A DNA stretch of 64,000 bases, from positions 1,428,001 through 1,492,000 of the forward strand of contig CM075996.1 in NCBI GenBank assembly GCA_038087875.1. Direction: 5' to 3'. Source of the DNA: Malacoraja senta. Taxonomy: Eukaryota. Within the stretch, counting starts at the first letter, position 1. Each line of letters opens with the position of its first letter. A program made the translations under genes and the position numbers. Under the pieces are notes generated by a model, which did no database searches, was not told the origin of the DNA, and worked only from the letters and a program-made list of their open reading frames with translations. This document shows, one piece after another, positions 1 to 64,000 of the stretch.

Positions 1-2624
1 AAGATTCCATAGGGTACATAGGTCTGAAGAAGGGTCTCGACCCAAAACATCAAGCATTCCATCTCTCCAGAGATGCTGCCTGTCCCGTTGAGTTACTCCA
101 GCATTTTGTGTCTAATCTTTGGTGTAAACCAGCATCTGCAGTTCCCTCCTACACATTCCATAGGTACCAGCTGTTGTCATTGAGTTAACTCGTGTCTGAA
201 TATTAGCTGTGAGGATTTAACTATAGAGGGCATCAGAGAATCCTCGACTCTTCAAGATGAGCAGAAATTGATGGATGTTAGTACCTTGGATCAGTTTCTA
301 CTTCCTACCACATGATGCTTCATTGGGTAAAGAGTAGATCCTTTCCCATGGGGAGAAGCCTGGTTAGATTTGCTGCTTACTGCTGTCTGTAGATTCGACA
401 ATAGTTATAAAATTAGGAATGCAGAAAGTCAACGGCATCCCTAACTTTTTTTTTTCCTGCCTATCCTGACACAGCCGCATTCTGCAAAAGTCCTAGTGGC
501 ATTCAGGGTGAGAGCGGGAGGGTTTGAAGTGAATGGCCGGTTCTTGTGAGTGATTTCGGGAATCCTCCACTTGTGGTAACAGCCCATGTCGTGCTTGGGG
601 AAGTGAGCCTTTCAGCACTTGTTCTCCTTTTTCAGTTTTGTGAAAGTGTTTCCTTATTTTGCTAACATTTTCAATTGATCGCTTAACTTCCCCAGCTCAG
701 AGAGAAAGTTCAGTGGTTTTCATGCCCTGTGTGGTATCAGGTGTTATGTTCCCTACCTTACAATAGTGTGCATTGAGGCCTACCTGCATTGCAAAACCTA
801 GTCAGGTGCAGGTTCTGCAACTACTGAGCAAGGCCATAGCGGAACTGTCTTTCATTATCTACAGCCATTCACCCTAATACCTGTTTTTTTTAAATCCCTA
901 TTTTTGATTTAGTTCCCTATATTTGAGGTGTTTTGATGGGAATAAATAAAGAGAAATTGGTTTCTGAGGCAGTGTGGGAGGCTGGTGATTAATAACCACA
1001 TCATATAGATTTAATGTAATATTTCCTCTGGTATTTTAGCTAATTGTATTTTTTTTTTAAATGTAATAAATGATCTGCAATGCATTTTAAGTAGCTTGGG
1101 TTATAACTCTGAAAAGGGAATTGGATAACAAACTTGAACTTGTTAAATTTGAGGAAAGAATGCGACAGAGAGCCACATTGACTAGTTCTTTCGAAGGGCT
1201 GTCACAGCACGATGGGATGAATGGCATCTTCTGTTCCGTCTGGTTGTAGGACTTTTCATGTATTCTGGTGATAAGTGATAGGAGCCAGAATTAGGCCATT
1301 CGGCCCATCAAGTTTACGCCGCCAATCAATCACGGCTGATCTATCTCTCCCTGCTAACCCCACCCTCCTGCCTCCTACCCATAACCCCTGACACTCTCAA
1401 GAGTTACACAGAGTGATTCACCACTCCTCACTATCGTGTCACCATGTACCACTCTCACTTCCTAAAACAGTTACTCTGTAGCACCTTTGAGAGCCTGCCA
1501 GGCAGAAGTTGTGTAGGAAAGAACTGCAGATGCTGGTTTAAATCGAAAGTAGACACAAAATGCTGGAGTAACTCAGCGGGACAGGCCACATCTCTGGAGA
1601 GAAGGAACGGGTGGCGTTTCGGGTCGAGACCCTTCTTCAGACTGACGTCGGGAGTGGGCGGGACAGAGATAGAATGTAGTCGGAGACAGTAAGACTGGAG
1701 GGAGAACTGGGAAGGGGACGGGATGGAGAGAGAGAGGGAAAGCAAGGGCTATTTGAAGTTAGAGAAGTCAATGTTCATACAGCTGGGGTGGAAGCTGCCC
1801 AAGCGAAATATGAGGTGTTGTTCCTGCAATTAGCGCTGGGCCTCACTCTGACAATAGAGTGCTGGCTATATTGACGACTGCAAGATCGAGACAACACAAA
1901 TCTCTGTCATGTAGAGCTTTAACAGCCTGAATATGGGCATGTTCCTAAAAACGCCTGATGAAGAATGTGCAGAACTTGCTGTCGCCCCATAACCATGTAG
2001 CATAAGGAAAATCTCAGAAAAAGAAAAAACGGTTCAACTATTCTCATTTGTGGAAGCAAATTCATCTTTTTTTCTCTGCTCAAAATGTTTCCTTTAAAAA
2101 GTCAGCACTCCCTAGTTTCTCTCTGTATATCTGTTTCTTTTAATATCTTCTCTAACATTTAGCAGGATGCTCCTTCGGAAAGTACCCTGACGTAGTTTTA
2201 GTTTGAAACTCCAGACATTAGCCATTTGCGCTACATCTGCTGTATCCTTGACTCACAGGGAACAATCTGTGGTGAAGGCAAGTACAGTGACAATATGTCA
2301 TTGGGCAGGTACATGTCATTGGGCAGGTACATGGATAAGAAAGCTTTGAAGGGATATGGGCCCATTGCAGGCAAATGGGACCAGCGCAGAAGAGTCACTT
2401 GACATAGACACAGAGTGCTGGAGTAACTCAGCACAGGGAGCATCTCTGGAGAGAAGGTTTCATGCCGAGGACCTTCACTTGTTCACTATGGACCAATGGA
2501 TAATATTTGCTAGATTTCTTGGTTCCTCTTCTATGGGACATTCTTTTGAATACAAAAGATAGATTTTTAAAAATATTTAAATATTTCTATTATTAAACGT
2601 TTATTTGATTAATTGCAGTTTTTT

Positions 2625-2655
<31 letters not shown>

Positions 2656-2673
2656 CTCCCTCCCTCTCTGTAG

Positions 2674-2806
2674 GATCCGATCTATGTTCTGGAGAACAAC
2701 ATTCCAATTGACACGCAGTATTATTTGGAGCAGCAGCTTGCAAAACCCCTCTTGAGAATCTTTGAGCCCATCCTGGGAGAAGCCAAAGCTGAGGCTGTGC
2801 TTTTGA
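2674..2806 (+). CDS. POLD1: DNA polymerase delta catalytic subunit, internal exon (fifth from last)
   Basis: Pyrimidine tract and TAG acceptor, GTGAGT donor. Translates [44 protein letters not shown], matching vertebrate POLD1. 133 bp, phase 0 to 1. Confidence 0.97.
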
Positions 2807-3838
2807 GTGAGTGATCTTTAACCAGACTCTGTTGCAGTGACCACCTCCGATGTAGCAGTATTAATGCCAAAGGTGGTTTTTGTTGACGTTTGACTTTCGG
2901 GGGTGTTTGATGGCACTGGGCCTCTACTCTATTTTACTCAGTTTCTACTCGCTGGAGTTTAGAAGGATGAGGGGGACCTCATTGAAACTTACTGAATAGT
3001 GAAAGGCCTGGATAGAGTGGATGTGGAGAGGATGTTTCCACTAGTGGGAGAGTGTAGGACCAGAGGACACACCCTCAGAATTAAAGGACGTTCCTTTTGG
3101 AAGGAGATGAGGAGGAATTTATTTAGCCACAGGGTGGTGAATCTGTGGAATTCGTTGCCACAGACGGCTGTGGAGGCCAAGTCAATGAATTTTTTAAGAT
3201 GGCAATTAAAAAATTCTTGATTAGTGCGAGTGTCGTGGGTTATGGGGAGAAGGCAGGAGAATGGGGTTGAGGGAAAGATAAATTAGTCACGATTGAATGG
3301 CAGAATAGTTGGTCTACCACATGCATTCTTATTTTGATTGTCACCTCCAGTTGGGCTTCTGAAGCGAAGGGCCTGTTTCCACGTTGTATCACTCTATGAC
3401 CCAGACACCTTAGCATTGAGTGGAGGCAAGCTGCTGGAGTAACTCAGCATGTCAGGGAGCATCTCCGGATGGTGACATCTCAGGGTCGGGTGCCTCCTTC
3501 AGACTGATTGTGGAGGGAGGGGGGGGAAGAAAGCTGGAAGAGAGGAGGTGCAGGACAAAGGTGATGGGTGGTTACAGGTTGAGGTTTTTTGACAGGGCCC
3601 TGTACAACTGCAGAAGGACCTCTTTGCTCCTATACTCAATTACCTGTTACTTGTTTCCCAACCGTGGAAGGAGGTTGGAGAGACCAGACTGGACAGATAA
3701 CATGAGAAATATATTTAAAGGAATCAGCTTCAAGAGAAACTATATCAAATTCGGATTTAATTTGAAACAGGCTAGTTGTGGTTCCCGTTTGTTGAACCTT
3801 TAAAGGTATTAATTTCACTTTTTGTTTGTTTTTTGTAG

Positions 3839-3952
3839 AGGGAGAGCACACGAGATGCAAAACTGTGTTGACGTCAAAAGTGGGAGGTCTTATGGCCTTT
3901 GCAAAGAAAAGAAGCACATGTATAGGATGCAAAGCTGTTTTGAATGATGGCG
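3839..3952 (+). CDS. POLD1: POLD1 exon, start of the CysA metal-binding motif
   Basis: ttttgtag acceptor, GTAAGG donor. (K)[37 protein letters not shown]. 114 bp, in frame with the previous exon. Confidence 0.97.
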
Positions 3953-4232
3953 GTAAGGGTCAAAAACAACGATGACTGATTTATAAATAACAGTGCAGTT
4001 TTGGTTCCTCTGAGACGTGTTAAATGCACTTCAGAGGTTGGGCAAGAAGTTCCTTCGCTTTGATGAGGGTGTTGAACGGCACCCAGCATGTGAGGGCAGT
4101 CGTGGACTCGAAGGGCCGGTTTCCATGGTATCTCTTGGGAAGGGATAAATAACAATGGCAGGTCTCCAAGGTTGACAGCAGAAGACATGAATGACAAGAC
4201 AATTGTCACCTCTTGCTCTTTACTACTCTACT

Positions 4233-4540
4233 GGGCATCACGGTGGCGCAGCGGTAGAGCTACTGCCTCACAACGCCAGAGACCCGGGTTGGATCCTGAC
4301 TACGGGTGCTGTCTGTAGGGAGTTTGCATGTTCTCCCTGTGACCCGCGTGGGTTTTCACCGAGACCTTCGGTTTCCTCCCACACTCCAAAGACGTGCAGG
4401 TTTGTCGGTTAATTGGCTTGGTATAAATGTAAAATTGTCCTTAGTGTGTGTAGGATAGTGTTAATGTGCGGGGATCACTGGTTGGTGTGAACTCGGTGGG
4501 CTGAAGGGTCTGTTTCCGCGCTGTATCTCTAAACAAAACT
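4233..4540 (+). mobile_element. tRNA-derived V-SINE (HE1-like), representative copy
   Basis: A-box ggtggcgcagcggtag, B-box-like ggttggatcc, V-domain gtttgcatgttctccctgtg and a CR1/HER1-like tail. Other copies at about 18260-18548 (-), 22545-22810 (-), 23068-23340 (+), 30808-31095 (-), 35820-36130 (-), 37285-37572 (-), 48770-49055 (-), 49232-49535 (+), 56650-56860 (+), 59818-60128 (-) and 63360-63632 (-). Confidence 0.88.
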
Positions 4541-6126
4541 ACACGATAACTTCCAGCATTTTATTAAATCTAATTAATAAGACAATAGACAATAGGTGCA
4601 GGAGTAGGCCATTTGGCCCTTCCAGCCAGCACCACCATTCAATGTGATCATGGCTGATCATCCCCAATCAGTACCCCTTTCCTGCCTTCTCCCCATATCC
4701 CCTGACTCCGCTATCTATAAGAGCCCTATCTAGCTCTCTCTTAAAAGAATCCAGAGAACCTGCCTCCACCGCCCTCTGAGGCAGAGAATTCCACAGACTC
4801 ACCACTCTCTGTGTGAAAAAGTGTTTCCTCATCTCCGTTCTAAATGGCTTACCCCTTATTCTTCAACTGTGTGAGGCCCCTGGTTCTAGACTCCCCCAGC
4901 ATCGGGAACATGTTTCCTGCCTCTAGTGTGTCCAAACCCTTCATAAGGATTGAAGGATGGGTGAGCGTGAAGCGGGAGAGACCCACGCTGCTCCTTAGTT
5001 CTTTGTCTATTGAAGGAAGACTCACCAGTCACATTGTGACCTGGCCTGAATTACAAGAACTGAGTTTGAGATTAAACATTGTTAATTCAGAAACAAGGGT
5101 CCTGAACTTAAAGAAAGGTGACTTTGAGGGTATGAGACGTGAATTGGCCAAGATAGACTGGCAAATGATTCTTAAAGGGTTGACGGTGGATATGCAATGG
5201 AAGGCATTTAAAAACTGCATGGATGAACTACAAAAATTGTTCATCCCAGTTTGGCAAAAGAATAAATCGGGGAAGGTAGTGCATCCGTGGATAACAAGAG
5301 AAATCAGGGATAGTATCAAAACAAAAGATGAAGCGTACAAATTAGCCAGTAAAAACAGCCTACCAGAGTGGGAGAAATTCAGAGTCCAGCAGAGGAGGAC
5401 AAAAGGCTTGATTAGGAAAGGGAAAATAGATTATGAAAGAAAAATGGCAGGGAACATAAAAACTGACTCCAAAAGTTGTTATAGATATGTGAAGAGGAAA
5501 AGATTAGTTAAAACAAATGTAGGTCCCTTGCAGTCAGAAACAGGCGAATTGCTCATGGGGAACAAGGACATGGCAGACCAATTGAATAACTACTTTGGTT
5601 CTGTCTTCACTAAGGAAGACATAAATAATCTGCCGGAAATAGCAAGGGACCGGGGATTAAATGAGATGGAGGAACTGCGTGAAATCCAGGTTAGCCGGGA
5701 AGTGGTGTTAGGTAAATTGAATGGATTAAAGGCCGATAAATCCCCAGGGCCAGATAAGTTGCATCCCAGAGTACTTAAGGAAGTAGCCGCAGAAATAGTG
5801 GATGCATTAGTGATAATTTTTCAAAACTCTTTAGATTCTGGAGTAGTTCCTGAGGACTGGAGGGTAGCTAATGTAACCCCACTTTTTAAAAAGGGAAGGA
5901 GAGAGAAAACGGGGAATTACAGACCAGTTAGTCTAACATCAGTGGTGGGGAAAATTCTGGAGTCAGTTATTAAAGATGGGATAGCAGCACATTTGGAAAG
6001 TGGTGAATTCATTGGACAAAGTCAGCATGGATTTATGAAAGGTAAATCATGTCTGACGAATCTTATAGAATTTTTCGAGGATGTAACTAGTAGAGTGGAT
6101 AAGGGAGAACCAGTGGATGTGTTATA

Positions 6127-8837
6127 ACCATATAACCATATAACAATTTCAGCACGGAAACAGGCCATCTCGACCGTTCTAGTCCGTGCCGAACACGTAT
6201 TCTCCCCTAGTCCCATATACCTGCGCTCAGACCATAACCCTCCATTCCTTTCCCGTCCATATAACTATCCAATTTATTTTTAAATGATAAAAACGAACCT
6301 GCCTCCACTACCTTCACTGGAAGCTCATTCCACACAGCCACCACTCTCTGAGTAAAGAAGTTCCCCCTCATGTTACCCCTAAACTTCTGTCCCTTAATTC
6401 TCAAGTCATGTCCCCTTGTTTGAATCTTCCCTACTCAGTGGGAAAAGCTTATCCACGTCAACTCTGTCTATCCCTCTCATCATTTTAAAGACCTCTATCA
6501 AGTCCCCCCTTAACCTTCTGCGCTCCAAAGAATAAAGCCCTAACTTGTTCAACCTTTCTCTGTAACTTAGTTGCTGAAACCCAGGCAACATTCTAGTAAA
6601 TCTCCTCTGTACTCTCTCTATTTTGTTGACATCCTTCCTATAATTAGGCGACCAAAATTGTACACCATACTCCAGAATTGGCCTCACCATTGCCTTGTAC
6701 AATTTTAACATTACGTCCCAACTTATATACTCAATGCTCTGATTTATAAAAGCCAGCACACCAAAAGCTTTCTTTACCACCCTATCTACATGAGATTCCA
6801 CTTTCAGGGAACTGTGCACAGTTATTCCAAGATCCCTCTGTTCACCTGCATTCTTCAATTCCCTACCATTTACCATGTACGTCCTATTTTGATTTGTCCT
6901 GCCAAGATGTAGCACCTCACACTTATCAGCATTAAACTCCATCTGCCATCTTTCAGCCCACTCTTCCAATCGGCATAAATCTCTCTGTAGACTTTGAAAA
7001 TCTACTTCATTATCCACAGCCCCACCTATCTTAATATCATCTGCATACTTACTAATCCAATTTACCACACCATCATCCAGATCATTGATGTACATGACAA
7101 ACAACAGTGGACCCAACACAGATCCCTGTGGCACCCCACTAGTCACTAGCCTCCAACCTGACAAACAACCATCCACCATTACTCTCTGGCATCTCCCATT
7201 CAGCCACTGTTGAATCCATCTTGCTACCATTAATACCCAACCATTGAACCTTCTTAACCAACCTTCTGTGAGGAACCTTGTCAAAGGCCTTACTGAAGTC
7301 CATATATACAATATCCACGGCTTTACCCTCATCAATTTCCCGAGTAACCTCTTCAAAAAATTCAAGAAGATTAGTTAAACATGACCTTCCAGGCACAAAT
7401 CCATGTTGACTGTTCCTAATCAGCCCCTGTTTATCCAGATGCTTATATATATTATCTCTAAGTATCCTTTCCATTAATTTGCCCACCACTGACGTCAAAC
7501 TAACAGGTCTATAATTGCTAGGTTTACTCTTAGACCCCTTTTTAAACAATGGAACAACATGCGCAGTACGCCAATCCTCCAGCACCATTGCCGTTTCCAA
7601 TGACATTTGAAATATTTCTGTCATAGCCCCTGCTATTTCTACACTAACTTCCCTCAATGTCCTAGGGAATATCCTGTCCGGACCTGGAGACTTATCCACT
7701 TTTATATTTCTCAGAAGTGTCAGTACTTCCTCTTCTTTGAATCTCATAGTTTCCATAGCTACTCTACTTGTTTCCCTTACCTCACATAATTCAATATCCT
7801 TCTCCTTGGTGAATACCGAAGAAAAGAAATTGTTCAATATCTCCCCCATCTCTTTTGGCTCTGCAGATAGCTGTCCACTCTGACTCTCTAATGGACCAAT
7901 TTTATCCCTCGTTATCCTTTTGCTATTAATATAACTGTAGAAACCCTTTGGATTTACTTTCACCTTACTTGCCAAAGCAACATCATATCTTCTTTTAGCT
8001 TTTCTAATTTCTTTCTTAAGACACTTTTTACATTTTTTATACTCCTCAAGCACCTCATTTACTCCATGCTGCCTATAATTATTGTAGATCTCTCGCTTTT
8101 TCCGAACTAAGTGTCCAATTTCCCTTGAAAACCATGGCTCTTTCCAATTTTTACTATTTCCTTTCAACCGAACAGGGACATAAAGATTCTGTACTCTTAA
8201 AATTTCACCTTTAAATGTCCTCCATTTCTCTTCCACATTTTCCCCATAAAACAAACTGTCCCAATTTACTCCTTTTAAATCCTTTCGCATCTCCTCAAAG
8301 TTAGCCTTTCTCCAATCAAAAATCTCAACCCTAGGTCCAGTTCTGACCCTCTCCATAATTATATTGAAACTAATGGTATTGTGATCACTGGTCCCGAACT
8401 GTTCCCCAACGCATACCTCTGCCACCTGACCCGTCTCATTTCCTAACAGGAGGTCCAGCACCGCCCCTTCTCTAGTAGGTACTTCTATGTATTGCTGCAA
8501 AAAACTATCCTGCACACAGAATGTGTTTCCCAGTCTATGTGTGGAAAATTGAAATCTCCCACAATCACTACCTTGTGCTTACTACTAATATCTGCAATCT
8601 CCTTACATATTTGCTCCTCCAATTCTCGCTCCCCATTTGGCGGTCTATAATACACCCCTATGAGTGTTGCTACCCCTTTCCCATTTCTCAGTTCCACCCA
8701 AATAGCCTCCCTAGAAGAGCCCTCTAATCTATCCTGCCAAAGCACTGCTGTAATATCTTCCCTGATAAGCAATGCAACACCTCCACCTCTTGCCCCTCCA
8801 ATTCTATCACACCTGAAGCAACGAAATCCTGGAATAT
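6127..8837 (-). mobile_element. Second CR1 subfamily inserted antisense within the first (EN fragment plus RT)
   Basis: ORFs 8485-8877 (YRPP, GDFN endonuclease motifs), 7139-8515 and 6406-7365 (YADD). (TTATATGG)n tail near 6127, with ttata repeated at both junctions. Confidence 0.92.
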
Positions 8838-9538
8838 TTATATCTGGACTTTCAGAAGGCATTCGACAAGGTCCCACATAAGAGATTAGTATGCAAACTT
8901 AAAGCACACGGTATTGGGGGTTCAGTATTGATGTGGATAGAGAACTGGCTGGCAGACAGGAAACAAAGAGTAGGAGTAAACGGGTCCTTTTCAGAATGGC
9001 AGGCAGTGACTAGTGGGGTACCGCAAGGCTCAGTGCTGGGATCCCAGCTATTTACAATATATATTAATGATCTGGATGAGGGAATTGAATGCAACATCTC
9101 CAAGTTTGCGGATGACACGAAGCTGGGGGGCAGTGTTAGCTGTGAGGAGGATGCTAGGAGGCTGCAAGGTGACTTGGATAGGTTGGGTGAGTGGGCAGCT
9201 GCAGTATAATGTGGATAAATGTGAGGTTATCCACTTTGTTGGCAAAAACAGGAAAGTAGACTATTATCTGAATGGTGGCCGATTAGGAAAAGGGGAGATG
9301 CAACGAGACCTGGGTGTCATGGTACACCAGTCATTGAAAGTAGGCATGCAGGTGCAGCAGGCAGTGAAGAAAGCAAATGGTATGTTAGCATTCATAGCAA
9401 AAGGATTTGAGTATAAGAGCAGGGAGGTTCTACTGCAGTTGTACAGGGTCTTGGTGAGACCACACCTGGAGTATTGCGTACAGTTTTGGTCTCCTAATCT
9501 GAGGAAAGACATTCTTGCCATAGAGGGAGTACAGAGAA

Positions 9539-10209
9539 ATCTCTTCCCTGCACGGGAGACCCGACCTTTTCCCTGTCGGGTCTCCGTTGTCGTTGTCGTT
9601 GGGGCCTAGCTCCGTGGAGCGGCCTCCGACCGGGACGACCTGGGGGCTCCAGTCGCGGAGCCTGTGGAGCTGCGGACTCACCATCGTGGGCTGGCCGGCC
9701 TCGGAGCGTGAGGAGCGGTGGTGGCTCGTTGCTGCGGCCCGACTCCGGAGCTCCAGCTGCAGACCCGTGGACGGTGATATCGGGAGTTCGCGGGTCCGGG
9801 TGGGAGACCGCTTTCCGGAGCTCCCGCAACGCAACTTCTCCAGCTCGAGTCGCGGGGTTGGAACGACCGGAGCGGGGCCGTAAATCCAGCGCCCGCCGGG
9901 GGCTCCAACTTTGTGACTTTTGGGCCCGGAGCGAAGCTGTACACCGCTCGGCGCGGCCTCAACGGCCGTGGGACTTAACATTGCCCGCCTGGGGCTTCAA
10001 CATCGGGAGAAAAATGGGGCAGGGGAGAGAAAAGACTTTGCCTTCCATCACAGTGAGGAGGAGATTCACTGTGATGGATGTTTTTCTGTAAATTGAATTG
10101 TTTGTGTGTCTTGTAGGAATTGTTTTGTTTGTATGGCTGTGGAAACAGAGTTTCGTTTGAGCCTCTTTGAGGTTCAAATGACAAGAATTAAATCAAATCA
10201 AATCAAATC
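9539..10209 (+). mobile_element. GC-rich retroposon 3' fragment with (AATCA)n tail, inserted in CR1
   Basis: Splits the CR1 sequence gtacagagaa|ggttcacc and ends in aaatcaaatcaaatcaaatc. The catcacagtgaggagg motif is shared with 32750-32990 (+) and 50520-50695 (-). Confidence 0.65.
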
Positions 10210-12649
10210 AGAAGGTTCACCAGACTGATTCCCGTGATGGCAGGACTTTCATATGAAGAAAGACTGGATAGACTTGGCTTGTACACGCTAGAATTTAGAA
10301 GATTGAGGGGGGATCTTATAGAAACGTACAAAATTCTTAAGGGGTTGGACAGGCTAGATGCAGGAAGATTATTCCCGATTTTGGGGAAGTCCAGAACTAG
10401 GGGTCACAGTTTAAGGATAAGAGGGAAGTCTTTTAGGACCGAGATGAGAAAATCATTTTTTACACAGAGCTTGGTGAATCTGTGGAATTCTCTGCCACAG
10501 AAGGTAGTTGAGGCCAGTTCATTGGCTATATTTAAGAGGGAGTTAGATGTGGCCCTTGTGGCTAAAGGGATCAGGGGGTATGGAGAGAAGGCAGGTACGG
10601 GATACTGAGTTGGATGATCAGCCATGATCATATTGAATGGCGGTGCAGGCTCGAAGGGCCAAATGGCCTACTCCTGCACCTATTTTCTATGTTTACATAT
10701 TCACATATTGTGTTGTGCTGCAGCAAGTAAGAATTTCATTGTCCCGTCCGGGACATATGACAATAAAACACTCTTGACTCGTGTTGCAGCTGGTCTATAT
10801 CTATGACCTGATTTGAAAAACATAATGTAACAAATCTCTTCTGGTGTTTAATGTCCATGTTGTCCCTGTCTGCATGAGTTCCAAGGCCTTGGTGCTTGGT
10901 TCCAGTTTGGGTAGAACTTGACTCGTGTGTGAAGTTGGAACCTATCCAGAACACTGTCATGCCAAGCAGGTCATCTTGTGGCTCAGTGGTCTTGTGTAGT
11001 GTGGCCACATGTCTTTTGCTAGTTTGTCATCACTAATTATCTCGCTAACTACACTTCTTGTCTTTCCTTGCTTCTATTTCTCTCTGGGCCAAAGTGACAA
11101 CTCTCTAAGATCAACATCCAGCAGCTGAAATTAAATTTGGATAGATGTCAAGGTGGTGTTCTGTAATTATGTTTATGTATATTTTCTGAATTGGAACAAA
11201 TGTTCGTTTTCTTTGGGAAATGAGAGCCCCCACCAGATGTTGTTGCTATGGCGATTTGGGAACTGGTGGTGAGTGGAGTGAATGATCTGTGTCGGGGGAA
11301 AGATGGAGTACATGGACCACAGAAAGGGAAGCTAAAATAGGTCAGTGACTCATCTTGGCTGGGCCTCTTCCAGCAGCTGGTTGGAGATCAGTTGCCAAGA
11401 AGTGTTGTGGAAACAGATTGTCTGGCCACCGCATCAAGGGGTGGAGATGGAGGGGTTGGGATGGGGGTTGGGAGAGGTCGTGGCCTCTGTTAGGTTCATT
11501 GGCAATAGACAATAGGTGCAGGAGGAGGCCATTTGGCCCTTCGAGCCAGCACCGCCATTCAATGTGATCATGGCTGATCATCCCCAATCAGTACCCCGTT
11601 CCTGCCTTTTCCCCATATCCCCTGACTCCGCTATTTTTAAGAGCCCTATCCAGCTCTCTCTTGAAAGCATCCAGAGAACCTGCCTAGAACGCCCTCTGAG
11701 GCAGAGAATTCCACAGACTCACCACTCTCTGTGAGAAAAAGTGTTTCCTCATCTCCGTTCTAAATGGCTTACCCCTTATTCTTGAACTGTGGCCCCTGGT
11801 TCTGGACTCCCCCAACATCGGGAACATGTTTCCTGCCTCTAGCGTGTCCAAGCCCTTAACAATCTTATATGTTTCAATAAGATAGCCTCTCATCCTTCTA
11901 AACTCCAGAGTGTACAAGCCCAGCTGCTCCATTCTCTCAGCATATGACAGTCCCGCCATCCCGGGAATTAACCTTGTAGATTGACACAAAGTGATGGTGT
12001 AACTAAGTGGGTCAGGCAGCATCTCTGGAGAACAAGGACACGTGACATTTCTGGTCAGGACCTTTCTTCAGACCAATTATTGGGTACTTATGCTTTAGGA
12101 GAAAGCTTCAGATGTGTAACTTGTTGGGCATGAGTAATTCAGTGGAATTTTGTCCAAGCATTAGCACACTGCTTAACATAATACTGCATAAGGAGGTTTA
12201 TAGGGTGGGAGGCTGCTAAACCAGGCAGAAACCTTTGAAGCAGAGAGGCTGTAGGTTTTATGACGAAAAGTGCAGTTATTTAGGAAAAAAAATAAGGGAC
12301 TGTCAACATTATTCTGTGCTCAGCTCTGAAACGTTGTTAATTTTCAATATGTACTAATGTTTGGAGTCTCACCTATTTTTCCCCACCCTTTCCACCTACA
12401 TTCCTTCCACCAGCTTCACATTGTACAACTCTTCAATCCTTTTGTCTCACACTTCCATCTTTTCGCCTCTGATCTTTGTCCACCATCCTATCAAAAACAC
12501 TTTGTCTATATCAACCTAATAAGTGCCACATCGCCTCTGATCTTTGTCCACCATCCTATCAAAAACACTCTTTGTCTGTATCAACCTAATAAGTGCCCCT
12601 TCTCTTCCAGATTTCTCACCCCCCCCCCACCAATCAGTCTAGACACAAA

Positions 12650-13165
12650 ACGTCACCTATCCATGTCTCCAGAGATGCTGCCTGACCCGCTGAGTTACAC
12701 CAGCACTCTGTGAAACGTCACCTATCCATGTTCTCCACAGATGCTGCCTGACCCGCTGAGTTACTCCAGCACTCTGTGAAACGTCACCGATCCATGTTCT
12801 CCACAGATGCTGCCTGACCCGCTGAGTTACTCCAGCACTCTGTGAAACGTCACCTATCCATGTTCTCCAGAGATGCTGCCTGACCCGCTGAGTTACTCCA
12901 GCACTCTGTGAAACGTCACCTATCCATGTTCTCCACAGATGCTGCCTGACCCGCTGAGTTACTCCAGCACTCTGTGAAACGTCACCTATCCATGTTCTCC
13001 ACAGATGCTGCCAGACCCGCTGAGTTACTCCAGCACTCTGTGAAACGTCACCTATCCATGTTCTCCACAGATGCTGCCTGACCCGCTGAGTTACTCCAGC
13101 ACTCTGAAACATCACCTATCCATGTTCTCCACAGATGCTGCCTGACCCGCTGAGTTACTCCAGTA
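12650..13165 (+). repeat. 66-bp Penelope-pLTR-derived tandem satellite (about 8 units)
   Basis: Unit tgaaacgtcacctatccatgttctccacagatgctgcctgacccgctgagttactccagcactctg. Arrays also at about 15527-15790, 27045-27472, 32042-32337, 37943-38140, 41240-41440, 42120-43100 and 59545-59800. Confidence 0.92.
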
Positions 13166-13534
13166 ATTTGTCTCTTTATTTGTGGGGAAAAGAATAATCA
13201 GGTTTTGAGTTGAATTTATTCAGGCGGACTCTCACTGGAGCTTCACATTCTCCCCGCTGATGCCGACTGGACTGACGGGCTGGAGTTTCCCTTGTTCTAG
13301 AATAGAAGGCTTGCAGCCCAAAGTCTCCTTGCGTGTCTCTCATTTCCCGTGGTCAGGCCGGAGGCTGAGCAGTTCCTCATTCTGAAAGTTTGTTCTCCAA
13401 TATCACTCAGAATTTTCCTGACACCACATCATGGGATTACAAATGGAGAGAAGGGGGCAGTGAGCACTGAGGGAGGACATGAAAGAAAAGCCCGCAGGAA
13501 AGAGATCATTTGTGTGATGTCAAATGTATTGTGA

Positions 13535-14607
13535 TCAGTTCAGTTTAGTTTATTGTCACATGTACCGAGGTACAGTGAAAAGCTTTTGTTGCATGCTAAC
13601 CAGTCAGCGGAAAGACAATACATGATTACAATAGATCCATTTACAGTGTACAGATACAGGATGAGGGAATAACGTTTAGCGCAAGGTAAACATAGACAAT
13701 AGGTGCAGGAGTAGGCCATTCGGCCCTTCGAGCCTGCACCGCCATTCAATATGATCATGGCTGATCATCCAACTCAGTATCCTGTACCTGCCTTCTCTCC
13801 ATACCCCCGATCCCTTTAGCCACAAGGGCCACATCTAACTCCCTCTTAAATATAGCCAATGAACTGGCCTCAACTACCTTCTGTGGCAGAGAATTCCACA
13901 GATTCACCACTCTGTGTGAAAAATATTTCTCTCATCTCGGTCCTAAAAGATTTCCCCCTTATCTTTAAACTGTGACCCCTTGTTCTGGACTTGCCCAACA
14001 TCGGGAACAATCTTCCTGCATCTAGCCTGTCCAACCCCTTAAGAATGTTGTAAGTTTCTATAAGATCCCCCCTCAATCTTCTAAATTCTAGCGAGTACAA
14101 GCCAAGTCTATCCAGTCTTTCTTCATATGAAAGTCCTGCCATCCCAGGAATCAGTCTGGTGAACCTTCTCTGTACTCCCTCTATGGCAAGAATGTCTTTT
14201 CTCAGATATGGAGACCAAAACTGTACGCAATACTCCAGGTGTGGTCTCACCAAGAGCCAGTAAGGTCCGGTCAAGGATAGTCTGAGGGTCAACAATGAGG
14301 TATTTAGTCGTTCATGACAGCTCTCTGGTTGTGGTAGGATGGTTCAGTTGCCTGATAACAGCTGGGAAGAAACTGTCCCTGAATCTGGAGGTGTGCGTTT
14401 TCGCACTTCTGCACCTTTTGCCTGATGGGAGAGGGGAGAAGAGGGAGTGCAACCTGTTGTTGATTATGCTGCTGGCCTTACCGAGACAGCATGAGGTGTA
14501 AATGCGATCAATAGAAGGGAAGTTGGTTTGTGTGATGGCCTGGGCTGCGTCCACAATTCACTAACATTTCTTATGGCCCTGGATGGAGCTGTTCCCAAAC
14601 CAAGCTG
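13535..14607 (-). mobile_element. Rex1/Babar 3' fragment split by a CR1 3' fragment (about 13690-14255)
   Basis: ORF 14312-14554 encodes the Rex C-terminus and the tail lies at 13535-13690. The CR1 ORF 13870-14295 sits between them. Confidence 0.8.
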
Positions 14608-14666
14608 ACATTTTTATTAAGAATCATTTGATTTTTAATTATATTGTCATGGACTGGTATTGCTGA

Positions 14667-14982
14667 AGGGCCTGTCCCACTTTCCCGAGCTGCTCACGAA
14701 TTCTCCCGAGTTTTCCCCTTGATTCAAACTCGGAGAATGTTCGTAACGGGTCCGTAGATATATCGTAGCGGCTCGTTATGTCAGCCGTAGGTAGTTGGGG
14801 CATCAGGTAAGTCGGGACGTTTTTTCTAGCATGACAAAAAAATGTCCATGAGTAAAAAGATAGTCGGGAGGAGAATAATTGCAACATTTAATGCCCCCGA
14901 GTACCTACGGACCCATTACGAACATTCTCTTAGAAAACTCGGGAGAATTCGTGAGCAGCTCGGGGAAAGTGGGACAGGCCCT
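14667..14982. mobile_element. PIF/Harbinger-like MITE (family A)
   Basis: TIRs of about 48 bp starting AGGGCCTGTCCCACTT, flanked by tga and tta. Confidence 0.85.
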
Positions 14983-15074
14983 TTAGCCTGCATTGCATTA
15001 GAAACATGTAGCCAATTGCTCTCATTTCTTTATTATTTTCAGAATCTAGATCTTGAGTGTGTTGGTCATTGTGG

Positions 15075-15520
15075 GCTCTGTCCACCATGGCCTGCTGGAT
15101 CCCCCCGGTTGCTAACTACTTTAACTCTCCTTTCCATTCCAATACTGATCTTTCTGTCCTGGGCCTCCTCCATTGCCAGAGTGAGGCCACACTCGCAAAC
15201 TGGAGGAACAGCGCCTCGTATTCCGCTTGCGTAGCTGACAACCAAGTGGTATGAACAAAGAATTCTCCAATTTTAGTTAACTAACCTGAAAGCAAGCCTT
15301 CCTTCCCCCCGTTCACTAGGCCCCACCTTGACTCGCACACATTCATCCCCACCCCCCACCTCTTCTACCTATTCCTTCCTCTGGCTTCACAATTTGCAGC
15401 TCTTCTATCTTTATCTGACGTTTTTTTTTTTCCATCTCTGGTCTTTGTCCAACCATCTGCCTATCAACCCCGCTCCCCCTTCACCTGTATCCACCAGACT
15501 CTCCAGACTGTCCTTCCTCT
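15075..15520 (+). mobile_element. Penelope-like GIY-YIG C-terminal fragment and 3' region
   Basis: PVANYFNSPFHSNTDLSVLGLLHCQSEA..KLEEQRLVFRL..QPSGMN. Similar pieces at 39100-39500 (+, including VGETKR), 1510-1855 (-) and 61565-62040 (-). Confidence 0.8.
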
Positions 15521-17084
15521 CCTCCGGAGTGCTGGAGTAACTCAGCGGGTCAGGCAGCATCTGTGGAGAACATGGATAGGTGACGTTTCACAGAGTGCTG
15601 GAGTAACTCAGCGGGACAGGCAGCATCTGTGGACAACATGGATAGGTGACGTTTCACAGAGTGCTGGAGTTACTCAGCGGGTCAGGCAGCATCTGTGGAG
15701 AACATGGATAGGTGACGTTTCACAGAGTGCTGGAGTAACTCAGCGGGTCAGGCAGCATCTGTGGAGAACATGGATAGGTGACGTTTTGGGTCTAGACTGA
15801 TTGGTGGGGGGGTGGGGGTTAAGAAATCTGGAAGAGAAGGGGCACTTATTAGGTTGATACAGACAAAGAGTGTTTTTGATAGGATCGTGGACAAAGATTC
15901 AAACCGAAGATAGACACAGAATGCTGGAGTAACTCAGCGGGTCAGGCAGCATCTGTGGAGATCATGGATACATGGAAAAAGGACGGGTGACGTTTTGGGT
16001 CGGAACCTTCTTCAGACTGGTCACACCAGTTCAGTTTCTTGTCAATGGTAACTCCCAGGGTATTGATACAGGGGGAGTCGGCAATGATGATGCATTGTGA
16101 GTGTCAGGTGGTGATCGCTGGAGTTTCTCATTGGATTTACTGAGGGGGTGACAAAAATGCACAAATCTCCCCCTAAAATCCTAAAGCTGAGACTCTCAGT
16201 GTCCAAAAGTGTCCCCCCCAGTGACTAGAGATGAGAGTTGAGGTGTTTATTCACCCAGAGAGTGGTGAGTCTGTGGAATTCTCTGCCTCAGAGGGCAGTG
16301 GAGGCAGGTTCTCTGGATACTTTCAAGAGAGAGCTAGATAGGACTCTTAAAGATAGTGGAGTCGGGGGATATGGGGAGAAGGCAAGAACGGGGTACTGAT
16401 TGTGGATGATCAGCCATGATCATATTGAATGGCGGTGCTGGCTCGAAGGGCCGAATGGCCTACTCCTGCACCTATTGTCTTTATTTTCTGTGAACTGTAC
16501 CGATGATCTCCGTGTCATCTGCAGTGGAGGTGTTTGACTGTAGCGGTACAGGTGTGTAGCATTGGGCAAGGGCACAGTGGACTGCAGGTGAATGGCTGGC
16601 TTCACCTGCTCTTGAAGCAAACAGTGGAGTGTGTGGTCGCAGAGGTCAGCTGTAAGCCTGTGTGATCAGAGGAGGAAGTTAAAGGCTTAGAAAATATAAA
16701 CCACTTCTTAAAGGGACAAAAATAGATGAATCTTTGGTCAGGGACTTCATGGTAACCTGAATCTTTTACCTCAGCTTGAAAGTGTGGAGAAAGTACCTCC
16801 AGTGTATAAACTAAACCTCCTTATTCTGTAGTTCTTTAAATACGTTAAAGATAAAATAAAAATTAAAGAATTATGGAATGATGTTATTTTGGTTGGAGGT
16901 AATTTCTCGAGACTTTTTCAACGTACCTTTCATTAATACGTATCTAATTTGTCTTTTGAATGAATATCTTGCTATTTATAATCTTTCCCTCGCACTCTCT
17001 CTCACCTGTAAACCCTGCCAAGCTGATGCAAAGCTGATAAGATGCTGGACATTTGCAGTAAGAAGCACTATGGTGAGGCTGTCT

Positions 17085-17312
17085 GGGGCCTGTCCCACTT
17101 TCACGACCTAATTCACGACCTCTGCTGAGTCTGCCCTTGACTCACACTCGCAGCATGGTCGTCACGAGATCGTAGGTAGGTCGTAGCAGGCCGTGATGCC
17201 AGTCGTAGGTACTCGTGGCATCAAGTAGGTCGGGGGCGTTTGTCTAGCCTGATGAAAAATGTCCACGAGTAAAAAAGGTCGTGAATTAGGTCGTGAAAGT
17301 GGGACAGGCCCT
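17085..17312. mobile_element. Harbinger-like MITE (family B)
   Basis: TIR gggcctgtcccactttcacgacctaattcacgacc. The internal sequence is the reverse complement of 59282-59498. Confidence 0.85.
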
Positions 17313-17818
17313 TCTCTCATAGAAATTGTGTTAACTGACTGGGCCAATTATCTTCTTAAATTTACCCCTCCTAATTCTCCCAAAAGATAAAGCCCTTGAG
17401 GCTGTGTCAATTACTTACTTTTTAATTACAGACTCAAGATCCAGATAAAAGACAAGACATTACATAGAATAAATTGCATACAAAGGCACAATAAATGACA
17501 CACAAAAGCACAGTAAATTACTTACAAAAGCACAATACATGGTTTAAGATCAAGAATAAAAAAACAGATTTGCAGACTTTTTGTTGTTAAGGACTCTGGT
17601 CAAAGATAACACAGTCACATTCCAAGTGAAAAGGTACACAGTGAGTGAAATAAGATTGGCTGCTTGTGTCCCTGTATACAACTGGCCTTTCAGCACAATT
17701 TTAATTATATTTGTTTGTGCATGTGTTAAACCTGAATAGTTTTGGTTATAAATCTGCACTGCTGTTTGGAAAGAGATTTCAAACTCAATTTTTCTTGGAT
17801 CTTCTGTTTTCTCTGCAG

Positions 17819-17871
17819 GTGCTGTGTGCAGTTACTGTAGATCTCGTCAGTCAGAGCTGTATCAGAAGGAG
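17819..17871 (+). CDS. POLD1: POLD1 exon, second half of CysA
   Basis: ttttctctgcag acceptor, GTACGA donor. (G)AVCSYCRSRQSELYQKE. 53 bp, phase 1 to 0. Confidence 0.95.
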
Positions 17872-18990
17872 GTACGACAACATCATATATTAGGATTGGA
17901 GAGCTGTATTATGCCTTGGTGAAATGTGTTCCTTTAGTTATACAGTGTACTCCGTTACACACCAGTGGGTAAAAGCACCGCACAGCGCACCGTGAAATGG
18001 ATGTATTTGTTGACCCAGTGACAACCAACTCGCCCTAAAAGGATTTTGGAATTAAGTTTCATGCAGGATTTGATCTCATAATTTGTCTGCTTCTCCAACA
18101 CCAGCAATGCAAGAGAACATTGAGAGCCCAACCACCCTTCTGATTTGCCCCTTGTGCATCAAATTGAATGCTTTGCCACATCCAGCATCCAGCGCGCTGT
18201 GGGCATTGATTTGTCCAAAGAAAAGGTGTTTATCTGAAGAAAAAAACAATGGGCCACATTAGTTTAGAGATACAGCATGGAAAGGGCCCACCGTGTCCGC
18301 GCCGACCAGCGATTCCCCTTCACTAGTACTATCCCAAACACATTAAGGACAATTTTTACCGAAGCCAATTAATCTACAACCTGTCTGACTTTGGAGCGTG
18401 GGAGGAAACCGGAGCACCCGGGGAAAACCCACGCGGTCACGGGGAGAACGTACAAACTCTGTACAGACAACACGCATAGTCAGGATCAAACCCGGGTCTC
18501 TGATGCTGTAAGGCAGCAACTCTACCCGCTGCGCCACCCTGCCGCCCCAAGTATTTTAATTTTGAAAGACAAGCCATTTGGAAAGCAGTTACTTTAATCG
18601 CAGGTTTATTATACTGGTTGATCTATGGAAGCACTAGAATACACCTCCTTGTTAAAGATTGGGGCAGGATTCAATCACAATGGTAACCAACAAAGAACAT
18701 CAAGAATTAACCATCTTTCATTTTAATATTCTGAATTTAAATCTTTAAATTGTTAACTGTGAAATTAATTTATATTATTTGTTTAGATATAAAGTTTAGG
18801 CACTGGCGATTCTCTGATACTGAGTTGAGATCTGGTCACTAGCACATGCAGGTTTAGAATATAGTCAAAGTCTTTGGATGCAGAGGAAAGGTGTAGGAAG
18901 GAACTGCAGATGCTGGTTTAAATCGAAGGTAGGCACAAACTGCTGGAGTAACTCAGCGGGACAGGCAGCATCTCTGGAGAGAAGGAATGG

Positions 18991-19020
18991 GTGACGTTTC
19001 GGGTCGAGACCCTTCTTCAG
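18991..19020 (-). ncRNA. Minimal type I hammerhead ribozyme core in a Penelope pLTR (representative copy)
   Basis: CUGAAGA-A-GGGUC-UC-GACCC-GAAACGUC: conserved core boxes, helix II hairpin, palindromic ACGU helix III and a GUC cleavage triplet. Many degenerate copies occur across the window. Confidence 0.65.
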
Positions 19021-20165
19021 AATGTAGGATGCAGAAGCAATTAAGAAAATTGGGGTTTGTGAGACTTGGTTACGTTGAGACTCTGTAAAATTTGATCTGA
19101 AAGCAAAGACAGTTACGAAGGGATTAAGCAGGGGCATTCAACCTGTGCCTGTGGCAGAAGAGTTAGCAACCTGAGAAATGTAATTTAGCAAGGGAGTTTA
19201 CCACTGATTGTAAAAACGGGCGTACAGGTGATTAATTGGCCTTGCTGACATGGGGATAAGGTGAGGTGGAAGGCAGTTAACGCTCGACAGGTAAGGGATT
19301 TTCCAACAATTTTAAATAATGTTTTCTTTTGGAGATGTAGACCAGTAAGTTAGCTGTGGTATTCCCCCCATTGTAACTGGATAGTGTTTTGTTACAGGGT
19401 GCTGGTATGCATTGCAACACGCAGAAATACACCAAAGCTTACAATTACACTCTGACGGTTGGATTAATTAAATCGAGCAGGGAATGGTGACAAAATTTCC
19501 AAGGGTTGACTGAAAGATGTGATGAAAACATGACAGCAGGGTACTCTGTACTTGCCAGCAATCCTGGAAGAACATTTAGGGACTGAAGACAATGTGTTGT
19601 CTTCGACTGAAGCGGTGTTAGAAAGCAACTTGTTCCTGTGCTGGTGACATATTGTCAGCTGTTCAACACTGGGAAGAAGGGAAATTCCTTCATCCAAAAT
19701 ACTCTATCATCTTGTGTAGGAAAGAACTGCAGATGCTGGTTTAAATCTAAGGTAGGCACTAAATGCTGGAGTAACTCAGTGGGACAGGCAGCATCTCTGG
19801 AGAGAAGGAATGGGTGACGTTTCGGGTCGAGACTGAAGAATGGTCTCAACCCGTAAGGTCATCCATTCCTTCTTTCCAGAGATGCTGCCTGTCCCGCTGA
19901 GTTACTCCAGAATTTTGTGTCTACGTGTATCATCTTTTAATGGGTTCTGAGGGAAATACTCTCAAGAACAAGAGACTCCAAGTGAGAACTTTCTAGCGGG
20001 AGTGTGAATTTTTGCAATCCTCTACCTTGGAGGACCAGGCCAGAATATATATTTAAGATTCAGGTGGACCTTTGTTCTACAGAAGAATTCAGGATTAATG
20101 GGATTTGGGCAGCGGGCTTTGTGGAGTAGGTGACTTCTTCCTGTTTAGTGTGTGTCCTTGGGAAA

Positions 20166-21150
20166 TGAGCATTTCCTTTCATTGCTACGCAGACGATACA
20201 CAACTCTATCTCCCCCTGAAGCCCAAAAACCAATCAAATCTGCTTAACCTTACCCACTGCCTCGAGGATATAAAGTGTTGGATGGCCCAGAACTTCCTCC
20301 AACTAAACGAGAGTAAGTCTGAGGTCATCCTTCTCGGCCCCTCGGACTCAATCAAAATGATAGCAGGCAGCCTTGGAAGCCTTACCCCACTACTCAAACC
20401 TCAGGTCAAAAACCTTGGCGTGATATTTGACTCAGCACTGAAATTTGACAAACAAGTCAATGCCGTGGTAAAAGCTAGCTTCTTTCAGCTTCGGACGATA
20501 GCTAAAATAAAACAATTCCTCCACTTTGATGACCTCGAAAAGATCATCCACACATTTATCTCCTCCCGCCTAGATTACTGCAACTCCCTTTACACTGGCA
20601 TCAGCCAATCTTCCCTGTCCCGCCTGCAACTGGTCCAAAACGCCGCAGCGAGACTCCTGACGGGCACCCGAAAAAGGGACCACATCACCCCGATCCTGGC
20701 CTCTCTCCACTGGCTCCCTGTACGGTTCCGTATAAACTTCAAGATCCTCCTCCATGTCTACAAAGCCCTCAATGGGCTTGCCCCCACCTACATAAAAAGT
20801 CTTCTCACCCACCACTCCACCTCCAGGTCCCTCAGATCGGCCGACTTGGGGTTGCTGAATATCCCGCGGTCTAGGCATAAGCTCAGGGGCGACCACGCCT
20901 TTGCGGTTGCAGCTCCTAGACTGTGGAACAGCATCCCCCTTCCCATCAGAACTGCCCCTTCCATCGACTCCTTTAAGTCAAGACTAAAAACTTATCTATA
21001 CTCCCAAGCCTTTCTTGACGTCCTCTGAGCGAGGGCTATATGTATATATGTATTTAGTTTGTAGTTATACTATTCTTATAACAAATGTAAAGCACTTTGG
21101 CCAACGAGAGTTGTTTTTTAAATGTGCTATATAAATAAATGTGACTTGAC
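20166..21150 (+). mobile_element. L2-clade LINE 3' fragment with an intact RT C-terminal frame
   Basis: HCYADDTQLY...LDYCNSL...LQLVQNAAARLL...LHWLPV, followed by a 3' tail ending gtgacttgac. Confidence 0.92.
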
Positions 21151-21645
21151 ATTACAGAGTGGTGTGAATACCCTGTTCTTGGGTATGCTCAAGGCTGACA
21201 ATTTTAGATTTTTTGAACATTTAAGTATCAAGGAGTGTAGACAGGAAAATGGAGTTGAAGTATGCTATTGTCCACATAATTAAGGAGGGCATGGTGCCTA
21301 CTCCACCTCATACACACCTCGTGCCCCTGCAATAAATAACTGTGCCTACATTTCCACTGGAAACTTGTCACTAAACTTGTTTTGTCATTGCAACCACCCA
21401 CCAGCTCCACAATAAGAAATGTGATAAAATACTCACAGTTGTGACATCTTTTTTTAAAACAAAAAACACACAAGGCCAAGAGTGTGATTATTTTTTTTGG
21501 TTCCTTTTGTCACCCCCTTCATGATTTGAGAGGGTGATCACACGAAACAAATCTGCTGAAGATTTTTAGTCAAAGCAAGTTTCTCCCCAATATTCTCCAT
21601 TTGTCTTCACAATCCCATCTCTGCCTTCCTCTCTCTCTCTCTCAG

Positions 21646-21743
21646 ATATCTCAGTTGAAGCTGCTGGAGGAGAAGTTTTCACGCTTGTGGACACAGTGCC
21701 AGCGATGTCAGGGCAGTCTGCATGAGGAGGTACTTTGCACCAG
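21646..21743 (+). CDS. POLD1: POLD1 exon, CysB (Fe-S) motif
   Basis: (CT)n-CAG acceptor, GTAGGA donor. [32 protein letters not shown](S). 98 bp. Confidence 0.97.
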
Positions 21744-21886
21744 GTAGGAGATGATCTTCACACTCCCATATTTAACGTGCCTCATGGAAATTGCCCTTCA
21801 CCCTGAACTATCTTCACTGGGACTTCAGGCTTTAGACTTTAAAGATACAGCAGGGGAACTGATATGCAGTCTGACCCACTGAGTTA

Positions 21887-22520
21887 AGGGCATGTCGCAC
21901 TTGGCCGTCATTCGCGCGCCATTTACGTGACCTGCTAACGTGTGGGTAGCGCGGGACGGGCACATGGAGTGGCGTGGAGGCGTGTGGTGGAGGAGTGTGG
22001 ACTTCGTCCTGCATGAAATCTTCGCGCGCCACCGACCTGTCGCATAACTGACGGCCAAAGTGGGACAGGCCCAAGACCCTGGCGCGGCGCAACGTCTCAC
22101 CTCCAACAGCAGCAGAAGCAGGCAAACGATCGCCGAACTCGACCTGGGGCTCATGGCCATTGCGGATCTGGATCCGCCCCCACTCCTACTCCCAGAGCGG
22201 GGCCAAGAAAATTGAAGATAGACACAAAATGCAGGAGTAACTCAGCGGGACAGGCAGCATCTCTGGAGAGAAGGAATGGGTGATGTTTCGGGTCGAGACC
22301 CTTCTTCAGACTGAAGAAGAGTCTCGACCCGAAACATCATCCATTCCTTTTCTCTGGAGATGCTGCCGGTCCCGCTGAGTTACTCCTGCATTTTGTGTCT
22401 ATCTTCAAATGACGTCACGCGCTCCAGACGGCTGTGCGGGCACATGGTGACATGCGCGACCGTCGCGCATCAGTCACTACCGGCCTGTCCCGTAAATGAC
22501 GGCCAATTGGGACAGGCCCT
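21887..22520. mobile_element. Harbinger-like MITE (family C) with TTA TSD and a nested Penelope palindrome
   Basis: tta|agggcatgtcgcactt...tgggacaggccct|tta. Extra internal right TIR at about 22058-22072 and a palindrome at 22212-22408. Confidence 0.8.
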
Positions 22521-25419
22521 TTACGCTAGCTTTTTGTGTCTTATCTTATGGAAACAGGTCCTTCAGCCCCCTGAGTCCGCGCCGACCAGCAATCACACCG
22601 TACACTAACACTTTCCAACACACTGGGAACAATTTCTAGAAGCCAATTAACCTACAAACCTGTATATCTTTGGAGTGTGTGAGGAAACCGGAGCACCCGC
22701 AGAAAACCCACGCGGTCACAGGGAGAACGTACAAACTCCATACAGACAGCACCCACAGTCAGGATCGAACCTGGTTCTCTGGCGCTGTAAGGTAGCAACT
22801 CTACCTCTGCCCTTTCATTTCAATATTTTTTAAAATGAAACATCCTCACCACTCCAGTTTACATTCGAATTCCAGCCACAGCAGCGCACCATTCAAAAAT
22901 CTGGCCGCTGTACCGCTCTTTAATCTTGCCCTGCCTTCTATTCCTCCTCTAACTCACGTTCCAGGGCTGGCATTGACTGCACCAATAAAGGTTATCAGCT
23001 TTGGAAACAAAGGTGGGTTCTAGGTCACGGATTTGCCTTAATATTAAATGAATGGCAGAATGAATTGGGCGGCACAATGGCTCAGCGGTAGAGTTGCTGT
23101 GTTACAGCGCCAGAGACCCGGGTTCGATCGTGATTACGGGTGCTGTCCGTGCAGAGTTTGTGCGTTCTCCTCGTGACCGCGTAGGTTTTCCCAAACCAGG
23201 TGCTTCGGTTTCCTCCCACATTCCAAAGATGTGCAGGTTTGTAGATTAATTGGCTTTGGTAAAATTGTAACTTGTCCGTAGTGTGTACGGGGTGATTGGT
23301 GGTCAGCATGGACTCAGTGGGTTGAAGGGCCTGTTTCTGCAAAGTCGAAAGAATAGATTCAATGGGTTAAGCAACTTCCTGTTATTCTTTCACTTCTGAT
23401 CCATTAACCCCTTTTGATTTTCTGAGCTTTTTAATTCACATCCCTACTGTGGACCAGCAGAGGTTTGTGACTTTGCATTTGTATTCACAGTCTGTGTGTA
23501 AAAATATATATATGTTTAAAGTCAATGTTAAATGATCCCTCCCCTAGCGTGAATGATAACACAGGCTCTGACATGGTTGGGAGGGTGCAAGCAGTGTTCA
23601 CAGTGAAGCTAACATTGAGCTTGCCACGGAGTTTCATCTGTTTTTGCCAGACACCGAGGTATCTGTATTTTCTAAACGCTACACAATGAAACAATGTACA
23701 AAATCATGAGAGGAATAGATCATGTAGACGCACAAAGTCTCTTCCCCAGAGTAGGAGAATCGAGAACCAGAGGACATAGGTTTAAGGTGAGGGGGAATAG
23801 ATTTAATAGGAATAGGATGATTTAATAGGAATTTCCTGTTAATAATTACCTGGGAGGTAACGTTTCACACAAAGGGTGGTGGGTGTATGGAACCAACTGC
23901 CAGAGGAGGTAGTTAAAGCAGGGACTGTCCCAACGTTCAAGAAACAGTTGGACAGGTGCATGGATAGGATAGGTTTAAAGGGATATGAGCCAAACGCAGG
24001 CAGGTGGAACTAATGTAGATGGGACGTGTTGGTCGGTGTGGGCAAGTTGGCCCAAAGGGCCTGTATGACTCTGATAACAACTTTCTCTGACTTCTACCTG
24101 TTAATTCAGAACAATGCTACCAAGTGTAGGGCCATGATATCAGTTCATTGATCAGATGTCAAGGTTTGAGACTGGAGGGTTTTGCACACCAGTTGGTCAG
24201 GAAAACATGCCGTGTATTATCTGCTTCCTGTTGTGTTGATCGCAGCCTTGTTGCACTACCTCAACCCGTTAACCCTGAATCGCAGAATGTGTGGGCTTCC
24301 CTGTGTAAGGGGCGCGCTGAATAAGGGGAGATGCTGCCTTTGACAGGTTACCGTGTGAGACAGTTAAGATGGATATTAGACTTCAAGTGCTCTGAGGAAG
24401 AGTTGAATAAATCATGCTTCACTTGTGAACAAGGCCAGATTTGACAGGACTGAATAAAAATGTTCTCGGCTTTGATGGGAATTAATCTGGTGACCTAGAA
24501 AGTTATTTCTTCTAACTAGGGAAAATATTTCTGGAAGTGAAACGTATTAGATATTTATAAACTGCTTGAAGAAGATGCCATGATAGATTCATCATAAAAC
24601 TCAGGACAGTACAGCACAGGAACTGGCACTTTAGCTCGCATGTCTGTGCCAAACGGTACTCATCTCCTCACCCTGTATGTGATCTACATCTCACCTTTCC
24701 CTGCATATCCATGTGTATATCTACAGTGCCCTCCCTAATGTTTGGGACAAAGATCCATCATTTATTTATTTGCCTCTGTATTCCACAATTTGAGAATTGT
24801 AATAGCTTACCATGAGGGACATTACCAAACACCTTACTAAAATCCATGTAGACAACATCCACTGCTCTATCCATACTGATCATCTTCACCCCCTCCCCAC
24901 ACCAACCATTGATCACCCATTCACATTTGTGCTGTGTTATCCCACTTTCTCAACCATTCTCTGCACACTAGGGGCGTTTTTTTTAACAAAGGCTAATTTA
25001 ACTATAAGCATGCACGACTTTGGCATTTGCTCGCGCCATCATTATGGCACATATTGTTTTTAAAGAGGAACAGTTAACTTTGGATTAAAGCGATTTTTCT
25101 CTGTAGCTGAGCCTTTCTCTTGGGTGAAGAGATAGTTTGGAGAAGTTAAATACTTGTGCGGTTTCTGAGGAGTGGGGAAGTATCACGAGGGTTTCTCCCT
25201 TATTTCCATGGGATCCTGGCATTACATCAGCCCAGCAGAGGCACAGAGAATCTCCCAAACACTGGTGGTATTTTTCCACATGCCGGAGCCCAAACCTAGC
25301 TGTCGCACGATATTGCGGGGGAATTTGAGACATGTTGACACAAGTGGTTAGTACAGGTCCACATAAAGGGAAATGTAACTCCATGAGGGATAAATGAGCA
25401 CAAGGGTTTGTTGTTGTAA

Positions 25420-25657
25420 AGGGCCTGGCCCACTTACCCGATTTTTTCGGCGACTTGCCGGCACCCGTCATAGTCGTAGCAGGTTGCCGAAAATTTTCAA
25501 CACGTTGAAAATCCAGCAGCGACCAGAAAAAAGTAACAGACTCTTTAGGCGACTACTCACGACATGTCGCGGGGTGACGCCTGTATGGTCGTGAGTAGTC
25601 GCCCAAAGAGCCGTACCTTTTTCTGGTCGCCGCTGGATTTTCAACATGCTGAAAATT
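25420..25657. mobile_element. Truncated Harbinger-like MITE (family D)
   Basis: taa|agggcctggcccactt left TIR and a long internal inverted repeat; right TIR missing. Confidence 0.7.
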
Positions 25658-26092
25658 AATGTTTGGAGCATGTATTTCTGGCCACTCCCTCTTCTCCCCT
25701 CTCCCTTCAAACAAGAGGTATAGAAGTGTGAAAACGAACACCTCCAGTTTCTTCCCAGCCGTTATTAGGCAGAAGAACTATCCTATCAAGAACTACATGA
25801 GCTACTATTTACCTCATTGGAGATCTCGAGGCTATCTTTAATTGGCTTAACTGGACTTTACCTTGCACTCAATGTTATTCCCTTTAGCATGTACTTGTTC
25901 ACTGGATGGCGTGATTGTAATCATGTATTGTCTTTCCGCTGACTGGTTAGCACGCAACAAAAAGCTTTTCACTGTACCTCGGTACACGTGACAATAAACT
26001 CAACTATGTCCTGGACTGAATGGCCTTGTCCTGTTTTGTAAATTCCACGTAACATCTTTCTCACATTCCCACCTCTCCCCGTTTCTCCGCAG

Positions 26093-26189
26093 TCGGGATT
26101 GCCCCATATTCTACATGCGGAAAAAAGTGCAGAAGGACCTCAGTGACCAGGAGAAGGTGATGGTGCGGTTTGGACCACCAGCCTGGTGA
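26093..26189 (+). CDS. POLD1: POLD1 terminal coding exon with stop codon
   Basis: tttctccgcag acceptor. (S)[31 protein letters not shown], with TGA ending at 26189. Confidence 0.97.
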
Positions 26190-27922
26190 GGAGAGGAGAG
26201 GAGCGGGGCGCTGCCATCAAGATGAGGAGAACAGAGCTCCACTGTTCAATCCCAATCTATGGAGACTGTTTCTGTGAAGGATCTGGAGCCAGCTGTATTT
26301 CTCCACTGACTACTATTTGGTGAGAGGTTTAGCAGATACAGGTTTGCTTTATGTTCTGGTGGAAAATACCTTCCTAATAACCTTTTAAAACTTTCTGTGT
26401 CTGATGTAGCGCAGGCGTCCTTGTGCAGATAGCAGCAAGTTGTGGAATGTTTGTGTCTTAACGTTTATCAGGTCCTTGGGAGGTTGAGGCAAGGGGAAGA
26501 CTGGCCAAATAGAATGTCCTGATTTTTGTCCCCAAGAGCATCACAGTGAAGAGCAAATTGTCAATGATTATTTTATAAAATGTTGCAATTGGTACGTATG
26601 TTTTGTAAATGCACCATGTTACAAGAAGTTGAATTATTATTGTGTTACCTGTTTCATTGGCTGAATTATTAGATCAATGGATTTCTTGCAGCATCTCATG
26701 ATGCACGAGAATTTGAAATGAAATGCTGCCTAGCTCCAAATTAAGAATCAGTAATGTTCATTAGGTCGAGGCGACACTTGAGTCGATTTGTTAAGTTGGA
26801 GGAATTTATCCCATCTCCAACCATTTAGTACATTACTGCCTTTTGCTGTCTGTCCCCCTACATATCATGGGAGAAAGGATGCAAGCAATGTATAAGCTAT
26901 GAGGTGAACCAAAGGTCACAGGATATATTGGCTTAAGAATGGCGTGAGAAACCAAAAGGCCTCAATTGTAATTGTCAATTTCTGAACTATGAACAGTACC
27001 CCATCATCCCTGTGTGTAGTCAAACCATCTGTGCTACGTAAGGACACAGCGTGCTGGAGTAACTCAGCGGGTCAGGCAGCATCTGTGGAGAACATGGATA
27101 GGTGAGGTTTCACAGAGTGCTGGAGTAACTCAGCGGGTCAGGCAGCATCTGTGGAGAACATGGATAGGTGACGTTTTAGGTCAGGACCCTTTGTCAATCT
27201 GAAGAAGGATCCTGATGTGAAACGTCACCTATCCATGTTCCCCACAGATGCTGCCTGACCCGCTGAGTTACTCCAGCACTCTGAAACGTCACCTATCCAT
27301 GTTCTCCACAGATGCTGCCTGACCCGCTGAGTTACTCCAGCACTCTGTGAAACGTCACCTATTCATGTTCTCCACAGATGCTGCCTGACCCGCTGAGTTA
27401 CTCCAGCACTCTGAAACGTCACCTATCCATGTTCTCCACAGATGCTGCCTGACCCGCTGAGTTACTCCAGCGTTTTATGTCTACCTTCGATTAAAACCAG
27501 CAGCTGCAGTTCTTTCCTACACACTTCTTACTTGCTATCCAGCTGTGGAGTTCCAGTGGAGCTTCATCAACAGAGACTTGTTCGTTAACATCCTCTTCCC
27601 AACAATCAAGTTTGTAATAGTCCTCCTTTATTGTTCCAATGAGATAACGCAACATGACCTAATGGCTGAGCTCTGGGCCTTCCTGCTTCAGGTGATTTGC
27701 TGCAGGATTCGTTAGTTCACGTATCTTCACTTACCTGAAGGGACTCAATATCCTGTGTTTCCAATATTGCTCCATGTTTACAATGGCGATATTCTACACG
27801 GAAGGCAGGCTGCTGGTTGAGTCCTTCATCAGTGATGTGGAGCAAGACAAACATGACATCATACAATATTTTTTTATATAACAATGTGTTTTTTGGCCGA
27901 TTAACTTTTGTAACTGGGGAAA

Positions 27923-27965
27923 AATAAAACGTTATTATTATGTGTTTGTGTTGGTTTATTCTGGT
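27923..27965 (+). terminator. POLD1: Candidate POLD1 polyadenylation signal with GU-rich downstream element
   Basis: First canonical AATAAA I found after the stop (27923-27928), followed by tgtgtttgtgttggtttatt. Implies a 3'UTR of about 1.75 kb. Confidence 0.55.
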
Positions 27966-28649
27966 GAGCAGCGACTGTATTTTTGGGTAGCCTCGCTCGC
28001 ATCCTTGACTTATTCATGCAAGGAATAACATTGAGAGTGTCTGTGACTTTGGTCTCCAGGTGATCAATGGCAAGGGTCTTGACCGAAAACATCACCAATT
28101 CCAAATGGGTCGGCCATTTAGGATTGAGACTTTTTCACCCATAGAGTTGTGAATCTGTGAATCTCTGCCACAGAAGGCAGTGGAAGCCAATTCACTGGAC
28201 TTTTCAAGAAAGTTAGGTTTAGCTCTTAGGGCTAAAGGAATCAAGGGATATGGGGAGACAGCAGGAACGGGGTACTGATTTTGGGTGATCAGTCATGATC
28301 ATATTGAATGGTGGTGCAGGCTCGAAGGGCCGATTGGCCTACTCCTGCACCTATTTTCTATGTCTCTAATTGCAAGATTTTATTATCATGAAATTATGTT
28401 TGTGTTAACTCCAGGCTTACTGTCCAGCTTCAAGCATGGAGTCGGTCAACTCAACATCCTAAATGTTCTGCAGTACGTTCAGTTGTTAACTAGCCCCAGC
28501 ATAGAAGAGCATCTTGGATATCTGGTGGTGCTCCCTGGCTACAGATCAGCAAAGATTCAAGTCATCCAGATGGTGGAAGGCGTCACAATTGTAAGAGGGA
28601 GAGACAGGATAGAATCAAAGCACAAATAAATAAGGAATTTGTACGGCTG

Positions 28650-29548
28650 GAAGATAGACACAAAGTGCTGGAGTGACTCAGTGGGTCAGGCAGCATCTCT
28701 GGAGGAAAAGGATGGGTGACGTTTCTGGTCGGAACCGTTCTTCAGACTGAAAGAAGAGGGGGGAGGGAGAAACTAGAAGTAGGAACAGGCCAGAACAAAT
28801 GAGGCCGGCAACAGATGACCAAGGAAGGGTGGAGGCCATAATGGCCCATTGTTTGCTGGGGAAGAGGTGATAACTAGTGGGACAACTAGTAGTGGAACTA
28901 GTGGGACAACTAGTAGTGGGACAACTATTAATGGGACAACTACTAGTGGGACTACTAGTAGTGGAACTAGTGGGATGACCAGTTGTGGAACTAGTGGGGC
29001 AACTAGTAGTGGAACTAGTGGGACAACTAGTAGTGGGACAACTAGAAGTGGAACTAGTGGGACGACTAGTTGTGGAACTAGTGGGACAACTAGTAGTGGA
29101 ACTGGTGGGACAACTAGAAGTGGAACTAGTGGGACAACTAGGATGGGGGAGGAAGAGAGGGAAATCAGGGGTACTTGAAATTGGAGGAATCACCGTTCAG
29201 ACAATTGGGTTGTAAGCTACCCAAGCAAAATATGAGATGCTGCTCCTCCAATTTGCATGAAGCCTCACTCTTGACTGTGGAGGAGGCCCAGGACAGAAAG
29301 ACAGCGAAAGCAATGGTTTGTGCTGCTTCCTGCTTTGGGATTTTGGGCCGGAAGTAGAAGTAGACTGTGGGCTTGGGGATCTCTGAGATGGAGGAGGGAA
29401 GATCCACTGAGGAAATGAGATCAGTGAGTGCTTGCCTGGGAGATGGCAGTCTGATGTTCAGTGATGGGTCATGGTTCTGCAAGAGCTGGAGGTCAGTTTA
29501 GCGAATCACCACAGCACTGCCCTTGTCAGCAGGCTTGAAGAGGATGTC
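28650..29548 (-). mobile_element. Penelope-like element remnant (RT and GIY-YIG fragments plus pLTR)
   Basis: Minus strand DILFKPADKGSAVV, FYFRPKIPK and KLEEQHLIFCLGSLQPNCLN. pLTR with CTGAAGA...GAAACGTC at about 28717-28746. Confidence 0.8.
28873..29140. repeat. ACTAGT-based minisatellite (about 12/15/27-bp units)
   Basis: Repeats of actagtgggaca and actagtagtgga inside the Penelope remnant. Confidence 0.9.
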
Positions 29549-32500
29549 ATAGAGTGATACAGCGCGAAAACAGCCCAATTTACCCACACCGACCAACATG
29601 TCCCAGTCCCACCTGCCTGTGTTTGGCCCATATCCCTCTAAACATGTCCTATCCATGTACCTGTCTCAATGTTTCCTAAATCTTGCGATAGTCCCAACCT
29701 CAACCACATCCTCCAGCAGCTCGTTCCATACACCCACCACGCTTTGCATGAAAAAGTTACCCCTCAGGTTCCTATTAAATCTTTGCCCCCTCACCTTAAA
29801 CCTATGCCCTCTGGTTTTCGATTCCCCTACCCTGGGCAAGAGACTCTGATCGGATCTATTCCTCTCAAGGTTTTTGTATACCTCTTGAAGATCACCCCTC
29901 ATCCTCCTCAGATCCAAGGAATCTTTGGGCCGACCAGTTTAAGTTATCACAATGGGCCTGTTTCCGTGTCGTAGCTGTAAACTAAAAACAAAACCAGATA
30001 CTGGTGTAGAAAGAAAACCCAAGCCTTTAGTCCCTCGTGCAACTAATACAGTTCACGTGGTCGTGTTCAAGAGCCCTGATGCAACGTGGGCAAGGCAATG
30101 GAATGAATGTGAAATGAAGAGTGGACAAGTTGGGTCGATTGTCCCATCTCTCTGCTGTATTCTACGATTCTACCATGGGACAACCATTTGCTTTGGACGG
30201 CACTTTTTGCCATTTCCCATTTCCCAAGGAACGGGTGACGTTTTGGGTCGAGACCCTTCTTCAGACTGAAGGACCGTCACCCATTCCTTCTCTCCAGAGA
30301 TGCTGCCTGTCCCGCTGAGTAACTCCAGTCCAACCTTAACTTTCTTTATCTGTCTCTGCAGTAGAAGTTTCTGCCGTGGCATATATTATGCAAGAAAGGG
30401 GCTGGAGTGCAATTAGATTGTTCTGCCATCATTGTTATTTGTTTCATTCGACCTCAGGTAAAAGTTCCTCAAATTGCTATCTATCAGTTACATTTCTTCA
30501 CGTCCTCCTGATGGTCTTGAGCAGTAGTCTTGTGCAAACTGTTTCAGTTTCCTGCAGGAAACCAGAGGAGATGTCACCCTGTGGTTACTGCTCTTTTAAC
30601 ATTAGATTTCAATATTTTGTTCAGCTAACTTTTTTTTTTGGAGGGGGGGGGGGGGTGGGCAGGTTCCCTGTGTTCCTACCACCCCACCCCCTGCTCTCTG
30701 AATGAAAATCGCTCTCAGTTTGTTAATGTCTCCATTTTAATTCCATGCTTCACGGCCTGACTCCTCAACAAACCTGCTTCCCCAAGCCCACAAACTCTCA
30801 AATCTCCAGTTTAGTTTCAAGATACAGCATGAAAACGAGGCCCTTCGGCCCACCGAGTCCATGCCGACCAACACACACACACACCAGTTCCACGTTATCC
30901 CAAGTTCTCATCCACTGCCCACACACCAGGAGCAGTTTACAGAAGGCCAATTAACCTGCACGCCTTTGGAGATGTGGGAGGAATCCCACGCGGTCACAAG
31001 GGGAACGTGCAAACTCCACACGGACAGCGACCAAAAGTCAGGATTGAACCCTGGTCTCTGGCATTGTGAGGCAGTAGCTGGGCCACTATACCGCTTAATT
31101 CTTCCAACAGTCGCCTCCACTCCCTGAATTACATTCACCCTCAGTTTCTTAATATTTTAATATGAAGGTTGGTTCCGTGATTTTGTCTTGCCCTTATTTA
31201 GCACTTTAACTTACTGTGGGCCTGCCTCGACTGAGGTTGCCTTGTGATAAAAGGCCGAAACACCCAGTGACGTTGACGTACACAACTGAAGAGGTGTCTG
31301 ATTGGTAGCAAAATCACCCAGTGGTCACCCCCAAGAATGTCAATTGTGGTGAAAAACCTTAGGGATTGTAACATCCAGTCCTACTAATCAATATGTCCTT
31401 TTCCATAACTATTTAAAAACTAAATGGAACTGTGCCCACTGGTATTAAAGTTGTCCCCCACTGACACTGCCTGTTTCCACGCTCCAAGACGATGCTTGGT
31501 TTCACTTCACCAACCCCATCTGGAGCAGAGTGTTCAGTTGTGGGGGCCGCAGGTCAGGAAGGATATGTTGGCCCCAGAGGGGGGGGGGGGGGGTGGGGCA
31601 CGGTGTGGCCTCTCCAGCGTGTTGCTGGCCCTAATCGTTGGATGAGGGATGAGGTCTAATGTGAACATGGAGCTAAATCAATAAGAACTTTTCTTCCGTA
31701 CAGAAAAGTCGTCAGAAATTTGGAATTCCTCCCCGAACTTGGTGAGTGCCTCAAATAGAGACTGAGTTCATAGAATGCCACACCACAGAGCAGTAACATG
31801 GCCCAAGATATGAGTCTTGTCATCGGTTCCACTTCTCCATTCTTTCCTTGCTCTTGAGCCCTTTTTTCCTTTTGCAAGCATCGTCTTTTGTATTGAAAGT
31901 TGCTTTTGAAACAGCATTCACCGGAAGCCGCTGCGCATAATCCTATCATTAACCCGTGCAGGCCCCTATTCCCAATCTGATATTTTACAGCCTGCTATAC
32001 TAAAGTTAAATTGGGTTGTGAGAATCTGAAGGGTCTCAACCCGAAACGTCACCTATCCATGTTCTCACACAGATGCTGCCTGACCCGCTGAGTTACTCCA
32101 GCACTCTGTGAAACGTCACCTATCCATGTTCTCCACAGATGCTGCCTGACCCACTGAGTTACTCCAGCACTCTGTGAAACGTCACCTATCCATGTTCTCC
32201 ACAGATGCTGCCTGACCCGCTGAGTTACTCCAGCACTCTGTGAAACGTCACCTATCCATGTTCTCCACAGATGCTGCCTGACCCACTGAGTTACTCCAGC
32301 ACTCTGTGAAACGTCACCTATCCATGTTCTCCACAGAGGCAGCATCTCGGGAGAACATGGATGGGCGACGTTTCTGGATAGGTCTCTTCTTCAGGAGTAT
32401 TTTATTTGGAGAAGGCTGAAGCGAGAGTGGATGGAAGTCTGTAATTCGAAGACTCTGGTGGAGAGGTTGACTATGGGAGGTCATAGATACAAAGCAAAGG

Positions 32501-33129
32501 GGAAGAGAATTGAGAGTGACCCAGAGCCCAACTTCCCACGCAGGGCATGTGGTTGGAATGTGGAAGGCACTGCCTGCCTGCAGATGTGGACGCAGGTTCC
32601 TCTGTAGTCCTCAGGGGAAACTGGCTTATTATCCGGTGGGGAAGGCTGCAGAGAGTGCGCTGGGCTGGTGTGACCAGAACCTTGATCTGGTAGCGAGTTA
32701 GATTGGCCATGATGGGCCGAATGGCCTCAATATGTGTCAAAACTATCACCCGGCAGGGTCACAACATCGGAAGCCTGGATCGCCTCAGCGCAGAGGGAGA
32801 ACAAGGAGGGAAGTGACAGAGACTTTAAGACTTTTGCCTCCATCACAGTGAGGAGGTGCCTGGTGAACTCACTGTGGTGGATGTTAAATGTGTGTTTTTG
32901 TTATTTTATTATATGTATGACTGCAAGGCACGGCATTTTATTCAGACCGGAAACTCTGAATGACAATAAAGGATACTTTGACTTTACTTGGTCCTCTGAT
33001 TTCTACTCATGAAATCATACATCATGTAACAGGCCCTTCAGCCCATCAAGTCCAAGCTGACTCTCCCATTTTACACTCATTTTACCCTTCCCCCAGCCCC
33101 ATCATATCTCCCAGATTTACCGCACACCT

Positions 33130-33597
33130 GCGAATTGTGGACGCAGCCCAGACCGTCACGCAAACCAACCTCCCTTCCACTCTACATCACCTCACGCTGC
33201 CTCGGCAAGGCCAGCAGCATCATCAAGGACCAGTCTCACCCCGGCCTCTCCCTCTTCTCCCCTCTCATCAGGCAAGAGGTACAGAAGTGTGAAAACGAAC
33301 GAACACCTTACAGATTCAGGGACAGTTTCTTCCCAGCTGTTATCAGGCAACTGAACCATCCCACAAGCAGAGAGCAGCGCTGAACTACTATCTACCTCAT
33401 TGGTGACCCTCGGACTATCCTTGATCGGACTTTGCTGGCTTTACCTTGCACTAAACCTTATTCCCTTATCCCTTATCATGTATCTGTACACTGTAAACGG
33501 CTCGATTGTAATCATGTATTGTCTTTCCGCTGACTGGTTAGCACGCAGCAAAAGCTTTTCACTGTACCTCGGTACACGTGACAATAAACCCAACTCA
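33130..33597 (+). mobile_element. Rex1/Babar LINE 3' fragment
   Basis: SRCLGKASSIIKDQSHPG..LFSPL...RFRDSFFPAVIRQLN plus the tail ctcggtacacgtgacaataaa. Other copies at about 25680-26005 (+), 36818-36980 (+), 50372-50816 (-), 52880-53265 (-) and 61340-61560 (-). Confidence 0.8.
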
Positions 33598-33904
33598 ACA
33601 AAGGGCAGTTGAGCAGGACGCTAGAGTCTATGTGAGACTCCAACATAAACCCATCACAGCGAGTATGGGACAGCCCATCAGTGTTACATTGTCTTTGGCA
33701 ACAGAGGGACAAACTAAATAAACTGCTGCTCACGTTTATCGATAGATTTTCAGTTCAAGAAATGTGGTCCAAAGACAGGAGTAGAAATGAGACTCCAATT
33801 CACTGATTGAGTCACATTTCCTAAACTAAGACGCAGTCCTTTAAACCGATTATTTTGGTGTGGTGTACCTGACTTTCAGAAAGCATTTGATAAGTTCCCA
33901 CAGT

Positions 33905-34091
33905 AGACAAAAGCGCTGGAAAACTCAGCGGGTGCGGCAGCATCTATGGAGCAAAGGAAATAGGAAACACTTCTTCAGCCCGAAACGTTGCCTATTTCCT
34001 TCGCTCCATAGATGCTGCTGCACCCGCTGAGTTTCTCCAGCACTTTTGTCTACCTTCGATTTTCCAGCATCTGCAATTCCTTCTTGAACAC
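33905..34091. mobile_element. Palindromic Penelope pLTR derivative with a 17-bp TSD
   Basis: Inverted arms flanked by tgataagttcccacagt at 33888-33904 and 34092-34108. Confidence 0.8.
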
Positions 34092-34349
34092 TGATAAGTT
34101 CCCACAGTTTTTATCCACGAGTAGTTGCTCTACTCCAGCCAAAAATCTGTAGCCTCCCTTTGATCTGGTATTTTGTTGGTTCACATGCTTGATCAATGGT
34201 GTTTTATCATTAATGTTATATTATCATTAATGTTTAGTGTTTTCTGAGTCATTCGTAACGGTCACTGTATGTCATGTTGTCACTTGTGGGCGGAGCACCA
34301 AGGCAAATTCCTTGTATGTGAATACTTGGCCAATAAACTTACTTACTTA

Positions 34350-35488
34350 CATAGGAGATTAGTGGGCAAAATTGGGGCACACGGTATTGGGGGTAGAGTG
34401 CTGACATGGATAGAGAAGTGGTTGGCAGACAGGAAACAAAGAGTAGGGTTAACGGGTCCCTTTCAGAATGGCAGGCAGTGACTAGTGGGGTACCGCAAGG
34501 CTGGGTGCTGGGACCGCAGCTATTTACAATATACATCAATGATTTGGATGAAGGGATTCAAAGTAACATTAGCAAATTTGCAGATGACACAAAGCTTGGT
34601 GGCAGTGTGAACTGTGAGGAGGATGCTATGAGAATGCAGGGTGACTTGGACAGGTTGGTGTGGGCAGATGCATGGCAGATGAAGTTTAATGCGGATAAAT
34701 GTGAGGATGTTCACTTTGGTAGCAAAAACAGGAAGGCAGATTACTATCTAAATGGCGTCAAGTTGGGAAAAGGGGAAGTACAACGGGATCTGGGGGTCCT
34801 TGTTCATCAGTCTATGAAAGTAAGCATGCAGGTACAGAAGTCAGTGAAGAAAGCAAATGGCATGTTGGCCTTTATAACAAGAGGAATCGAATATAGGCGC
34901 AAAGAGGTCCTTCTGCAGTTGTACAGAGCCCTAGTGAGACCACACCTGGAGTATTGTGTACAGTTTTGGTCCCCTAATTTGAGGAAGGACATTCTTGCTA
35001 TTGAGGGAGTGCAGCATAGGTTTACAAGGTTAATTCCCGGGATGGCGGGACTGTCATATGCTGAGAGAATGGAGCAACTGGGCTTGTACACTCTGGAGTT
35101 TAGAAGGATAAGAGGGGATCTCATTGAAACATATAAGATTAGTAAGGGCTTGGACACGCTGGAGGCAGGAAACATGTTCCCGATGTTGGGGGAGTCCAGA
35201 ACCAGGGGCCACAGTTTAAGAATAAGGGGGTAAGCCATTTAGAACGGAGACGAGGAAACACTTTTTCTCACAGAGAGTGGTGAGTCTGTGGAATTCTCTG
35301 CCTCAGAGGGCGGTGGAGACAGGTTCTCTGGATGCTTTCAAGAGAGAGCTAGATAGGGCTCTTAAAAATAGTGGAGTCAGGGGATATGGGGAGAAGGCAG
35401 GAACGGGGTACTGATTGGGGATGATCAGCCATGATCACATTGAATGGGCTCGAAGGGCCGAATGGCCTACTCCTGCACCTATTGTCTA
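34350..35488 (+). mobile_element. CR1 LINE RT 3' fragment
   Basis: ORF 34406-35233 with GVPQG, FADD and VRPHLEYCVQFWSP, plus the 3' tail. Shorter CR1 3' ends at about 2905-3300, 4580-4945, 11505-11978, 16250-16480, 28110-28365, 36418-36810, 38602-38985, 41608-41822, 44008-44305, 49672-50210, 57988-58545, 62652-63082 and 63720-64000. Confidence 0.9.
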
Positions 35489-38400
35489 TCATCAGAGACC
35501 CACACCATCCTGGCCACGTTTCATTTCACCCCTGCCATCGGGAAGAAGCTCAGCTTGTCAGGAAACATCTGCGAAGTAAAATGGACAGGTGACGTTTTGG
35601 GTCAGAAATATCCCAGTGTAGGTGGAATTCTGCCTGATACCTTGGTCATCTGCCATCCCAACGCCACCAACTCCTTCTCTGCAACAACCAGAACAGTCTG
35701 AAGAAGGGACCCGACCCAAAACTTCATCTGTCCATTCCTTCCACAGATGCTGCCTGACCTGCTGAGTTCCTCCAGCACTCTGCTTTGTTCAAGATTCCAG
35801 CACCTGCAGTTAGTTGCATTTAGTTTAGTTTAGAGATACAGAGCAGAAACAGGCCCTTCGGCCCATCGAGTCCGCGCCAACAAGCCATCTCTGCACTCTA
35901 ACACTCCCCTACACACACTAGGGACGGTTTACATTTACACCAAGCCAATTAACCTACAAACCTGCACGTCTTTGGAGTGTGGGGAGGAAACTGAAGATGT
36001 TGAAGAAAGCCCACGCGGGTCACGGGGAGAACGTACAAACTCCGTACAGACAGCACCCGTAGTCGGGATCGAACCCGGGTCTGTGGCGCTGTGAGGCAGC
36101 AGCTCTACCCGCTGCGATACCCTGCCGCCCCGTGTTCCTAACCATTTCCAGTGTGGCTGCAAGGGAAGGCAATAAGAGCAAACTATTCCACATCTTTGAC
36201 AAACCTCCCGGTCCCACCGCTGCGCTGAGGTCACAGTGAACGCAGGTAAGAAAGAGGAACTGCGTGGAAGTATTCCTCTGGTTGGAGGATGTGTGTGACG
36301 TTAGATTAGCCACAGACTCCACAGCCGAGTTGTGCACAGGCTTCCTGGCCGATCCATCAGTTTCTTGTTTGGTCACCACTTTGGTGACTCTCGGACTATC
36401 CTTGATCGGACTTTGGTCATAAGTATTAGGAGCAGAAAGTCCACTCCGCCATTCAATCATGGCTGATCTATCTCTCCTAACCCCATTCTCCTGCCTTCTC
36501 CCCACAACCTGACACCTGTGCTAATCAAGAATCTATCTATCTCTGCTTTAAAAATATCCACTGACGTGGCCTCCACAGCCTTGTGTGGCAAATAATTCCA
36601 CAGATTCATCACCTTCTGACTAAAGAAATTCCTTCTCATCTCCTTTCTAAAGGAACGTCCTTTAATTCTGAGGCTGTGACCTCTGGTCCTAGACTCTCCC
36701 ACTGGTGGAAACATCCTCTCCACATCCACTCTATCCAGGACTTTCACTATTCAGTACGTTTCAATGAGGTCCCCCCTCATTCTTCTAAACTCCGGTGACT
36801 ACCAGCCCAGTGCCTGTAGTTTGCTGGCTTTTCCTTGCACTAAACGTTATTCCCTTATCATGTATCTGTACACTGTGGACGGCTCGATTGTAATCATGTA
36901 TTGTCTTTCCGCTGACTGGTTAGCATGCAACAAAGGATTTTCACTGTACCTCGCTACACGTGACAATAAACTGAACTAAACTTATTTGGGGATCATTATG
37001 TTCCTAAATCTGAGATGGTTATTCTCTTCCTTAGTCTCATTGACCCTGTGATCCCAGGAATGATTGGCTTAACATATGGTGAGCGTTTGATGGCACTGGG
37101 CCTGTACTCGCAGGAGTTTAGAAGGATGAGGGGACACCTCATGGAAACTTACCGAAAAGTGATAGGCCTGGAAAGAGTGGATGTGGGAGAGTCGAGGACC
37201 AGAGAGCACAGCCTCAGAATAAAAGGACGGACTTTTGGAAAGGAGATGAGGAGGAATGACTTTAGTCAGAGGGTGGTGAATTTTTAGTTTTAAAGATGCA
37301 GGGCGGAAACAGGTCCTTTGGCCAAACGAGTCCACGCCGACACTAACACTATCCTAAACATGAGGGACAATTTACAATTTTACCAAAGCCAATTAACCTC
37401 CAAACCTGCCCGTATTTGGAGTGTGGGAAGAAAACCGGGGCGCCCAGAGAAAACCCACGCAGTCACAGGGAGAACGTGCAAACTCCGTACAGACAGCACC
37501 CGTGGTCAGGATTAAACCCGGGTCTCTGGCGCTGTGAGGCAGCAACTCTACCGCTGCTCCACCGTGCCGCCCTGTAGTGAAGAGCATAGTTCTTGTGCCA
37601 GTGCTAGGGAACAGTGCTGGCTCGATGGGCCGAATGGCCTACTCCTGCACCTGTTGTCTATTGACTCCTGTTAACAGACTCAACCTGTGATGGGTGTAGT
37701 ATGTAAAACGCCTTCTTATACATGGAAAGTAGTGTGGGGTTTTTATTTGTAAATATGTAAAGCACTGGGCAAGAGGGAACTTTGCCAATTAGCCTCTCAA
37801 CATGCATTAGGCAACACCCAGAACAATAGCCAGATTACAAAATGTGCACCGAGTCCGTTAAATCTACTTGCCACAGAGTAGAAGAACAAAGATACAAGTA
37901 TGTAGGATGGAACTGCAGATGCTGGTTCAAACCGAAGATAGACACAGAGTGCTGGAGTAACTCAGCGGGTCAGGCAGCATCTCTGGAGAACATGGATAGG
38001 TGACATTTCACAGAGTGCTGGAGTAACTCAGCGGGTCAGGCAGCATCTGTGGAGAACATGGATAGGTGACGTTTCACAGAGTGCTGGAGTAACTCAGCGG
38101 GTCAGGCAGCATCTGTGGAGAACATGGATAGGTGACGTTTCCGATCGACACCTTTCACCAGTCTGAAGAAGGATCCTGACCCGAAACATTACTTATCCAT
38201 GTTCTCCACAGATGCTGCCTGACCCGCTGAGTTAATCCAGCACGCTGTGTCTATCTCTCCAATAATAAATAGGAGCTCAATGGTTTAAGAGCTCAGCTGA
38301 ATTAGTTGGTCGTTACAGTGGTGCCTTTTGGATTAGGGAGAGTTTAGAAATGGGGCTGTGAGATTTGAGATTCATTGAAACCATGGTCATTGATAGGGGT

Positions 38401-39799
38401 GGCTGGATTGGGGGTGTTATTGTATTGTGGAAGTTCTTGGATTAGTGAGTCATTGGAATTGCTTCCAGCGAGTTAGAAATTGGATCAGAAAAGGTCTTGG
38501 ATTCATGAGTCATTGGAATAGTTCCAATATGATCGGGTTTGGGAGTGTAACTGGAATGTGGTGGGTTTAGACGAGGGCTATGTTCATAACGTCTTAAGGA
38601 ATAGACAATAGACAATAGGTGCAGGAGTAGGCCATTCTGCCCTTCGAGCCAGCACCGCCATTCAATGTGATCATGGCTGATCATCCCCAATCAGTACCCC
38701 GTTCCTGCCTTCTCCCCATATCCCCTGACTCCGCTATCTTTAAGAGCCCTATCTAGCTCTCTCTTGAAAGCATCCAGAGAACCTGCCTCCCCCGCCCTCT
38801 GAGGCAGAGAATTCCACAGACTCACCACTCTCTGTGAGAAAAAGTGTTTCTTCGTCTCCGTTCTAAATGGCTTACCGCTTATTCTTAAAGTGTGGCCCCT
38901 GGTTCTGGACTCCCCCAACATCGGGAACATGTTTCCGGCCTCTAGCGTGTCCAAACCCTTAATAATCTTATATGTTTCAATAAGAATTCTGCCATTCGGC
39001 CCATCAAGTCTACTCTGCCATTCTATCACGTTGAATGAGTGGGTCACCATGACACTGGCGTGGGATGAAGGGGCTGTGGACAAGAGGTTCATTTGGTTGT
39101 TGCGCTCAAAGCTCCTGACGTGGCCTCCTGTTCGTTGGTGAGACCAAGCGTAGACCAGGTGACCATTTCACCCAACATTTGTGCTCAAGGCCTGCTGGAT
39201 CTCCCTGTTGCCAACCATTTTAATTCCCCTTCCCCATACAAACCGTTCTGTCCTGGGCCTCCTCCATTGCCAGTGTGAAGCCACACGCAAACTGGAGGAG
39301 CAGCACCTCGTATTCCGCTTGGGCAGCTTACGCCCAGCGGTATGAACATGACTCCCTTATCTCCCTCTCCCCTGACACCAGTCTGAAGAACCTGAAACGT
39401 CACCTATTCCTTCTCTCCATAGATGCTGCCTGTTCCGCTGAGTTACCCCAGCATTCTGTGTCTAACTTCGATGTGAGCATTGAATTCTCCAATGTCAAGT
39501 AATATCTCCCAACCAATTTATCTTTCTAAGCCTCATAACCCCACCTATTTCTCTCATTCCCCCCAACTTCACCTCCCACCTATACCACCACGGACGAGGT
39601 GGGCCGAAGGGCCTGTTTTGGGCGCTGGTGCAGTTCTATGACTCTGTAAGTCGGCGACCTGCAAGAGGTATTGGGAGCAGAGTTGTGTGTCAATAGTTGC
39701 CAGTGTTGCACAGGCAGGCTTCAGGGAACAAACAACCTATTGTCACTGCTTGTGATCGGAGGTGAAATCTCGCCACTGATTTTCATATCGTTGGATACA

Positions 39800-40300
39800 T
39801 TACAGTCGCGCCTCCTCTAAACAAACAGACGTGACTTTTTGAACAGTTGTACAACTCTTGTGATCATTTCTTGGCGGTGTGTGTGGGGAAAGAGTATTGA
39901 CGAGTTCCCTGTGAAATAAGACGTCCTGGCCCTCTCCTGACACACACACACACACACACACACACCAGCAGCCAAACCCATTCGCACACAACGTTAAACC
40001 AGTCCCAGAAGATCTGTGCATTGGGCAATGTGAAAAGGGGATTTTTTTTTTTTTTTTTTGCAGTCAAATCACCAAGCTCCTCCCATTCCCAAAATGCAGA
40101 TTCTTTTTAAAAGCTTGTAGCGACACGAGCTGCTCTCAAAGGAAACTAGACGGAAGATTGGACGCGACACCTCTGGTTAAATTCAACATGCACTCTCTGG
40201 AGACGCCACAGTGAGTAAAATGCAATGTAGACCCCGAGAAACACACAGTCCCATCCCAGCCCAGCCCAGCCCAGCCCAACACGCCCGGGGGGAAGTTCTC
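39800..40300 (+). promoter_or_regulatory. Candidate SPIB promoter/first-exon region
   Basis: Transposon-free island with (CA)n at about 39939-39965, octamer-like ATGCAGAT (40094-40101), TTTAAAA (about 40106), and ETS cores AAAGGAAAC (40138-40146), CGGAAG (40151) and GGGGAAGT (40289-40296). Confidence 0.45.
40188..40210 (+). CDS. SPIB: Candidate first coding exon of Spi-B/Spi-D (PU.1-family ETS factor)
   Basis: caacATG CAC TCT CTG GAG ACG CCA CA|GTGAGT gives MHSLETP(Q), 23 coding nt and a phase-2 donor. This resembles the human SPIB start MLALEAA(Q) as recalled, and lies between POLD1 and MYBPC2 where SPIB lies in mammals. Confidence 0.65.
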
Positions 40301-41013
40301 CAAACTTTTTACAAACTATTCTACTGGACATCTATGTCAATAGAAACCCCTCTGTTTGGAGTTGCCTTCGTCCACATTGCTTGCTAATAGTTTGTAATAA
40401 CTTGTCAGTATTAAAAACTGAAGCTTCTATTTCGGGTTTGGACCGAACTGATGTTGGACTTTAGCGGTGTGCCAATAAGATTGGATTTTTGTTGTACGGG
40501 GTTTTAAAGAAAATGAACCAATTTACAAAACGGATGGCAAAAAAAACCAAAAGAAAGTATGAATTTAATTTTGGGATTCAAAGAAAATGAATCGATTGAA
40601 GCTGCAACAATCTGGGCTGGTTTAAAACAACTGGTGTTGGGCACAAACATGTTTTGTAACAAACCTTTGACAGAATGTGTTTAGTGAAGTCGCCTCTCCC
40701 TGTGAGCATGTGTGATATTGGCCTCTTGGTGGTAACTTCTGGACTTCCAAATCTTGATTATAATGAGTAAAATGTGTCAGTGTCACAGACGTTCTTTGAG
40801 TTGCACTTGGATGACACTTGAACTGATTTTAAAATAAATCTCATTGTCGCTGACTGAAATACTGGTAATTTAAAATGCAGGGGAGTAAGTAATTGGGGCG
40901 GGTGGAGTGGTTTCCAAGAATGTCAGGGTGACAGGATCAGAGCAAAAACATTGGCTAGAAGTTCCACATGGATGAATGCTTTCGTTTCATCAGTCCTGAA
41001 GAAGGGTCTCGAC

Positions 41014-41239
41014 TCCATCGACTCCTTTAAGTCGAGACTTAAAACTCATCTCTACTCCCAAGCCTTTCTTGACGTCCTCTGAGCGAGGGCTGTATGTATG
41101 TAGTGATGTTTGTATTTAATCTATGAACCACTGTTGTATAACATTAGTATCTCCACCAATGTAAAGCACTTTGGCCAACGAGAGTTGTTTTTTAAATGTG
41201 CTATAGAAATAAAAGTGACTTGACTTGACTTGACTTGAC
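41014..41239 (+). mobile_element. L2 3' end, same family as 20166-21150
   Basis: Near-identical to about 20959-21150, with a (TTGAC)n tail. Inserted into a Penelope hammerhead motif. Confidence 0.88.
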
Positions 41240-44200
41240 CCGAAACATCACCTATTGCTTCTCTCCAGAGATGCTGCCAGACCCGCTGAGTTACTCCAGC
41301 ACTCTGTGAAACATCACCTATCCATGTTCTCCACAGATGCTGCCTGACCCGCTGAGTTACTCCAGCACTCTGTGAAACGTCACCTATCCATGTTCTCCAC
41401 AGATGCTGCCTGACCCGCTGAGTTACTCCAGCACTCTGTGTCTATCTTTGATTTAAACCGGCATCTGCAGTTCTTTCCTACACATGGATGCTTTTGTTGA
41501 TGTCTGTCCCAACACCACATGTGTTAACCTGCAGCTCTCTGCCGACCCCGACTTTGTGACAGATAAGGGGACAGGTGTTGGCTTTTCACACCAGCAACTT
41601 TCCACCATCTGTGGAATTCTCTGCCTCAGAGGGCAGTGGGGGCCAATTCTCTGGATGCTTTCAAGAGAGAGTTAGATATAGCTCTTAAAGATAGCGGAGT
41701 CAGGGGATATGGGGAGAAGGCAGGAACGGGGTACTGATTGGGGATGATCAGCCATGATCACATCGAATGGCGGTGCTGGCTGGAAGTGCTGAATGGCCTA
41801 CTCCTGCACCTATTGTCTATTGACAGCTATGGGATGGACAGTTAATCAGCTTGTCGCTGGTGTGTGTGGAACTGGAAATGTAGGCTTGGACACCAGAGCC
41901 CACTTCTACACTCTGATGTTCTTTATTATTGACACTGGCTAATATAAATAGACAGCATATTTACATATTCTTTTGTCTTTTGCTGCCTCTACTGTTGTGC
42001 AACTTGTTCTCACTCTCTAATGAAGTTATCGTTCTTCTGTATCTGTCCAACATGAAGCCTACTTGAATAGTTTCGGTAGAAACAATGAAACCGCAGATGC
42101 TGCTTTTTACTGAAGATAGACACAGAGTGCTGGAGTAACTCAGCGGGTCAGGCAGCATCTGTGGAGAACATGGATAGGTGACGTTTCACAGAGTGCTGGA
42201 GTAACTCAGCGGGTCAGGCAGCATCTGTGGAGAACATGGATAGGTGACGTTTCACAGAGTGCTGGAGTAACTCAGCGGGTCAGGCAGCATCTGTGGACAA
42301 CATGGATAGGTGACGTTTCACAGAGTGCTGGAGTAACTCAGCGGGTCAGGCAGCATCTGTGGAGCGAAGGAAATGGGCAACCTTTCGGGCCGAAACCCTG
42401 AAGGAAATAGGCAACGTTTCGGGCCGAAACCCGGAAGGGTTTCGGGCCGAAACGTTGCCTATTTCCTTCGCTCCATAGATGCTGCCGGAACATGGATAGG
42501 TGACGTTTCACAGAGTGCTGGAGTAACTCAGCAGGTCGGGCAGCATCTGTGGGGAACATGGATAGGTGACATTTCACAGAGTGCTGGAGCAACTCAGCGG
42601 GTCAGGCAGCATCTGTGGGGAACATGGATAGGTGACGTTTCACAGAGTGCTGGAGTAACTCAGCGGGTCAGGCAGCATCTGTGGAGCGAAGGAAATGGGC
42701 AACCTTTCGGGCCGAAACCCTGAAGGAAATAGGCAACGTTTCGGGCCGAAACCCGGAAGGGTTTCGGGCCGAAACGTTGCCTATTTCCTTCGCTCCATAG
42801 ATACTGCCGGAACATGGATAGGTGACGTTTCACAGAGTGCTGGAGTAACTCAGCGGGTCGGGCAGCATCTGTGGGGAACATGGATAGGTGACATTTCACA
42901 GAGTGCTGGAGCAACTCAGCGGGTCGGGCAGCATCTGTGGGGAACATGGATAGGTGACGTTTCACAGAGTGCTGGAGTAACTCAGCGGGTCAGGCAGCAT
43001 CTGTGGGGAACATGGATAGGTGACGTTTCACAGAGTGCTGGAGTAACTCAGCGGGTCAGGCAGCATCTGTGGGGAACATGGATAGGTGACGTTTCGGGTC
43101 AGGACCCTTCCCGCTGAGTTACTCCAGCACTTTGTGTCCACCTTCGATTTTATCCAGCATCTGCAGTTCTTCCTCACAAAAGAAGCCGTGACATTGTGTT
43201 ACAGTTGTACGAGACGTTGGTGAGAGTTGCGCTTGGAGTATTGTGCTTGGTTTTGGAAAGCCTGGCTGTAGGAAGGATTAAGCTGGAGAGAAGCGGAGTA
43301 GATTTATGAAGGTGGACAAAAAAGTGCTGGAGAAACTCAGCGGGTGAGGCAGCATCTATGGAGCGAAGGAAATAGGCAACGTTTTGGTCAGCATTGGAGA
43401 GTCTGAGCTAGAGGGGGAGATTAAACAGGCTTGGACTTTACTCCTTGGAGTGCAAGATTCTATTGGGTGATCTTATTGAGGTGTATAAAGTTGTGAGGGG
43501 AATAGACAGGGTCTCTCTCCAGCAGGATAGAGGAATCAAAAACTAAAAGATATGGGTCTAATATGAGGTGGGGTGGGTGGGGGGGGGAAAGCCTCATCGG
43601 AGCCTGAGGGACAATGCTTACACTCGGAGGCCGGTGTGTATCCTATCCAAGCCTTTCACTATTCACTAACTCCAGCGAGGGCCGACAAATGCTCATTGTC
43701 GGTCAACCTACTCATTCCTGGGATCTTTCTTGTAAACCCCTCCATGTCCAGATAGATCTATGATATTCCTACTTGCTGCACGACAGAATGTGTAAACATG
43801 GTCCACTGTAAATAATATCATAAACGAGAAAAAAAAGTTCAGTGTGTGTATGTATACACTCACTCACGTATACACGTATGTATATACACACACACGCACC
43901 ACACATACGTACACATAAAAAACAAACAAATCATAATAGTGCAATAATAACAATAATAGTCTAAATGGTGGAGTAACTCAGTGGGACAGCATCATCTCTG
44001 GAGAGAGGACAATAGGTGCAGGAGTAGGCCATTCGGCCCTTCGAGCCAGCACCGCCATTCAATGTGATCATGGCTGATCATCCCCAATCAGTACCCCGTT
44101 CCTGCCTTCTCCCCATATCCCCTGACTCCGCTATCTTTAAGAGCCCTATCTAGCTCTCTCTTGAAAGTATCCAGAGAACCGGCCTCCACCGCCCTCTGAG

Positions 44201-44872
44201 GCAGAGAATTCCACAGACTCACCACTCTCTGTGAGAAAAAGTGTTTCCTCGTCTCCGTTCTAAATGGCTTACCCCTTATTCTTAAACTGTGGCCCCTGGT
44301 TCTGGAATGGGTGACGTTTCGGGTCGAGACCCTTCTATCTGTGGTGTAAACCAGCATCTGCAGTTCCTTCATACACAATAATAGTCGAAGTAGTTCAGAG
44401 TTGATTTGAGGTTGCCGTGTTTAATAGCCGGATGGATGAAGGGAGGAAGCTGTTCCTGAACCTGGACGTTACAGTTTTCCAGCTCCTGTACCTTCTTCCT
44501 GTCCTACCTCCGGCCACTGTCCATCACAGCCCAAGATATCCATCATTCACCACTGTGGGATTTTCTGCAGGAAATGTTTCTGTAGTAAACTCAAAATGCC
44601 GCAAATATTCAGCAGCGTCAGGCAGCAACTGCAGAAAGAGAATACAAAATGCTGGAGTAACTCAGTGGGTCAGGCAGCATCTGCAATAGAAAGGTAATGT
44701 TTAAAACATCACCTGTCCTTGTTCTCCAGAGATGCTGCCTGACCTGCTGAGTTACTCCAGCACTCTGCATTTTGTGCAAGATTCTAGCATCTGCAGTTAT
44801 AACCATTACCCCTTTTTTCTCACAGAGAGTTGTGAATCTGTGGAATTCTCTGCCTCAGAGGGCGGTGGAGGC

Positions 44873-45072
44873 NNNNNNNNNNNNNNNNNNNNNNNNNNNN
44901 NNNNNNNNNNNNNNNNNNNNNNNNNNNNNNNNNNNNNNNNNNNNNNNNNNNNNNNNNNNNNNNNNNNNNNNNNNNNNNNNNNNNNNNNNNNNNNNNNNNN
45001 NNNNNNNNNNNNNNNNNNNNNNNNNNNNNNNNNNNNNNNNNNNNNNNNNNNNNNNNNNNNNNNNNNNNNNNN
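44873..45072. other. Assembly gap (200 N, placeholder size)
   Basis: Run of exactly 200 N. The left flank ends inside a CR1 fragment and the right flank starts in a SINE fragment. Confidence 0.99.
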
Positions 45073-45512
45073 CGACAGGTGTGGCACACCCAAAGAAGTG
45101 CTTGTTTGGAGGTTAGTTGCCCTCTGTAAATTATCCGTGTGTGTCGCGAGTAGATGAGAAAGTGGGATAACAGAACTAGTGTGAATGGGTGTTTAGTTTA
45201 GATTAGAGATGCAGCATGGAAAGAGGCCCTTCGGCCCACCTGTTCACACTAGTCTGTGTTATCCCACTTTGTGTGTGGGGAAATGGATGAACAAGTAGGA
45301 AACCATCGGACCAGTGAGAATGGGTGACCGATGGTCGGCGCGGACTAAGTGGGCCGAAGGGCCTGTTTCCACACTCGTCTAAAGGGAGAGAGTGTCAGGG
45401 TTTGTAAAGAGGGGCGCGGCTGATGGGCAGTCGGGGAGGGTGGGGAGAGAACCTGCGACACGTCACGCTGCCCGGTCTCACAGGGGGACATCTCCCTCCT
45501 CTCCTCCCGCAG

Positions 45513-45702
45513 GCTACCTGCTGGAAAGGAAGAAGAAAACCAGCACGAGATGGATGAAGCTGAACTTCGAACCCTTGCAGACGACCCAGTTCACGGCCAC
45601 GCGGATGATCGAGGGCTGTCAGTACGAGATGCGTGTGTTTGCCATGAACGGGATCGGTCTGAGCCCCTCCCAGCATCTCCTCACGCACCTTCATGCCCAT
45701 TG
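45513..45702 (+). CDS. MYBPC2: Myosin-binding protein C fast-type exon (C6 Fn3, second half), with a +1 frameshift
   Basis: cctcccgcag acceptor, GTGAGT donor. (G)[50 protein letters not shown], then [12 protein letters not shown] in the shifted frame. 190 bp where 189 is needed. Confidence 0.9.
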
Positions 45703-45722
45703 GTGAGTGACCACACTTGGCG

Positions 45723-45928
45723 GCACTGGGCACTGGGCGCTGGGCGCTGGGCACTGGGCGATGGGCGCTGGGCAGTGGGCGCTGGGCGCTGGGCACTGGG
45801 CACTGGGCACTGGGCACTGGGCGCTGGGCGCTGGGCGCTGGGCAGTGGGCACTGGGTGCTGGGCGCTGGGCACTGGGCACTGGGCGCTGGGCACTGGGCG
45901 CTGGGCGCTGGGCGCTGGGCACTGGGCG
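45723..45928. repeat. (GGGCRCT)n 7-bp tandem repeat
   Basis: About 29 copies of gggcact/gggcgct starting about 20 nt after the MYBPC2 donor. Confidence 0.95.
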
Positions 45929-47319
45929 GTGATCTGGGATTTTCCCAACGCTCTACGGCAGGGGTTCAAGATTCAAGAATCAAGTGAGTTTATTGTCATG
46001 TGTCCCTGATTGGACAATGAAATTCTTGCTTTGCTTCAGCACAACAGAACATAGTAGGCATTGACTACAAAACAGATCAGTGTGTCCATATACCATTCTA
46101 TAAATATATACACACATGAATAAATAAACTGATTAAAGTGCAAATAACAGATAACGGGCTATTAATGTTCAGAGTTTTGTCCGAGCCAAGTTTAATAGCC
46201 TGATGTTTCTCTTCTGGTGGGTTAGGGGCCGTCGCTGGCAAAGCCCCACGCCACCATACCCATTTCTGAAGTTCATAGGTTATAGGAGCAGAATTAGGCC
46301 GTTCGGCCCCATCGAGTCTACTCCGCCATTCAATCGTGGCTGATCTATCTCTCCCTCAACCCCATTCTCCTGCCTTCTCCCCATCACCTCTGACACCCGC
46401 ACTAATCAAGAATCTATCTACCTCTGCCTTAGAAATATCCACTGACTTGGCCAGTGGCAAATAATCCTGCAGATTCACCACCCTGTGACTAAAGAAAGTC
46501 TACTCTGCCATTTGTTGTCCCATCATCTCCCACTACCCCAGTCACCCTCATCCTCCTCCTCCTCACACTCATCACCCCTCCCCGAATCCCTTTCCCCTTT
46601 ATCCCCCTCTCTCCCCCTCTCCCCCTGTCCCCTTCCCCCCATCTCCCACCCTCCGGCTTCACATTTCACCCCTGCTCACCTCTCCGTATCTATAGATAGA
46701 GCTCTAGGGGCTAGTGGAATCAAGGGATATGGGAGAAGGCAGGCACGGGTTATTGATTGGGGACGATCAGCCATGATCACAATGAATGGCGGTGCTGGCT
46801 CGAAGGGGCCGAATGGCCTCCTCCTGCACCTATTGTCTATGTTTCTATGTATCTGCCACTCTATTGTCTCCTTTTCACCTCCAGCCTTTGTCATTTACTC
46901 CGCCCATCTACACATCACCCAACCTCTCCTGTATCCACCTATCGCTTATGCAGGAAGGAACTGCAGATGCTGGTTTACACTGAAAACAGACACAAAATGC
47001 TGGAGTAACTCAGCGGGTCAGGCAGCATATGTGGAGAAAAGGAATAGGTGATATTTCGGGTACGAAGAAGGGATTCGACCCAAAACGTCACCCACTCATT
47101 TCCTCCTGAGATGTTGTCTGAGTTACTCCTGCATTTTGTATCCATCTATCACTTGCCAGACTTTGTCACCCCCCCCCCCCCCCCCCCCCACCTCCCTTTT
47201 CCAGCTTTGGTCCAGGTTTGAGGAAGGGTCCCGACCCGAACTCAGCGGGTCGGGCAGATGCTGCCCGACCCGCTGAGTTCCTCCAGCACTTTGCCTTTTG
47301 CTCAGGGTATCTTTAACAA

Positions 47320-47985
47320 AATATATATATATATTTTTTAAATTTCAAAATATACTTTATTTGAGAAATAAATATTTGCAATACATGATCCTTACAAAAC
47401 TCTACCTGACATTTTCAGAGGCTATACATACATTCAATACTGTTTACACAAATGACACCAATTTTTTCCCCTCACCCTTGCCACTCATGTGGCCCACTGG
47501 CGTGGAATCGCTTGCCTTATTTTGAGGGGCGTCTCCACCACACCCTGCCCCCCCCCCCCCCAATGTCCAGCAGCGGAAGGACCCTAGACTGTGGTCCTCC
47601 TCCACCCCCCCACCGAGCCTTGGCGTTGGCTGCACCGAGCTTCAGTGCGTCCCTCAGCACGTACTTACTCCTGCAATCTGCAGCGGGCCAGTCGGCAACA
47701 TTCCCCCGACGGACATCTCGCTCCGCTGGGTGGTCGACAGCACTCGGGCAGACCAAAGAGCGTCTTTCACCCAGTTGATGACCTTCCAGCAGCACTCGAT
47801 GTCCGTCTACGAATGCGTCCCTGGGAACAGTCCGTAAATCACAGAGTCCTCTGTGATGGAGCTGTTCGGAGTAAACCGTGCCAGGGGGCCCCTTGCAGAC
47901 TTCTCCAGACTCTCTTTGCGAATCCACACTCTGCAAGGAGGTGGGCACCTCGATGTCTGCAGCCGCAGTCCCCCGAGTCTCCCTG
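47320..47985 (-). mobile_element. Tx1/L1-clade LINE 3' fragment
   Basis: Frameshifted minus-strand [13 protein letters not shown]...VIYGLFPGTH...YVLRDALKLGAANAKARWG (zf-RVT-like ORF2 end), followed by AATAAA and an AT-rich tail. Confidence 0.7.
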
Positions 47986-48013
47986 ACACTGACCGTTGCT
48001 TTCACATGTCCAG

Positions 48014-48148
48014 GTACCACCAGCGAGCCGACACACTTGATCGTTGACGATGTCACAGACACCACCACCACACTGAAGTGGAGGATGCCAGAGAAGATCG
48101 GCCCCGGGGGACTGGATGGCTACCTGATTGAATATGCAAAGGAAGGCT
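48014..48148 (+). CDS. MYBPC2: MYBPC2 exon (C7 Fn3, first half)
   Basis: CAG acceptor, GTAAGT donor. (G)[44 protein letters not shown]. 135 bp, phase 1-1. Confidence 0.94.
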
Positions 48149-48170
48149 GTAAGTACCACACCGTTGATAG

Positions 48171-48585
48171 TCAAAGATCCTACAGCGGAGCAAGATAGAC
48201 CACACTCCTGCTAAATGCAATGGGCTGACGTGTAGTACGCAACGGAACGGAACGGAACGGGGGCCTTTTTTTCATCCATTTCAGTAACCCCGACCCGACC
48301 CGACTCGCAGTGTAATCAACGTTGCGGGGGAACAGTTTGTGTTAATAAATTATAATTCTGAAAATGAGGAGAAGATTTTTACCAAAGAACTTTTATTTTT
48401 ACGAGGATGTTTCCGTAACCGGCTTCCGTCTCCGCGCTAGTTATCTTTGCTCCGCTCTGGGATCTTTGGTGCGGAGACGGAAGCCGGTTACGGAAATGGG
48501 GCCGAAAATTACCCGTGAATCTGCCCATGACCGTACTACGTCTTTTTCGTCGAGTGGACTATCTTGCTCGCTATAGGGTCTTTGG
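48171..48585. mobile_element. Unclassified 415-bp TIR element with an 18-bp TSD
   Basis: Imperfect TIRs of about 35 bp (tcaaagatcctacagcggagcaagatag... and ...ctatcttgctcgctatagggtctttgg). Direct repeats gtaccacaccgttgatag (48153-48170) and gtaccacgtcgttgatag (48586-48603). Confidence 0.75.
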
Positions 48586-50994
48586 GTACCACGTCGTTGA
48601 TAGCTTCCATTATCTCAGGGAGGGGCTTGGATGAGGATTTAATGGTTTAACTTGTAACTGGTCACTCACCCTCTGGTGGGTTTATGCAACCAGCTGCCAG
48701 AGATGGTAGTCGAGGCAGGTATTTTAACAGCAATGAAAAGACACTTTAATTTAGTTTTGTTTAGTTTGCTTTAATTTAGAGATACAGTGGAAACAGGCCC
48801 TTCGGCCCATCGAGACCGCACTGCCCAGCGATCACTCCGCACACTTAACACTATCCTACACACCAGGGACAATTTACAGAGGTCAATTAACCTGTGAACC
48901 TGTGCATCTTTGGGATGTGGAAGGAAACCGGAGCACCTGGAGAAAACCCGCACGGTGACGGGGAGAACGTACAAACTCCACACAGACAGCACCCAGAGTC
49001 AGGATAGTACGCGTGTCTCTGGCATTGTAAGGCAGCAACTCTACCACTATACCGCTTGGACAGGTACATGGATAGGACAGGTTTAGAGGGTGAAGGGCCA
49101 AACGCGGGCAGGTGGGACTGGTGTAGATGGGCCATCTTGGTCGGTGTCGGGCAAGTTGGGCCGAAGGGCCTTCTTCTGGACTGTACTCTTTGATGGGTCA
49201 TGGTTCATGTGTGAATGACATTCGTCCGGAGAGTGGTGCAGCGGGTAGAGCTGCTGCCTCACAGCGCCAGAGACCCCGGGTTCCATCCTGACTACGGGAG
49301 CTGTCTGTGTACGGAATGTGTACATTCTTCCTGGGACCGCGTGGGTTTCCTCTGGGTGCTTCGGTTTCCTCCCGCGACCCAAATACACGCGGGTTTGTAG
49401 GTAAATCGCCCCCTAGTGTGTCGGGAGTGGATGAGAAAGTGGGATAGCATAGAACTAGTGAGAGCGGGTGATCGATGGTCGGCATGGACTCAGTGGGCCG
49501 AAGGGCCTGTTTCCATGATATATCTCTAAACTAAAGTAACATAAAGTGCCGTACACATGGAGCGGGGCAAGAGCAAGCTGCCTCTATTCTGTTTGTGTTT
49601 GATCATTTACTTTGTAAATATACAGTCTTCTTCTTTTCGTGTCCATCTTGTTACGAATGTTGGCCTCGCTGCCTTGTTCATCAGTCTATGAAAGTAAGCA
49701 TGCAGGTACAGCAGGCAGTGAAGAAAGCGAATGGCATGTTGGCCTTCATAACAAGAGGAGTCGAGTATAGGAGCAAAGAGGTCCTTCTGCAGTTGTACAG
49801 GGCTCTAGTGAGACCACACCTGGAGTATTGTGTACAGTTTTGGTCCCCTAATTTGAGGAAGGACATTCTTGCTATTGAGGGAGTGCAGCGTAGGTTTACA
49901 AGGTTAATTCCCGGGATGGCGGGACTGTCATATGCTGAGAGAATGGAGCAGCTGGGCTTGTACACTCTGGAGTTTAGAAGGATGAGAGGGTATCTTATTG
50001 AAACATATAAGATTATTAAGGGCTTGGACACGCTAGAGGCAGGAAACATGTTCCCGATGTTGGGGGAGTCCAGAACCAGGGGCCACAGTTTAAGAATAAG
50101 GGGTAAGCCATTTAGAACGGAGACGAGGAAACACTTTTTCTCACACAGAGAGAGTGGTGAGTCTGTGGAATTCTCTGCCTCAGCGGGAGGTGCAGGCCGG
50201 TTCTCTGGATACGCACTGCTTTGCGGCCAATATACGGTACAACCAGATAATGAGTGAAGGTTTCTATATTTCTTCAGTACAGAATAGCATCTTTCTCCAA
50301 GGTGGTTTTCATAGCTAGTGTTCGGGGCAGGACAAATGTTCACTAGCAGACAGCATTGTCCATCCACAAGTTTCAGTTTGGTTTATTGTCACGTGTACCG
50401 AGGTACAGTGAAAAGCTTTTGTTGCGTGCTAACCAGTCAGCGGAAAGACAATACATGATTACAATCGAGCCGTTCACAGTGTACAGATACATGATAAGGG
50501 AATAACGTTTAGTATAAAGTATAAAAGTATCCTTTATTGTCATTCAGACATTTCAGTGTGAATGAAATTGTGAACCTTGCAGTCCTAACATAGAATAAAA
50601 TAACAACACACACACTTAACACAGTTTAACATCCACCACAGTGACTCTACCAGGCACCTCCTCACTGTGATGGAAGACTTTGTCTCTTCCCTTCCCTAGT
50701 GCAAGGTGAAGCCAGTAACATCCCATCAAAGAGGTAGATAGTAGTTCAGGACTGCTTTCTACTTATGGTAGGATGGTTCAGTTGCCTGATAACAGTGGGG
50801 AAGAAACTGTCCCTGATCAGGTGTGATCAGTTTGCAGTGGGCTGGTGGGGCCAAAGGGCCTGTTTCCATGCTATATCTTTCAGTCAATCAGTCCAGCCTC
50901 TTCCACTATCCCATTGAGCCAAACGTCGGCCAGCTTCAAGTGTGAATGTGAGCAGCGCTCTTGTGTTCACCTTCGACCCTCTGCTTCCTTGTAG

Positions 50995-51162
50995 CCGACG
51001 ACTGGACTGTAGCCAACACTAAACTGGTGGAGCGTCTGGGATACACGGTCAAGGACCTTCCCACCGGAGAGAAGATTAACCTCCGTGTGCGGGCTGTGAA
51101 CATCGCTGGGAAGAGTCCACCTGCCATGCTCGCCCAGTCGGTCACTATCCGTGAGATAGTCC
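50995..51162 (+). CDS. MYBPC2: MYBPC2 exon (C7 Fn3, second half)
   Basis: cttccttgtag acceptor, GTAAGT donor. (S)DDWTVANTKLVERLGYTVKDLPTGEKINLRVRAVNIAGKSPPAMLAQSVTIREIV. 168 bp. Confidence 0.94.
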
Positions 51163-51312
51163 GTAAGTGGAGTCGCCGGCCGTACAACTGCACGGGAGGC
51201 GGGAGGACAATGACCACGTGAACACCTCATCCTTCTCTAGCCAAGATGGAGTAACAGCCAGGGATGAGCTTGCACTGAGATGCTCCCATGCGCTCAATGC
51301 CATCAACCTTCT

Positions 51313-52085
51313 GAATGAATGAATGAATGAATGATGAATGAAGAACGAAAAATACATTGGTGAATGATGAATAAAAAATAACTTGATGAATGAAGAATGA
51401 AAAATACATTGATGAATGATGAATGAAAAATAAATTGATGAATGAAGAATGAAAAATACATTGATGAATGATGAATGAAAAATAAATTGATGAATGAAGA
51501 ATGAAAAATACATTGATGAATGATGAATGAATGAAAAATAAATTGATGAATGATGAATGAAAAATAAATTGATGAATGAAGAATGAAAAATACATTGATG
51601 AATGAAGAATGAAAAATAAATTGATGAATGAAGAATGAAAAATACATTGATGAATGATGAATGAAAAATAAATTGATGAATGAAGAATGAAAAATACATT
51701 GATGAATGATGAATGAAAAATAAATTGATGAATGAAGAATGAAAAATACATTGATGAATGATGAATGAAAAATAAATTGATGAATGAAGAATGAAAAATA
51801 CATTGATGAATGAAGAATGAAAAATACATTGATGAATGATGAATGAAAAATAAATTGATGAATGAAGAATGAAAAATACATTGATGAATGAAGAATGAAA
51901 AATACATTGATGAATGAAGAATGAAAAATACATTGATGAATGAAGAATGAAAAATACATTGATGAAGAATGAATGAAAAATAAATTGATGAATGAAGAAT
52001 GAAAAATAAATCGATGAATGAAATATAAATTGATGAATGATGAATGAAAGATGAATGAAAAATAAATTGATGAATGATGAATGAA
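51313..52085. repeat. (GAAT)-derived AT-rich minisatellite (about 26-bp unit)
   Basis: Repeats of tgatgaatga(a/t)gaatgaaaaata(c/a)at. Confidence 0.95.
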
Positions 52086-52985
52086 CGAATACCTATTGTT
52101 ACACGTGACAAGTCACAGTGATATTCTTTGTATTGCATGCATACGTACCCAAGGTATGCAAAGAGTCGCTATATAAAGTATCCCACGCCGCGTCCGCCAT
52201 TTTTCTCCCCCCCTCCCCGTTCCTCACAGCGGTCCCCTACGCCGGGTCCTCCATTGTTCTGCTGCCCCCACCCCGTCTCATGGCGGTTCCCCCCCATGCC
52301 GGGACCACCATTGTTCCCAGCGAAGGTTTGGGTCTGGGACCTAACATTGGTCATCTGTTGCTGTGGTTTGTCGCTGCAGCTATGGCAGTAGAGATGGCGG
52401 GCGTCGTATATCTGGTCGCCCAGCTATGGGAAAGATGCCATCAGTTTAGTTTAGTTTATTGGTCGACAAAATGGCTGGAGAAACTCAGCGGGTGCGGCAG
52501 CATCTATGGAGCGAAGGAAATGGGCAACGTTTCGGGACGAAACGTTGCCCATTTCCTTCGCTCCATAGATGCTGCCGCACCCGCTGAGTTTCTCCAGCAA
52601 TTTTGTCTACCTTCGATTCTCCAGTATCTGCAGTTCCTTCTTGAGTAGCTTAGTTTATTGCCATGTGTAAGTTAACTGTCCCTCTGTATATTGCCCCCTA
52701 GTTTGTAGGGAGTGGACGTGAAAGTGCGATTAACATAGAACTGGTGCGAACAGGTGATCGATGGTCAGCATGGGCATGTTGGGCCGAAGGGCCTGTTTCT
52801 ATGCTGTATCGCTACACTCCACAGAGGAGGTTAACACACAGTGTGACTCACTCACCAATTTTGCTAACTTGAGTTTGAGCTGAGTTCAGTTTATTGTCAC
52901 GTGTACCGAGGTGCAGTGAAAATCTTTTGTTGAGCACTAACCAGTCAGCGGAAAGACAATACATGATTACAATCGAGCCGTCCAC

Positions 52986-53120
52986 TTCTTCTTTCGTCTG
53001 GCGTGCACGGCCTAAAGTTGTTGGACAACTTGTTCTATTTGATCTTCCGTTCGTGCACGTCGAGTTGATTGCATTAGTCGAAAAAGGGCGGACCACGTGA
53101 AGGTTGCAATCTTCCACCCC
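52986..53120 (-). mobile_element. 135-bp non-autonomous retroposon with a 5' HDV-like ribozyme fold and (GAA)n tail
   Basis: Flanked by the exact direct repeat gagccgtccac (52975-52985 and 53121-53131) inside a Rex/Babar 3' tail. Minus-strand 3' end is ...GCCAGACGAAAGAAGAA. Confidence 0.8.
53067..53120 (-). ncRNA. Minimal HDV-like self-cleaving ribozyme (predicted)
   Basis: RNA GGGGUGG-AA-GAUUGCA-ACC-UUCACGU-GGU-CCGCCCU-UUUUCGA-CUAA-UGCAAUC. P1 7 bp with G-U at position 1, P2 7 bp perfect, P3 3 bp, 7-nt L3, and J4/2 CUAA. Confidence 0.7.
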
Positions 53121-53685
53121 GAGCCGTCCACAGTGTACAGATACAGGATAAGGGGAATAACATGAATAATGTTTAGTGCAAGGTGAAGTCCGATCGAAGA
53201 TAGTCTCAGGGTGTCAAAGGAGGTAGATGGGAGCTCAGGACTAGGATAGTTCAGCTGGGAATAAAAGCTGGGAAGAATCTTAAGTTGGAAATTAAATTGG
53301 AAGGGTTGCAGTCGAGATTCACCAGGATGTTACCTGGGATTTGAGTTACAGGGAGAGGTAGGATAGGCTAGGACCATTTTCCTTGGGTGTAGGAGGCTGA
53401 GGGGTGACCTTATTGAGGTGTACAAGATCATGAGGGGCGCGGATAAAGTTGAACGCTCACAGTCTTTTTTTTTCCCAGGGTAGAGGATTCTAAAACTAGA
53501 GGGCACAGGCTTAAGGTGAGAGGGGAGAGATTTAAGAGGGAGCATAATGGACAACTTTTTCTCTCAGAGGGAAGTCCGTATCTGAAATGAGCTGCCGGAG
53601 GAAGTTGTATAAGTGGGTACAAGTATGATATTTGTGCTGGAATTGGGTGTGAATTCCACTGAAGCAGGATTGAGTGAGGTCACAC

Positions 53686-54105
53686 TATCCATGGTCAGTA
53701 TTGTCTATGGTCAGTATTGTCTATGGTCAGAATGGTCCATGGGTCAGTATGGTCAGAATGGTCCTTGGGTCAGTATGGTCCATGGGTCAGAATGGTCCTT
53801 GGGTCAGTATGGTCCATGGGCCAGAATGGTCCATGGGTCAGTATGGTCAGAATGGTCCTTGGGTCAGTATGGTCCATGTGCCAGAATGGTCCATGGGTCA
53901 GTATGGTCCATGGGTCAGAATGGTCCTTGGGTCAGTATGGTCCATGGGCCAGAATGGTCCATGGGTCAGTATGGTCAGAATGGTCCTTGGGTCAGTATGG
54001 TCCATGGGCCAGAATGGTCCTTGGGTCAGTATGGTCCATGGGCCAGAATGGTCCATGGGTCAGTATGGTCACTATTATCCATGGTCAGTATTGTCCACGG
54101 TCAGA
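53686..54105. repeat. ATGGTC-based minisatellite
   Basis: Repeats of atggtcag(t/a) and atggtcc(a/t)tggg. Confidence 0.93.
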
Positions 54106-54299
54106 ATAAGCACCCCAGACCAAACCAAGGGGAAGTAAAGAACAGCAAACTGTGTCAGAGAGACTTGATGGTGCAGTGAAGAATCGTGGTTGGACTTGAG
54201 TCCCGAGAGTTATGTATAGCCACGGTCAGTGTGACCATCGGGACGAGTTGCTGCTGACTTGTCAGCGTCTAATCTGCCCATTTTCTTTTTGCCATGTAG

Positions 54300-54388
54300 A
54301 ACACCCAAAAATCTGGCTGCCACGGAAACTGAGGCAAACATACATCAAGAAAGTTGGTCAGCAAATAAATATTATGATCCCGTTCCAG
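54300..54388 (+). CDS. MYBPC2: MYBPC2 exon (start of C8 Ig domain)
   Basis: TAG acceptor, GTGACT donor. (Q)[29 protein letters not shown]. 89 bp, phase 1 to 0. Confidence 0.94.
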
Positions 54389-54399
54389 GTGACTAATTG

Positions 54400-54490
54400 T
54401 TCTGTGTGTGTGCGCGCGCTCATGTGTTTGTGTTTGTGCGTGTGTGTGTGTCATTGTGTGTGAGTCTTTGTGTGTGTGTGTGTGTGTGTC

Positions 54491-54524
<34 letters not shown>

Positions 54525-54544
54525 TGTGTGTGTGTCTGTGTGTC

Positions 54545-54584
<40 letters not shown>

Positions 54585-54656
54585 CGTGTGTGTGTCTGTG
54601 TCATTGTGTGTGTGTGTGTGTGTGTGTCATTGTGTGTGTGTGTGTGTGTCTGTGTC

Positions 54657-54690
<34 letters not shown>

Positions 54691-54728
54691 ATTGTGTGTG
54701 TGTGTGTGTGTGTGTGTGTCTGGGTGTC

Positions 54729-54761
<33 letters not shown>

Positions 54762-54838
54762 TTGTGTGTGTGTGTGTGTGTGTGTCTGTGTGTGTGTGTG
54801 TCTGTGTGTCATTGTGTGTGTGTGTGTGTGTGTGTGTC

Positions 54839-54874
<36 letters not shown>

Positions 54875-54954
54875 ATTGTGTGTGTGTGTGTCTGTGTGTC
54901 ATTGTGTGTGTGTGTGTGTGTGTGTCATTGTGTGTGTGTGTGTCATTCTGTGTC

Positions 54955-54988
<34 letters not shown>

Positions 54989-54996
54989 TGTGTGTC

Positions 54997-55065
<69 letters not shown>

Positions 55066-55257
55066 CTGTGTGTCATGTGTGTGTGTGTGTGTGTGTGTCT
55101 GTGTGTCATTGTGTGTGTGTGTGTGTGTCTGTGTGTCATTGTGTGTGTGTGTCTGTGTCATTGTGTGTGTGTGTGTGTGTGTCATTGTGTGTGTGTGTGT
55201 CATTGTGTGTGTGTGTCATTGTGTGTGTGTGTGTGTGTGTCATTGTGTGTGTGTGTC

Positions 55258-55340
<83 letters not shown>

Positions 55341-55345
55341 GTGTC

Positions 55346-55386
<41 letters not shown>

Positions 55387-55399
55387 GTGTGTGTGTGTC

Positions 55400-55440
<41 letters not shown>

Positions 55441-55487
55441 GTGTGTGTGTCATTGTGTGTGTGTGTGTGTCATTGTGTGTGTGTGTC

Positions 55488-55552
<65 letters not shown>

Positions 55553-55597
55553 CATTGTGTGTGTGTGTGTGTGTGTGTGTCATTGTGTGTGTGTGTC

Positions 55598-55690
<93 letters not shown>

Positions 55691-55740
55691 ATTGTGCGTG
55701 TGTGTGTGCGTGTGTGTGTGCGTGTGTGTGTGCGTGTGTC

Positions 55741-55808
<68 letters not shown>

Positions 55809-55845
55809 TGCGCGTGCGCGTGCGCGTGCGTGTGCGTGTGTGTCT
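54400..55845. repeat. About 1.45-kb interrupted (TG)n microsatellite
   Basis: TG runs punctuated by cat/ct/cg, beginning about 12 nt after the exon donor at 54388. Confidence 0.98.
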
Positions 55846-55849
55846 TTGT

Positions 55850-56285
55850 GCAAAAAAGTTATCCTTCAGGTCACTATTAAATCTTTCCCCCTTCACCTTA
55901 AACATGTGTCCTCTGGTCCTCGATTCCCCTACTCTGGGCAAGAGACTCTGTGCATCTACCCGATCTATTCCTCTCATGATTTTATACACCTCTATAAGAT
56001 CACCCCTCATCTTTCCTGCGCTCCAAGGAATAGAGTCCCAGCCTGCTCAACCTCTCCCTGTAGCTCAGTCCCTTGAATCCTGGTAACATCAACCTAAATC
56101 TTATCTGCACACTTCCCAGCTTGACAACATATTTCCTATAACGTGGTGACCAAAACTGAACATAACACTGTAAATGTGGCCTCACCAATGTCTTGTGCAA
56201 CTGCAACATGACCTCCCAACTTCTACACTCAATATTCTGACTGACGAAGGCCAATGTGTTGACCTTCTTGACCGCCCTATCAAGT
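55850..56285 (-). mobile_element. CR1/HER1-like LINE 3' fragment
   Basis: LVRPHLQCYVQFWSP and RGDLIEVYKIMRGIDRVD. Related copies at about 23695-24070 (+), 29548-29915 (-), 43195-43640 (+) and 53300-53625 (+). Confidence 0.85.
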
Positions 56286-56378
56286 CTTCTTGTCCACCCT
56301 GTCCACTTGTGAGGTCGTTCGTGATCACACTTCACTGCCTGAGTTTAACTGACCCGCCCGAACTTTGAACCCTGTCAG

Positions 56379-56574
56379 GGTAAGCCTCGACCTCAGGTCA
56401 CTTGGAAGAAGGAAGGACAGCCGCTGGACACCAGCCAGGCCAGTGTCCGCAACAGCGAGGTGGACACCATCTTCTTTGTGCGCAGCGCAGAGCGTAGCCA
56501 CTCTGGGACGTATGAGCTCAGCGTTCAGATTGAAAACCTGATTGACACGGTTTCGGTCAAAATCCGTGTTGTTG
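56379..56574 (+). CDS. MYBPC2: MYBPC2 exon (C8 Ig domain)
   Basis: CAG acceptor, GTGAGT donor. GKPRPQVTWKKEGQPLDTSQASVRNSEVDTIFFVRSAERSHSGTYELSVQIENLIDTVSVKIRVV. 196 bp. I did not find the C9/C10 exons before the window end. Confidence 0.94.
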
Positions 56575-57358
56575 GTGAGTAGCATTAACGGGGCAAGGCC
56601 CCTTCCTTCTGGACAGCAAAATGGAAGACCCTTTGCCAAACGGCTGGTACATGTGGTGAAGTGGTATCGTTGCTGCCTCACAGCGCCAGAGACCCAGGTC
56701 CCAAAGACGTGCGGGTTTGCAGGTTAATTGGCCTCTCTATATCGCCCCAAGTGTGTGGGGAGTGGGTGTGAAAGTGGGAAAACATAGAACGAGCGTGAAC
56801 AGGTGGATCGATGGCCAGTGTGGGCTGAAGGGCCTGTTTCCATGCTGTATCCTTAAACTGTCGAGGAAAGGGGAAGCGGGTGGTTTGGGACCTGGGAGTG
56901 GCTGGAGAGAATTCCAGGGTTTGGGACCTTGGACACGGAGCTGTGGCTACCAATGGCGGATGGGTCAGACTCGGAGTGGCCCAGAGTCTAAGATCTCTGA
57001 GGTTCGTAAGGAAGGGGGAGATAAGAAAGAAGAGTGTGGGGATGGAGGGCTGTAAGAGGCAGCGTGAGAACATTGCCAGCCTGAAAGCCATTATAAGTTG
57101 TTGTCGACAGACCAGTGAGCGATGTCGCAAGAAAGTGAGCTGTGAAGCTAGGTGGACAACAGACGGCTGTGGAGGCCAAGTCAGTGGATATTTTTAACGC
57201 AGAGATAGACAGATTCTTGATTAGTGCGGGTGTCAGGGGTTATAGGAGAAGGCAGGAGAATGGGGTTGGGAGGGAGAGATAGATCAGCCATGATTGAATG
57301 GCGGAGTAGACTTGATGGGCCGAATGGCCTAATTCTGCTTCTATCACTTATGAACTTA

Positions 57359-57795
57359 TGGGCCTGTCCCACTTAGGCTATTTTTTAGGCGATGAGGCTG
57401 TCGCGTTGTGGTTGCCGGGGTGTCGCCTGTATGGTCGAGAGTCGTCTCCTCAGTCGCCAAAAGAGTCGTAGCGTCTTTCTGGTTGCCACTGGATTTTCAA
57501 ACATGTTGAACATTTTTTGGCGACAGTGGGTTTGACGCCAATGAGCGTAGCTTGACGTCTCCTGACGTAGGTGCTGTCGTAGGTTGTCGCCAGGTTAACG
57601 TAGGTTGTCACCGGTGCTGCCTTCGTTTTATTTGTTGTTGTTAAAGTGATGGTTCTTTAAAGATTTATCGTGGACAATTTCAAATTTTATGTCGTAGGGG
57701 GGGGGGGGGGGGGGGGAGTCCAGTCGCCGTTTTTTCGGTGACCTGCTACGACTATGACAGTCGCCCCAAAAAAAAGCCTAAGTGGGACATGCCCT
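57359..57795. mobile_element. Harbinger-like MITE (family D-related)
   Basis: gggcctgtcccacttagg...cctaagtgggacatgccc. Shares the ggattttcaa(a)catg motif with the element at 25420. Confidence 0.8.
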
Positions 57796-59281
57796 TATGA
57801 ACCGTTTGGAATGTTCTAGAATGATCCTAGCTCATTTGAGAGATCATTGTTAGTCCTCACCCATCATCATCATCATCTCCAATTCATTGTGGCTGAGATG
57901 GGAGCTGGGAACATGAGATTAGTTTGTTGTGGAAATGGTCCCAAAACTGTGACGGGCAAATGGTGGTTCTCATTACATTATTGGGACATTCCCGGGATGG
58001 CGGGACTGTGATATGCTGAGAGAATGGAGCAGCTGGGCTTGTACACTCTGGAGTTTAGAAGGATGAGAGGGGATCTTATTGAAACATATAAAATTGTTAA
58101 GGGTTTGGACACGCTAGAGGCAGGAAACATGTTCCCGATGTTGGGGGAGTCCAGAACCAGGGGCCACAGTTTAAGAATAAGGAGTAAGCCATTTAGAACG
58201 GAGACGAGGAAACGCTTTTTTTCACAGAGAGTGGCGAGTCTGTGGAATTCTCTGCCTCAGAGGGTGGTGGAGGCAGGTTCTCTGGATACTTTCAACAGAG
58301 AGCTAGTTCACGTTCAAGGTCAAGTGAGTTTATTGTCATGTGTCCCTGATAGGACAATGAAATTCTTGCTTTGCTTCAGCACAACAGAACATAGAAGCCA
58401 GATAGGGCTCTTAAAGATAGCGGAGTCAGGGGATATGGGGAGAAGGCAGGAACGGGGTACTGATTGGGGATGATCAGCCATGATCACATTGAATGGCTCG
58501 AAGGGCCGAATGGTCTACTCCTGCAGCTACTGTCTATTGTCTATTGACATGCGTGATTCTGAGCCCGTGGAAACTCCACATTGACAGCAACCGAGGTCAG
58601 GATTGAATTAAGATGACCAAGAGGAGCTAACCGGGGATCGCTTCTGAGCTGCTTTTAAAAAAGTCGACGGTGTCACGTCCTTCTTAAATCTGAGCTGCCC
58701 CAATGAAGGTGGAACGTTGTGGAACTCAGTAAAACCTGCCGTGGCTGTCAGGGCCGTGGAAACTTGGCTTCATGTGTGAAGGACAGAAAGGTTCCTTCGT
58801 TGAAAGGGCAAAGACAGAGAGCTGGAGCCAGAAGGGATTTGTTTACACGGTTTAATTGAATGTAGATCTCGGATGGAGCCAGGACACGAGAGGAGAGGTC
58901 AAACGTGGGGAGCGATGATTAAATAAAATTGGAGCTATTTCAGTGCCTGGCCACATGCTCGCCTCATGCTCTGCAGGCCCACGTGACCCACAGCTCACGT
59001 CAACCGAAGATAGACACAAACTGCTGGAGTAACTCAGCGGGACGGGCAGCGTCTCTGGAGAGAAGGAATGGGTGACGTTTCAGGTCGAGACCGATTCTTT
59101 AGACTGGTTAGGGGTAAGGGAAACGAGAGATATAGACAGTGATGTGGGGAGATAAAGAACAATGAATGGATCACAGAGAGAGCGGATTTTGCAGAAGTCA
59201 ACCAGGTTGATATCGTTTACTTCTCCCCACGCCACGCTTCCTGATGCTTATCTTGGTTAAACTCTCTCCATTCAACATTTA

Positions 59282-59498
59282 AGGGTCTGTCCCACTTTCA
59301 CGACCTAATTCACGACCTTTTTTTACTCGTGGACATTTTTCATCATGTTGAAAAAACGCCCCGACCTACTTGATGCCACGAGTACCTACGACTGGCATCA
59401 CGGCCTGCTACGACCTCGTGACCACCAAGCTGCGAGGTTGAGTCAAGGGCAGACTCAGCAGAGCTCGTGAATTAGGTCGTGAAAGTGGGACAGGCCCC
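59282..59498. mobile_element. Harbinger-like MITE (family B) with TTA TSD
   Basis: tta|agggtctgtcccactttcacgacc...gtgggacaggcccc|tta. Confidence 0.85.
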
Positions 59499-61835
59499 TT
59501 AGATACAAGGAACTGCAAATACTGGTTTACAAAAAAAGACACTGAGTGCTGGAGTAATTCAGCGGGTCAGGCAGCACCTCTGGAGAACATGGGGTCCCGA
59601 CCCAAAACAACATCTGTCCATGTTCTCCACAGATGCTGCCTGACCCGCTGAGTTACTCCAGCACTCTGTGAAACGTCACCTATCCATGTTCTCCACAGAT
59701 GCTGCCTGACCCGCTGAGTTACTCCAGCACTCTGTGAAACGTCACCTATCCATGTTCTCCACAGATGCTGCCTGACCCGCTGAGTTACTCCAGCACTCTG
59801 TGTCATACTCAACACCAGTTTAGTTCAGAGATACAGCATGGAAACAGGCCCTTCGGCCCACCGAGTCCATGCTGACCATCAATCACCCCTTCATACTAGT
59901 TCTATGCTATCCCACTTTCTCACCCACTCCCTGCAGAGCAGAGGCAAATTACAGAGGGCAAATTCCTTTGGGATGTGGGAGGAAATCGGAGCACATGGAG
60001 GATACCCTTGCAGACACAGGGAGAACGTGCAAAACTCCACAGACAGACAGCAGCCGAGGTGAGGATTGCCTTGAGCCCGTGTCTGTGGCGCTGTGAGGCA
60101 GCAGCTCTACCCGCTGCGCCCCTGTGCCACCAAGCTTGTCTAGAGCACATCAGATCCGTCACTGATTAGCAACAACAACTTGCGTTCGCATGGGACCTTC
60201 ACTCCAAGGTGATAGAGAGGCACTGCATCGGGTTAACAAGAGCCAAAGATGGGAATATTCAGACAGAAGGTGGATTTTGAGGAGAGACTCGGAAGAGGTG
60301 GTGGAAAGCTGGAGGTTTAGGGAAGGATTTCCAGGGCTCAGGGCAGAAGAAGCGGAACGCTAATGCTGGGATAAACATTTGGAAGCACGAAATCACGAGG
60401 ATCAGGAGGTTCCTTTGATCTTTAATGATTGGTTATTTAAAATCTCAGATAAGATGCTGTCTCTGGAGAAGAGATGTTTTGATCGACACATCTGCTAAAG
60501 CCATACTGTGCCGTGTGTGTGCGGAGCGTGCTGGCTCCCGAGAGGCCGCAGGTTGCCAAGTCTCCTCATGTTCTCTCTTTCTGCCAAGATCACGTTACAG
60601 AAATCTGTCAGTAATTCCAACCCCTCTCTCCGCACACCGAGCCCAAAGTACAACGCCGGGCAAGGAACCCGTCCCCGCTCCCCGTACAAGGAGATTTCGG
60701 AGCTGGTCGAGAGCTTAGAAGGTCTTGTAAGGGCAGGTTCCAACTCCCGAGGCCCTGGCAAAATGTGACCTACAGGATATCGGAACGCAAAAGGTCAAGT
60801 TCATAAAAAGCCAGCAAGTGATTTATTGGCCTAGCAAGTGGTGGGGGGGGGGGGAGGATCTGATTACTGCTTGGGTTACTCTCCCTTGCTATTGCAAAGA
60901 TGCTTTCTCCTCCCTGACAGAGGGTGGTGAATCTGTGGAATTCATTGCCAATGAAGGCTGTGGAGGCCAAGTCAGTGGATATTTTTTAAGGCAGAGATTG
61001 ATAGATTCTTGATTAGTGCGGGTGTCGGGGGTTGTGGGGAGAATTCTGAAGATTGGGGGGAGACACAGGACAAAAGGAATAACGTTTAGTGCAAGCTAAA
61101 GTATGGTGAAGTCCGACTGAAGATAGTTTGAGGGTCTCAATAGACAATAGGTGCAGGAGTAGGCCATTCGGCCCTTCGAGCCAGCACCGCCATTCAATGT
61201 GATCATGGCTGATCATCCCCAATCAGTACCCCGTTCCTGCCTTCTCCCCATTTCCCCTGACTCCGCTATCTTTAAGAGCCCTATCTAGCTCTCTCTTGAA
61301 AGTATCCAGCGAACCGGCCTCCACCGCCCTCCTGAGGCCTCATCTCCAATGAGGTAGATGGGAGGTCGGGATCGCTCGCTAGTCGGTGACGGGATGGTTC
61401 ACATGCCTGATAACAACCGTCCCTGAATCTGCTGGTGTGCGGTGAGTGTTCTGTACCTCTTGCTAAGATGGGAGAGGGGAGAAGAGGGAGTGACTGGGGT
61501 GAGACTGGGCCTTGATTATGTTGGTGGCCTTGCCGAGGCAGCGTGAATTGGAGTCGATGGAAGGGAGATAGATACAAAACGCTGGAGGCAGCATCTCTGG
61601 AGAGAAGGAATTGGCAGAGACCCTTCTTCAGACTGAGCATCAGGGGGAAGAAGGGAAATGAGAGATAGAGACGGTGATATAGAGAGATATAGAACAAATG
61701 AATGAAAGATGTGCAAAAGAGTAATGGCTGGAAGGAAACGCTCCATGGTTGGTTGTGGGCTCGGTGATAAGGAGTTATACAGACAATGAAACTCGCCAAG
61801 ACGACAGTGAAACTAGTACAATGACTAGGGTGGGG

Positions 61836-61886
<51 letters not shown>

Positions 61887-64000
61887 CAAGGGTTACTTGA
61901 AGTTAGAGAAATCAAATTCATACCGCTGGGCTGTAAGCTGCCCAAGCGACATATGAGGTGCAGTTCCTCCAATTTGCATTTGGCCTCATTCTGACAATGG
62001 AGGAGGCCCAGGACAGAATGGTCAGTGTGGGAATGGGAGGGGAGGTTGGTTTGCGTGATAGTCTGGGCTAAGTCCACAACTCTGTGCAATTCCTTGCTAG
62101 GCAGGTCGAGTCTGTTCCGGGACAGGTGATCCATCCTGACCACACCTGGACTCTTCCGGGTGGTGAAATCTCTGACAGCCTTGGCCAGCTCAGTTGTACC
62201 GTCACCTCGCGGTGAGTCTGTGGAATTCGTTGCCACAGACGGCTGTGGAGGCCAAGTCAATGGATACTTTTTAAGGCAGAGTTTGACATCTTCTTGATTA
62301 GTACGGGTGTCAGGGGTTACAGGGAGTAGGCAGGAGAATGGGGCTGAGTGGGAGAGATAGATCAGCCGTGATTAAATGGCAGAGTAGATTTGATGGGCTG
62401 AATGGCCTCATTCTATGGACTTAAGAATGTTTAGTTCAACAAACAACCTGCTGGAGGACCACAGCGGGTCGAGCAGCATCCGTGGGGTGGACTGACATTA
62501 ATGATGTTTCGGGTTGAGGACAGAACCATCAACTATATCTGTGCCTGCACAGATGCTGCCTGACCCGCAGAGTTCCTCCAGCACTTTGCTTTTTGCTCCA
62601 GATTCCACCATCTGCAGTCTCTTGCGATTCCAACTATTGGGTTCCTTTTTCATAGAAACATAGAAAATAGGTGCAGGAGGAGGCCATTCGGCCCTTCGAT
62701 CCAGCACCGCCATTCATTGTGATTATGGCTGATCGTCCCCTATCAATAACCCGTGCCTGCCTTCTCTCCATATCCCTTGATTCCACTAGCCCCTAGAGCT
62801 CTATCTAACTCTCTCTTAAATCCATCCAGTGACTTGGCCTCCACTGCCCTCTGTGGCAGGGAATTCCATAAATTCACAACTCTCTGGGTGAAAAAGTTTT
62901 TTCTCACCTCAGTCTTAAATGGCCTCCCCTTTATTCTAAGACTGTGGCCCCTGGTTCTGGACTCGCCCAACGTTGGGAACATTTTTCCTGTATCTAGCTT
63001 GTCCAGTCCTTTTATAATTTTATATGTTTCCATAAGATATCCCCTCATCCTTCTAAACTCCAGTGAATACAGGCCTAGTCTTTTCTATTTCACAAATGAA
63101 GCCTTGCCATTGAAAGTGTAAACAAGAAATACTTGGCTTTCTTGACATTCTTCCAGCTGACATCCTGTACAAGTCCCCAATGCAACTCAGGTGTCCTCTT
63201 CAAGCGGCAAATCATTGATACACAGGCACAGTGGTGCAGCTGGCCGAGTTGGTAGAATCTTTCAAAGGGGTCCCGACCCGAAACGCCACCTGTTGTTTGC
63301 CTCCACAGATGGTGCGTGACACACTGAGTTCCTCCAGCACTTTTTTATTTCCTCCAGCACAGTTTATTTTCCAGATACTGCGTGGAAACAGGCCCTTCGG
63401 CCCATCGTGTGGGCACCGACCAGCCTATCGCCCGTACACTAGCTTTAGCCTAGAAACAAAGGGCAATATTACAGCAGACAATTAACCTACAAACCTGCAC
63501 GTCTTTGGAGTGTGGGAGGAAACCGGAGCACCCGGAGAAAACCGGAGCAGTCAGTGGGAGAACGTACAAACTCCGTACAGACAGCACCCGCAGTCAGGAT
63601 CGAACCCGGGTCTCTGGCGCTGTGAGGCAGCAGTTCCAGAGATTCACCACTCTCTGTGAGAAAAATGTTTTTCTCATCTCGGTCCTAAAAGACTTCCCCC
63701 TTTTCCTTAAGTCCAGGGCAAGGGGTCACAGTTTAAGGATAAGGGGGAAATCTTTTAGGACCGAGATGAGGAAAACATTTTTCACACAGAGAGTGGTGAA
63801 TCTGTGGAATTCTCTGCCACAGAAGGTAGTTGAGGCCAGTTCATTGGCTATATTTAAGAGGGAGTTAGATGTGGCCCTTGTGGCTAAAGGGATCAGGGGG
63901 TATGGAGAGAAGGCAAGGGGTATGGAGAGAAGGGATACTGAGTTGGATGATCAGCCATGATCATATTGAATGGCGGTGCAGGCTCGAAGGGCCGAATGGC

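What the first reader, a model, noticed from the sequence alone, without database searches (positions are those of the whole stretch)
40094..40300. Hidden 23-nt first coding exon of SPIB/Spi-D missed by the ORF track
Seen: caacATGCACTCTCTGGAGACGCCACA|GTGAGT lies in a transposon-free island. Upstream are an octamer-like ATGCAGAT and ETS cores; downstream are (CCCAG)n and GGGGAAGT. Known: human order is POLD1-SPIB-MYBPC2 on one strand, with paralogous SPI1-MYBPC3 and SPIC-MYBPC1 pairs. Human SPIB starts MLALEAAQ with a very short first coding exon (recalled), and PU.1/Spi-B promoters use octamer and ETS autoregulatory sites. Inference: this is the start of the skate Spi-B orthologue (Spi-D), suggesting the exon structure and B-cell-type promoter logic predate the split of cartilaginous and bony fish.
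Basis: partly seen in the sequence, partly recalled or inferred. Interest (0 to 1): 0.7.

Follow-up and report, generated by a model that had tools for sequence, protein, structure and literature searches.

The report
First exon of skate Spi-B gene
This 23-base stretch is the real start of a skate's known blood-cell regulator gene Spi-D, which position, exon size and family tree show to be the shark-and-ray copy of Spi-B; the rest of the gene is missing at an assembly gap, and the proposed B-cell promoter signals are not above chance.

Summary
ATG at 40188, 23 nt, then GTGAGT at 40211; it is the only such ATG-donor unit in the window. It encodes MHSLETP-Q, identical (8/8) to the N-terminus of Raja eglanteria SpiD (AAG33643.1), Amblyraja 'Spi-B' and a Leucoraja 'PU.1-like' protein; chance expectation 3e-6. 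It lies between the POLD1 stop (26189) and fast-type MYBPC exons, the SPIB position in Xenopus. Published Xenopus spib morpholinos give the same 23-nt exon. Chondrichthyan SpiD groups with tetrapod SPIB (96/94), though a SpiD+PU.1 clade is not rejected (p=0.078). All later SpiD exons and the first ~736 MYBPC residues are absent, and a 200-N gap (44873-45072) lies where they belong. The promoter claim is unsupported: the motifs occur at chance rates, and the mouse Spib octamer lies in an intron-1 promoter, not upstream of exon 1. Splicing in this species was not tested. A known gene correctly spotted; low novelty.

The parts
40188..40210 (+). First coding exon (coding part) of SPIB/Spi-D: codons 1-7 (MHSLETP) plus the first two bases of codon 8
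   Evidence: 8/8 identity to N-termini of SpiD AAG33643.1, XP_032869255.1, XP_055519406.1; chance 3e-6
40211..40216 (+). Phase-2 splice donor GTGAGT of intron 1
   Evidence: Sequence; same offset as the Xenopus spib exon1-intron1 junction; isoform models of Mustelus, Stegostoma and hare break at codon 8
39992..41013 (.). Window-unique island holding the exon, its 5' flank and the start of intron 1
   Evidence: Self-BLAST; X1 contig 40068-41013 identical and unspliced
40094..40101 (+). Octamer-like ATGCAGAT (1 mismatch); its ATG also opens an out-of-frame 8-codon ORF. Function not shown
   Evidence: such matches are below shuffle expectation
40141..40155 (+). Two GGAA cores (40141-40144, 40152-40155), neither a full PU-box. 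Function not shown
   Evidence: absent from the PU-box scans
40042..40063 (+). T18 + GCAG: either a poly-T in the promoter or a splice acceptor, which would make 40064-40210 an internal exon behind an upstream non-coding exon
   Evidence: Only strong pyrimidine+CAG site in 39477-40187; use not tested
40250..40296 (+). (CCCAG)4 microsatellite and a GGGGAAGT ETS-like core in intron 1. Function not shown
44873..45072 (.). 200-N assembly gap at the place where SpiD residues 9-273 and fast MYBPC residues 1-~736 should be encoded
26093..26189 (+). Last coding exon of POLD1 (stop TGA 26187-26189), upstream neighbour; earlier exons at ~2674-2811, ~3835-3957, ~17818-17875, ~21643-21744
   Evidence: Pfam DNA_pol_B and zf-C4pol on two of the exons. 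The last exon itself had no Pfam hit and is named from recalled POLD1 sequence and position
45513..56573 (+). Five exons of fast-type myosin-binding protein C (MYBPC2 / 'mybpc Ca'), residues ~737-998 of 1209; downstream neighbour

Best explanation
40188-40210 is the first coding exon of this skate's Spi-D gene, the cartilaginous-fish orthologue of SPIB, a PU.1-family ETS transcription factor. Translation starts at 40188; the exon is spliced at 40210/40211 inside codon 8 to a short second exon, and the mRNA goes on to an acidic/Gln-rich activation region, a PEST region and a C-terminal ETS domain that binds purine-rich GGAA sites in leukocyte genes. Shown: peptide identity, gene order, tree placement, same exon length as Xenopus spib. 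Inferred: use of the donor in this species, the place of the later exons (in the unassembled gap at 44873-45072), and function (from family knowledge). The 5' motifs are not shown to be promoter elements.
For: 8/8 N-terminal identity with three skate proteins, one being SpiD itself. Of 22 listed chondrichthyan entries of this group 3 match 8/8, 9 match 7/8, 4 match 6/8, 4 match 5/8 and 2 (alternative-start isoform models) 1/8; the 120 listed PU.1-type hits match at most 3/8. Rabbit and hare SPIB start MLALEAAQ, 4/8. Expected chance occurrence 3e-6. Order POLD1 > exon > fast MYBPC on one strand is the spib position in Xenopus. Reverse complements of the two published X. tropicalis spib morpholinos (worked by hand) give ATG + 20 nt then GTAAGT. 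Tree: SpiD group + SPIB 96/94; a SPIB+PU.1 clade without SpiD is rejected at p=0.040.
Against: No spliced read or contig from this species was seen using the donor. No later exon is in the window, so the gene cannot be read through here. A SpiD+PU.1 clade is not rejected (p-AU 0.078), and the SPIB rows have odd composition. RefSeq names for the same group are split between 'Spi-B(-like)' and 'PU.1-like'. Equal contig length shows one chromosome, not adjacency; POLD1's position was not checked in other chondrichthyans.
Confidence: 0.93

Rival explanations
1. The exon is the start of Spi-D, but Spi-D is a separate fourth family member or a PU.1 duplicate, not the SPIB orthologue.
For: SpiD+PU.1 clade not rejected (p=0.078); several RefSeq entries are named PU.1-like; SpiD shares with PU.1 an FT(Q/E)LQ block that rabbit SPIB lacks; a 2026 review lists spid apart from spib.
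Against: It occupies the POLD1-MYBPC2 slot of spib; same 23-nt first exon as Xenopus spib; best tree joins it to SPIB 96/94; true PU.1 of Pristis and Hypanus are separate genes on other contigs with other N-termini. The shared block is most simply ancestral.
Confidence: 0.04
2. The exon is an orphan: this species has truly lost the rest of Spi-D together with the 5' part of MYBPC2, or the scaffold is mis-joined at the gap.
For: No SpiD residues beyond 8 and no MYBPC residues before ~737 in the window.
Against: The missing block coincides with a run of 200 N; order and strand on both sides are as expected; the exon has an intact ATG and donor and is identical in peptide to relatives with whole genes.
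Confidence: 0.02
3. The ATG and donor are a chance match in non-coding DNA.
For: The exon is only 23 nt; no transcript evidence from this species.
Against: Exact match to a peptide predicted before the search, expected 3e-6 times (2e-7 with the GT), at the syntenic position.
Confidence: 0.005
4. On the promoter only: ATGCAGAT (40094) and the GGAA cores are a functional octamer-plus-ETS autoregulatory promoter.
For: The order octamer > ETS > ATG resembles the PU.1 promoter (recalled, no call); OBF-1 regulates mouse SpiB (PMC3960507 passage); CpG ratio is slightly raised at 40100-40300 (0.67 vs 0.48).
Against: One mismatch in the octamer; 41 such sites vs 65.6 expected, about a 13% chance in any 200 bp; the cores are not full PU-boxes; the mouse Spib octamer is in the intron-1 promoter; T18-GCAG at 40042-40063 may be an acceptor, which would put the motifs in the 5' UTR.
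Confidence: 0.12

Closest known systems
SpiD of Raja (Rostroraja) eglanteria, AAG33643.1, and its 90% cluster (Amblyraja radiata 'Spi-B' XP_032869255.1; Leucoraja erinacea 'PU.1-like' XP_055519406.1)
   Same: First 8 residues identical; SPI gene and fast MYBPC on one contig in both annotated skates.
   Different: No difference seen in the 8 residues; the other 265 residues are not in the window.
Tetrapod SPIB (Xenopus tropicalis spib; rabbit and hare Spi-B)
   Same: POLD1-SPIB-MYBPC2 position; 23-nt phase-2 first coding exon; M-x-x-L-E/D start; sister group in the tree.
   Different: 4/8 identity to rabbit at the N-terminus and 48% for whole SpiD-type protein vs rabbit; the stretch before the conserved Tyr is one residue shorter; the mouse promoter plan (kB + TATA before exon 1, octamer in intron 1) is not recognisable here.
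PU.1/SPI1 and SPIC
   Same: Same ETS subfamily and PEST-ETS layout.
   Different: Other N-termini (batoid PU.1 MEGYLVAP, bird MLQACKME, SPIC MxC..QD); separate clades; batoid PU.1 on other contigs.

Membership tests
Spi-D (chondrichthyan SPI gene) | N-terminus MH[ST]LE[TAS]PQ of SpiD and its cluster | tested here: met
   8/8 to AAG33643.1 and two other skate proteins
Spi-D (chondrichthyan SPI gene) | C-terminal ETS domain (PF00178) in the same gene | tested here: inconclusive
   Present in SpiD P0285; absent from the window, whose expected place is the N gap
Spi-D (chondrichthyan SPI gene) | Spliced transcript using the 40210/40211 donor in lymphomyeloid tissue | not testable with these tools
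   No RNA holder listed; the one run is an unspliced contig
SPIB orthologues | Between POLD1 and MYBPC2 on one strand | tested here: met
   Window exons; MYBPC hits named fast-type / Ca; criterion from PMC2577559. The downstream link crosses an N gap
SPIB orthologues | 23-nt first coding exon ending in phase 2 of codon 8 | tested here: met
   Xenopus morpholino sequences (by hand); hare isoforms diverge at codon 8. The human exon size is recalled, not tested
SPIB orthologues | Clade with tetrapod SPIB to the exclusion of PU.1 and SPIC | tested here: met
   96/94 support, on SpiD proteins of relatives, not the window's own; AU 0.040 and 0.078 for the two alternatives, so only one is rejected
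Mammalian Spib promoter architecture | kB site and TATA box upstream of exon 1 | tested here: not met
   No GGGRNWYYCC with up to 1 mismatch between 39206 and 43585; no TATAWA match between 34877 and 40187; GGGGATTTTT at 40037-40046 has 2 mismatches
Mammalian Spib promoter architecture | Perfect octamer in an intron-1 promoter | tested here: inconclusive
   None in 40211-44872, but intron 1 runs into the gap
Mammalian Spib promoter architecture | Motif conservation across species and mapped start site | not testable with these tools
   No eukaryote genomes or CAGE on hand

The most novel reading that the evidence does not exclude
Spi-D, still listed as a separate fish-specific factor, is simply SPIB, and its skate first promoter keeps an octamer-then-ETS autoregulatory layout like PU.1's, inherited from the single SPI gene before the vertebrate genome duplications, while mammals moved the octamer to a second, intronic promoter and put NF-kB control upstream. 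The orthology half is likely (about 0.93); the promoter half is not excluded but rests on chance-level motifs.
Probability: 0.1. Interest if true: 0.45.

Novelty: already known. Interest (0 to 1): 0.2.

Why it matters
Practically, it marks a gene that automatic annotation of this assembly would drop, because all but 23 coding bases fall in a gap. Scientifically, position, exon size and tree together equate Spi-D with SPIB, which puts the PU.1/Spi-B/Spi-C trio at the base of jawed vertebrates and makes skate Leydig and epigonal organs usable for asking whether Spi-B's first role was myeloid (as in Xenopus) or B-lymphoid. RefSeq already names many of these proteins Spi-B or Spi-B-like, so this tidies naming more than it surprises.

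Tried and rejected
Own-genome search: no genome held, so the missing exons could not be sought on other scaffolds. RNA search: no RNA holder listed; this is no evidence on expression. Laying run X1: one unspliced contig, no joints. Exon 2 in 40211-44872: best scores 20-21 against a self-score of 47; no 9-mer of four SpiD-type proteins above 31; tblastn of two skate SpiD proteins gave 0 hits at E 0.5. ETS motifs in six frames: none real. A SPIC-like 'DVEQDK' peptide at about 27830 was looked at and dropped: no splice context seen and not the SPIC locus. kB scan: nothing near the exon, 118 sites vs 188 expected. PU-box scan: 11 vs 7.0 +/- 2.2. The internal PU.1 peptide MHVLDTP scores 29 against the exon peptide but is internal and below the N-terminal SpiD match at 40. 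Earlier scan notes: none found. Anderson et al. 2001 not held; PMC7815747 had nothing on the PU.1 octamer. Tree rows: 47 chosen by hand from about 300 stored proteins; the POLD1-like N-terminal parts of two mis-fused reptile models were left out.

Full report
Observation. The described sequence is present: ATG at 40188, 23 nt to 40210, GTGAGT at 40211. It is the only ATG + 20 nt + GTRAG on either strand of the window. It lies in a stretch (39992-41013) with no self-match in this repeat-rich window. One contig of the single listed run, X1, matches 40068-41013 without a difference or joint; X1 may be the window's own source, so it is not independent.

Neighbours. C-terminal POLD1 exons lie on the + strand at about 2674-2811, 3835-3957, 17818-17875, 21643-21744 and 26093-26189 (Pfam DNA_pol_B and zf-C4pol on two of them). 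The stop at 26189 is 14.0 kb before the ATG. Five exons from 45513 to 56573 match residues about 737-998 of the 1209-residue Amblyraja fast-type myosin-binding protein C at 87-97% identity; all 8 hits of the exon search are named fast-type or 'Ca' MYBPC of sharks, rays and skates. A run of 200 N lies at 44873-45072.

Identity of the exon. An ETS-domain seed from a metagenome motif scan was used to collect SPI-family proteins. Among 261 proteins, one began with MHTLETPQ (score 40, next best 29 and internal). It is Hemiscyllium 'Spi-B-like', representative of a 25-member shark and ray cluster, of which 15 were listed. A search with its first 165 residues added skate and chimaera clusters. Of 22 listed chondrichthyan entries (isoforms included) 3 match 8/8, 9 match 7/8, 4 match 6/8, 4 match 5/8 and 2 match 1/8; the 120 listed of 491 PU.1-type hits match at most 3/8. 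An exact 7-codon + CA match is expected 3e-6 times in the window.

Exon boundary. Isoform models break at codon 8: Mustelus X2 reads MHTLEAPH, an insert, then IETSQ; Stegostoma X3 reads MR then IEPSQ; hare SPIB X1 replaces MLALEAAQ and rejoins at LDAPH. The two X. tropicalis spib morpholinos printed in PMC2577559, reverse-complemented by hand, give ATG + 20 nt followed by GTAAGT, i.e. the same 23-nt phase-2 exon. The human exon size is recalled and was not tested.

Where the rest is. No SpiD residue after 8 is encoded in the window (tblastn 0 hits; best exon-2 score 20-21 of 47 in 40211-44872; no ETS motif), and the first ~736 MYBPC residues are missing too. Both belong between 40211 and 45513, where the gap lies. 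The simplest reading is an unassembled block much longer than 200 bases (inference). No genome was held to look for it.

Spi-D versus SPIB. Costa et al. define Xenopus spib by its place between pold1 and mybpc2 (PMC2577559 passages); the window shows that order. Five further species had no MYBPC listed, and Mobula hypostoma could not be compared. Pristis and Hypanus PU.1 report other contigs. In a 47-row tree the nine SpiD-group rows join tetrapod and paddlefish SPIB at 96/94. Against this: a SPIB+PU.1 clade is rejected only narrowly (p-AU 0.040), a SpiD+PU.1 clade is not rejected (0.078), and mammalian SPIB rows have odd composition. Orthology thus rests on synteny, exon size and tree together.

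Promoter. Octamer matches with up to 1 mismatch number 41 against 65.6 expected; RRGGAAGT 18 against 11.8 +/- 3.4; the two upstream GGAA cores are not full PU-boxes. In mouse the promoter before exon 1 has a kB site and TATA box, and the octamer lies in a second promoter in intron 1 (PMC5129760 passages). The window has no kB match with up to 1 mismatch near the exon, no TATAWA match between 34877 and 40187 and no perfect octamer in the assembled part of intron 1. T18-GCAG at 40042-40063 could be an acceptor, putting the motifs in a 5' UTR. Xenopus spib acts in primitive myeloid cells and skate spid is reported from gonad and Leydig organ, which hold B and myeloid cells (PMC13670022 passage), so 'B-cell-type' is not a given. 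An octamer-then-ETS order like the PU.1 promoter (recalled) is not excluded.

How it works. Shown: coding identity, gene order, exon size, tree placement. Inferred: translation from 40188, splicing at 40210/40211 to a short exon 2, and a 273-residue PEST-ETS factor (ETS domain at 174-255 of SpiD) acting on GGAA sites in leukocyte genes. Not tested: expression and splicing in this species.

Literature seen. Passages only of PMC13670022, PMC2577559, PMC5129760, PMC3960507 and PMC7815747 (nothing relevant). Anderson et al. 2001 was not held; I saw its title in a reference list, and that it treated Spi-D as a distinct member is recalled. No supplements were read. Searches for a printed statement that Spi-D is SPIB found none, and the 2026 review lists spid apart from spib and calls it fish-specific; but the library lacks most subscription journals, genome-paper supplements may state it, and RefSeq already names the Amblyraja protein Spi-B.

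Verdict. A real, correctly identified first coding exon of a known gene, stranded by an assembly gap. Gene identity about 0.97, SPIB orthology about 0.93, promoter claim about 0.1. Novelty: already known. Interest 0.2.

Noticed in passing
   Followed up: partly
window 40037-40063: GGGGAT followed by T18 and GCAG, about 150 nt before the ATG: a 2-mismatch kB-like half site at roughly the place of the mouse kB site, and also a possible splice acceptor.
   Followed up: partly
window 44873-45072: The 200-N gap must stand for most of SPIB and about 60% of MYBPC2; annotation of this assembly will show both genes broken.
   Followed up: yes
P0199 (Polyodon spathula XP_041093635.1): Paddlefish Spi-B-like groups with tetrapod SPIB at 99/93, although PMC2577559 noted spib as apparently absent from the fish genomes of 2008.
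   Followed up: partly
P0138, P0143, P0186, P0224: A separate ray-finned-fish clade (named spi2, Spi-C or Spi-B-like) has N-termini such as MLTTLETV and MLTSLEPV that echo the SPIB start, yet falls outside SPIB, PU.1 and SPIC in the tree; possibly a fourth duplicate.
   Followed up: no
P0197, P0206, P0210: Three database gene models (a tortoise, the tuatara and an unnamed one) fuse POLD1 C-terminal exons to SPIB exons, annotation artefacts that independently show the POLD1-SPIB adjacency.
   Followed up: partly
P0082 (Pristis PU.1-like X2) residues ~118-134: The model contains a peptide matching a SINE-like repeat that is common in the window: an exonised repeat or annotation error.
   Followed up: no
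PMC13670022, section 2.3.1: The review says the skate has spid besides spi1 and spib, then discusses spic; recalled, the 2001 paper reported PU.1, Spi-C and Spi-D, so 'spib' there may be a slip.
   Followed up: no
L001-L004: Contigs in the metagenome collection carry vertebrate SPI-family exons (one identical over 80 residues to bird PU.1), i.e. host DNA in metagenomes.
   Followed up: no
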